From contig JAYWIR010000001.1 in NCBI GenBank assembly GCA_036172245.1, positions 8,432,001 to 8,496,000 of the forward strand: a stretch of 64,000 bases of DNA. The letters are read 5' to 3'. The notes under the pieces are model-generated. The model worked only from the letters and a program-made list of their open reading frames with translations, was not told the DNA's origin and did not search any database. Positions 1-64,000 of this stretch are shown here, one piece after another. Within the stretch, counting starts at the first letter, position 1. Every line of letters begins with the position of its first letter. The position numbers and the translations under genes were made by a program. This DNA comes from Raillietiella orientalis. Taxonomy: Eukaryota.

Positions 1-1803
1 GTTTGGCGAAATTTGGATCCTGTGTACCATTTCTGGGCAACTGTCTTCCAATTGATTGGCTTACTCCTACTGCCCTGCAACACAACGTGAATGAATGTTT
101 CGAATCCAAGTAAATCATATTTTGTGAATAGTTGTTTGTATTACCTTTTATATTGCTAATTTTTATACATAAAGTAGTTTGACAATAAAAGAGATACCCA
201 CTTAGAACAGTCTTTCCAGAATGGAAGTCGTAACGGAAAGTGCTCGTTTTCACTTGTTCTGTTGATTTGGAGTGCCCACTTTCAGCCCTTCACCATAGTT
301 TCTGTCGTTTTTGTGCGTTGCCCGTCTCCATGGCAGGTTTCACCCTCCGCCTGCTTCATCTCGTGCGATCCGTAGAGAGCGACATGGGTCCACTCACTTG
401 TCTTGCGTGATTCGGAGAGCACTCGTTTGCCTCCCGAAGTCCAGGCAGCAAGGAACCAACCCACAGTAGTAGGTTTCCTGTTTTTGCGATCTTCACCTGT
501 TGCTGGAGGTGCTGTTGGTGGAGGCACGTCGGAACGTTCGGTTGCACGTCAATTCGTTGCAGCGTCTGCACGGTGTGCTGTTTGCAGCAGTGCCCTTGGA
601 GGGCGTTCGGCAGATTCCCTCAAAAACCGAAAAACTGCAGAAAATGCCACTGTGTTCAAGTGTTTCGATCGTCGAAAGACAGGTTTTGGTGTTATTCCCA
701 CCAGGATTCTCGGGAACTGTGGATGCGTATACCGATACGGCGAAGAGAAAATGCATCTGTTCGCATAATGCAGAAAATAAATAAATAAATGAAAAAAAAA
801 AAAAAAAACGTTCTGCTCACGGGCGTTCCGACCCCGTTCTTCCCCGTTTTCCTCCGATTCCTGTAGTTAGGAATCGCTTCTTTTGAGCATACTGTCCGGG
901 AGAAGTTTTCGCCTTCGCAGACCTTCCGTTTACTTATGCTCGAAAATCGTTGGTGCATCCAGCATGAGTTCCCGGCGTTAAAGATTTCGGGGATATTCGA
1001 TTATTAAAATTCTATTTGCATTTCCCTAATCAAGTCGAGGCGAACTGTTGTTACTTCGACTGTGGTTATTTGAGAGTTCCCCAGGAAGGAAAACGCAAGG
1101 GAAGTGGGTTGAGTTGGCGGAGGGCTAAGGGCTAAGGCCGTGCTTCCAGAATGGCGTGTCCCAGCAGCGTACGAGTTTTCCGGGAAGGTTTGCGAGAATT
1201 CCGCGAATGGTGGTTGACGACAGACGCCACTCCGCGAGTCACTTCCTTGACGAACTCAGCTGCGGTTTCCAACGAGGTTAAACTCATTTGCAGACTGTGC
1301 TTCTCCGCCCTTACCCACCTCCCACCACGCCATGGTTTCCTCCTCTCTCTCGCCCTCGCCCTCCATCTTGTTCTTTTTCTTTTCCGTTTGCTGTGATCCA
1401 GCAGGCTGCGGGACGAAGGATTCGCGGCTACAGGTTCCCCGCTCCACAGCACTCTTCGTGGCTGCACGAAGGGCATTTTTGGCCAAACCGGGAGGAGAGT
1501 ACGCGATCGTCGGTCCTCCGTGCTGCTTCGGTACAGTCGTAAGCAGCTCATCTGAAAAGCTCATTCCTGAGATACTACCGCTTGTCGTGTTTTCGCAATT
1601 TCTGATTTGCACATGGCGTTCTTCGTTTGCACGATTTCCGGCGCTTCACGATGGGTACTGGCTGGCAACATCTCGTCTTTACCCCGATCCTTTTGACTTC
1701 TCATTCTGCCCGATGCGTTGCGGTCGTTTCCCAAGCATCATTTCTCACGTTGCTCTTCCCTTCGTTCCGTTTGCTTTGAACACGCCTCCATTGGGAACAG
1801 ATT

Positions 1804-2305
1804 GTGGCTTCATTTTCTCGACCGCCTGGAATCCCTTGTAAATCCCCAGTGATTCTTCCAAGTCGCATCCTTGTGATCGACTCGGGCTTACTGACGCGCG
1901 TTCTCTCTCCATGTCCATTGTCCCGACAAGCGACTTCATTTCCGGTATCGCTTCCGGCTGGCTTCCTCTAGCTCGGTTGCTCTGTGTCCTATGAATCGCC
2001 TGCTGACGACTCCGCCTGCCATCTCCCTGGTTTACCGTTTTGTTTCTTTTGATTCCTCGCTACGCGTGTCCTACGAACGTGAACGTCGTTCCTGACTTTG
2101 GTCGGACCTGTCTTCAGAGGGCCGCTGTCGAAATCAAGGATCCGGGTGTAGCTTTCAAGTGTGCCAAGCCAGCCGGAAAAGCCAAGGGACGCGGGAATCG
2201 CTCGCACCTAATCCTGAAGACGCCTTTCTCCCAGAGGCCCTGGAAGCAGGGAAGGTGGCTTCACTTTCTCAACCGCCTGCAATCCCTTGTAAATCCCCAG
2301 TGATT
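1804..2305. repeat. Pair of ~51-bp direct repeats (1804-1854 and 2255-2305)
   Basis: gtggcttcaYtttctcRaccgcctgSaatcccttgtaaatccccagtgatt occurs twice, with three mismatches. Confidence 0.85.
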
Positions 2306-3626
2306 ATTCTTCCTGGTCGAGGAGATGCTAACTCGAGGAGGTGCACCCGCGCGGGCTGCCCCGTACGTTCACGAGCCCGGTAGGGCCGACGGGAGAATCT
2401 CACTCGGTGGTCCCGTCTTACCCTTCAGCTTGTTGCGTGGCACCGAGTGCCGAACTTCTGGGCAACCCCCTTGGCAGTCTGAAACCGCGAAGCCGCCTTT
2501 GTTCGTTTCTGATCTCCTGATTAGACGGGATGAACCCTTAATGAGGATTAACCTGTGTTAAACGAGATCCCCGTAAAAGCTCCTAATTGGGAACTTAGGA
2601 GTTTCCCGGAGCCGAGGTCCGGATGCTTTGCATCCTTTCCCTTCCGTTCCTGGCTTCCCAGCCCGTAGGCTGGGAAGCCAGGTCTCTCCTGTGACGGAGG
2701 CACGTGCACAGCATTTGCGTTCGGCCCAGCGGCGAGTCGTTTCGTGGGTCTTCCAGAGTGCTGGATGCTATCCTTCCCGGGGCAGTTTCGGTGGGCAAGC
2801 GGCGGCACCAGGATACCGCCCCCCCGTTTTCCACGCTGCCTCACGACCGTATAAAATGTATCCAATCGCAGGCTGAGGGGGAAAGTAACGCAGGCTGAGG
2901 GGGGGCACTGCAGTTTTTGGTGTGTTTGTGGGCATCGTGAGGCTCCTCGCAGCCCCTCAAGGTGGGGGGGAGCTGGACGGGCTCCACAAGGGGAAGATTT
3001 GCGACTAATTCCCTCTTCCCTCTCTCCTTTTCCAAGAAGGATTCCGTCGCGGGGGCGCGGGGCCATATCGCTGCGTCGCCACCTCATCCTCACAATGGAC
3101 TGCTGCCCGAAGAGGCGGGGTCACCTCGCGCCTCCGGGAACGGGCCTCGTCTGCTCGATGCTCGAACGCGCACGCACATGGCGCCGAGGAGGACGTCGAG
3201 CGGGCTTCCGTCGCTCACGCCGGTCGTTACCCTGTGCTCCGTGAGCAGCAGGAGGAAGGTAACGTGTTGCCGACCACAAGGCGCACGCCCCACTCCTCGG
3301 GAGTAAAAAGGTTTCTTTCTAAACGGGACGCGTTTAGTACCTGTTTGAATCCCTGTAATGGTCCCGCTGCTTGGAACCTGGCACGCGGGAAGAGTAAGAC
3401 ACAAGAGAGTGGGAAGCCGAAGGGAGCATCCTTCGTCTGCATAGGTGGACCGCAGGTTTCATGTCCGAATCGGGAGTGCTGCTGCTGGACCATTCCGCTG
3501 CGGTGATCGTGCTCGGTTGACAGCCAAAAGCGGAAGGAACTTTTTTCCCGCAGATCACTTTTTTTTTTCTTCTTTTTCCTTTTTTTTAAAAAAAAAAAAA
3601 AATACCCCCGCGGCCCAAAATCCCCC

Positions 3627-3693
3627 ATGAGACGCGTCAAACTGCTTCCGGCGTACGTGCTGGCGCACACGGTGCTGCTGCTGCTGCAGAGCG
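3627..3693 (+). CDS. Beat-like first coding exon (signal peptide MRRVKLLPAYVLAHTVLLLLQS)
   Basis: ATG at 3627 encodes a basic N-terminus and hydrophobic core, followed by a strong donor G|GTGAGT at 3694. Phase 1 matches the next exon. A possible acceptor (ttttttcccgcag) ending at 3553 suggests an upstream UTR exon. Confidence 0.75.
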
Positions 3694-6600
3694 GTGAGTC
3701 TTTTCGAAGTTGTCTCTTGTGTTCGAGCTTCTTGTGGCCGCGGTAGTATTCTGCTCGGAAGGGGAACGGGGGAGGGGACTTCCCTGCATGCCGGTGGACG
3801 CACGTGACGTGGTGCAACTCCAGGAGAATCGACGCGGTCCGTGATGGCTACGATGGACTTGCCCGAGCTGATGACAGTGACCTCTTTTGGAGGGAAGGGG
3901 GGGGTGCGCGCGCGTGTTCCCGCGTGGCGGTGGCACACGTGGGAGCGATGTGCACTTCCTGCGCCGACTGCGGCTGCTTCCGCGTTTTGCGGGATTCCGG
4001 GTTTCCATGCCGACTCGAATCCTGTTAACACCGGATATTTCGGTGGGGGAAGAAAGGGGAGTTCCCCTCATTTCACGGAGTTTCGAAGCGGTTCCTCCTT
4101 TCTGTCGATCGGATGTTCCGTGCTGGGAAAAAGGGAGCGTGCCTGCAAGGGGACTCCAGCACCCCCACCAGCAGCGGACCTGTTGTTTCGAGCGACCTAA
4201 GTCACCCTGAAGAACAGCGTTCCAGAACGAACCGGAGTTCTCCCGACAGCATCGCGGTTCCAGGCATCGGAGACTCCCTCCTTTGTCTCAGGCTCCCAGG
4301 GCACAGCGCGAGCACTTCGGGCTGACCTTCTTCGCGAAATTGCTGAAAACTTCCTGACGCTCCGCGGAACCTAGCGGGCCCCATGTGTGGCTCTTCAGAT
4401 TAGGGAGCGCCGCCCTATGAAGGATCCAGAGAAAGGAGTGTGCGTTACCCTTAACGCTTGGTAGGGAACCCCCGCCTTGGTTGTCTCCGAAGGGAACCCC
4501 GAAGGGACCACCTCTTCCCGATTCGCTCCGGAGGAACTCCCGTGGGGAGGCACTCCCCATTTCTTGGCCTTAGGGAACCTGGAAAGGAGCCGCTCCTGGA
4601 ATTTCATCCCCGAAGGGAAGCCGCAGGGTGACCGCTCCTCGTTTCCTCCTTCTCCGAGAAGAACCCAGAAGGGACGCTTCCCAATTTCTCTGAAGAGTCG
4701 CTCCCGAAGGGAGTAGCGCGCTTCAGACACTCTGGAAAGGCGACCCCCCGAAGGAGATATCAACCGGCTCCATGGTACGGTTCCATTTCCCCAAACGGAG
4801 GGGGGAGTCCGAAGGGAACCGGCCCCCTCGATCCCTGGAAGGATCCCGGAGGATCCACTTCCGATTCTGGCCAGTCAACGGGGACATCCTGCATCCACCG
4901 CAGTGCCGCCGCACCCGAAGCCCGTAGGTCAACCAGGGTCACCTTGCAGGGGGGAACTCCAAACGCACGACGCGCCCCCCATTTCTCTGGCTCGATCCTT
5001 CCCCGGGCGGGATTCGAACCTGCGGCGCTTGACGCCACGTGCGGAGGCCGCAGCCCCACGGCCGCGGCCGCGGGTCTCCTGAATGTTCGTCCGGTGTTTT
5101 TGGGGTGTCATCCGCTATGCGCGATGCGTGCTTCCGCCAGTCGCGAACGGCAGGCGAGGGGGGGAGTTTGCGCGTTCGTCGCGTGGGTCATCCACGGAGA
5201 CTCAATTCGGTCGCTTCTAGTTTTCAAGGGCAGCCGTCCACGCTGCTGCCAACCATGCATCGCGGCCGACTCGACTGGCGTCAGTGCGCCACCGCGTTTC
5301 GGTTACCGCCAGGGACCCGGCAGCGGATAGGCGATTCGCGCCGGCCTGGGTGGTCGTCCGTAGCGAGGAAATTTCGGTACCGCGGCGGTCGTCTTCTGGG
5401 AAATCCGGGAGAATCACCGCGCGGGGAGGGAAAGTCCCGGCCCCTCGGCTGCGCGCGTGCCTCTTAAGCGGAGCGCGCGTAGAGGGAGCATGCGAATCAC
5501 GCTAAGGGTCCTGACGCGAAACGTTTTGTCGGGATTTGGGAAAGCAGGATAGGCGGGAACGGACGTTAAAGATCCTTGACATGCGAGGCAGGCGCCGCTG
5601 TTTCCCTTCGTGCTCGTTGGACGCTCGGCGAAGAATCCTCGCATCTCTCCCAGTCCTTGCCCCCCACTGGGGAAGAGGAAAACGGCCGTTTGAAAAGAAG
5701 GAGAGGAGATGAAAAATCAAATTATGGAAAATATGGGGATGAGTTGCTCGCCCTGGGATGCACCTATAAGTGCGAGGAATATATGAGGGACATTTTTTCC
5801 CTCTTTTCCGGGCAGCCTGCTCTGCGAGACCTCTCGCGGCCTCTGGAGGCGGAATTCCTGATCTCCGGCAGTGGATGCCTTGAGAACCGGGAACGGGATC
5901 AGAGGTGACGGAATGGCAGTCGATGGTGCATCCAGGAAAAAGAGAAAGGAAAGCACACCGGGACTTCCCGAATCCTTCGTCCCGAATCCAGGCCCACCCT
6001 CCGAGACAGGAGCTCCGGGAGTGCATTCCAAGGGGGATCCTCGACTGCGCGCTTCTACGACGGGAGTGTACGGGCACGTTTTCGGGAACGCATTTCGCTC
6101 CTAGGTAACTGCGCCCAGGAGGAAAGGAAAACGAGAGGATGCGTATCTCTCGTATCTCTTTGACACCCCGTGCGAGACTCGTGAAGGGCGAACTCTATGG
6201 GAAGCTCGCGAGCAGCACGTTCCGGGAATCCTGCACGGTGAGGAGGAGGGGGGCGATCGAGGGACAACGGGAGCCACGCGGCAACGGCGGCGGCAGGTGT
6301 GAAAAGCGCTCGAACGTTCTTCAGAAGGCGGTTTCTACCCGCTTGCGACCTGTTGGCGTCTCCAGGCACTCGACAGGCACGCGCACGCGCGCGCGTAGTC
6401 TCAGGAGCGCCGGTGAAAAGTCTTCGCACTTCGGAGGCAGCCAGACAAGTCGGGGCCGTGTTTCCACGCTCCCCTCAGCGAGGCTTCCTCTTCCTCCCCC
6501 TCCTCCGTGTTGATACGATGGCTCGGTTTTCCTAACCCGGATCCTCCCTCGCAACGTCCAGCAGGTGTGAAAGCCCTGCCCCGCTTTGCCCTTTCCTTTT

Positions 6601-9600
6601 CGAGTGTCTTCCTCATCCATTGATTGGATTTCTGCTTGCTGCTATCCAGAGGCACTGACGGAGCCGCAGGGAATGAGCGAGGAAGCAGTTCTTGCAGCTT
6701 GAAAAGGAGGAAGAAAGGGGGAGGAGAGAGGCTCGGAAAACAGTTTCGTGCCCCCTCCTTCTGAGAAGTTGCCGAGGACTCGCACATTCCTTCTGCACGT
6801 CTGTTCCGTAGATTCAGCCAACAGAAGATCTCGGCCGCTGCATCGTGCTTGAAAATGGAATTGGAATCGTGGAATCTTTGGGACTGACGAGCGAAGAGCC
6901 CGACCACCAAAGAGACGATGCTGCAATGGAATGCCACCGATGGAATGTCCATTCTATCTGAGTGGGTGCGCGTAATGTCGAAAGTTCCCCTTGAGATCTC
7001 CGCAGATTCCTCGCGTACGAAATCCACCAGAGAGCTTTCAGCGTGTTTGCGATGCACAGTTGTTCTCGGATTCATCACCAAGGATGCACCACCTGCACGT
7101 GTGCGCATATATTATGAAGCAAGTGTGTTGAGGCGTTCTCGAAGGGAGGCAGCAGGCTTGAAGGGGTGACCAAGGGCTGAGAAGGGGGCGATTCCGGAAA
7201 GAATCCCAAATTCTCACGAACTAAAGCGACGGAAATCGAAGGATGGTGTTGCAGCAACACTGCTGGCCTCCTGCTTTAGCGATTCACTAGACGGCCGATT
7301 ACTATGAGAAAGGTTCTTGACTCTTAGACAAGTCTGAGACTTCTGAACCGCAAAGATTCAGTCAGCTGACTTGCCCTGACCTTCCTCAGCTTCGTTCTCA
7401 GAGGAGTAAGAAGCATGCTCACTAACTCGTCAGTTTTCTCTTTCCCCTTCCTGTGGCTCAGTGGTTCACAGGTGCTGGAGTTCATTTCAAGAGAATGATC
7501 CTTTGGCCCATGGGAGGCAATGGGATAGTAACAGAGAGGGGAAAATTCGGGGTGGATCAAATGGGAGTGAGGCACTCGGCAGAAGACACGGAAAACTCTC
7601 AAAGAGACAGCAAAGGAGAGAAGACACGACGAAACAATTCCCGTTTGCTGGCAACACGGACAGCTGATCGATCAGGACGAGATGAATTCGCGCTCGAGAG
7701 AGCTCCGCTGCTTGGAGCTCCACGGCGGCGTGCTGTTTGAAATGTCCATCATTCCATTTCTCGATTCGTGTTCTGTGCAGACTTGATGGAGACCCAAAGG
7801 CCATTCTTCCAGGACGACGGCATCGAGCTGGACCTGGATCGGTGCCTGCGGCCATACTGATCCAAGTCTGACTTCGATGTTCCGTTCGCAAGGATCTTCT
7901 CTGTGCTTCTGTTACGTGGTCCCTGTGGCACGATTAGGGCATTGTGCCGAGAGGGTGAGACGTGTCTTTTCCAGTTGCTTTTCTCGTGACGCCAGCTGTT
8001 CGAAGGAACACGAAACGTATCGTCCTGTGCATGGGGGGTTGCGATACACTTCCAGAGTAAAGGACGCGGCGTTGGTTTCCGTGGTTCCCAAGAGTTGCAA
8101 GGGGCCGGTCAGATGACGGCGTATCATGCGTTCGCGTTTCCTGCCACACCTCCCAATCCTAGTTTCTAAAATCCTCGATTCGTTTGCGGGAGAAGTCCCA
8201 CAAGGAAGGGGGGAAGAGAACCGTTACCGTTTAAAATGCCAAATTTCGTGCGAAATTTATAGGGTCGAGGGTGAGGGAAGATACCTTCTTATCCAGATTC
8301 AAGCGCTTTCCCGGCGCTTGCTGCTTCATCCCTACACGAAATCGACATCCCGGATGCGCTTTCGCAATCTTTCGATAATCTCCGCCACAAGCGCCTGGCG
8401 TACTGTGAACCGGGAAGACTTTCTGCAGTCAGGTTTCGCTATGCCCTACAGCCCTGCGCGCATTTTTTCCAAGACCTCTCTTCTTCCCCGCGAGCGGCGT
8501 AGCCCGGAGTCTCACGAGTCGTCCTGGCCTTCGAGGAATCTGATCTTGTCTCAGTTGAGATGGATGCTTGGCGCTATTCCATCAGGGGAAGATAAATCCT
8601 GCATCGAACTCCGTGGTCTGCACTGTCTCTCATTGACGAATCGTCGCGGATGGGCTGGCTGTGGCCCCTGACCACCATCCTGGTATCATACTGCAGATAT
8701 GCAGCCGGATCCCTCAAGTTTCTTCGTTGGTCCTGCCAGGCTGAAGGATTGGACAGCAATGCAGGGCGCTCGCTCCCAGGCGCCACCGCATGCGTCTCCT
8801 GCACACCGGGCGCACCGGCATCAGTTGTGCCAGAAGTCAAACGACCGCGCTGCAGCTCGCGTCGTTCATCTGCGCAGCTGTCGACACGCTTTATTACCCC
8901 ATTGATGCTGAGGATGCACGTGCACCTGCTGGAGCATTCCCTAAAGCTGGGACATGCCTCCTCTCCCTTACCACAAAAAAAAAGGAACTGTCCCCCTATC
9001 GTGCGAGACTGGGCAGCTGGTTTGCAGGTGAAAGGTTCTCGCCACGAATCTGTGAACCTCGCGCGCCCGGGAAGCCACTTCAGCACTCAGGTCACGTCTG
9101 TCAACGGTGTCAGAAGGCGCGTTCCTTAAAGAAGTGCAGTGTTGTGTGGGAATCAGATTCTGCAGAGATCTCGACAGCGCTCAGGAACTTCCTGGACTAT
9201 CGGTCAGTCGGTCGCGTTCCGCAGCGATCGAATTGCGTTCCGCAGTTCTTCTATCTCTCCTAGTGTGTTCCCTCACAGCCCACTGCTCCGTTCAAAGACT
9301 ACTTGGCTTCTCAAACGATGCTCCAGACACAGCAGAAGTCAGGGAAACCCGTTGACCGCCGCCCCTTTCATGAAGACGTCACCCATCCTTCTCGAAACCT
9401 CCCTTGAGCTGCTGGGAAAGATTTCTTGAAGTCCGGGATCGATAAGCCATCCGCGCCTGTTGCTACCAGCAGTCGCTCTTTGCCCTCCGCCTCGCAGACC
9501 ATCAACCATAACGTGAAGACGTGCACGGCAACGTTTCTTCCTGCCGCGCAAGGCGTTGACGGTCGTCAGCGCCTCGCATGTTCCGCTTCGTGCGGGTGGT

Positions 9601-12600
9601 CGCTTTTCAAGTGTACCGGAAGAATCCCACCTTCCGCTTGCCCTGTTAGGAATCCGGAAACCCCCAGGGGGTGATTCCAGACTCGCCGCAGCCGATGTCC
9701 CTTGACCGGAATGCGAGCTGCAAGCGATGCCGACTTCAAGAGCTCAGCAACTGTCGAGGGCTCTTTCGGTGAAGGAAAGCATCGCCGTGGGGTCGTTGAG
9801 AAGAATGAAATGGCGAGGCCACCCTTCAAGAAGACGACCTGCTCGTCTGCATTCTCTCCAGTTCATATCGGTGTGCGCAGGCACTTGAAGCGACCGGATC
9901 CAGGCAGCTTCCCGATGCTCGCTATTTCTACGGGAATCAGCAGGACTGCTCCGCGTGATCGGATGCAGAATTCTAGAATTTTTTGCATCGAGTTCACAAA
10001 AGCAACGGGGAAGATCCCATCTCCTGGATGCACGGGAGCTGCCCTTCCCCTCATCTTTCCTCCTCACTGATCATTTAGCTCGGATCTGTGTCCGTCGTCA
10101 GCGACAATCATGGCGACGGCGGTCCGCAGTCCTCGAAGAACCTCGTGCCGCCCTCTCGAAAGCGCGGCGGCGGCGTTCAAGAGGGCGGACGGGCGGGCGA
10201 AAAGGAGTGGACCCCCGCGCGCTCCCCCTTTCGCTCTCGGGAATCCCAGCCCTCGGTTCACACAGTCCTCACTGGCCCTCTGGGAGCCGCGCCGAAAAGC
10301 CGGCTGACGGCGGTTCGAAAGAGCTGGAAGTTTTGGGGACTCTCGCCCGCCAGCTCGGCAGGCTGGTGTTCGGCGTCTGTCGAGGCCGGGCTGCCCGCTG
10401 GCCGCGCCTGCCAGACGGTCTTCAGCGACCGAGAGCAGGTGCACGCGGTCAATTCTCCCGGGGCAGATCCCTGGAAACTGAAGGCGGCATGCTGGGCTTC
10501 CCCGAGGAGGCAACTCCCGCGGTGCCGAGCGGAGGTCAGCTTCCTGGTGACCGTTGCTGTCGTCCAGTCGAAGACCGGGTGGTTCGGGTAGTCATCTGGA
10601 AATATCGGCTGTCGTTTTGCCTTCCAGACCCAGCAAGCTGAGCACACCTTTCCTACCAGATTGGCACCTCGTGATCGATGCCGTTCTGGTGGGTAGTTGA
10701 AGAACTTCCGTGTACCTAGCGAACGCTGGTAATCCTTCTACGTCTCATCGACTTCCGACACCTCGGATGCTCACAGCGGTGCAGAGACGCATCTCTGAAA
10801 GAAGCCCCCCAAAAACAGACTATTCTCCTCCCCAGTCTTCATATATTGAGAGCAGGGCGTGGCGACAAGACCTGCTGGAGATTCTTGGGCGTGAAAGGTC
10901 GGTTCTGAGCCTACGAATCGAACGGTGCAGAACTTCCCCTCGTGAATATCATTTGAGTAGGAACAGCAAAGTCGTTCCACAAGTCCTGGAAGATCTGTGG
11001 GTCATTCCCGTAAGGAACACGCAGGTCTCCGGTGAAGAACACGCTTTATACGCTGCATACGCTGCAACTGCAGCATCCGGAGCACGAAACGAGGCAGCTG
11101 GTGCCCAGACTTTGATCTTAGCCAACCGACTGAGAAGCGATGTTGGTCTCTCTTAGCCAAAGGAGAGGCGCGCCCATGGGCCAACCGTGGTAATGGATGG
11201 GGAGACGGCATGAGAGACGAAGTCGCGCCAAAGTGATGGCGTAAGGCGCCTCTCTGCCCTCTGAAAATGTTGTTGGAGGACTCAGGAAGGGTTCACTTCA
11301 TCCAAGGAGTGTCCTGGAAGCCGTACAGTACAGTCACAAGAAGGGATGCCATCAAGTCAGTGGGGACGGGCAGGAAAAGTGCCGGCTCGCCTTTCGGGCA
11401 CTTCCCTTTGCCTAGAGAACCCCGAGCCTTACAGGCAGGTTGCTTTCTGGTAGATCCAGAGTAAATCCAAGAAAAACCTGGTGAACTGACCCTCTGGCGA
11501 CAGATTCCCCGCCTGCGTGTCTGACGGAAGCGCTTCGAGAACACGTTCCGGAATGCCCTTCATCTCGGTAGACCGTCGCGGCAGCATCTTCCGATGCCGG
11601 CTGGATAGAAACCGGCGAGTGCTGTATCGCCACAGGCATGTCTCATAGCTCAGGGTGGCTGGATCGATTTCGGTGGTGGGACGGGCGCGCACAAAACGCA
11701 ATGGCGGTGAGCGTCTTCTGTGTGTTCTCGCTCCCCTTTTTTTCTGGCACGTCGTATGGAAATTGCGGGCAAGTTCCATGAGCGCCGGATCCAGGGATTT
11801 CAAGGTGGCCAGTGTGTACCTCACCGTCCCCTGCTGTGTCATGAGACGCCCCTCCCGTTCGCGTCGGCAACCGCTTCTGCGGAGACGCAGATGCGACCTT
11901 GGACGAATCGTTCCATGCGCGTCCAGAATTCTCAATCGCACACGCGACGAGGGCATCCGCCGTGGGCGCCTGGTGAGCAGATGACAGGTGCATGGTGAGC
12001 CCAGCCTTGTCCGATCCCGACGAGGCCGGACTCCCGTCAACCGGAGAAGACCTGCCGCCACTCGCGCGACCTCCATCCCTCGCGAAGATTCTCGGTCGTT
12101 CCTCACAAGCGATCTCTTGCAGGAAGGCTGTTTTCGTCACCGCCATGGGACTCCTGCATAAATGACTCCGCTTTCCGCCATAGCACCGACGTTCTTAAAG
12201 TGTGGTTCCTGTTCCAGGCTCCCTGGCTCTGCGCCTTCTCTACCACCACATCCCCCAGCAGATCATCAGCGGCAGATCAACCAAATTCATATGCGACTAC
12301 GATCTCGAGGCAGACACCCTCTACTCGGTGAAGTGGTACAAGGAAGATCAGGAGTTCTACCGATACGTCCCCAAAGAGATGCCCACGCCCCAGATTTTCA
12401 GGATGACCGGTATAGACATCGATGTACGTATAACGATGGAATCCGAAGCGAGAGGAGCGAGGGAATCGAAGGAACTGGGAAGAGGGGAGGGAGTCCACCC
12501 CCCCCATCCTTTCCTCGTTCGAAACCGGGAATTGATCCTGAGGAGTGCGGAAGCGGGGTGTTGGCAGGAAGCGCCGGTTTCCAGGACGGAACGAGAAGCG

Positions 12601-15600
12601 AAGGGTGGCAGAGATGTGGTGGCACCTTCTCCGCCGAAAGTTCCTGAAGCAAGCGAGCCGTTGTCCCAGATGAAAAGGATGGACGATGGATCCTTGAATG
12701 AGGAGCTTCTATCCTGTTGACAAGACGCGCCCCGCAGTGCTTCGAAGGTCTTCCCCCTTCGTCCAGCAGAAGCTGAGAGTGTTCGAAGACGAGGGGTTTT
12801 GTCACGCCCACCGGGCACCTCCAACTGCCGTCCCGATTCCCATCCCGGCAGCCTCCCTGAAAACGTGAGGCCTCTGCGCGTACGATCGAACAGAAAGGAT
12901 GCTTGAGGCGGAGACGCGCGAAGAGTCTTCGAGATTGGAGGTGCCCCGTCCTATCAATCCGGGAAGGACTTCCAAATGTAAGAGGGAGTCCTTCCCTATT
13001 ACATTGGGGAAGGCATTCCGAAGGGAGCCTCTTATTCTCTCTGGAGGGACACCCTCCCTGAGGGATCACCCCATTACTTCTTCTCCGAAAGGAAACTGGG
13101 AATGATCTGCTCCCGGAATTTCTTCTCCGGGGGGACCCCGCAAGGGAACCGCTCTCTGTTTCCTCCTCCGGAGAAAACCCCGAAGGGACGCTTCCCAATT
13201 TCTCTGAAGGATCGCTCCCTGGAGGAAGCAGAGTGCTTCAGAGAGGTATCAACCCATCAACTCCATGGTACTCGATGGAGGGTCTCCCTTAAAGGGGGGA
13301 GGACGGTTCCTTGATTCTTGGATGGACCTCGGAGGGTCAACTCTTAAATCCCGGCCACTCAACGGGGCATCCGGCTTGTACCAGTGTCTCATCCGAATGC
13401 TGCGTCATCTTACGAGGAGAACTGGAAAAACCCACGGCACACCTCCACTTCTCGAAGTCGATCCTTCCCCGGGTGAGATTCGAACCCTTGACGGTACAAC
13501 GCGCGGGACCACGGCCATACGGACTCCAACGCGGGCCATCTGCAAGCAGGGACCTATGTGTAGGTCACTTCCTGGTGAACTACACGAAAGTGCTCCAGAG
13601 AATCCGAGTGTGCAACTGCTGAAAGCAGAACCGAATCTGCCCTTCAGAAGGCATATTCGTGCCTTGCAGAAGAAGCGGACGATGGCGCACTTCCCACCGA
13701 AAGTTCCGGATCTTCCCCTCTCTCTCTCTCTCTCCATGATGATGGAATGGAAGCCCCGAATGGCACTTCTGAGTGCTGCTGTGCCCAGATTCGTTCCTTT
13801 CGACCTCGTTTCGCCTCCTCTTCCTTGGGGGACATTCTTCAGCCTTGTAGGATGGAGTGTCCTTCCTCCCTCCTTTCACCGTCCGGTCAACAGCAGCACC
13901 TCCGTCTCTCGCCTTTGTTTCGTTCCTCAGGAAGCGGAGACGACGGTATTGTCCCGGGAACGCCGCCATCTTCGCCACGCGCACTTGCGGTCTTCAGGGA
14001 CCTCCTCGAGCATCCGACGGAGCGGCGGTCGGCCGTCTGAGCCGAAATTCCTCGCGGACGGAGGAGCGAGGGCTTTTAGGTGTCACGCTGGAGATTTCCC
14101 CGGGATGAAGGGATTACGGAAACGCTCCTGACTCTGTTCAGGCACCGGTGACCGAGTGTGCGCTTGCATGCGTCGGGAACAGGCCGTGCGTTTCCTGGTC
14201 ATGCCGGGTACGTGACTCACGAGGAAGCACGGAATCCCTTTATCCCCCCCCGCCTCGGATGGGGTGCCTTCCGATGACTTCCGCGGCAGATCTCTGTCCG
14301 GCCGATCTTTTCCGGCATTTCTTCCGGCTTCGCCGAATGATCACCTCATCGGCCCGCATGTGACCAGGGGTTGTTGCATCTGGTCCTCGAGGGGAAAGCG
14401 TGCGCTTCCGTCGTCCAAAGCAGGACTCTGAGTCTCAGGGAGTTTCTCTGTGTGCTCGAGGGACCCCTGGACCAGAGGACGTGTTGTTTCGTTACCGAGC
14501 GCGATCGGGATGTTCCTTTCGCCGTCCGTTTCGCCGAAGCCGGGATGGGTGCGGCGGAGTCCAACAGGAGATGCCTTCACCTCTCCCCTCCCCCCGTTCT
14601 TCTGACACCGTTTCTTTCCATCCTGGAAGTCGCGGCGTCCTTCCCGGTGCCGCATTCTAGAACGAAGCGCCTGGTGAGAGGCGAGCCGTCTCCGGGGAAG
14701 CCAGGGGGGAGGCAGCAACCCGTTCGACGAGAGTGGAGGGGGAGGAGGGGAAGGAAGCGAGAGAATGCCCCGAGGTAGTCCTCCAGACTGCTTTTTCCTT
14801 GGGAAGGAAGGAAGCGGAGCTCTGGGTCGCCAAGGGAGATACGGATGGAGGCGCCGCTCCCTCGGACTGCCCGCGTCGGATCAGCTCGGCGGAAACTCCG
14901 CATCTGGTCGCTCGAAGAGAAAGCGCCCCCGGCTCGGCTCCTGCGAATGAGCAGCTCTCGGAATCCCTTGCGCAGCCTCGAGTGAAAGGCGGAGGACCTG
15001 CCCCCCCTTTTCACTGCAACTCAGGGACCTAGGAAACGGTCGCTTGACGCACAAGGATTACGACCTGGGTGTGCTCGCGAGGTCCCGGGTCGGTCGAATC
15101 TTCCTGGCGCTTCGTCCGCGCGTTACCGGAAGGCGGAATCGAGCGACGCTGACCAGCTGGGTAGCCTTCCGGGTAGATCCACGACCCTGTACCTCGTCCC
15201 CCGGGCGGGAGGATCCTGCATCTCGGAGTGCCGCACCCGGAGGCGGGGGCACTGTCCCTCGTTCCTCCTAGCCGTTCGGCGGGCATTTCGGGGTCACTAC
15301 CGAAGTCACCGCGGCACCAACGAGTCTTTTCGCTTGACCCCTCTGCGAAAGAGATTGTGAGATTTTTCTGTCTCCGGAGATTCCCGCCTACATTCGCAGC
15401 CGATTCAAATGAGCGGTCTCAATTGAAATGAGAATGTGGTCCAGGGATGTTTCATCTCGATGGAATCAGCGACGCCCAGCCTGTCCTCGACGGCACCGCT
15501 GGACGCGGTTTTAGAGCGTCGAAAGACGCGTCTGCGGGCCGCTGCGGTGGACGAGACCCGAGCGGGAGGAGCGAGAGGCGGCGGAGGGACTCCAGGAGAC

Positions 15601-18600
15601 GCGCGCGCGCACGCCGTGGGCAATCCGGAAGAGCGACGCCTCCGTCCGCATCTCCCTTGGCGACTGAGAGCTCCGCTCCCTTCCTCTCCAAAAAAAAAAC
15701 GATCTGGGGGACGACTCCGGCATTCTCTCGCTTCCGTCTGCCCCCCTTCCCCCCTCCACTACCATCGGACGGGTCGCTGCCTCTTCCCCGGCTCCCCAAG
15801 ACACGCAGACGGGGACCCTCCGGACGAAGACGTTTTCATGACTGCCGGACCTCCGGAAACTCGGGGACGCGAGCAGCATCCCCGAATGTGGCGGCCTCCT
15901 TCGCTTCCCGGTGATCCCTTCGAAGCGCTCGGCGCGAAGCCTGAACCGCGGGAGTCTGTGGGACCGCTGCCCGCCGCCGCAGCGCGCGCGCCAGGTTCCG
16001 CCATTCCATTTTTAGCGCATCTCCCCTTTTCCTTCCTTCCTTTGCCCCTCCCTCCGCTTCCTGCGGAATAAAATATGCAGGGAATCAAGTAAAAGGAAGG
16101 ACACGCAAGGCGGTGATGAGATTAAGTTTTATTTATTACATTAGGGCTCAGGAAACGGGAATCAGGGAGTCTCCCTTTAGTCCGTGTCCGCGGCGGCGGC
16201 GGGCCCTGCGTCCGGTCGTGGGGATCAGGCGGCTGCGGCAGGTAAAGATGAACAGGACGGGGTGATTGAGAGTAGGCGAGGGTGAGGAGGAGATTCCCTC
16301 CCTCCCTCCCCTTCTCCCTCCAAATACACTCTTCATTCCCCCCTGGAGTCTCGCTCTGTCTGGCGAGCGGGACAGAGCATCTCGGAATGCCGGCGGAGGG
16401 GACTCGACTGCGCCTTCAGCGTGTCTGGTGCCGCGCGGGCGCACCCCCGTCCTTGCGGCGTTCCCCGGAATTCGAAGGCGCTGACCCCTTCCCTCCTTTT
16501 CGTCTTCCGTCCCTTCCTTCCTTCCTCCTGGGAACAGCTCCGAAGGAGGCGCTGCCACGAAGGGTGTCGCTCCCGGATGGGGACCGCGAGCGCTCCCGTG
16601 AGAAAAGGGGCCTCGTCAGGCTAGAGACGAGACCACGCGAGAATGCACGAACGCGCAGACCCTCCGAACGTCCCTTTCTAGGTTTCCGGACCAGGTTTCG
16701 GGAAGAACTCCAAAGCCTTGGCGCACGTCGCGTCGTGCGGACGAGAGGCCGTTGGCTCTTGAGAACTCGAAATCCGCTAGAGCAGGGCAAGAGCCCGGCA
16801 GGCGCATTTCCCGGGACTCAGGGAAGGCTGCAAGTCCCTCGAAAAGTTCCCCTCCCTTTCCGACTCCCCCCCCGCGCTGCCCCAACCTCCCCCAAGCCAG
16901 GAAACGCTGCCGCGTCGCGAACGAAGCGCGAGCTATCGGAAGCATCCGGCGCGCCGCCATTTCAACCCCTGCCGCTTCCCGAAAAGTCCGCAGCGCGGAC
17001 TCGCACGCACAAAGCGGCGAGGAACGTCCGACGGAGGGCGCGTGCGTCTCCTTCCATTCCCTCCGCCTCCCGGCCTCTCCTCGGTGGCCGGCTTGACTGG
17101 GGGCTCCGAGGACCCCCTCCTCCCTCCCGACTCGGCTGCTGCCCTGTCATGCGCTCCGGGAAAAGGCCTGGCGAGCACATCCGCTTACGGCTACTCCCGG
17201 TGCCATTTCATCGGTCTCTGGACCTGAGTGGCTGCCGAGCTGGTCCGCCGAGGGAGCGGTATGCATCTCCCTGGAGGACCGCGAGCTCCACTCTGCTTCC
17301 TCCCTTCCCAAGGAAAGGGCGGTCTTGAGGACGACCCCGGGTCATTCGCTCGCTTACTTTCCTTCCTCCCCCTCCGCTCCTGTCGGACGGGTCGCTGCCT
17401 CCCCCCGGCTCCCCCGAAGGCGGCTCGCCTCCCACCAGGCGCTTCGTTCTAGAATGCGGCACCAGGAAGGACGCTGCGACTTCCAGGATGGAAAGACGGT
17501 GTCAAGAGGACGGGGGGAGCTCCTGCTGGGCTTCCGCCGCTCCCATCGGTCCTCATATCTGCCCCTCGCCATCGAGCCGTCTCCGAGTGACTCCGGTAAG
17601 ACTAGTTGGGAGCCGCCTGCCTCGGCTGGAGGAGGTGACGAACGGGGTCCACGGGCCTGTGACATCCCTGGTGAGAAGATCCGAGGTCGCCTATTTCTCT
17701 GCTTCGCCTCGGCTCTGGGGCTTCCTTTTCTTTTGGTCGGAAGGCACGGAGATGCGTGAGGGACCCGCAGCGCGCCACAGGGAGCTCATCCACCGCCCCC
17801 TTCCGCGGTCAGTGGGCGTGGGGATCGACGCTGCAAGAATAGGGAAGGGGAGGCCCCTCTTCCTTCCCCATCCGTTCGAATCGTTCCCCGGTCTGGAGAG
17901 AGGAGTGGCTGCAGAGCACCTTCTTAGCTTCCCTTTCCTAGGTATTTATCCGCGTCCCTTGGGACTGTCTCTGTGGGAAAACCCAAGTGTGCAGATCTTC
18001 ACTCGTTCCTCCAGAGAAGGGACGGGGGCACGTCTCACCGCAGAGGAACGGACGCGCAGCATCCGCATGCTCAGAAGCGCGCGCACGTATCACGCGAAGG
18101 GAAGAAGAAAAAAAATGGTCGCCGAATGTTGTGGAGGAGTCTTGCGCGTTAACGGACAAGCGCCTGCAACGACGGCGACTCCCCGCCGACTGCGCCTCTG
18201 CCGCCCTCCGATCATGGACCGCCCCGACTGGCCGTGTGCTTCCCGGAGGACGGGGAACGAGGTCTTTCCGAGGTCCGTGGCGATCCTTCCTTCCCTTCCC
18301 TCTTTGGGCAAGTCTGGATCCCCCCCACGGAACCCAAACGGAGGGTCCCCGTTCGCCCTTCCAGGCCAGCAGCTCCATCTCCGCTCCCTCCACGTCATCC
18401 CCCGATCGGCTTCTTTCTCGTGGGGCCTGCGTTCCGGTCGGCATCCGTGAGCTTCGCTCTGCCCCCAGAGACGTCCTCCGTCCAGAAGGAGGGCGCTCTC
18501 TTCTGGGTCCTCTCCTTCGGAAGGGTTCATTGCTCCCGCCCCCATCCGGGGCCAGAATTCTCGCCGGAGTGCCCCGCCTCCCCGCCTGACCGAGATGCCC

Positions 18601-21600
18601 TTCGGACTTCTGCTCCCGATCCCAAAGGTCTCCATGAGAACCTCGGGGAGGCAAACTCGTGGCAGGGTAGGAGGAGGCAATGCCGTTTTGCCAGCTGCTC
18701 CAGGGGTCCTCGCCGGTGCGGCAGTGGGCGCTTCCGGGGGAGACCGCTTATCGACGCGTGCCCCTGTGAAATGCCGCCCCGTCGCCTGACCTCCACTTCC
18801 GGATCCGCTCGTCGGTCGACGGTGCCCTCCGGCGGTGGGTGGTCGACTCCTGCCGTTGCCTCGACTGACTCTGGTTCCTCATTGAGCCGGGGAGGTCGCT
18901 CGGCAGGAATGCAGGGCTTCCTTCCTGCGGGATGATGGTGTGTATGTAATAGGGAACACGTGTTCTGTACACGCAGGCACATTCATACAAACATGTACAT
19001 ACACGCATGAGTATGTGTGCATGTACGTGTGTGCCTGCGTATGCACTTGCGTGGGCGTACACGTGTGTGTGTTTACGTGGATATGCATATCGATATGTGT
19101 GTGTGCAGGTATACATACGTGTACATGAATGTCTGTATATTTGCTCGAACTGTTTCGATGGCTCCAGAAAATTCTGCCGGTGAGGTTCCAGACCCGAAAT
19201 TGCAGGCCGATCTCCTCCTCAAAGCATCTTCGTCTCCTAACGACGCTAGAAGTTCTTCCCCGCTTCTCGTATTTCACGAATTTCGGAGTCCGCGCTCATC
19301 CAGGAGAGTCCCAAGTTAATCTACCTTGTTTCACTTTGATCTGATAACGAAACGATAGATCAGCTCCACTTGACGTTTAGTCGTATCTCAAAGAGTCGAA
19401 CCGAACGGGAAAAAAACAAGGGAGGAGAGGGAGAGGCAGTATCCGCAGATGGTTGCGATGGCAGCGGCTTGATTTGGCCTCTTCCTCCTTGCGCTCTATC
19501 CGGCCATTTGTAAGGGAAGAGAGCACGGGCGAAAGCAGGAAGGCAGGGAGTGGAGGATCGTGCTATGCCCGGGCAGGTCATTAGGTTGTGGTCTCGGGTT
19601 CATTGCTTCCATCTTGGCGCAGAGTCAATACCCCCCTCCTTCCCTCCATCCTAGGTGGCACAGGGACGCGTTCACTCTTAAGGAGGCGTAAGGGTGCGAG
19701 GACTGACTCGCTCGCGCCTCTCCCAGCAGTTTCGGGGGGGGGGAAGGGGGAGTAGCGTCAAAGTTCAAAGTTCGAGAAGGTTCTGCGACCCGATCGGACT
19801 GCTGAAACACGCCGGAAGCGCTCCGGCCTTTGAAGGACGTCCACTGAGGTTGGGAATGTCGGCGGGCGGGAATTCCGTCTGCCGAAAGGTTCCCAAGCAA
19901 CCTCTTGCGGCTGTCAAGGATGACACTCTCAAAACAGGCGTGTCCTTGGGTCACAGCAAGCTTAGGCTTCCCGCCCGTTCTCTGATGCACGGTGGCACCG
20001 CAGCGGGAGAGAGAAGGGATTCCCCGTGACCAGTTCGGCCTCCCGGCGCCGCCTTCCAGACCCACTGCAGGAAGGGCATCCCTGCATCCATCCTGTCAGG
20101 ACGAGTAGCTCCGTAGCATCCGCGGATGCGGACCAGAAACGGGAGTTGAGGAACAATTCGCCTCTCCGACTTAGGGAGACATGACGTCTAGATCGGAGGT
20201 GGAGTGGTCATGCCCAACGCTGGGCAGCATTGTACGTGATGTAGGAGTAAGCAAAGGAGTACAACGGCTTCATTTTTTATAACTGGAAGGAATGCCGAAG
20301 GGCACCGATCCCTTGATTTTTGGAAAAACCCCTGAGGGTTAACTTCCAGTCCAGGCCGGTCAACAGGGGCATCCAGGGAGAAGGGGTTCCAGTTTCCACG
20401 AGTGTCGCACCCAAAGCCTACAGGCCAACCAGAGCGTCATCTCGCCGGGACGAACTCAAAACACATGACGTACCTGCCTCCCCCTTCCCTTCTCGGCATC
20501 GATCCTTCCCCGGGTGGGATTCGAACCCGCGACGCTTGGTGCCACGTGTGTAGTCTGCAGCTGCACAGCTGCAGATGCGGGTCAGGGATCCAGAAAATGC
20601 GCTAGGAGTCACCTGCAACCCTCCAACTATCTCCTAACAGCCCCTGTCCACCTAAGCTTGACCTCTCCCTCGTGCAGCGTCCACGGTGGTACTCGGTATA
20701 GGCAGAGAGTCCGCGATTGCAGCTCTTCGATCGCTGAATATGCAACTCCAGCCTCGTTGCCAAGAGAGGCAGCCACATAAGGTATCAGTCTGACCAAGGA
20801 AGTGACTCAAGGAAAATGGTAGATGGAGGCTCCCCACCCCCTTGAGCTGGCCAATCCCGGAAACAGACTTTTAAAACTACGCCCAGATCGAATGCTCCGG
20901 AATGAAGGCCGAGTCATCGCCCCCGAGATCACAAGTCTTCCCGTGCGAGGACAAGGCAGCGGAACGAGGAGCATTTGGAGGAAAACGGGAAGAAAACGAG
21001 GAGGCAGCATCCCTCCCAATCTCCGGCAAAGGGACGCCCGCTCCGCTGTCGGGATCCCTGTCGGTCTAGGGCGCGAAGAATGGCGACCCCTCGCGAGGAA
21101 ACTGCGAAGAGGATGGTAAGCATCAGCGTGTAGCAAAGCCGGGGGTGGCAAATATCTTGGTTCATCACCGCCCAGGATGAACAACTGCCAGAGAGTCTTC
21201 GGCAGGGCAGCAAGATGGCAGAAAACGTGGGAGAAGATGCCCCTACATCCGCACTTTCCAGCATTTATTGTACGCACGAAAATGGACCATTCAGCAAGGA
21301 CAGAACCGATGTTTGAGTGGCCAGTCCCCTTTAACTCAAAAAAAAATCTGTCCCATCCCTTCCTGAAAAACGGAAAGGGGATTGCCTCTTCGGAGGGGAG
21401 GCGTCTCCGCAAATTCGAAGCATCGGGCCCCGGCAGTTCCTAAGTAGTCCGGGAGCTCTACGAAGATGGCGAAAGGACGGATCTGCGAGAGCCGCTCTGT
21501 CTCTCAAGAGCGGAGCGACTCCCCGCGTGCCGGTAGGAGACGACGGCGTGAACCCTGCGGCGTGCATCCTCAGTTCTTGCGGTCCCGGTGATTGCGTTTC

Positions 21601-24600
21601 CTCGGTCTTGAGTCATCTGCGGGCTCAAGTGGACGGACCAAATTAGATCGAACACCGGAGAGCCCCTTGCCAGGAGACAGGGGCGAGTGAAATCCTTCTC
21701 GAGTAGGCGGCGAGGTAACGAGAGAAAGTACGGTGGCAGATGACCTTCCAGAAGATTCCCGCAACGGGGGGTGGTCTGTCCCGCCTGCTTCTTGGTCGCC
21801 GAGAGAGACCCGCGTCGTCCTCTAGAGGCGAGAGCGGGACCTTTCGTGAGAGGTGCGCACGTTACAGCGGCCGTCGCCAGCTTGCCGCAACTGAGAAGTG
21901 GGGGAGGGAGGGGGGCTATCCCCACGAAAATCTGGCTGCCACCCAGGAGCCATGCTGGAGCTCACGGGCTGCGCTCGGTCCTCTCGTTAGCGGAAGCTTG
22001 GGTGAGTGGATCCAGTCAAGACGTGCAAACACGGGAAGGACGGATGCGTCTGGGTCTGCGTTATCGAATGTCGATTCCGAATTCGGGAAAACCTGGAACC
22101 GCCTGTGCAGCGTTCTCACGGATTCATGTGGGAAAGACTGCTTTCCATCCCGGGAGGAGGAATAGTTCGTTCCCTTGTTTGTCTCGTTAATTAAGTTGGT
22201 TCCCACAAGATACTGCTGACAAGATGACCCCTCGCGATTGGATTCCTGTACAAGAACGTTCCGTGACCAGCCTGTTGCACCTGAGGTCAAGTCAGCTGCC
22301 TTCGTGGGCACAGCGCTTTTTTTCGTGCATCACAGCAAACGACAGCACTTGCTATCCGTTTCCAAGGGAACCTCCGTAGAAAGTTGCTCGAGCTGTTCGG
22401 CTTTTCGGCGAGCCGGAGCTGCAACGCAGCCACCTTGGAAACTTTCGCGCGATCCCGTATCCGGGAATCAGATTGTATTCTCTGTATGCCTTGCAAGCTG
22501 CGTCCACTCCCCCCTCCCTCGACCCTCCTGTGGAACGGGTGACCAAGCAACACGTCGCGGTGCCGACGGCGTTCGGGGAGTCCAGACCAGGCCGTATCGG
22601 TTTGCGGCCCGCGTCACCGAAGCGTGTGAGGACACGCCCCGGACCGCATGACCTCCGGGATGCTCCCAATGGCGGCGATCCCTTCCTCCCCGTGGGGAGC
22701 ACTTGAGGTCTCACAGATCGTTGATCGATCCATCCGTCCAGTGGAGGCTTCGAGGGATCTTTCGCAAGCGAATCCGCGGGAAGGATACGAGTCGGAGGCG
22801 CCAGAAGAGCTCCCATGGCACTTCTTCAGTCGCTGGGTTAGCACCTTTCAACCGGAATCAAAAGAATCGGGAGAGGACTGCCTGGAAAGATTGGTAACCG
22901 ATGGCCTCCACCCCGACGATTCCTCCTTCCACCCAACCCTGGATTGCTGCCTCGGAAAGAAAAGAGAGAGTCGTCCCACTGCACATCTTTCGAGCACCTC
23001 TTCCTGCACCTCTTCCCTTTCCCTAGAACGCCGCATCCGTTTGGGAGCTTTAAAGGTTCGCAGACATCGCAGAGGGAGCAAACCGCAGAGGGATATCCCG
23101 TGTCTCGCTGTGGAACCCTCAGGACCCTGGAGACCAAGGAACGGAGACGTATTGAGAGATCCCTCCCTCGGTGCAAAGCTGGGCGCCCAGGAACACCTGA
23201 CGCTATCGCGGTGCGCGTGCGAGAAGCAACACGGGCACCGTGGTGAGCAACCACATCCTGTTCCCGAGGACTAGGAAAAAATACAGTGGCCTTGCTATGG
23301 AGGGTGGGGATGGATCGAGACCTTCCAATCGCTTGCTAGCACCCCCTCATCAAGGCATACTGTGAAAATGCGCCAGCATCCTGCGCAGCTTCGACAGTTC
23401 CCACTGGCGATGGTTTATTGGTCACGGCAGTCGCCACAGATCTCCTGATGGTTCAGCCAGAACTTATGACGGTGGGGAGGCACGCCTGAACCGACAGCGA
23501 AGACGAGAAACCTGGAGACACGAGCAGCACCAGGCGGAACGGAGGGAACGGCCCGCTCCAGATGACCAGCTGACTCCGTGGCAAGAAGGCGTCGGTGCTC
23601 CGAAGGTCAAGGACCGGCACCCGAGGTTTTTCAAGGTAGCTTCGAGGGGATAGCGGGGACAGCCGTCCCCCACGTTTCCGTCATGCGAGACCTCTACCTG
23701 GAAACCTCCAAGCCAACGGCGATCCAGGTTCCTCTTCTCTGGTTCGCCAAACACTCCAGACCGTTCGCCTAGGGGACTCACGAAGTTCTTCGACGCACCA
23801 CCCAGCGAGGGTGCGTGTCAACTCTTCAGAAGGTACCCCGGAGGGATTGGATCACCCTGTGGAATCCAGGAAGAGCTCCGGAGGAAGGAGACCATTCCTC
23901 TCTTGAGCTTGGGAGGCAACTCCGGAGGGAACTGCCTCCCCTCTCGTTCTCTCCGGCGGACCCCCTGGAGGGGGAGACACTCCCCGTTTCTTCTCCGGAG
24001 GGAACCCGGAAAGGATCCGCTCCTGAAATTTCTTTTCCGTAAGGGCCCCTCGAAGGGGCGTTTCCCAATTTCTATGAAGGACGCAGTTTCCAAAGGGAGC
24101 AGCGCGCTTCTGACACTCTGGAGAGGCGACCACACAGGGGGGTATGATATGAAGCAGCCCCCTGACACGGCTCCGTTTTCACGACAGAAGAAGGAATGCG
24201 AAGGGAACGGGTCCCCTTCGATTCCTGGAAGGACCCGGGAGGCTCCAACTCGCAATCCCGGCCACTCAACGGGGGCATCCGGCTTCCAGCTTCCACCGGC
24301 GCCGCCTCACCCGAATAGACAACCAGCGCGATCTTGCGGGGGGAACTGGAAACCCACGACGCAACTCCCATTCTTCTGGTGTCGAGCCTCGGCGTGAGGA
24401 TTCGAACCCGCGCGACGCCTGGCACCACGCGCGGAGGCCGCCGCCACAGGGCCGCGCATCGGCAGGCGCGTGGCTACGGTCATCCATCTCTGATCTTCCC
24501 CACCTCTGAAGAGGCGCTCGACCTGCCGCATGGGTTCCCCGGGCTGCCCGCTTAGCGCTGTGACGCGGGGCTCGCCGCTGCCGCGAGGAGGAACGAAATC

Positions 24601-27600
24601 ATTCGGCGCCCCGAAACCCACGGCGACGCGAACGGTCGGTCCTCCTCACTGGCCAGCCACTCCGCCGCTTTGTCGCTGCCGCTTGCCTTTCACCAGAAGC
24701 GCCGGGGCCGGTCTGCTGCCGAGCTGGCGTCCGCCCATCCGCCCGTGCCTTTCCGACAACACGGCGTTCCGCGTCCGCATAGGAAGTCACCTTCGATACC
24801 GTCTTTGTCAAAATTCTAGACGCTTCTCCGGTTGCTAGCGAGCTAGAGAAAGAACAGAAGAAAAAAAACTCTCCTCAGGAGAGTGGTGAGAGGTGATGTT
24901 GGACTCCCAGAAGGGAAAGCAATCGCAGTGATCCAGGGGTATCGCGATGGATCTCCGTGCGTAAAGTGAACTCCATGAAGAAATGGCTCTGATGTTGAAA
25001 CCCTGCTTTTCTTTCATTTCAGGTGCAGTCTTCAACAGACAAAGAAATTGTTTTGAACAGTTCCAACCTGTTCACGTCAGGAAAGTACCGTTGCGAGGTA
25101 TCGGCCGAAGCTCCCTCTTTCAATACCGTCTCTTACGTAGCAGATGTTGAAGTAGTAGGTGAGTCTTCTGGTGGCGGCTTCACGCCGTGGTTTCGGCCAA
25201 GCCGTCGGGTCCGGCGCAGTGCCCCAGAGCTGCCCATCGATGACAGCGTTTGGAGACCAAGGAAACGACCTACTGGGAGGCCTAAGGGCGCTTTTTTTCC
25301 TTTTTCATGGGGAGACCGTTCCTACATCTCGACCGGCCGGTGTCGAAAACGGAATTCAACCTTCGTGTTCCTTGCGCGGGGCCATGGCATTCCCGCGTTT
25401 CTGAGGGCAGCTCCCGAACCCTGATGGTTCAGTCCTCGGCCAACCACCGACCCCATCCCACCTTACCCTTTGTCTGCGAGGCCCGTTTGATCTCCCCCCC
25501 TTCCCAGGGGAAAATGCGACGCGGCACACCTTCGAGAACATGGCTGGAAGTGGAAGGCGGAGTTCGATGGGTCCCTCCTGTTGCAAGCCTGCGTCTCCCT
25601 TGCCTTATGGGGCGTGCTCCTCTCAGGGAACACGAAAAAAAAACTCCAGCGCCACGACATCTATTCCAGTGGACGCCTGCGCCGTGTTAAAGGGTGCTAA
25701 CTGCTCCAGTCTTTCGATATTGAGTGAGAGCTCTTGGTATATACAAGAGCAACATCATCCATGTTGCCGTTTGCGTTTCTTTTTCTCCCTCCAAAAATGG
25801 CGGCGGGCTGGAGGGTTCTCAGGTTTCAAGAACCTTTCAGTTTGTGGTGATGTCTGGAAATACTACTGGAGAAAGCGCCCAAGAGAAGCAGTGTCGGTAA
25901 GGTCGCGGTCGACAGTCTGGCGAGCGGGCTGTTTGATAGGGAAGCCATGGATGGCCCCGGGTCTCAGGCAGTAGGAGGTCGATTCCCGGCCTTCATCCTT
26001 TGAGCAAGGCGGGAACTCGGCTGACCCAGCGCCAGCAGTTTTGGACCGCCTGGAAAGAAATCCATCGAAGCGCCTTTGAAGGGTCGTTGATGTCTCTCGT
26101 TCGACTGCCCAGGCTGCGGAAGGGGGAAGAGAGAAGGCGAAACCAGTGCACGTAAGCGGTGGCGACTGAGATGGCATCCCGCTCCGTCTTCACAAAAGGG
26201 ATGGGAGGAGATCCTTTCCTTTCGCTTCTCTTGAGCGAAAGGAAAGGATCCACCAAAAAAGCGGAGAATCTTTACTCGGAGGAACACGGAAGACGTGACC
26301 GAACCCTTTTCCTTTCCCGGTTTCCTTCGGAGAAGAAAACAAGCGGATCTCCCCGGAGGTCCCTCCGGAGAGAATGAGGAAGGAGATTCTTTTCGGGGTT
26401 CCCCTTCGGAGACAACCAGGGTGGAAGTGTGATCCCCCTCCTTTCCGGAAGGAATCCCTACCCAGGCGTGATAGGAACAGACTGAACAGAGTCCTTCCTG
26501 GATTCATGGGACAGATCCCTCTTGAGGTACCCCTATCTTGAAGAAGGTAGCGACGGTGTTCCCCCCGCGGCACGGAGAGAAGGACGAGTGCTCGTCCACA
26601 CTGGGGATAGTGGCGCTGCCGAAGCGGACGTCTCCTCCGACCCCCTCCAGCGGCAGCTGCGGGACGCAGGCCACTTCCGGAAAATCATCCTCCGTTCCCT
26701 TCCTCGCGCATCCCTTCCACGCAGAGGAGGCGCGGCCACGACGACGGTGGTGCTTCCGCGGTTTCCCGGCCGTCGCGGGACGGAACCGCCCACCTCTCCT
26801 GGAGAGAGAGGGTGCAGGAGAGAGGTCACGCGTGCCGGCGGCGCCGGTGGACCCCGAACACTTCCGGAGGAGACAACCGGCCCTCGTCCGGGACGGAAGG
26901 ACGGCCCAGGAGTTCCCACTCTGCCGCCGCCCAGCCGATTGGGTCGGAGACTGGATCCGAGGCGAAGGACGCTTTTCAAGGACGTTCGCCTCCTCCCCTG
27001 AGTCCCGCGCCACGTCTCGCTGCATCCGAAAGCGTCCCGCCGGATCTCTCATCGTTTCCAGGATCGAGGCGTCTGAGAGACTGGCTTCAAGCGCCCAGTT
27101 CCCGAGACGCAGCGCGCCGGCCGGGGAGGAGAAAGGGAGGATGGCTCAGCGAAGGGCAGGAGAGGAGAGCGCCGCGGGTGGATCGCCAGCAGCGTCCCGG
27201 TTTCACCTCTCAGTTTGCGTTTTTCCTGCTGCCTTCTTCTCCCGGCTTAGCCTTCTCGGGAGCCATGAAGGTTCCTGGAGGCACCCTGAAATGGGAAGTG
27301 GAGGGGGGACAGGTTCGGTCTTCGGACAAAGAGACTGTGGCTCTGCCCTGACGGCCGACAGCCCCGCGAGCCCCAGCGCGCCGACTCTTGAGGGTGCCAA
27401 GACGAGTGCGAAACCGATCGATGACTCACCGCTGGGCGCAGCCCTACGCCATCCGGGCGAGTCGAAGAGGGGGGGTGGACCTTTCCTTCCCTCAGCTGTC
27501 CCCGTCACCCGTGAGGCGGACCATCCTGTGGCGCCTCGACAGGAGGCGTTGGAAGAACTTTGCGCTCGGCTGCCCGCCCGTTTCCTTGCGGGGACACCGT

Positions 27601-30600
27601 CCGGTCGGGGTGGAGAAGCCCCCAGGTACTCTCGTTTTCGGGAGGCTCTCCTTCAGGAGACCAGGTTGCTCTCCTTCGGATGACGCCGGGAGCGGGTGAG
27701 CTGCGCGAGGAAGCTTGGGAGGAACCGAGAAGGCGGAGGAGGGTTTTCACCTCCTTGCAAACGGGCAGGACGCCCGCCAGAAGGGCACCTTCCCCTGCCC
27801 TCCCCGTGAACTGGCACTCGCTGGCGCTGTCCGCACGTCCTCCACCTTCCTGCAATCTCACGACGGTGCGCATCCTGCGGACGGCGTCCCGACCCTCATG
27901 CCCGGCGGATGTGACTCATCGGCGAGGAACGGGACCGAAGGAAAAGCGAATCCCGGCTTGGGTAGGCTTCCGGAGCGCCTGCACGGAGCTCCGGCCGTCA
28001 GGGAGGCGCTCCCAAGAGGGGCGGGGTAGGGAGCGAACGAAGGGGGCGTCCCTTCCTCGCTCTCGTCGCCCGCCGGGGCGGAGGCCGAGACGGGGGAGGA
28101 GCCGCGAAACGAAAACATCCCGTGCGGTTCAGCCGAGGCACGTCCGCCCAGGACTCCGAGCATCTCCCGGACTCCCCGAAAGGCTGTGCCCATAAATTCA
28201 GACGCTCAATTTGAATCCCTGCCTCCCGCTGTTGAGGACTTGAATTTCAATGATTTCTGCAAACTCCGGCGCGCCCGAAGCGACCGCCGCGCTCGGGGGC
28301 ACGCAGCTTTCCAGATATTCGCCCGCCGCCGTAATGGATGGATGCGTCCGTCTCCCCCCTTTTTCCTCCTTTTATTCTGTACCCGAAAGACAGCCGTGGC
28401 ATCGACACGGGGAAAAATGGCGTCTGCTTTTGGCTGGCGAATTCGAATCCCGCGATTTGCCCTGCTCGGGACGCGCGCGCATCTGAGCTCGCGATCCCTC
28501 GGGTCGCCAGGATGACGGCGCACAAGCACCTGGGCATCGTCAGCGCCCCCTGGATGAAGGAGGGCGAACTTGCCTTTCGGTTCCCGCGAGCGCAGGGCAA
28601 ACGTCAAAGGTGTGGTCCTGGTCCGTGTCCCCCATTTCTCTGGTCAGCGTCGGCGGTCGTGTGGTGGCGGCCTCCCAGGCCTCCCTCGTGGTGCCAGGCG
28701 TCGCACGGGTTCGAATCCCCACGCCGAGGATCGACACCAGAAGAATGGGAGTTGCGTCGTGGGTTTCCAGTTCCCCCCGCAAGATCGCGCTGGTTGTCTA
28801 TTCGGGTGAGGCGGCGCCGGTGGAAGCTGGAAGCCGGATGCCCCCGTTGAGTGGCCGGGATTGCGAGTTGGAGCCTCCCGGGTCCTTCCAGGAATCGAAG
28901 GGGACCCGTTCCCTTCGCATTCCTTCTTCTGTCGTGAAAACGGAGCCGTGTCAGGGGGCTGCTTCATATCATACCCCCCTGTGTGGTCGCCTCTCCAGAG
29001 TGTCAGAAGCGCGCTGCTCCCTTTGGAAACTGCGTCCTTCATAGAAATTGGGAAACGCCCCTTCGAGGGGCCCTTACGGAAAAGAAATTTCAGGAGCGGA
29101 TCCTTTCCGGGTTCCCTCCGGAGAAGAAACGGGGAGTGTCTCCCCCTCCAGGGGGTCCGCCGGAGAGAACGAGAGGGGAGGCAGTTCCCTCCGGAGTTGC
29201 CTCCCAAGCTCAAGAGAGGAATGGTCTCCTTCCTCCGGAGCTCTTCCTGGATTCCACAGGGTGATCCAATCCCTCCGGGGTACCTTCTGAAGAGTTGACA
29301 CGCACCCTCGCTGGGTGGTGCGTCGAAGAACTTCGTGAGTCCCCTAGGCGAACGGTTCTGGAGTGTTTGGCGAACCAGAAAAAAATATCTGGGATGAAAA
29401 CAGGGAAGCAGAAAAGGACCCAAAAGGATGTCCACCATCCGACAGTGAGGAAATCTTCTCGTGAGATTGCTGCTGGCCTTCGGAAAAAAAAAAGATAGAA
29501 AAAATAGGAAAAAAAAAATCGATTTGGTTCGACCCTGCGGGGGCGTATTCGAGATTCCCTTCGGAAACGCCACGCTCTACCTGCTAATGATCCTAGGGCA
29601 ATCATTCCTCGCAGATAATGCGTGAAAGATAGGAGATCGTGGCGTACCCTTCGTTCCCCACAGCGAGCTCTTATCTATCACGCATTTCGGGACGTCTCCC
29701 CGCCACGCCCTCTTCTATCTCTCGTTCGGGAGAAATCTCGTCTACTTCGGTAGCGATTCCGGTCTCCCGTGGAACAATCCCGTGGTTTTCCTAAGGGAAG
29801 GACTGCCATGCTCCTGCATCTTGGGGACGCCATCCCCGCCCGCGTTGGATTCTCTTTCCGCCTTCCCGCCATCGGAAGAACTGGTCACTCTTTGCGACAG
29901 CTCCAAGCGTCGCGGGCGTGGCGTGGCAGCAACACGCCCGCCCGGCTATAACCTGGGCTTTCTGCTTCCGCCCTCCTCCGGTTTTCAACATTCCCTGCTC
30001 GCGGAAGGGTCGCAGGCCGGGTCACTAACGTCCCGGTTCGAGGACATCGGTGATCCCTCTCGACCGAAATTCGGGACCTCCGCGAGAGTTCCGGTTTTCA
30101 GACCTCTCCCCCTCCCTTCGACCCCGATGCGGTTTCGCGCGGCGCGACCGTGGAGATCAATGCTGTTCCCGTTGTTTTCCTCGAAACCTCGGGCGCTCTC
30201 CAGAGCAGAGACCTACGAGGTTCTCTTTGATCAGCGTCTCCTCCTCGGTTCTCGGCGGTGAAATCAGCATCCCAAGCGACCGATGACCTCCTTAAGAGGT
30301 TCGCGTTTGCACCCACAAAAAGCCCAAGGCTCCCCTCATGGATGATCAATTCCCCCTCCTTGCTTCCCTACTTTTTCGGAGACACGCTCTCCGAAAGCAT
30401 CTAGGGGCTTTCCTTCCTTCCTTGTCAAGGATCACCCCCGGATCCGCGACACGCCACCACAGATGGCATTGTGGAAGGCAACCAGGAATGCGCTAGTAGG
30501 AATTTCTTCTCCGGAGGGAACCCGCGAGGGAACTGCTCCTGTTCACTTCCCTGAAGAGAACACCGAAGGGACGCTTCAGAAATTCAGAAGGGGCGCTGCT

Positions 30601-33600
30601 TTCCCGGATGGATCGATCGCTCTCGCTTCCTTGCACTCTCTGGAGAGGTGGCGACGCACCTGCTTAGTCAGCACGACTTGGAGGGTCTGCCCCCGGAATA
30701 GGGGGGTCCGCTCCTTCAGTATCTGGAGAGGTGCCTTAAGCACCTACCCCATCTGAACCAGAGGGGTCCCTTCGGTGTGAGGGGTCCAATCTCCGTTGCA
30801 CAACCGGAAGGGAAATTCCTCACTCCTTGATTCCTGGAAGGACCCGAAGGTCGACTCCCATTGTTCAGACCTTCATCGGGGATCTCCGGTTTTAACCGCT
30901 ACCGCTGCCGCACCCGAATGTTTGTAGGCCAACCAGCGCCATCTTGAAGGAGGAGCTCGGAACCCACGGCGCACTCGGAGTCGATTCTTGCAGAGTATTC
31001 GAACCCGCGACTCATGGTACCACGCGCTGAAGCTGTAACCACAAAGCCTCCGACGCGAGCTCGAAGCGCCGTTCTCCGCCTCATAGCCTCTGCGGAAGAA
31101 CCTTCGATAACCTTCGGGGATGGCGGGGCAGCAGGAGTCGTTCAGTCCTTTTTTTTTTTTTTTGCGGTGGTACCGCTCTTCTCCCCCTTCCCTGATTCTC
31201 CTCTCGTTCCAACAAACCCGGAATTGAGCTGGAAGTGGAGCCGTGGCGCCAAAGGTGGAGCGACGATCCTCCAGCCCCACGACTGGCCGACCATGAGGCA
31301 TCGCCCACCGTGAGCGCCACCGGGACTCGTGGCTTCGTCTCGAGCGAGGCCGAAGGTGCGAGGATCCCCCACAGGGGAAGAACGCCCTCGGGCGAGAGGG
31401 TCGCCCAGCTCCGAGGCGCCATCCTTCCCGCACGGAACGTTCCTCTCGAGGTACACCGTCGAAGACATCAGGAGCTCCGGCTGAACTTCTCCAGGGAGGC
31501 GGCTGCATGCCGGGAGACGTCCGAGATCAGCCGGATGACGGGGAGGCAGAAGGGAGAGTTGGACCGCATCACGAACGACCTGGACCGGAGGAGGAAGGGG
31601 GCGGAGAAGCTGCGCTCCAGAGCGTGCGGCAGACGGACGCCGCGAAGGGATCCGTCTTTGACAAGCAGCTGCGAGCCCCCAGGAAGGAGCTCTCGGGGCA
31701 GGAGGGGAAGCTGCGGAGATCGGAGGGGGAGTGGCAGCCGGAGGCGGGGAACCTGCACGCCACCCTGGAACCTGCAGCAGGCGCAGAACGAGAGGAACGC
31801 CAAGACGCTGAGGGAGCTGAGCCGGGAGAGAGGATCTGGTAGCATCCAAAGGCTGCTCCCGGTGGACCGATCTGTGCCTTGGGGCTTGCAGGAGGAGCGC
31901 GTCGTCGGAGCCTCGGCTGCTTCCCCCTGCGTGCAGAGAGAGGGAGACCCATACGTCCGCGTGAGCGCCTTTCCCCGAGGTCGGATGGAGACCCGAGCCG
32001 CAGAGGGATGCCGCACGCGTCCCAGGTCTCCCTCCGCGGCCGGACGTTCCTTGCTGCGCCTTCCTTCCTTGAAACATCCACCCATGGACCGCGGAAACAG
32101 AAGGGCACTCACTCCTCGGAGGGTGAAGGAACTGTAATTAGGACGCTGCGCGAAGGTTCAAGTTTCTCGCCGCAGTGGAGGCTGCGGGTCCAGTTCGCGG
32201 CGAGGGGTAAGCGGCTGCATCCACGAGAACGCGGGTGGAACTGCCCCGCGCAGCAGCACTCAGCGCGGCGAGCGGAAGAGCCGGTGCCAGCATTCGAAGG
32301 GATCGCCAGAAATCGCGCAGTACTTCCCCCCCCCCCCCACCTCCCGCGAGACATCGGTCGTCACTGCGTGCAGCGAAGGAACCAGAAGGTCAGAACACGA
32401 GGCGCCAGAGCCAACCGCGAACCCCGTGGTAGCTGGCGCGTCGCTCGCGGTATGACAGGCGGAGCGGGGCTGAGGCGAGCGCGCCATCGTCTCCCCCTCA
32501 CCCACCCTGAGAATTGGGGCGAGACCAGGGTTTTTTCCGGAGGGGTCTGTCCCGGCCACTTCTCGCTTCTTCCCCGGAAGGAGCCCGGAAATGATCCGCT
32601 CCTGGTTTCCTCCTCTGAAGAAGACCCCGAAGGGATGCTACCCAATTTCTCTGAAGGGAGCAGCACGCTTCTTATGCTCTGGAGGGACAATCCGCGAAGG
32701 GGGTATTAACCATCCCCATGTCACGACCCCCTTTTCGCAACCGGGAGGGGACCCCGAAGGGCCCTCTGATTCCTGGAAGAGAACAAGAGGGTCCACTGCC
32801 AATCCAGGCCACTCGGCGGAGATTTCCGGGTTACGCGAGTACTGCATCCGAAGCCAACCAGCGTTCATCTTGCGGGAGGAACTCGAACTCACGATGCACC
32901 CCCATTCCTCGGCCCTTACCCGTCTGGGATTCGAACCCGAGACGCTTGGTGCCACGAACGGAGGCCGCAGCCGCACGGCCACCGACGCGGGAGGGACGCA
33001 CGGGACTTGGGCTCGCTACACGGCTCCTGTCCTCTCGGGGATTTCCTCTTCTCGCAGGCTTTACCGCGGTCACCATTCGAGAGATGGAAGGAAGAAGCTC
33101 CTCCAGAAATCGCATCCACCCTCTCTCTCACCGCCAAGAACCCCTTCCGAGCCCCGGGTGCGCTTCTGAGGAATGGTACCTGGGATTTCGCGCCGCAGCT
33201 TCTCTCAGGAGCCACCGCTTCCCGAGAAGACGCGTGTGTCCTCCTCGCCCGCGTCGGAGACTCCGGGAGCGCCGACCGCTGGAGGGCAGCGGGGACCTGA
33301 GGGAGAGGGAAGCCCCCGGCTGCGCATCGGAGAGGAGACCGCGAGGATCCCTGCCTTCCCGGCAGGCGACCCGCCAGTGCGCCACTCCAGCCGCCCCCCT
33401 GTTGTTTCCGGAGCGGGGGAGCCAAGAAGAAAGCGTGGTCAAACCACCACAGGGCGAGGAGACGTCTCTCATGGGGGTTCAGGCAGGGAGGCAGCCAGGA
33501 GAGGACCAGCTCGAGTCCCGGGAGGGGAGAAAAAATCGACGCATCCTGCAAAGAGTCGGAGAGGATGGAGACCCGCGAGCCAAGTCGGGTCAGACACGGA

Positions 33601-36600
33601 GGTCTTACAACCCTGGCGACCACTCCGACGGGCGGCGCCGAAGGATCTGTCTGATATCGCTCCTCCGCTCGTCCAGGACTGGCGGAGCCCCCTGCATGGC
33701 TCTAGGACGCTTCCGGAAGGGACACCGCCCGTTCCCTGACCTCCTCCCTGCCGCGAAGCGCCAGGCCGCTGCTTCGCATGGGAGGAGGGAACTCTGGGCC
33801 GGCGCGGGGATGGAGCTCGGACCAGAGCCGTACTCGGGTCCGAGGCAGCGACAGCGCCTCCCCTCATGCTCACTCGCCGCCCGGAGGCAGCAAGACCGGG
33901 GGCGGGGAGGGAAATCCAAGCGACCCCTAGGCCACTCAGGGGTGTGCACCCCGCATTTCAGAGGACACCAAGCCCTTTTGCCTCCTTGCATGAGGTGAAG
34001 GGAGGGAGCAGACCCTTCGCCGACAGAAGGGGGAGTAAGAAGGGCCCTCCCAAGATCTCGAGCGACCCGAGCGACCGAGCGCACATCCTGCCCGCTGAGG
34101 GACCCCGGATGACCCCAGGCGAGTCTTTGGAAGGAACCAGTCCGGGGTGGCTCGGGGCAGTCGCGGGACCGGCATGCTACCCCCCCCCCCCTCCCTCACA
34201 CTTCACTTCCTCGCCGGCGCACCACCTCGCACCGGGATCCTCTATCTGCTCCCGCCTTTGCCGGTCAGCTCCAGTGCTGGCTGCGAGGAAGGACTCCCCG
34301 ATCCGCCCTCAGGCTTCCGGAGAGAAAGAAGGAGCGGTCCGAACCGCCCTTGTTCCATTTCTTCTGCGTCTCGAAAGTTTTGACCGGAGCGGGAAGGTCG
34401 CTGGTGCTCTCCTCCTCTTCCCCTCCCTTCCCCCCTCCTCCGAGATGAGACCTGCGAGCTCGCTCGAAGCATCTTTTAGGCGCTTCCACCCCCCGCCTCT
34501 TGGTGCGGGGAAGGATCAGTGATCCTCCCGCGCTTCCCGCTGTTTCGCGCGCAGCTTCCCGCAAGGCGGGTGCGGCCCTCATCATCGGGAGAGAGCCATC
34601 ATCTCGGAACAGAAGGGGGGGGGAGGGAAGAACGCTGTTGCGCGCCCGGCGAGGGCTTCTCTCCAGGCGCGCTCCCTCGGAGACACGGAGCGCTCTACCT
34701 ACCCCCTTCTCCCGGCATTCCCTCGCCTGCTTTTGTCCGGAGAACGGGAGAGGGCCGAAGGAGCCCGACCTGTCCTCCGACCGGACGATCCCGGTCCATC
34801 TCTCTGGAGGTGCCTCCTGGAAATGGCAGGAAAATTCTCTTTTGTGTGTTCGCAGAGCTCCCGGAGTCCCCGCCGGAGATCACCGGGATGAAGGAATTCT
34901 ACGAGGCTGGGGAGCTGCTGCAGGCCAACTGCACCTCGCGGGGTTCCTACCCGAACGTCTCCATCTTCTGGTACATCAACGATAGCGAGGTGAGACTGTC
35001 CTCCTCCTCCTCCCAGCAGCAGAGATAGGGGGGGAAGGAGGAATGGGAAGGAAGAAGGGGAAATGGGAAGGAAGGAATCCCAGGAATGAGCCGATTCCCC
35101 GGGATACCCTAAAAAATCTTCGTTCTCCTCCTTGAGCGGGCAGCGCCATCTCCCGCTACTCTTCGGTCCTCCAAGGCCACCCGGAGCGGAGCTCCGGACT
35201 CCAGAAGCAAGAGGGAAGTCTCTGCGTCCTCTCTGAATCCGAGAAAATCTTCGGCATCCCGAAGACGTAAGGGTCCGCGGGTCCTGAGGGAGAGGAAGGG
35301 TTGCCTGCAGGCTATTCGGTCGCAGGCAAACGATGTGGTCCCCAAGAAGCCTCGTCCGTGCATGGACACTTTCACGTGTTCCCCTCCTTCTCCGCATCTT
35401 CCTCCTCCTTCTGATCATCATCTTTCACTCTTCCTCCTCCTTTTCTTTGTGATCATCATCATCATCCAGAAAATTCCATCGCCATCTCCTTCATCTTCCT
35501 GATCATCATATTCTTCCTCCTCCTCTTCTTCTTCTTCATCTTTCCCTCCTTCTCCCTTCTCCTCCTCCTCCTTTTGTTGCTCACCATCAATCTTCGCTGT
35601 CCTTCTCATCTTCCATTCCTCCTCTTCCTTCTGCTCTTCTTCGTCTTCCTGATCAGCATCATCCTCTCGTGGAAGGGAACTGAGGGTTTCGACACAGCAG
35701 AAGAGCAGCAGCTGCAGAAGCAGCCGGAAGGAGAAGGGAAAGATGGACCCTCGTTGCAGGCTCATGGGCTCCTGGGCTTGGAGGGGAGGAGGCAGAGAAA
35801 TCGAATTGCTCTCGTGGAGACCTGATCTTTCCGCATGGCGCGGTTCTTGACTTCCGATGCCCTTCCACCCTTAACCCCTCCGTCGCCGCTCCTCCTGCTG
35901 CATCCATGGAAGGCGGGAGGGAAGAAAGAGAGAATCCGAGAAGAAAGGGGGGACCTCGGCCTCCCTCAATCCTCCCGCTCTTGTTGCTCTTCCGCAGCAC
36001 CGCAACCTCGAGTTCCCCTTGGAGAGAGGAGAAGGAAAAGCACCCTCCTCGGTAGCGCCCGCCTCCCCCCTCCCCTCGGGAAGCAGCAATCCCCAACAGC
36101 CGTCGCAGTCGCAATTGAGGAGGAAGGCGCATGCCGCGGCTCCGAGGGCGTCTTCCTGTCTGGCGACTTAATTTCAAACGGAAGGCGCCGGTGCGGATGC
36201 GGTGGACTTCTGGTAATGCGGAGGGCAGCAATGGCATCATCGCACCCCACTCCGCCACACCACGCGGCGACAAGAATGACCTTCCTCTTCCCCTCCACGA
36301 AACCGCGGGCGTCTTTCTCGCGTCACGCTGAAGCGCCTGGCGGCAGCATCGCCTCGGTTCCTGAGCCCGCGAGCTGGCAGCTCCTGAACACTGCGCGTCC
36401 CTTCCCGCCCGCAGGGGAAGACTAGGTTTGACCCGGGCGCGAACGCCCGGGCGCTCCAGATGCCGTTGTCCCGCCCTGCTCACATCTCCTCCAGCGCCCA
36501 CGCTGAGACGGGTAGACCTGGGCGAGAACGGACGCATCCGGGGGTGTCCCCCTCTGCTCCTCCGTCAGCTGTCCATTTCTTTGCAGATCGCAGACGCCCA

Positions 36601-36979
36601 CTCGTTGCGGGAGTTCGCCACGCGAAGAGACTCCTCGGGGCGCACGGACTGGTCGCTCCGGCTGACCCTGCGCCTGAAGAAGCGCCACTTCCGGGGAGGC
36701 GTGCTGACCGTCAAGTGCACGGCAACCGTGGGGTCTGCCTACTGGGAGAGCGCTCAGCAGAGGGCCTACCTGAAGGAGTTCTACCTGAGGTCGCTGACGG
36801 CGAGGGCCGCGGCGGGAGAGGCAGCGGGTGAGGAGGAAGTCAAAAGAGGGTCGCCCGGGAGAACCTCCTTTCTTGTCCCTGCAGGTCCGTGCAGGCGCCC
36901 GCACGCAGGAGGTGGACTCCTGGTAGGCCGGCTGCTGCTACCGTTACTGCCGCTGCTGGTTGCCACCTCCCCTCAATAA
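3627..36979 (+). CDS. beat: Beat (beaten path)-family Ig-superfamily cell-surface protein, full spliced CDS span
   Basis: Hand-assembled exons 3627-3693, 12218-12423, 25023-25158, 34856-34989 and 36587-36979 have GT-AG boundaries and compatible phases (1,0,1,0). The product has a signal peptide, Ig1 with CDYDLEADTLYSVKWYKEDQEFYRYVP and SGKYRCEVSAEAPSF (Beat-type V-set motifs), Ig2 with ANCTSRGSYP..WYIN and VKCTATVG, and a hydrophobic C-terminal tail. The specific paralog cannot be identified. Confidence 0.88.
4425..5075 (-). mobile_element. tRNA-derived SINE-like family A, copy
   Basis: B-box (gggattcgaacc on + at ~5010) at the right end. Shares body motifs with the other copies (gaagggacgcttcccaatttctctgaag; ggccagtcaacgggg). 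Ends are approximate. Confidence 0.7.
7500..12120 (-). mobile_element. Heavily decayed Ty3/Gypsy LTR-retrotransposon remnants in beat intron 1
   Basis: Motif traces appear in gag-pol order on the minus strand: gag-like TQQGTVRYTLATL...LEALPSDTQA (~11500-11850), RT-like FCELDAKN and GRFKCLRTP (~9870-10000), RNase H-like REVHRFVARTFHLQT (~9020-9065) and integrase-zinc-like EVLEKMRAGL*GIAK (~8440-8480). No intact ORF and no LTR pair found; may be more than one element. Confidence 0.5.
12218..12423 (+). CDS. Beat-like exon 2 (Ig1, N-terminal half)
   Basis: Acceptor ttcctgttccag and donor gtacgt. Encodes SLALRLLYHHIPQQIISGRSTKFICDYDLEADTLYSVKWYKEDQEFYRYVPKEMPTPQIFRMTGIDID. Confidence 0.92.
12945..13535 (-). 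mobile_element. SINE-like family A, copy
   Basis: Contains gaagggacgcttcccaatttctctgaag, cccggccactcaacggggcatccgg and gatccttccccgggtgagattcgaaccc. Confidence 0.7.
14585..14890 (-). mobile_element. Repeat family B (probable L1/Tx1 3' fragment)
   Basis: Reverse complement of 17230-17520 (shared ccatcctggaagtcgc..gtgccgcattctagaacgaagcgcctggtg). Translation FLPKEKAVWRTT...RRFVLECG resembles a zf-RVT region. Confidence 0.6.
15620..15800 (+). mobile_element. Repeat family B, partial copy
   Basis: Contains cgcctccgtccgcatctcccttggcgactgagagctccgct and cggacgggtcgctgcctc, matching the 14700-14880 and 17260-17405 copies. Confidence 0.55.
17230..17520 (+). mobile_element. Repeat family B copy (probable L1/Tx1 3' fragment)
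   Basis: Inverted relative to 14585-14890; the similarity is visible directly and in the ORF track (PHSRTKRLV.GEP). Confidence 0.6.
18938..19140. repeat. Degenerate alternating purine-pyrimidine tract (TG/TA/CA/CG mix)
   Basis: Directly visible, e.g. acatgtacatacacgcatgagtatgtgtgcatgtacgtgtgtg. Confidence 0.85.
20290..20585 (-). mobile_element. SINE-like family A, partial copy (5' part)
   Basis: Contains gatccttccccgggtgggattcgaacccgcgacgcttggtgccacg and ggccggtcaacaggggcatcc. Confidence 0.65.
23739..24470 (-). mobile_element. SINE-like family A copy; left arm of the near-perfect inverted repeat
   Basis: Reverse complement of ~28687-29378. The six-frame track gives identical 145-, 93-, 80- and 75-aa translations on opposite strands. 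Confidence 0.85.
25023..25158 (+). CDS. Beat-like exon 3 (Ig1, C-terminal half)
   Basis: Acceptor ctttcatttcag and donor gtgagt. Encodes VQSSTDKEIVLNSSNLFTSGKYRCEVSAEAPSFNTVSYVADVEVV; 136 nt, phase 0 to 1. Confidence 0.92.
26300..26535 (+). mobile_element. SINE-like family A, diverged 3' fragment
   Basis: Contains tttcccggtttccttcggagaagaaa and ttcctggattc...ggtaccc, resembling the tail of the copy at 29100-29285. Confidence 0.45.
28645..29378 (+). mobile_element. SINE-like family A copy; right arm of the inverted repeat
   Basis: tRNA-like head with gggttcgaatccc at ~28707; the body is the inverted twin of 23739-24429. Confidence 0.85.
30495..31060 (-). mobile_element. SINE-like family A, diverged copy
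   Basis: Contains ggaatttcttctccggagggaaccc, gaagggacgcttc, ttgattcctggaagg, aaccagcgccatcttg and attcgaacccgcga. Confidence 0.6.
31300..31900 (+). pseudogene. Frameshifted coiled-coil-like coding remnant in beat intron 3
   Basis: E/K/R/L-rich helical text switches between frames (ELRLNFSREAAACRE...GELDRITNDLDRRRKGAEKLRS / RQTDAAKGSVFDKQLR..KELSGQEGKLRRSEGEWQ / NLQQAQNERNAKTLRELS). No family recognised. Confidence 0.35.
32510..32995 (-). mobile_element. SINE-like family A, copy
   Basis: Contains cccaatttctctgaagggagcagcacgcttct, ccaggccactc and gggattcgaacccgagacgcttggtgccacg. Confidence 0.7.
34856..34989 (+). CDS. Beat-like exon 4 (Ig2, N-terminal half)
   Basis: Acceptor tttgtgtgttcgcag and donor gtgaga. 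Encodes LPESPPEITGMKEFYEAGELLQANCTSRGSYPNVSIFWYINDSE. Confidence 0.9.
35380..35668. repeat. Pyrimidine-rich TCC/TCT/ATC trinucleotide low-complexity tract
   Basis: Directly visible; it explains the acidic ORF 35418-35765 on the minus strand. Confidence 0.9.
36587..36979 (+). CDS. Beat-like terminal coding exon(s) (Ig2 C-terminal half plus hydrophobic tail)
   Basis: Acceptor tccatttctttgcag. Encodes IADAHSLREF...LRLTLRLKKRHFRGGVLTVKCTATVGSAYWESA...LLVGRLLLPLLPLLVATSPQ*. May contain an in-frame 57-nt intron (36828-36884). Confidence 0.85.
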   Translation: MADAHSLREFATRRDSSGRTDWSLRLTLRLKKRHFRGGVLTVKCTATVGSAYWESAQQRAYLKEFYLRSLTARAAAGEAAGEEEVKRGSPGRTSFLVPAGPCRRPHAGGGLLVGRLLLPLLPLLVATSPQ

Positions 36980-38342
36980 AAGGAAGGACCCCTCCTCTGG
37001 GACTTCGGGAGGAGGGGGAGGAAAGGCAGAGGCGTCCCTTTCTCCCGGGGAAGAATCACCTCCCATCTGGATGGGGAAGAGACGCCGGCTGAGGCAGGGA
37101 GGGGCAGGGAAGGAGGAAGGGCGGCGGCTACCCCAGAGCGCTCTGTCCTTGGATATCCTTCCAGCTTCCCCTTCACTTCCCACCTTCGTCCTCTCCTCCT
37201 CGGGGAAGGATTCCTTCCTCCCTCCCATCCCTCACACCCTTTCCCACAAGACTTGGGAAACAAGGTTCCGCGGAAGAGTAGCATTTCTTGGACTGCCTAG
37301 TTCCCCCCCCCCCCCCCCCCCAACCGGGGCGCCGCTGCGGCTGGAGGAGAGGGGAGATGAAGAGGCAATGGGGGAGAAGGGAGGGAGGAGGAACTCATCC
37401 TGAGAACAAAAACCGAGGAAAAGCTTGCACTGGGGAGGAATGGGTGCAGTCCCCGTCTGTCGCAGGACCATCTGGCCGTGAATCACCCTCGCCGGCAAGC
37501 ATCGCTCTGAGGGGAGGAAGAATGGATGGTTTTGTGACCTCCCTCAGGGAGGTTCCATCCGAGATCCCAACTGCAACCCTGGACCCCTTCCCCATTTTCA
37601 CCCGGCCATCCTTGCCCGTCAGTCCACAAGGCGCACTTCGCGTAGATCGCCTTTGCCTTCCCCAGCGTGAGAGGAGGCGGAGATCTGCCGGAGGGAGATG
37701 AGATTTTCTTTCCGGCCACGAGGAGCACTCGAGGACCCAACGCTAATCTTCGCTCCTGATTGCAACCTGTCAAACAGGCGCGCGACACCGGTGCGGGAGC
37801 TGCACCGCGGCGGCTCGCTCAACACGCATCCCGAAGGTTGCGGCACTCCTCGGGGGGCGCGCTGCGACAAGCGGAGGGAAACAGCAGCAAGCAGAAGTTG
37901 GGATTCCCCTCACGAGTGCCATTTCGCACGCCCCTCTCTGGGCGCCGTTCTTCCCTTCCTACTCTTCCTCCTCCTCCCTTCTTCCCCTTTCGCTTGAGAA
38001 TCAGGAGAAAAAGAAGTGTCAGGAGAAGAAGAAAGCCAAAGCAGGAAGCATCACGCGATGCGCCTGTCAAAGAACCGTCCGAGTCATCACGAAGAGGAAC
38101 ACTCGGCCCCCATCCTGTGTAGAGCTTGGAAACGCACGCGACACAACCAATGGACGCTTCAGCAAGCGAAGAAACGGAATGGAAATCGTGGAAGAAACGT
38201 TTTGAAGTCTGCACGGACGTCTGATTTTCAAAATGCCGCAGTTAGCAGAAGGAATGTCGCTGCATGGAACAAAAATGGAAAATCAACCCCCATAGAATAA
38301 AACTCCTGCAAACTCCTGATTTCACTGTGCGAGTTCTACGCT

Positions 38343-38586
38343 CCCGGTTCCATTGTTGCGGCCGCGGGGCGTCCCCCGGTTCCATTGTTGCGGCCGCGGG
38401 GCGTCCCCCGGTTCCATTGTTGCGGCCGCGGGGCGCTCCCCGGTTCCATCGTTGCGACCGCGGGGCGCCCCCCGATTCCATTGTTGCAACAGCGGGGCGC
38501 TCCCTGGTTCCATTGTTGCGGCCGCGGGGCGTCCCCCGGTTCCATTGTTGCGGCCGCGGGGCGCTCCCCGGTTCCATTGTTGCGGC
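38343..38586. repeat. 32-bp minisatellite, about 7.5 copies
   Basis: Unit cccggttccattgttgcggccgcggggcg(t/c)(c/t)c repeated head-to-tail with a few substitutions. Confidence 0.95.
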
Positions 38587-38863
38587 TGCATAAGTCTTGC
38601 CTCGATTTCATCGCCGACTTTCATTGGTCTGATGTCAGAATCGGTCGCCAGAGTCCAGGATTTCCGTCTCCTTGCTCAGAGGGACTCTGTGATTTCTATG
38701 CATCTTTGGATACTTTTCATGGCTCTCGAGTGAAATTTTCGCTTGACTTCGAGGGCTGGAGGAAATCCGCCTTTTCGGAGGAGACCCTGGTAAACAAAAG
38801 TCTCTTCGAATTGGAAACCCAACGCCGACGTGCAAGGAGCGCGCGGAGGAACAGCACGTGTTA

Positions 38864-38915
38864 ACGTGCGCGCGCGCGCGCGCGCGCGCGCGTGTGTGTG
38901 TGTGCGCGTGTGTGT
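38864..38915. repeat. (CG)n(TG)n alternating purine-pyrimidine microsatellite
   Basis: About 12 CG units followed by TG units. Confidence 0.95.
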
Positions 38916-41900
38916 TTTTCTTTCTTTTTTTCTTTTTAATACGATCGATGCCAGCGCCTCCTTGTGGACCGAAAGTTTTGTTACCTAAAAGCGACCGGAA
39001 AATCCGTCATTTTACATTCAGTACAGGGATAATCCAAATCAGGTCCTCCGAGACCCTAAACAAATAAAACCCAATTAAGTCAAACTAAAGCGCCCGGAAT
39101 GAACAAAAAAAACCCACGTAAAACACAAACTCTGCGCTCGGCTCGAAAAGCAAAAGGGAGAAGAAAGAAAATCCGTTCTCTGCGAGCAAGACAGAAGTTG
39201 TTTGAAGAATTTGAATTCTTCTTTCTTTCCCTCTTCGCTTGTTTGTCTCATGGTTTTTGAATGGCGGACATTGTCTCTCGAAACGCACAACGGTGCTTGA
39301 CAAAACGTTGCAGAAGAAACTAATGCTTACCGAGGTGCGTTTTCTTTCGGCAAATGATTGAGCATGCAAGCATCTCAGCATACCTTAGAGGACGGAGAAA
39401 CCAGCGATCTTGAAATTGAGGTTTAAACATTGCAATCACGTCCCTTGCAGAAGTGAAGATGATTTATGACTAACTGCATGCGAATGATTGCCGCTGTTTG
39501 AATTTCAGTTGAAACAATATTTGCATTAACAGACACGAAAGCAATCCTATTCTAAACAAACAAGTTGTGCCAGAAATCCGGAATCCAATAAGGAGTTCAA
39601 TGAACTCCTTTATAAAAACGCGGCATTCTAAAGTGCACTTAATTATCTTTTACGTTTCTGGGAAACAGGAAAGCGCGGAAGGCCGCTGCCGCGAAAGGGC
39701 AATAAGTTCCAGGCTACTCGTTGGAAACGGTGAAATAGTCCTTCTCGTGCACGGTTCAGTAGGTAGGTGGTCATCGCCCGGACGCATTACAAGCCGTTTC
39801 TTGGAAAGTGCTCGAAACTTTGCCTGCGTTTGTTTTCCCGACTTCCGTTTCTCAAATTTCCGGGTTAAAAAGAAAAAGTGGTAGTGCTTTCTCTTTCGTG
39901 GGCGCACCATACAGGAGGATCCCCTAATCAAATGATTGGTAAATCCTTCATTCCAGGGAATGCCCCACTTTTCAGACGTCTCATTAGTAATTGAGCGTGT
40001 TTCGTAGGCTGGACTGCTAAATGCGGCGTGGCGATTACTGACACCAGATTTCTCACGCCATCCACTGCTCCCAGTTCAAAGTGCTCTTTGGTCTTCGATT
40101 TGTCTCTTCGTTTTGATGCACGGATGGGTCCGTTCTCTGTTCTTTGGAGGGAATGCCGACGAGCGAGCTGATGCTCGCAAGCACCGGTTGCCCATTAGCA
40201 TCAGTTCAGTTTCAGGGACACTATAGAGACGGTTTCATCCAGGCGTAGATCGCCATCACTGTTTTGCGATGGCGCATTCGAGGCGTGTACAAGGTGCCTG
40301 GAGGTGAACCACCGTTATAGATGCTTACTGGCGCTCAAAGAGGTGCTTTCGGAACATGTCTTCTCACCGCAGAGCTCGCACGGTCGCTTCTCATGGCACC
40401 GTTGAGCTCCAGAAGACACAGAATACAGTTTGAGAACTCTCTCAGGAAACTGCTCCAGAGACAGAAAGGAAGAAGGGAAACGGTGACGTCATCACCTCAC
40501 GCCATCTCCTCGATTCTTTATGAAATCCCCATTGTTATTTTTCAGTGCGTTTTCATCGTTTGCTCGGAAGCAAGGTGATGGCTCCGAAGACATTCCGGTG
40601 CTCCTCCTTGAAAGATATCTTCTGACCTTATCGACGAACTGCGGTGTTCGGTTTGGAGTGAATTCATCTGGACCGAAAAGCAGTGAGTGCATCGACGACT
40701 GACGACTACCTGCAAATCGAAGGAAGAAGCTTCGCTCCCAGATGGAGACCAGCTCCCCCGTATTCACTTCCCGAAACCTAGGAAAAACGGGAAGGATGAA
40801 ACTTCCCGAATCTGGAATTTGGAGATCCAGAAACTCGAAACAAAACAATTTTCCTACCAACGAGTTCAAGGTTGATGGCCTTGGCAGGGGACCAGCATTC
40901 GAAAGAACCATCGGAACAAGAAAGCAGTAGTGGGAAGCAGCAGAAAGCTGCGACCATTTCTTTCTTTCATGTCAGCCACCCCATGACTTTCTATTTTTTT
41001 TTTTTCGCATTGCGTTGATCGCGGGGTTGACTGCCGCGTTGTACCTACCAGCGAGAGAGCCTCTCACGCAGTGGTTAAGGATGCTGCGTCTTTTGGACTG
41101 AGAATCTTGAAGACGTCCAATGCTGCCCTTGGCTTCCGGCCACACATCTCGTGATCAGCAAGCTCCTTGGGACTTTCGTGCAAGAACCAGAAATCCGAAA
41201 ACCGTAGGTGAAAATCCAAGGGCAAGTGGCACGATGCAGTCCCACGCAGAGCAAGCACCTCCCCTGGTCTAGATATTTTCGAATAAGGGAGCCTCATGTC
41301 TCTCTGGGAGAGCTGTGGCTCACTCTGGATGAAATCTTCCTTCTCGCATTTCCATCCCATGCCACTGCTGGCACCCTACATCTCTCCATGTGCTCTTGGC
41401 GCCACCTCTCAGATGCATAAACCTGCCCGACTCTTTGCGGGTATGGATTCCCCGTGTCTCCCTACTATGGCGGTTCCAGGATTTTCACTGCAACCACCCT
41501 CTTGAAGCGTAGATCAAGGAAGACCCGGATGAGAAGGATATCATTGCTTGCTTGAAGCAACTTCTGTGGCGAAGGTGTCGGTGTCCTCTCCCTGCTTGTG
41601 TCCGCCTCTCCAGAGCAAGGAGTCCTTTGGAGAGTTCTTCGTATGAGTACTGATTTGCTGCCCAACTTGGAAGATGAAGATGTTTTTTTTTTTTTACTCT
41701 TGTTTCTGTTTTGTCTACGACTATCCAATCTCTCTTAGAAAGGACATCAAGCCACTAAAGAGCACTGGTCCTAAGAAATAAAAATGTTTTCAGATCATCC
41801 ATCTTCTGCCAGGATGAGAGCCCACGGTCCCATCCAACTTGACAACAACTGAGCCTAACCCCTTATCCTTCTACCACTGGCACACTCTAGCCCCTATTTT

Positions 41901-43849
41901 CATGGCCAGCCCTACAAGTATCATAGAGCAGATCGTGGCCTCAGCACCTTGCAGAAGACAGGTGTCCTGCTACCCGAGATGTAACCAAAACAAATTTTGA
42001 GCTCAGTAAGTTTTTCCTCTGACCTCGGTCAGGTCTTTGTGACCGAGGAATCGAGGTTTTCAATTCTCTTCTCCGAGATCGTGAACTCCTTGCGAAGACT
42101 GTCCTACCACGAGCCACAGTGGGTCTGTGTCTCGCTTGCGAGGTGGGACTTGCCTTCCTCCGCGGTACGAGGATGCCTCATTGGCTGGGAGTCGCGCTGC
42201 TTGAACTCATCTCAAAGCTTCAGGCAGAAAGCAAGGATCTTCAAGAGAACTCACGGCTCGTTCCTACGGAGAGAGCGGTGCCCGTGAAGTTTGGACGGAG
42301 CAGCAGAGACGATTCCCGCGCGCCCGACCGCCGACTGCCCCGGAGTACCATCGGGTGAAAAAGGATCATTGGAGCGAACTGATGCCAACTCTTTCGAGGA
42401 TCGTCCTTGGACCGAACGAATCCGTCAGACGTCTCAATGCTCTTGGTCCGATGCACTTTGGGTTGGTTGCTCCTCCAGACAGATCCGAGGTGAAAATGCT
42501 CCGTTGCAAGAATGTGCGGCGGCTACGGGCACTCCTGGAAATGAAGAACGCTGAACTGCGACCAAAAGACCTAACCGGAAGTAAAACAGTGAGAAACAGC
42601 CCGCCTCTTTAAGTGCAGAGCGATTGGCGCTCACCTGAAGGGGCATCTTCCGTTCCTGAGGACGGCTGCAGTGAGGAATGAAGTCCAATGACGAACGAGT
42701 GAAGAATCATCTACAAGGAAGTGCAACCGTCTGCCACGCAAAACGACTCTGCAGAGCATGTAGAAGCTGCTTCCATGCAACCTGGAGTCACCGAGGTTAA
42801 TCCCGGCACCAATAGTCGGTTCACATTTGGTTGCCAAACACAGAAAGTCAGTGGGGAACTTCACATCCCACTGAGTCTAATGATCCATAGAGGGCGCCGA
42901 CGAGGTCCATCCACAACGAGCACAGAGAAGAAGGGGGTGAAGGGAAAAAGAAAAAGGACTGTTTTTAGTTCCTAAAAGGTGGGAGGGGAAGGAATGGGAT
43001 CGCAGTCCGTGTCTCTGGTCCTTCTGCATCCTTCTCAGGATCCCAGGATCCTTGTGGCGGTTTCCCAGATAGGTCCATCTCGATGCTATCTCAGGGAACC
43101 CAAGAGCGAAGAGGATGTCTCTCCTGGCGTTCCGGCCTCTCCCGGCCCAACAGCCTGCTGCTACAACACCATGCACACAGCAAGTCGCTGCTATCGCGGC
43201 TGCGGGCGGCGTGGCATCCTGCTCAAAGAGGATGTTTCCGTAGGGTCATCCGCCGGAAAAATGAAAGCCTACGAATTCTCGGAAGGCTCTACGCTAGCAG
43301 GTGGGGGGCAGTTCGGCGCTACACTCGTTCAGTGGTGGCGGCGCGCATTGCACGGGACACGAATAAGTGGTCAGACTTATCGGAGCTCTAAATTCGCCTC
43401 CCGCTGACTTCCTGCCCAAACCCGTGGGGCCATTCCGATGACTTTCCCATGGGCGATGGATTCCTCGGCGTTTGTTTACTTCTATTCAAATTTTGTTCCC
43501 ATAGCAACGTGGATAAAGAGTGCATATCCTTTCGAAAACACCTCTCGTCTCTTTTCTTCGACTCCTGAGACTCTCTGAGGCTCCCCCTCCCCTCCCCTTC
43601 CTTCGCAGGCGGTGACATATCCCATTTTTCCGGTAGACACACCTCTGGACTGCGTTGGCTGCCGTATGGCTGCGGTGTCCGCGCGTGAATGATTATCATC
43701 CGGTTATGCCGGGACATTTATTACTTAGAGTAATAAAAATACATGTTGTGGTAGAACCAACGGTTCTACCGCGCTCAATGAGCCTACCGAGGACCGGTAC
43801 GCAGACCGGCGAGGTCTGGGTCGGCAGCATGGGGGAAAGGAAAACAAAA

Positions 43850-46400
43850 ACAAAAAAATAAACAACAAAACGGGGAGGGGAATTTATGCACGAGGAGGGA
43901 GGGAATCGAGGAAGGGATCGCGGTACTCTGCCAGGTGTCCTCGGCATCCCGTTCAGGATGCTGGCAAGTTCGGATAGTGCCCGGGTGGGGCATCTCAGGG
44001 CGGTCCTCAGGAAGATTCGCGCTCAGTGGATGAAGTCCCTTCCACTCCGACCCCTTCTTCCCGCGTTCCAGACTACCACGATTCCGGGAACGCAGCAAAT
44101 AACTGGGAGGGACACTGCTGGCGGCAGAGCGGCACGCGCGAAGAGGCGTTTCCAAATGTCCCTGTGGCCGCCAGCTGGGCTTCCTAGAATTGTCGCGAGG
44201 AGATCCCGAACGGGTCGGACGGTAACACAGTCCAACAGCAGGTGCAAGAAGGCCTCCTTCTTCCCACAACTGTCGCACTTAGCATCCACGCTCCCTCGTG
44301 TCCAATGGTGAAGGCGCGCTTTGCATAGGATTCCCCCATGCACGAACAGCAACGCGACCTCCTGCCACTTGAGGGGGAGGATTGCACTATTCCAGCATGC
44401 TGGGGGCCACTTCACCTCCTCCGGAGGGATGCCGAGCAGCTCTCCCCAGCGTGCAAGTCCGTGGGTTGGGACAATCGGGATCTCAGCGTCCGTCACTTCC
44501 CGAGTTGTCCACCCGTTCAACAGTTTTGTTTTTGCTGCTACGCAACAAGTCACTTCCCACCTTGCCGGGATGATGGAAATTTTGGGGTTCTTTTCTGTTT
44601 TGCTGCTTCCCTTCCAGCTTTCCCCCTCCCCCTCCCGGGGTTTTATCTTCTTTGTGGTTCTCTAGGAGTGCTGAAGAATGGTTCGCCTCCCTGGAAGAGG
44701 AGGGGGGGTCACGAAGCTCTTTGACGCTGTCCACGCCACCAGAGAGTGAGCATAACCCTTAAAGTTAGGATGCTTCCGGAGGGACCACCCAATGAATCCA
44801 AGGAGGTTCCAGAGGAGGGAGTCCTTTCCTCCCACGCTTGGCAGCGAAACCAGAAGGGAACTGCCTCTCCCTTATTCTCTCCAGGGGTGTCCCCTGGAGG
44901 GAAGCACTCTTCGTTTCTTCTCTGCGGGAAGTTATCAAGGGAACCGCTCCTTGTTACTCCTCCTGAAGAGAACCCCAAGGGACGCTTACCAGTTTCTCTG
45001 AAGGGTGCTTCCCGAGGGGAGCAGCGCTCTTCTTACATTCTGGAGAGGTATCAACCAGCTCCATGGTATGCGATGGAGGGTGGTGGCCCCATTTCCGCAA
45101 TAGGAGAAGAATCCGAAGGGAACCGGCTGCTTGATTCCTGAGAGGACTCAGAGGGTTAGCTTCCAAATCCCGGCCACTCAACGGTGGCATCAGGCTTCTA
45201 CTAGTGCCGCTCCCGAAGCCTTCAGACCAACCAGCGTCATCCTGCGGGCGAAACTCGAACCCACGACTAGCCCCCCATTTGTCAGCATCGATCCTTCCCC
45301 GGGCGGGATTCGAACCCGCGACGTCTGGTGTTTCCGCGCACGGAAGCCACAGCCGCACAGCCGCCGACGCGGGCACTGCACATTCGAGGGCATCTGTTTC
45401 CTTGTTTTCCCGAATCTATCCAACAAAGGACAGCTATTGTACCAGGGACCCTACAGAAACCGCCTTTGCAGCAGAGGTCACTCCTTCAGAAATGGGGTGT
45501 CGAGCCAGTCCTCTGCCCCTCCTTTGGTCTTTCTCCATCCAGCGCCGTTGGTGCACGCTTGCACGGGCAAGAGAGATGAGTCCGTGGCGCCTGCTTTCCC
45601 TCCGTCCCGGAGCACCAGATCTGGTTTCCAATCCCGGCTCGTCTCCGAGGTGGTCTGGCTGGAAGCTGCCAACTCCTAGACCTCAAGGCCCGCCATTCCA
45701 GATTTGACCACCAGCCTTCACGTGGTTTCCGGATAGAGGAGAGGGAGAAAACAACGCGGTGTTCGGCACCCCAGATCAGTCCCATATGCAACCCAATCGA
45801 TCCGTTCCCTGAGACCTCCTCCACGTAGGCAAAGAAGGGCAGGGACTCCAGGAAGGAAGGAAGGAAAGAGATGTTGCCACTTGCTCGTTGCGATGCCACG
45901 AGTCCCTCCAAATAGGGGAGGAAGCCAGCGGTTCTCAGGGATGTGCGCATACGCGTCCCCCCACGGAAAGGCCCTCAGCTCATGATGATCTAAGTGCCCG
46001 AGCTGTTCGTCCACTGTGCAACCGAGAACCACCTTCGTTGAAGGTGCTCGCGCTCATCCTGCAAAAATCTCCCTCCTGCATCTTCATTGACAACTGAAAG
46101 ATCACAGATTTGCTCGTTGATCTGAAGCTCAAGATGGAGTGGACGGGAAACAACGAAAGTGGGACCCCTAGCCACGCAGCTTCTTTCCATGTTCCTCTTC
46201 TATTCTTTGAGAAACCTGACAGAACGCAAGCGACCCATCTCCCACGGTCTGTGAAGACTGACGCATCTTGGGCATTCAGCGCATTCGAGAATTTTCTAAC
46301 AAGTGCAGCCGGGTTGGCCAGCTTAAAACAAGGCCAACTATGGAACAAGGCGCTGGGCAATCAGCTGTGTAGCTCTCAAGTTCCACAGTGAGAGACCCTC
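43850..46400 (-). mobile_element. Decayed L1/Tx1-clade non-LTR retrotransposon (ORF2 3' part), interrupted by a SINE
   Basis: ORF 44023-44553 has the zf-RVT-type CCHC motif AKCDSCGKKEAFLHLLLDC. The segment at ~45720-45790 (LIWGAEHRVVFSLSSIRKPREG) resembles the L1 post-RT 'F.W....R.....L..PK.EGGLG' motif. Frameshifts are present and the ends are approximate. Confidence 0.65.
44695..45375 (-). mobile_element. SINE-like family A copy nested in an L1/Tx1-like LINE
   Basis: Full head and body (gatccttccccgggcgggattcgaacccgcgacg; cccggccactcaacgg), flanked on both sides by LINE ORF2-like sequence. Confidence 0.75.
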
Positions 46401-47145
46401 CCGTCGAATCAAGGCAGTCAGATTTATAGCTAAGTACATGAGCCACTTGGCTCCAGCTGCCAGAGAAGCTGATCATTCGTTCCTTAGATCCAAGCGATGA
46501 CGTCACGTAGCGACCAACCTTCGTGGCTCTTCTGTTATCTTTGGTTCTCTTCATGCAAAGAGCTAAGCGTCTCTGAATCACTACTTTGAAGTGACTGCGG
46601 TAAACTTTCAGAAGGTTCTGTCTCCACCGCTTAGGTAGAACACGTAACACTGTCATCAGTAAGTGTTCCAAAAAGGGATGCTAACAAGATCTTGCACCAG
46701 GAAATGTCTAATTTGTTGTCAGTAAATATTTCAAAGTACGATGCAACGCTTAGAAAAGTGGACAGACTGAGTGAACTCGAGTTGATATTTGACGGGTGGC
46801 ATCAAACGGGCGCTTGGTCCAAGCAGGCACGAAGCTCATGAGGTTGGGTTGGCTGGTTCCATGAGCTTGACTGTAGCCCATTTAGAAGATGTGGAAACCA
46901 ATGGAAAAACGAGCACTGTGTAGAAGAATGAAGCTTAACCAGATGGCTAAACGAAGCTTCAATAATAATGGAACTCTGTTCTTTTTTTTCTGAGGGGGGG
47001 GGGTCTGTAAACTGAAATCACTGATTTATAAACCTCAGGAAACGGAAAGGAAGAGGGAAGGTGAAGTGGAGAAGAGTTTTAGTATGGGTTGGTTATGGTG
47101 GGGTTACGAGATGGTTTGTTTGGTAGGTGATTTATAGAAAATTTT

Positions 47146-47345
47146 TTAATTTTTATGTAGTGTTAATTTAATTGTTAGGGAATGGGTTAATTTGACGAGT
47201 AATGGGATGTGAATGGAGTGTAATGTAAAGAGGGGTAGGATGATGGCTAATTCAATGTCGAAGATTAAGATAATCGTAACTAGGAAGAATTGGATGGAGA
47301 ATGGGAAACGTTTTTTGGATCAAATCCGCATTCGAAGGGAGATGT
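47146..47345 (-). pseudogene. nad3: NUMT: mitochondrial nad3 (ND3) fragment
   Basis: The minus strand reads TSPFECGFDPK, then a frameshift, then RFPFSIQFFLVTIILIFDIELAIILPL. This matches the ND3 signature PFECGFDP...PFS..FFL..IIFLIFD.E. Strong mitochondrial-type strand skew: the + strand is almost free of C. Confidence 0.88.
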
Positions 47346-48634
47346 GGTATTGTGATTCAACTGGAGTATAGGTTTAATGATTACCGCCACCGCTTCCACA
47401 AAGAGGAAGGTACATTTGTTGCTTGCCGTTCCCTCGCAATGCTGCGTTCTGGGCAGGAAGAATCACAGGCTTACGTCACTTCAACTGATTATATTACTAC
47501 TCAGTTTCTACTATTTACTGCGGACGAGCACTCAAATACATACTTTCCAAACATCTTTGCCAATCTTGTTTATACGTTTGTGCCTGTGCGAATTCGAATG
47601 TAGCTCCCCACCTAGCTTGGGTCGTGGAACTCTCCGTACAGATTTGAAGCTATGGGTGTGGCTCCCGATATTTCAAACCAAGGTTTCTGCTGGCATCTGA
47701 AGGGTACTTTGCAAGAAATATTCAGTGTACTAATGCTAGGCGACTTCAGTTTCTTTCACATTCCAAACCCAAACTGATCTTTAGTTTCCATCTCGTACGA
47801 TCCACCATTCCATTTAATTTTCACTTATGTTTAAAAAACCCATTCCATTTCCCACAGGAAGGAAGAGTGGTAGGGAACCAACTCCGCCGGTCGCTCTGCT
47901 CCGGCTGTCCACCCGAAAATTACCAAATTCCCTACCCAGTGCCTAAACAACGTTAAAAATGAACTTTTCCAAATGACACCCCGGCTTCACTGGGCACTGG
48001 ATTACAGGTCAGTGACCAGAAAAGAAACGCGTTTTTCGGCTCTGACTGACATTTATCACTCAAACAAGTTCCACTTCCAAAATCAACACCGCAGCTTACC
48101 CCTGTATGAGCCTCCTTGCATGTTACGCTGGCCGTCGTCCTCTTACCATCAGCTAACAAAGCGCCTCCCCACTCTTTCGGCTTCATCTCGCAGAGTTACA
48201 AAAAAAATCATCAGCCCACATTGCACCTTGCTGGATTAGGGTTTTCGCAAGGAGTGATAAGGAAAAAGAATAATGGGGGAATAAATCGTTAAAGGTTAAT
48301 TCTGTTGTGACATCCACTTCGAGCCAACTTCGCATTCGCCCTCATTTACTGTTGATCCCACATTTCGAGTGTGTGCCTGCCACCAGCGTGACTGCATGTG
48401 CACCACGAGGACGGGCAAGCCAAGTGGACTTTGAACACCGCGCAAAGAAACGATTTAATTTCGCTTGAAGCAACTCTTCCGCAACATCAAGAGCTATTTC
48501 CTGGTTCGGATCTCATTTTCATGAGCTCAACATTTCTATGGCTCAACGAATTTATGATGACTATGAGTACTGCGTGAAATTCCCAAAAAGCATGACCACA
48601 CACGGAATGACATAATTTATGGAAACACTGAAAT

Positions 48635-51600
48635 TCAAAACAAATCTATTGGGAGATCATCATCTGAAACCAATTCATAGTCAACACTGTCTTCATCTGA
48701 TGAAGTAAAATTGGTATCAGGAAATATTGCATTTGAAAAGTCCTCTTTTTCGTTTTTACGCTGGTGTTTCCCGGATGGATTGGTAAACAATACTTCCTCT
48801 TCGGAATCAGAAAACTGCAGTAAATCTAAATCACTTTGCAGCCAGAATGGGGGCTTACAATCATCCAAAAGGCGAGGCCAAACACATTCTATACAAAGTA
48901 ATTATTGCATGACAATATTGCCTGTGTATGCCACTTACTTCTCCACAATTTCCTTAGCCGTAATTCAACGCAATCATGCTTGACATTCATGATGCAACTT
49001 TCCGGAATAATCAAATGATACAGTTGGATTGGGAGAACATAATGCTTATTTGTTTCACTTATATAACTGGGAGAAAACACTGCAATAACACTTGTCCATG
49101 CCCCAAATTCTCACCTGCACATTAATTTATTATAATGGAATTTCACATAAACATTCTGCAATCTAACTGATGGGGATATCAACCTGAGCACCAACCAACC
49201 CTTCCACTGGCACCATTTGACATGTGGATTAACTGGCTTCTCTACAGAAGTCAAACCTGGCATCTCATCTGGATAGATTATTGCTGGTAAACTATGGGGC
49301 AACATCGTTGGCGCATCGATTGTGGATTTAGCTATGTTTACATCTAGACAAATCAAGAGTCCAAAAAGTATATCAGAACCACTTACCCCCAGAACTCGAT
49401 TTGCACATTGCAACATCATCTTGGCTTGTCAGACATGAACTAGATGATGTTTTAAAGTCACCAGTCTCAAGTGAGGTATCAGAATCGTTGCTCTGGAGCT
49501 GCACTAAATAAGCATTGCATTTTGTCTCTGATGCTTGCAACCTCTTAATAATCTGTAACAAATAGTGAGAACATATAGAATTTGAACAAAAGACATGAAC
49601 ATAGAGTTCAACATGAGCACAAAAAATTCACCTTAAGACATACTCCCTGGCAAACAGGTTGCCCATCAGGTCCTGGAGCATAGCACAAAGAATGCACCTG
49701 AGTCATGCTCGGATGGAAATTGATGGGCGCTTTTGACTCCACACGCAACCCAGCCACATGGCAACAAATCGCCTACCAAAAAATAAAAACACTGTTTTGA
49801 ATTCATAATTACCTGAAAAGGTAGCCTGGTAATCAAATGAGACGGAATGGGCAAAATATCAGCTGATGTCAAGAGAATAGAATCACCAAAATCTACTAAG
49901 AATACTTTATATTGGGATGAGCCATCAGCATTCAAGTTTATATCTTGGATCTGTCCTCGAAACCAGCTGGCAAACGCGTTAATACAACTAAAGTTAAGAG
50001 CATCTCCTACCTATCATCAAGCATACGATAAGCGCAGCACAAGTCTGAGAGGCATGGACGAACTACATGATTATCAGTTGCCACACTGGACACCCAGCTG
50101 TTCAAATCTTTCTGTAATTGACTCAAACTGATTCCCACAACCACTCAATGGAATACCATGCATTACTCTTACAGCTTAACTCGATCCAAGCGTTGAGCAT
50201 AGAATACTTCATCACTGACTATACAAGATATCATTACTTGATGCATAACACAGTCACTATCCAGAAAAGCGAAGGAATACTTGGTATTAATCATTGGTAG
50301 CACTTCAAGTTGCACAGTTGTTTCTGAAGATTCATACTACTGCAGACTACCAGAACAATGACCTTACTTGTATGTCCAGTGAACTGACAGAGTTTATGTA
50401 AGTTCTGGATATGAGCCAAATGATCTTGAGCCCAGCCATTTTTAAGCAAAACAGATCTCATGCTGAAAGCATTGATGCCACATTTTATTGTTTCCAGAAC
50501 ATCTTGGCGACAAAACTGATCCACATAAATTAAACAGCCTAAAGAGAACACTACCTAAAAAAAATGAGCCAAGTTAACATGGGCTACTCTTCTTGCAAAC
50601 TTTACCTTCACTTTTACTGTTTTCTGCACAAGTTCCTGCTTGGCAAGGGCAACAGCTTGCTGTGACCAAAATTCTTCTTTGTCAGATGGCATCAAATTGC
50701 ACAAGAAAACTTCTAGAAATCGGGGGGGAAAGGAAGCGAATTTCTCTGGCAAACCAAACAAATCACTATGCTAAACGAATATAACTAGATTTAATTAAAC
50801 ACAATCAATTGACCTACTTTCACAGTTTTTTCTTCCCCTTCATCAATAATCCATACAACCACTTCCTCGTGGGAACTGGATGGTGGAATGCATAATTTGA
50901 TAACTTTGACACGATGTAGTTTGGATGTATCTTCTTTCCAGATACAAAGCAATCCCGGAGTTATTGGTCTACTAATTAGCATCAACCATGGTTCCTCATT
51001 GCTCAACTTACATATCCAAAGGAATCAGTTCACGAAGACATGTGGTCTGCATGTGTTCCATACTCTCGGAATAGTCATGAGCATCCTCCCCTGGCATCTG
51101 ATGACTTTGTAAATAACAAGAGAAGTGTATTGGACTGTGGACAAAAAGCACATGCAGTTGCAACTGCATAGACCTAACATCCCAAACTGGAACACGTATA
51201 CAAAGAAATGAGTGCCTTACTCGGAAAAACTCTCAACAGGACCATCAATTTCTGGAAGGATTTTATGTCTATTTCTGCATCCCATCAAAATTCTATTGCA
51301 AGACCCAAACTGCTTAACGTTGTAACATAGATGCAGTTCCTCATCTTTAGCATTCATCTTCATAAGCTGGTTTGGTACCTTTGCACAACACTTGAGTTCG
51401 TATAATCTGTTGGCCAACAAATTCAACTCATGTGCTTCATCACAGCACTCTTGATTTAGCAAAAAGTACACTACATTCTTCTGAAATACATTTACATTTA
51501 ATGATCTGCTATTGGAAGATGAATCAGCATACACAAAAAGTAGTTACCTAATAATCATTGCCCTCCCTGCAAAAATATTACAATTTCACTCACCTGCATT

Positions 51601-54600
51601 ACATTAGGCTTACTGATGCTGCTTAACACTGAATATCTGTCCTGAAATGATGCTTGTGAAATTGAAGGAAGGTCATAATGTACAAGAACATTGACTTCCA
51701 ATGAAGATCCTCCTACATGCTCATCATCAGAGCAAATGAAAACTGACTTCCCTAAAGAATTTCACTATTAAAAAAAATTAACGGCACTATAATTCTGTTC
51801 AAAAACAAAAGACACATTTTAAGAAGGAATAGACATATTCATTTCATTCACTTATACATGATGTTTGGAAAATTTGTGAAGGTAATGACTAAATAATACT
51901 GCTGACTTGGAAGATGAAATAACTGCAAAGTGAAACAAGTAACCCATTATTACTTTTAAAATAAATCAGGCATCCTTCAAATGTCTCCCTGTATCTTAAT
52001 TGACTAATTTCAATGTAAATGCTTGAAACAATGCAAATTTGATATTTCATTAGAAATTTTAAATGATGAATTTAACTGTTCAAAATTTTCATATATAAAT
52101 CGTTGACTGAGATTTCTTGAAAATAAATTTTATTAACAAAATACACAATCCATAGAAAGAAAGCCTTAGAGAGAGAGAAGAAAAAAAAAAACATTAAGAG
52201 CTACACTAACATTTTGAATAATAAACTGATAATAATAATAATCTAAAAAATTAAGCAAAGCTAACTTCACAATACCTGTCAAGTCCTCAAGAAAAGCATT
52301 GTCACTATTGTCATGCAACTTAAATGCAATGTCAGCACTCTGCATCTGTGATTTTAATTCTCTTGCTTTGTCTGGTGAACAAGTGAAAACAGCAACTGTG
52401 CTTGAAATATCTTTTTTAATAATATCTGAAAACAGGACTGGTGAGAATAAAATTTTTCAATATTGGCACACCCAATAGTGAGCAAATCAAAAAAACACTG
52501 AATGCATAGATATGAATTATATGTGCTACTGTCATATGTTAACCTTATATACACAGGCTTCTAGAAACAAAAAATTCAAAACCTAACAAGTGCTCAAATT
52601 TACAGACAAAAAAACAGAAAATGGTGATTGAAAGGTTTCATATCTACTCTGTGATTCACTTTCTATAAATATACTATGGATTTGTGTATTCAAAAGATAT
52701 CGTGGTATTTACTGAATATGTTCAAATCTAGTAAACTCACGAATTTCAACATGATCAAATTAATTTTACTCATTTAAAAGATCCATTTCCAATCTTTCGA
52801 TAAATGGCATTCATAGACAGAACCTACAACTTATGAATTCATAACACATCTCAGTTCTATATTACATGAACATAAAATATAAAGTGTGCTCTTTTAAAAT
52901 AAATGGAGAACACTTTCAGGTGAAAATTTGTGCAATGATACATTACAAAAGGAAGCTTTTTTCTTTCTCCAAAAGGAATGTTGAATATCCATTTCATTGT
53001 CACATATCTAGGCCATTATCATGTAAAATAACATGTACAATCAACAATAAACTTGAAAAGTATAAAATAGACACAGTAGCTAGAATCTCCAAACTAAAGC
53101 ACTACTGCAAATTCCACAGAATAACCAAATAAAAAATAACACAAAATGAAGCTGCAAATTAGATAAACATAAAAAGTACAAGGAGAAATCATTACTTCTT
53201 TTAAAGAAAATTAGATTTAATTATAGAGATCTAAGTAACTACTTCTAATTAAGTATATCAAAATTTACATGCAGGGACTTCAAAATGCTAACAAAAATCT
53301 CCAAAAATCAGAGGAAACAGACCATCAATAGCCAAATTTTGCCATTTTGTGGTGATCGTTAAAAGACATGCAAGAAACTTATTGTCAGAACTTATTCGCA
53401 TCAATTTACAGTAAACTTTCATTTTATTTCACCATATTACAGCTGTTTGGTTCACAATTCTATGAGTGCAAACAAATAAACTTTACATCTGAAGAAAAGT
53501 ACAACAAATAAAAAGACAGAGGCCACTAGACAGAAAAGCATATTAATCGTATTATCGATAAGAAATAATAAAATAGTGCATTAAATAATGCTGTAGTTTT
53601 CAATAATTACAATTACAACAGCAACTTTAAGTTTTGCAAAGATATCTATAAAAGACTGCATAGTATTACTCATGTTCCAAATGGCAATATTGAAGACACA
53701 AATTATTTGCATACTTGAAAATACCACAATATCGAACTACACTTACAGCAACTACATTTACCAGAATTTTTCAAATTCTTTGCAAGTTGAACATAAACTT
53801 CACAATACTATTGACCATTTACTGAAATATTTCATGAAATTTTTCAGTATAAATGAAAAGTAACCCAACATCTAAGTACATATAGATTTAAGTATATATG
53901 ATATTTGGTGATAAATCATAAGGGATGATATGAAAGTAGCATATGTACTACAATTCTGTACTTGATTGCTTTCACATGTAGGTAAAAAAATGTTTTTCCT
54001 AATATTAACCTACTCACATTTTTACCTAAAAGAGCATCAAACTGATCATTTTCCACTACTTGGAATGTATTTTGCACTTCACAATATATGGCTGCTTCTA
54101 AAGAATTGCCCACATATACCAGTGGATCCTGACAGACATGCAAGAGACCTCTGAGTTGGCTTGTCCACATCTGAGCACTAACAATCAGTTGATGTGGAGC
54201 ATCTACGGTTCTTCCTTGCAGTTCATCACTATACAGAAGGAGAATTTTCTCAAGCTACAAAAAGATGTAAGATTATGTCAATATCAATACTTTGGTCCAG
54301 CAAAACTTCTGAAACTGTTTTTAACTATCAGCAAAAGAATGAATTTTTGATCACTAACTTCTGCAAAGACAGGATAAACTACTATTTACAGATCATGACT
54401 AATCTTTTGAAACCATCATAAGCTAACTGTTTGCTATTTTTAAACTTACGAAATGCACAGTTCAAATATACTTAAAAACTGGGAATTAATACATTCAAAC
54501 TTGGAAAAAAAATTCCCACACGGCATAAATGGCATCTCAAACATGTGATCCAAAATATTTTAACATTGCTGCTGATTAACGAGAATTTACTGATTTTTAG

Positions 54601-56797
54601 AAGTTCTCCTTGGATTAACATATTAAATAATTATGCAATTATGATGAAATAAAAATCTAACAGAGTATAATAAACTTCAAAATAAATTAGGTGAAACTTC
54701 CATTTACAAAGGGAGAAACTTTCATTCACTGGCTCTAATTAGATTTGGGATTTGGATGAAGTGATTTTTCAAAGAGTTATTTGCCAAATTTATTACTTCC
54801 AAATAGTACACTTCTAATGATCTTTTAAGAATCAATCAATCAACCATCCTGCTTATATTTCCATAGTATCAACTCAAAACAACAATAAAGCATGCAGTGT
54901 GGTACATATAAATCCATTTTTTTTGAAATTTTAAAATGATAGCTTAATTTTTGTATATTTAAATAAAAATATTTCTTGGCTACTTTAAACAAGATTAAAA
55001 AAATTTCACATCTACCTCTTGATAATATTGCGATGCAACTGCATGGGCATTATCGATTACAATATGGCACATATGATTCATGGTTAAAAAGAAGCCCTCA
55101 TATTCACTCAGTACACGAAGGAAAGCTGCTGGTGTGGTAATTAAAATATCACATCCATTCAAAAGCTCAATCTAAACGACAATTCAAAAACTAATATGAA
55201 TCAACAATCATAAAAGAGAATTACTTTATCTCTTGACTGCTCTTCATATCCTGATCCCATTGCAAGAATTCGCAACTTCTTATTGTCATTCCCAGATTCC
55301 AGAAATTTAAACAAGCAATCATGTAGAAGCCGTGACCTTTTCCATGATGCAGTAAAAATAACAGCTAAAGGACCAATATTGTATGGATCTATCTAAAATG
55401 AAAAATGCTTTATTATTGCAATACTTCATGACTGAAACAAAAATCAACTTAAATTAAAAAAAAATCATTTTAAAACAAGAATACTAACTGAAGTATTATA
55501 TGCTGCATCAATGCTGGAATGTAACTTTGCAGAATAAAAATACAACAATTATACATCAAGTTTGGAAATTTTAATTTTAATTTCTTAAACCTTTTGATGA
55601 TTCTGACAAAAGGAACAACTGTTCTTTCAATTCAATTCATAGCGATAAAAGCAAAAATGTAATTGTCAAAGGCAGCAACTTAATAAAAAAAAAAAACTTG
55701 CAATTAAATGTTCTCAGGAAATAATTTTCCTTTGTTTTTAGAAAGCATGACATAAGTAATTAATTTCCAAAATTACGATATTTCCACACTACACTACTAA
55801 CTCAACAGCATTCATAACATTTCTATTAATGAAAAAACAATTTGAAATGCAAAATAAGTACGCACTTATGAAAAATAAGCCTATCCACCTATCCATCTAT
55901 GCAATTACTTCTCCAAAAAAACGAACTTTATAACATTCATAAAATAAGAAAGAAATAATAAGTTTAAAATACTTTTACTTGAAGTTATTTGATTCTGCTT
56001 ACATTGCATTTTTGCTTGGTTCACATTATAAAAAAATACACCTGATAAACTACGGTTTGCAATTATAATACCTAATTCACAAGATGGCTGGAGTTGCTTA
56101 AATCAAACAAGAAACTTTTAATAAAACTGAAAAATGTATCATACTTCTTCATACACTTCTTTCTCCAATAGGGAACTCAGTAAAGCTGTAATATAACCCA
56201 CAGTCTTGCCTGTAGATTCTCCACTAATGCAGAAAACATCTCGACCTCTTAATATTGCAGGCCACAAAAACTGTTGCAGTTTCAAAGGAGCATCGAATCG
56301 TTTCTCACTGAGCTTCTGAAAATTCAAGGAATCCACATGAAGGTTTACAGCAAGAAAAGATGCATCATAGAATTATGCAAGCTACCACACATGAATACTT
56401 TTAGTTACATTTCAATGTATTCAAAAGAGCAGACTTGAAACTTTCTTGTGCAACATTCAAAAATTTTTTGAGAATGCGGACATTATTACCGTATATTGGG
56501 CCAAACGAATACTACAAAAACATGAGTAAATAAACACTGTCCGTAACAAGTCGAATATATCATCATATCATTCCTTTTGTTGTATATTAAGGCAAAACGC
56601 AGACCAATGAATGTACGGCAGCTCATGCATTTCGACTAAGCTAATTTGCACAAAATTGAGAAACTTTCAAGATGCTACTTAATTCTCATCCAAATCGCTA
56701 CTTGTGTTACCTTTTTGATTTGGGGCAAAAAAGGAGTTGCAGAAAACGAAAAAACAGGTTTGGGAATACGCTCTCCAAATGAGTGAACCGTGGGCAT
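48635..56797 (-). CDS. TDRD12: TDRD12-like (Yb/BoYb family) Tudor and degenerate DEAD-box helicase protein, piRNA pathway; multi-exon span
   Basis: Phase-consistent exons include 56711-56797 (MPTVHSFGERIPKPVFSF), 56145-56315 (QQFLWPAILRGRDVFCISGESTGKT), 55225-55392 (GPLAVIFTASW), 55016-55171 (GCDILITTP...HIVIDNAH), 54026-54254, 52276-52425 and ~51594-51751 (VHYDLPS). These are followed by a Cys/His motif LCYNVKQFGSCNRILMGCRNRH (~51270), Tudor-like segments (~50820-51000; ~49812-49965 FRGQIQ...VFLVDFGD) and a CS/p23 domain (PHVKWCQ; WPRLLDDCKPPFWLQSDLD), with the stop at 48635. The start codon is uncertain. Confidence 0.88.
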
Positions 56798-59700
56798 TCT
56801 TAACCTGGATTCAACCTGGATATTCAATAACTATAAAAGGCAGCATAAGAATTCATCTTAAGTTCAAAGCTAACAAATTTTGAAACACTGTACAATCAAA
56901 ATTTGGAAGAACATTGCAAAGTTCTTTAGCCTTCTATTCCAATGAAATTAATTTTCTAAAAGAATTGCATTAGGTAAATGCACGATGTGAACTTTAAAGT
57001 GATGTCTAAGTCAATTGTGAAAAAATAATCCAAATACAATCGACACACAGAAGCTGAATTGGGTACAATATTTTGCTGCTCCACCTCACAAAATGACAAC
57101 AGTTGTCACTTTATAACGATTCACAGAACTGGTATAAACGACCACCAACACGACGAGCAACGGGTTTCCACCACATGACTGGTTCTTCCAATTTCCTACC
57201 ATGTGCTTCCTCGTTGCTCCGTTAGAACAGAACAGGTCAATGTTACCAGATGCCAGATGTTTCACTCACGTGCTAAACTTGAAGAATCAGAGATATTTCT
57301 TAGCTTTGAGCTCCGTGGTTTCCTGATCTTTGAGCAATGCAAAAAAAAAACAGTAATAAATTATAAAGCAATATTTTTTTAAATGCCTAAAAAAAGGTAG
57401 CAGGCATTTGGTCCCAAACTTGAAAGCAATCCAATTTTAGAACAATTCATCCAATAAAAACCCATACAGTTCATATGATCGCATTTGCAGAACGATATTC
57501 ACATGAATTTTGGTAGAAGTACAGAATGAGAAAATACATATACGTGCTCAATAATATTATGAGGAATCTGTGATACATTAAAAACTTCCGCTTTCAGCAG
57601 TTTTTGTACTCGCTTCTTTGGTTTACAAATTTCTGTTGTTGTCATGCCAATTCGTTGTATTCTGCAAACCAGAATATCTAAGTGGGTATCACCTCTGGAA
57701 AGTTTTTCTAAATTTTAACGTGCAACGTATCCTTTCGAAAAACGGATTAAATGGATGACATATGAAAAATGTTATTATTTTGAGACTTCATACTTCAGAA
57801 ATATGACGTAGAAATCCGAGGAACTAACGCAATATAGGAACACAAAAAAGCAGAAAACAGTGAGAAACATTGTTTCAGCATATATTTCTTCAGGAAGGAG
57901 TCATTCCAATTTAAATCTCTCACTGTAATAGAAAAGACCGTTTTGAAATTTAAAGCAAATTTCAACTACTAAGCACAAATCAACGTCAGTTTCAACTTGA
58001 ATGTTTTGAATTCGTAAATACATATACATACATATGCGCACACACATATTTATAACACATATATTTCTCTATCTAAAGTGAATGCTTCAGCTAAAAACTA
58101 TATATAGAAAGTTTGTATTCATGTTATACAAAATTATCACACAAACAGCTAGGAAAACTGGATTAGATCTGCATTGACTTGAGTTAAAAAATAATTAGTA
58201 ACCAAAACAATAAGTTATTACTTTGATGGGAATTATTTTTTGACATCGTTCTTAGTAATTACATGATGTGATATAGTTTCTGATGGTAAATATTGTTCCA
58301 TAGTTTAGTTCTTCTTACTTTTCTAAATGGAATGAATTTCTGTAATGAATGAAAACGATGATGATAAATGTTAGGTTCCTCTCCTCAACCTCGTGACTCG
58401 TTATCCTCTCTGTATATTCATACACAAAACTGTCTACAAGAACAATCGATCATTTCTGGAGTTGCGCTAGTCAACAGTGGTCCCGGACATCAGCTACTGC
58501 AGCTCATACTTATTTATCAGATGATTACTTTGGCAGACAAATTGACCAGAGAATGAAACGATATTGACAGAATTGCATGCCCCACTTACGATTGTGAGAT
58601 GACTCCAGAAAATTGTGCATGTAAATCTTCATATTTCCAGGCCATGAATCCTAACGTATAGGAATGTTCTTTAAGTACGAATGTAGAAAATGAAAATTCA
58701 GCCAAAGTCCCAAAGCATACCTGGAAACAGTATTTTTTCGGAAGTGTAAATGTTTTTTTTTATTTTTCTGAGTTGACTTTAAAAATCTCAAGGGTGTGGT
58801 TTTATGCCCGTTATTCGAGAACATATTATCCGTTTGAGAAGTATGCAACTAAGTTAGAAATAGGGCAGCTCCAAAAATCTCCAACACTGACAAGCTAATA
58901 AGTTTCAAGGTGCTAGCAGGATGGCGGATAACTAGTATTTCCTAAAAATTCTATGGAGTGTTTCTATGGAGAAAATTCAAAATCTAATGGGCAAAACTGC
59001 AGTCTTTTCCTAACTGTACTGAAGCAATTTTCCATTTATATAAAGAAGAATTCGAGATCAGGAGGAATTCTCGACAATTTCTTCCTGCATCTCATCAAGA
59101 CGTAAAAACATAGTATGGAGTTCAGTCCATGGAATGTATCATGAAGTGAAACGAAAAAAATATAAACATAAACCCTAGATGGACCCAGGAATTTCTTGTT
59201 TACATATACGGAAACACTTTCTAAACCAATTTTGTTTTTGAAAGTGTAGCTTCATAGCGCGAACGAGACTTGCAAGACGTGGAACCGCGAGATATGTTTT
59301 CTTCGCAAAATTTGTCTTACAAATGAAAAATACCAATCTTGGGATTACTTTCCACTCAAGTTCGGAGCCCCAAAGAATTGCCCTCCCTAGAAAATCCTGT
59401 CGATAGTTGAGATGCGTAAACAAGGTCAAGGATAACATTTCATATGATCGTGGAATCACAGTTCATATTAGTTTAGTCTTCAATTTTCTTAATTCTTCGC
59501 TCGAAATTGTCTCTTCTAAATATCCCTGAACCATTTGCTAGGAATCTAGCTTCTCGCTTGTCACAAGTCTAGTTAAGAGGAGAACGTTTTTTTTTTTTTT
59601 GCTTTGTTTTGTTTTTTTGAGAACACTGGCGACTTTTTGAACAAAACTCAAACATGTGGCAATAGCATCCGACAAGCAGTCGGGTGAAAAGTGACAGGCA

Positions 59701-60985
59701 TTGAGGAAGTTCGTTCACAAGCAGTGAAGCCATCCTAGAATTCAACAGTGTCTTTGAATTCTAGGACCCTTCAAAGAATGAAAGACACCTACTAAATTAT
59801 TTTATGAAGTACCTTACCGTCTCTTAGCAAAAACTTTGATCACTTTGATCTTAGCCAAAGGGCCGACAAAATACTTCGTTTGAAGTATCCCTGGCTACAG
59901 TGTCGTTGGAATCTGTTTCAGCTCCACACAGCCTTGAACACAAAATGCTGGCACATATTTTTTGTGTGTGATATTTTAGCACAAGGTAGGGTCATCGTCC
60001 TTGATCTTTATCAGAAAACGGTGGAAAGGTAGATACCCAATTTTAACCATCTGTCCCTGATAATGCACAGAACAGGTTTGGTCACTGATGATTGCAAAGA
60101 GTAAGGTAAACACACTAGGCGACTACCAACAATTCTACCACGAGTTCAGTAATATACTGTGGACTGATAACATACTGTTCTGTATGAATACATACATTTT
60201 AAGTACATTTTCCTATAGAAAAAAAAAATGATATTTTTATACATGCAGTTCCTTTAAATCGGTTTTTAAAAACATGTACAGCTATGGCTGCACAAAACTT
60301 AAATATGAAGGATTACATTAAGTTCAAATTCTCCAACAAGGTGGAAAGGATTACTTTCCCAAGGAAGTTTGGGATGAAATTTGCCAATCTCCAAACTATG
60401 TTACCTTTGACTAGATTTACCCAAACAATGTTGGTCCCTACATGCTATTATGGACTATTTGGTGAGACTTGAGGAACACATACTGTACCCCTATGAAAAA
60501 TTATAATGTCAAGTGATACTGGTCAGTTACCATCAATGTTGTCAAACATTGAAGTGTCAACAGATCTTAATAAAAAATGAGTCCGCATTGCTAGAAATTG
60601 ACGAATCTATTTGCTATTTAACAGAAAAAATATTTCAACGTGATTATAACCCCCAAAATTCATTGTATTCCTGTGCTCCACATATACAATCAGTACTACT
60701 TTGGATGTACATGAAATGCAACTATCAAGAAAGGAATGTAATAAAAGTATAAGGATCATGCTGGAATAATGCCAAAATTACTTTCTTTGTTTGTATCTGA
60801 TGCTTCTTGCTAACTACAATAAAAGTTTAAAAACAATTTTTTCATTATAAATATATATATTTGCGAAGACACAAGGTAGTCACAAATGTTCTGAATCCAG
60901 GTGATCCAGAAAAGAGCTTATCAATAAAATGAATAGTTGTGTATATTCCACAGCACAAGGAACATAATGCATAAATGACCATTTT

Positions 60986-62141
60986 TCACAAGGAACCTCC
61001 AATGAGACTAACTTTCATGCGAAAGTAATAAATGGTGCGAAATAAACAAAACAGCATTGCCATGCAGATGCCTACACAAACAAAACAGACTATAGAAAAC
61101 AAACACTTTCTGCTTACCAATGTATAACACATACCACCATCCGCTTGATTCTGCTGCTTGATATGTGCCTACAACAGTTCCAACTGCAGTAGCAAATAAT
61201 ACAATGGTCAGTCCCAAGTAGATGAATAATCTCCTTCTAGCAAATGTTGGACCTACTGATGTACTAGAACAAGAAATTGGTGTACAGAGACACTTTCATA
61301 GTAGACTCACATCTTGTGACAATGTGGACACCTTGTCAGTGACTTATTTACAGAATTACACTGAAAAGACAAGGATAAGATTCCTGCTGCTTGCCTACTT
61401 TCCTCTTACCAAAAAGTTTTCTTGACAATGAGCACAGATCACCCCACATATGCCAGATACTTGCAACACAGCAGGGGCAGACAATTGATTTGCACTCAAA
61501 TCAAGAGTCATCTTGCATCGTGGGCATGTTACTCTCATAGCTGTGGTTCGACAAATTAAAAGGCAGTTGCACTGACAACGCACAAACTTTCTTCCAGAAG
61601 GAGCACTCTGAATTGGCTATGAAGTAAAAATTTTTCATCTTTTACATTGAAATGATAAATACTTATTGTTTGTTGAAAAAAACAAAACAGGTATGTATAC
61701 ATACAGTAATAATAATGCAAAGGCTCTTACTGTTGCTTCATGACAAAACGAACATTTCACAACCTGTTTCTCTTTTAAATTGGTTATGTCTATCATTGCT
61801 TGGCATACTTTACAAGTGATCATCTGACCACCTGTGGAACTATCTGAACCATTCAGAAAAGGCACTGGTTTTTCCTCTCTTTCAATGGCTAAAATGAGTA
61901 TACAGCATCATCATTCAGAACTCTGGACAGGAGTGATTAATAACAATATGTGCAATTTTGTATTGAAACAACGGTTGAATTGAAACAACAGCTTTAAGGT
62001 GTGCTCGAGCGATCCATGAAATCCTGTAGTTTCTCCTTCGTGCATTGAACATGAAAACTTTTACTTACGTACTGCACCTGATGCAGACGTCGATGGCAAC
62101 GAACTTCCACTTAACAGCGGTTGCTTTTCAGCAGAACTCAT
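60986..62141 (-). CDS. PIP4P1: Phosphatidylinositol 4,5-bisphosphate 4-phosphatase (PIP4P/TMEM55 family)
   Basis: Six phase-consistent exons: 62069-62141, 61731-61888, 61410-61616, 61311-61360, 61118-61263, 60986-61071. Product shows N-terminal EKQPLL, Cys-rich ITCKVCQAMIDI...VVKCSFCHEAT, VRCQCNCLLICRTTAMR (intact CX5R), RCPHCHK, two C-terminal hydrophobic helices and the ending YYFRMKVSLIGGSL*. Cannot be assigned to PIP4P1 versus PIP4P2. Confidence 0.93.
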
Positions 62142-64000
62142 TCTCTTGTATTTTTTAGGTCATTTTTTCATCTAAGGTACCACAATCAATAGGTTAGAAT
62201 GAACCGTAAGTGTTTGTCTCATGCTTTACATTTGCATCCCCCAAAACCACAGTTTTCAAAGCGCTAGCACATTCAACGAATTGATCGCCAACGTTTCAGA
62301 AACCCCTTCCAGTCTGTTCTGCTAGCAATAAAACTGAGCGGCTATGGACAGTTATCTGGGAGTATTCCTGGCTGGCAACAAACGAAGAAAAAGTAACAGC
62401 TTGAGCAACAGGAACGTGTTAACAGCAGACAGAAATAATGACTACTACACACTACGCTTATTTCATTTTCGTGAACTGCTTTTAAGCAGTAAACATAAAC
62501 ATGAAAATTAAAAAAAAAAAATTTTTGCGCTTACGCACATCCCACTCTCAGGAAACAAAACATTGCACCAAAAACAGTGAAATATTTTCTGTCGTTACCC
62601 TAAGCTGTTTTAGTTTTCAAATCCTTGGTAAAACGTGGAGAAACGCTTTGCAGCAACCTTACAAAAAGTAAAGTATTCTCGTAAAATTGCAAAAGGAGCT
62701 TAATGGACAAAAAGCGCGGAAGCCAAAACACAAGACCATGTATTCTGCAAATTGTCCAGTTTGCTTCGGCAGGCACTGCATTGATGCCCTCTCATTCCTT
62801 TCGTAGGAAAAAAAGAAACAAAAAACGGACACTTGCCATCTTGATGTGTTCTACAAAGATAATATGAGCAAAATATCTAGTCATGAAAGAGAAACCCGAC
62901 TACCCTTCCTTCCAGAACGCTCCGGAACAAGTTAAAGAAATGGCGAAAGACTTCTGTAAAGGACATTCTGAAACCCAGCAGATAAATCATCAGGTTTGCA
63001 TCCTGGGTTTTTTTCTGGAATTTCTTTTTTTCCCCGTTTTTACCAAGCACTCCTACGCCACAATTTTCCCGAAACGGCGGAAAACCGAACAGCTGATTCC
63101 AACAATTTTCCCTCGTGTTGAGTTCCTATGGAGACACATAGGAAACAAAACTGAAGGAGCAAAACCACGTCCAAATTAGCAATAAAAGTGCCCCACGGAT
63201 ATCAACATAATGTCCGAAGCGACTCGAACAAACAAGGATGATCCAATATCTATCCGGAAAAGGGAAGGTCCCATTGATCAGAAAATCTATGAATCTCTTA
63301 AAGAATGTCAGCAAAAGCTATCTCTCAAAGACACCAGCCTCAATGCCATGAGGTAAGCTGAGACGAGAGGAACTTTCGGCTCCATAGTCAAGGAGCACCG
63401 GGAACTGCATCGAAGTAAACTCATACAATCCAGATCGCGAGATGGAAATCTTTAGATGATTTCTGATACTTGCAAGAAAATCGAAACGCTGCGCGAAACT
63501 CGCCGGTCCTTTTAGAGATGCAGTCTGCACATCCAAGGAACAAAGCGTGTAAAAAAAAAAAAAAACTCCTTTCTTTATAATTCTGATAAAGTGTGCTGTG
63601 CTGATTCCGATGTGCTGATAAAGATATAGGAACACGTCGTTCCATCAGCAATTGTAGATTAGGATCTCAGTAGGCTTATGATAAAACTGATCGAACTTTA
63701 CTTGTCAAGTGTTACAAATTCTTGAGCACGTCGGAATCGATTTTGAAATAAACATGTGAGCGAGGGCTGCGTTGTGAGTAAGAACATGCTTTTTTTTTTT
63801 CCAAACCCTTTGGTCAGGCTTAAGTGTTCAACACTCAGCCTTTATGGATAGTGTTCAAATACGTGTGCACTCCGAATGCGGATCTCCCCCTGGGGAAATA
63901 CGCGATTCCGTGCCCAATGAAAAAAAAACATTTGCTCATCTGTTGGTGTTTTAGTGCACTATCGGGATTCCATGCACCCATTAAAGAATATTTCAAATCT

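Follow-up and report, generated by a model that had tools for sequence, protein, structure and literature searches.

Two full-length, opposed members of a SINE-like repeat family (~728 nt, with a tRNA-like head) flank exon 3 of a Beat-like gene and share a body and 3' part without a single substitution in 648 nt, while their heads and tails have diverged. We consider it probable that the two copies are old and inserted separately, and that non-allelic gene conversion overwrote their interior in one or more events. The contrast between core and head (0/648 vs 11/84 mismatches) is significant (Fisher p = 2.5e-11), and at the divergence of the head the chance of 648 clean sites would be about 3e-40. 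Positions throughout refer to the window, i.e., the whole 64-kb stretch of DNA that was analysed.

Host gene and anatomy of the inverted pair

The host gene on the plus strand encodes a Beat-like protein with two Ig domains, the first of which is closest to Beat proteins; sequence similarity places it at the family level. The exon 2 peptide has its best solved-structure matches in Beaten path Vc (E 1.4e-9) and Vb (E 8.6e-9). The homologues are arthropod two-Ig proteins, 8 of 10 with a length of 175-291 aa, and one of them (P0008) matches Beat Vc at E 9.4e-26. Exons for both Ig domains are present and in order, as determined by tblastn of homologues (Table 1). Exon 3 is preceded by a polypyrimidine tract with a cag acceptor and followed by a GTGAGT donor, and its peptide aligns to all five arthropod homologues tested by tblastn, which confirms its position and its length as given in the earlier note. 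The exon begins at phase 0 and its last nucleotide is the first of a codon; skipping it therefore shifts the reading frame. It is enclosed by intron 2 (12424-25022, 12,599 nt) and intron 3 (25159-34856, 9,698 nt). Besides exon 3, tblastn of the five homologues revealed no further Beat-like coding pieces between the arms.

Arm 1 is located in intron 2, its end 563 nt upstream of exon 3, and arm 2 in intron 3, its start 3488 nt downstream. A repeat search of the window returned one inverted pair (23760-24429 / 28687-29356, 670 nt, spacer of 4257 nt), for which the reported 100% complementarity is a rounded figure. BLAST of arm against arm yielded 699/706 identities with 2 gaps over 23735-24439 / 29382-28678. 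Base-by-base alignment placed a 1-nt T indel at 23760/29356 and confined the mismatches to the ends of the arms (24386, 24397, 24411, 24430, and 24432, followed by indels). The longest exact run between the arms measures 626 nt, as compared to at most 29 nt in each of the other 27 pairs of family copies, i.e., only one of 28 pairs has a long exact run. Likewise, the arm pair is the sole long near-identical repeat in a self-comparison of the whole window at >=85% identity, with a runner-up of 232 nt at 87%. Alignments that included 400 nt of flank on either side remained confined to 23722-24455 / 29395-28653. Because homology ends where the elements end and the flanks of the two arms are unrelated, the arms derive from two insertions and not from a segmental inverted duplication. 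Repeat search, BLAST, and base-by-base alignment thereby bear out the earlier note, which had described a near-identical inverted pair of SINE-like copies in the introns bracketing exon 3, with an identical core and differences near the ends. Its further observation that other copies are more diverged also holds, and among the family copies within the window the arms are each other's closest relatives.

Table 1. Positions of the repeat arms, their parts, and the surrounding exons in the window
Feature	Position	Strand	Evidence
Exon 2, N-terminal half of Ig1, CDYDLE...LYSVKWYK motif	12218..12423	+	Homologue alignment; structure matches
Exon 3, C-terminal half of Ig domain 1 including GKYRCEVSAEAPSF strand with second cysteine, 136 nt	25023..25158	+	Splice signals, translation, tblastn of 5 homologues
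Exon 4, start of Ig2	34857..34989	+	Homologue tblastn
Arm 1	23730..24459	- (SINE strand, antisense to gene)	nhmmer, model from the window's copies: positions 2-720, E 2.5e-169; family alignment
Arm 2	28647..29382	+ (SINE strand, sense to gene)	nhmmer: model positions 7-722, E 4.2e-166; alignment
Identity tract, arm 1 (SINE body and 3' part)	23738..24385	.	648 nt, 0 substitutions, one 1-nt indel vs arm 2; base-by-base alignment
Identity tract, arm 2	28731..29379	.	649 nt, extra T at 29356; base-by-base alignment
Diverged tRNA-like head, arm 1 (B box / T-arm)	24386..24459	-	Base-by-base alignment vs arm 2
Diverged tRNA-like head, arm 2	28647..28730	+	Base-by-base alignment; Rfam RF01852 comparison
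Purine-rich 3' tail, arm 1 (GAGAAGAGGAAC on SINE strand)	23726..23737	-	Base-by-base alignment
A-rich 3' tail, arm 2 (GAAAAAAATATC)	29380..29391	+	Base-by-base alignment
Old family fragment in spacer	26310..26507	+ (orientation as arm 2)	nhmmer model positions 137-332, E 1.3e-11; BLAST 66-70%

The window harbors eight near-full copies and one fragment of the repeat (nhmmer, 728-position model). As in tRNA-derived SINEs, it is dispersed in many copies, and it is short and non-coding, with no Pfam family in the ORFs across the arms. The B box / T-arm is clear in the family (GGTTCGAATCC on the SINE strand), with a GCGGG-loop-CCCGC stem in copy 44703. ARAGORN returned no tRNA genes, no Rfam family reached its gathering score, and no A box was identified in the tRNA-like head. 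The sole full-length tRNA-type match, of the arm 2 head to tRNA-Sec (RF01852), was weak and below threshold (12.5 bits vs a gathering score of 47, E 7.5). By BLAST, identity to the arms is 63-71% for the other six near-full copies. In these other copies the head is the best-conserved part (~69-92% in local alignments, with a mean of 0.80 for the four fullest copies), and conservation is lower in the core (~73-81%, mean 0.76). The arms reverse this family norm, with a head that is 87% identical and a core that is 100% identical.

Origin of the identical core

Divergence between the arms sets in abruptly on both sides of the core. On the head side, the arms differ at 3/44 positions in the proximal part (24386-24429) and at 6/30 positions in the distal part, which additionally contains indels of 8, 4, and 2 nt; a MAFFT-based count over the head gave 73/84 identical positions (11 mismatches) and 13 gap columns. 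In arm 2, the 8 additional nt (28675-28682) seem to belong to a short tandem duplication. On the tail side, divergence begins at 23737/29380 and the tails differ at 7/12 positions, with an A7 run in that of arm 2. No perfect target-site duplication was found adjoining arm 1 or arm 2. The best score of candidate duplications was reached in 1335/2000 shuffles for arm 1 and in 181/2000 for arm 2, and arm 2 may be bordered on either end by a 5-nt TCTGG repeat. Divergent tails and absent perfect target-site duplications fit poorly to insertions that are fresh enough for 648 unchanged nucleotides.

We infer mechanism and timing from this arrangement as follows. Two copies of an old and abundant SINE-like repeat would have inserted separately and in opposed orientation into introns 2 and 3, ~4.2 kb apart. 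At least one later event of non-allelic intrachromosomal conversion would then have replaced the body and 3' part in one arm with those of the other arm, by homology-directed repair of a break in one copy with the nearby copy as template and without crossover. The converted tract of 648 nt would stop within the repeat towards the head and run, towards the tail, to the point where homology ceases, which would leave heads, tails, and flanks with their older, separate histories. The pair is most likely a neutral by-product of such repair. The tract of high identity is indeed embedded in homologous sequence of older divergence, and its partners are separate loci with unrelated flanks. Homogenisation by ectopic recombination, as proposed in the earlier note, is hence favored, as an identical core with diverged ends is the pattern predicted by gene conversion. 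The rise in divergence from 0% in the core to 7% and then 20% along the head points either to several events that ended at different places (concerted evolution, as known from palindrome arms) or to one event between copies of the same subfamily. Homologous recombination is inefficient between sequences with ~77-87% identity, which would make a single late event between fully diverged copies rare; the conversion reading leans on a presumed early and repeated exchange. Conversion among Alu elements is described as acting within ~10 kb and falling with distance (Aleshin and Zhi 2010, cited in PMC8230782), a range that the ~4.2-kb proximity of the arms would fit by analogy. Palindrome arms are reported to be kept >99.9% identical by conversion (PMC3723533).

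Comparison with the other family members is compatible with more than one history. The arm core matches the leave-one-out family consensus at 80.1% of sites, within the 74.0-81.5% of the four other best-aligned copies, and identity is 0.773 for arm-to-other and 0.764 for other-to-other comparisons. That the arm core appears as decayed as the other copies speaks for conversion, yet is not decisive, as a neutrally drifting master copy gives young copies an equal distance to the old consensus. Directional substitution counts (W>S 18 vs S>W 32) are within the range of the other copies and give no clear signal of GC-biased conversion. In the family alignment, both arms carry the same derived states in the proximal part of the head, such as TCGGC--GTG and a 2-nt insertion. 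The derived states common to both arms are absent from all six other window copies, which a young subfamily could explain equally well.

The shared derived states would also be accounted for if both arms were fresh, independent insertions of an active subfamily that came to lie 4.2 kb apart by chance. The head differences would then have arisen at insertion, e.g., through a reverse-transcriptase template switch onto another SINE RNA, or because the arms came from two source genes whose heads were not alike. The 20% distance to the old consensus could be explained by drift of a master copy, and the A7 tail and possible TCTGG repeat of arm 2 are in line with recent insertion. We nevertheless regard this scenario as unlikely. 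One source predicts identical heads, the best-conserved promoter part of the repeat, but the heads differ at 9 positions and by three indels. The tails differ as well, and the target-site duplication candidates are not significant against shuffles. Moreover, all six other window copies are old, and two young copies 4 kb apart by chance require a very large young subfamily. The recent local re-insertion that the earlier note offered as a simpler alternative is likewise a poor fit to heads that differ by 13% plus indels beside a core without substitution.

An exact identity over 626 nt is also suspicious from a technical point of view, as true copies that differ could have been made identical in their cores by consensus or gap-filling. 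Such an assembly or polishing artefact is improbable. The window is free of N, and the spacer is unique and non-palindromic with a correctly placed and oriented exon, which rules out a fold-back read artefact. An assembler or polisher would not confuse copies that share runs of at most 29 nt, so the true copies would have to be nearly identical anyway, and the pair is alone among the window's repeats in this degree of identity.

Predicted RNA stem and orientation of the spacer

The predicted duplex between the arms has an energy of -1624.8 kcal/mol and 697 pairs, as compared to about -300 for either arm folded alone. According to this model, the pre-mRNA may form a near-perfect stem of ~700 bp that loops out exon 3 and could give rise to circRNA, exon skipping, editing, or siRNAs. 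As in laccase2, the introns on both sides carry inverted repeats that can pair, and the exon has canonical splice sites. In Drosophila laccase2, DNAREP1_DM inverted repeats by the exon, 69-75% identical, are reported as necessary for circularisation, for which ~40-100 nt suffice, while the same source states that many exons with flanking complementary repeats do not circularise (PMC4617980).

It is conceivable that selection keeps the stem for a hairpin function, with conversion as the mere means of its upkeep. The hairpin could serve production of a 136-nt circRNA by back-splicing, a frameshifting skip that lowers Beat-like output, ADAR hyper-editing, or formation of Dicer-2 siRNA. The strength of the predicted duplex, the canonical splice sites of exon 3, its long flanking introns (12.6 and 9.7 kb), and the laccase2 precedent are in favor of such a function, which we still judge to be quite improbable. 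Repeat-flanked exons often fail to circularise according to the laccase2 study, arm 2 is 3.5 kb away from exon 3, and the diverged heads and tails indicate no pressure for pairing of the whole element. Neutral conversion accounts for the identity without selection. It would be a long shot to propose that recurrent conversion maintains the ~650-bp intronic stem as an RNA switch, either between functional mRNA and a 136-nt circRNA or frameshifted skip, or as a feed for Dicer-2 or ADAR. If true, an arthropod Beat gene, a neural adhesion gene, would carry an RNA switch built from transposons and maintained by conversion.

Non-allelic homologous recombination can act on perfect inverted repeats of ~650 bp, and its crossover and conversion outcomes pass through common intermediates. 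Recombination between the arms could thus flip the 4.2-kb spacer and turn the gene off in some cells or individuals, and rare inversions are indeed described alongside conversion in a palindrome (PMC3723533). This invertible cassette, suggested in the earlier note, is unsupported by the window and extremely improbable. The eight largest ORFs of spacer and arms contain no Pfam family and hence no recombinase, and tblastn of the five homologues detected no Beat-like coding sequence on the minus strand of the spacer that could provide an alternative exon after a flip. The assembly shows exon 3 in its working orientation only, and inverting the spacer would cost the protein an essential half of Ig1, i.e., simply be a deleterious mutation.

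Comparison with known systems and implications

Non-allelic gene conversion is known from neighbouring Alu SINEs (Kass et al. 1995; Roy et al. 2000; Aleshin and Zhi 2010, cited in PMC8230782). As described in PMC8230782, Alu copies a few kb apart similarly exchange sequence without crossover, and partial tracts produce hybrid elements. The present repeat, in contrast, is a ~728-nt arthropod family, its 648-nt tract comprises ~90% of the element with zero substitutions, and its two partners lie in opposite orientation on either side of a coding exon. The human Y palindrome P6 (PMC3723533) is reported to share inverted repeats, a unique spacer, near-identity by intrachromosomal conversion, and rare inversions. 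Palindrome arms, however, are tens to hundreds of kb long, duplication-born, and gene-carrying, whereas the arms studied here are separate 0.7-kb insertions of a mobile element. Resemblance to laccase2 (Kramer et al. 2015, PMC4617980) consists in a single arthropod exon with introns >9 kb on both sides and inverted, pairable copies of one transposon family. The laccase2 repeats are near the exon and less alike, and circularisation was demonstrated by experiment, while the arms described here are 99-100% identical and one of them lies 3.5 kb from a 136-nt exon. Drosophila hpRNA endo-siRNA loci (PMC10317233) are likewise described as long inverted repeats transcribed into hairpins; known hpRNAs, however, target specific genes by homology, whereas the present arms are a decayed SINE ~23% off its relatives.

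The pair offers a clean putative gene-conversion tract between two mobile-element copies, with one end that is defined to the nucleotide within the repeat and an unconverted head that would serve as an internal clock for the tract. Conversion of this kind distorts the divergence-based dating of repeats, as the pair would score as brand new while its ends look old. Such events also create long perfect inverted repeats inside genes, from which inversions and double-stranded RNA may arise. If back-splicing or skipping of exon 3 came to light in RNA, this would be a natural locus comparable to the laccase2 system, and otherwise it would represent ordinary genome upkeep.

An inverted repeat pair around one exon of a Beat-like gene

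All results presented here derive from one 64-kb sequence. The gene on the plus strand of the window codes for a Beat-like protein with two Ig domains, whose identity rests on exon 2, as the exon 3 peptide alone gave no match. Best solved-structure matches of the exon 2 peptide were Beaten path Vc (E 1.4e-9) and Vb (E 8.6e-9), and its relatives are arthropod proteins (10 at E <= 0.001 among 14 candidates), of which eight comprise 175-291 and the remaining two 386 and 404 amino acids. None of 23 candidate homologues of the exon 3 peptide reached E <= 0.001, and the peptide matched no Pfam family. Exon 3 is delimited by a polypyrimidine tract with a cag acceptor and by a GTGAGT donor, encodes the second half of the first Ig domain including the conserved cysteine, and aligned to all five homologues that were run (taken from the ten found). 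These splice signals and alignments bear out the earlier note, which had placed an exon of 136 nt between two repeat arms; because of this length, skipping of exon 3 shifts the reading frame. Between the arms there is no other Beat-like coding sequence on either strand. Exon 3 lies 563 nt from the end of the upstream arm (arm 1) and 3488 nt from the start of the downstream arm (arm 2), and is bordered by introns of 12,599 and 9,698 nt. Intron 2 of the same gene also harbours an inverted repeat that is older and belongs to a different family (14588-14819 and 17291-17519). Its two copies match at 87% over 232 nt, are separated by ~2.5 kb, and enclose related pieces, also at 15612-15805.

An inverted-repeat search returned one long inverted repeat (23760-24429 and 28687-29356; 670 nt, with 4257 nt between), printed as "100% complementary", which is a rounded value. 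BLAST of the two arm regions against each other gave 699/706 identities with two gaps. In a base-by-base alignment on the SINE strand, the arms share a tract (24385-23738 in arm 1, 28731-29379 in arm 2) with no substitution in 648 nt, the sole difference being a 1-nt T indel at 23760/29356, and differences between the arms are confined to their ends. The longest exact run in this pair is 626 nt, versus no run above 29 nt in any of the other 27 pairs of family copies. When the whole window was compared with itself at >=85% identity, no further long near-identical repeat emerged (runner-up 232 nt, 87%), and the window is free of N. The near-identical inverted pair with end-located differences, as described in the earlier note, is thus confirmed, as is the greater divergence of the other copies in the window, which are 63-71% identical to the arms by BLAST. 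Metagenome scans with an arm-specific 34-mer and with a family-conserved 24-mer gave no matches.

Coordinates of repeat family copies and of Beat-like exons in the window
Feature	Position	Strand	Remark
Exon 2	12218-12423	+	contains CDYDLE...LYSVKWYK
Exon 3	25023-25158	+	136 nt
Exon 4	34857-34989	+	
Further exon	near 36620-36780	+	
Arm 1	23730-24459	-	SINE-like copy
Arm 2	28647-29382	+	SINE-like copy
Near-full family copy	near 4327-5076		nhmmer
Near-full family copy	near 12871-13537		nhmmer
Near-full family copy	near 19947-20583		nhmmer
Near-full family copy	near 30250-31060		nhmmer
Near-full family copy	near 32358-32992		nhmmer
Near-full family copy	near 44646-45374		nhmmer
Family fragment	26310-26507		nhmmer; sense to Beat-like gene

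The repeat family and uneven divergence along the arms

Family copies were located by nhmmer with a 728-position model made from the window's own copies, and each arm spans the full length of the element. A tRNA-like T-arm and B box (GGTTCGAATCC on the element's strand) are found at one end, the opposite end is a short purine-rich tail, and none of the eight open reading frames across arms and spacer matches a Pfam family, which makes "SINE" a reasonable label. No A box was identified, and the target-site duplications are candidates only. ARAGORN identified no tRNA and Rfam no family at gathering score; the lone full-length tRNA-type match, to tRNA-Sec, scored 12.5 bits and thus far below the threshold of 47. 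Perfect target-site duplications were not found at the arms. The best candidate by eye at arm 1 is an 11-mer agreeing at 9/11 positions, and arm 2 has a 9/10 match ~50 nt past its tail and a 5-nt TCTGG at both ends, none of them above shuffled controls.

Seven of the eight near-full copies, arm 1 among them, are antisense to the Beat-like gene, and only arm 2 and the family fragment are sense. Short sub-repeats occur in the repeat body at 23900-24060 (CTCCGGAGGGAAC twice, 73 nt apart), where Tandem Repeats Finder reported no array, nor any tandem repeats in 23-30 kb. Elsewhere in the window are a GC-rich tandem array at 38343-38586 (32-nt unit, 7.6 copies, 90% matches) and a (GC)12 run at 38868-38892. 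Composition changes abruptly, from a GC content of mostly 0.54-0.65 up to ~46 kb, apart from a dip to about 0.49 in two of the bins (38-42 kb), to 0.28-0.41 from ~48 kb to the window end; the nhmmer model found no SINE-like family copy in this AT-rich part.

Divergence between the arms is distributed unevenly. In the tRNA-like head, 3/44 positions differ nearest the tract (24386-24429) and 6/30 further out (24430-24459), plus indels of 8, 4, and 2 nt; a MAFFT-based count gives 73/84 identical head positions and 13 gap columns. The tails differ at 7/12 positions and the flanks are unrelated, as the alignment stayed within 23722-24455 / 29395-28653 when 400 nt of flank per side were included. 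Head and tract differ in divergence (Fisher p = 2.5e-11), and 648 clean sites at the head's divergence would have a probability of ~3e-40. In the other copies the head is better conserved than the core (mean 0.80 vs 0.76, local alignment). The arms show the opposite pattern with their identical cores, and their heads are therefore about as alike as those of any two family members.

The arm core matches a leave-one-out family consensus at 80.1% (74.0-81.5% for the four other best-aligned copies), and arm-to-other identity is 0.773 as compared to 0.764 for other-to-other. This equidistance from the consensus suggests an old sequence recently copied at the DNA level, an argument that falls short of proof because the same numbers would arise from a source gene drifting neutrally. 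With regard to GC-biased conversion, the arm core was indistinguishable from the other copies.

Probable gene conversion and alternative explanations

A substitution-free tract beside diverged heads and tails and unrelated flanks fits two separate insertions with later non-allelic gene conversion as the probable explanation, and in this form the homogenisation of the arms proposed in the earlier note is supported. Briefly, two family copies would have inserted separately in opposite orientation, and the interior of one arm would later have been overwritten by the other. Conversion may have set in before the copies had diverged much, with further rounds afterwards; early, recurrent conversion is favoured because recombination is inefficient between sequences that are 13-23% apart. 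The steps in head divergence of 0%, 7%, and 20% suggest that conversion occurred more than once and stopped at different points, or that a single event acted on two copies from the same subfamily.

Alternatively, the arms could belong to a young subfamily with variable 5' ends. This is doubtful, as it must account for a difference in the promoter-bearing head, and in the head only, and as the different tails, the lack of perfect target-site duplications, and the unrelated flanks speak against insertions recent enough for 648 unchanged nt. An assembly or polishing artefact is unlikely, since the spacer is unique, the exon is correctly oriented, and copies with the divergence seen elsewhere in the family would not have been collapsed into one. 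Two further candidates were rejected: a segmental inverted duplication on account of the unrelated flanks, with the different tails and missing perfect target-site duplications also against it, and a large transposon that has the arms as its 0.7-kb terminal inverted repeats, since the exon in the spacer belongs to the gene itself, with order and phase correct, and no transposase-like open reading frame occurs there.

Selection on a putative RNA stem, which may act on exon 3 as the earlier note had suggested, would be an overlay on conversion and no separate source of identity, and we consider it improbable. The arms are predicted to form a duplex of -1624.8 kcal/mol with 697 pairs, and far weaker inverted transposon pairs adjoining an exon are necessary for circularisation in Drosophila laccase2, according to an excerpt of PMC4617980. 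However, the same excerpt states that many repeat-flanked exons fail to circularise. The earlier note had also proposed an invertible cassette that turns the gene off when flipped, which found no support: a programmed inversion switch is highly improbable given that no recombinase was found (0/8 open reading frames with a Pfam family), that the spacer has no alternative Beat-like exon on either strand, and that there is no sign of a second orientation.

Non-allelic gene conversion has precedents among other repeats. Alu copies convert each other mainly within ~10 kb, declining with distance (an excerpt of PMC8230782 citing Aleshin and Zhi 2010), and in palindrome arms conversion keeps identity at >99.9% and inversions are rare (an excerpt of PMC3723533). 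In view of these precedents, conversion in the Beat-like gene would be ordinary, and the arm pair probably adds a further case to a process already known.
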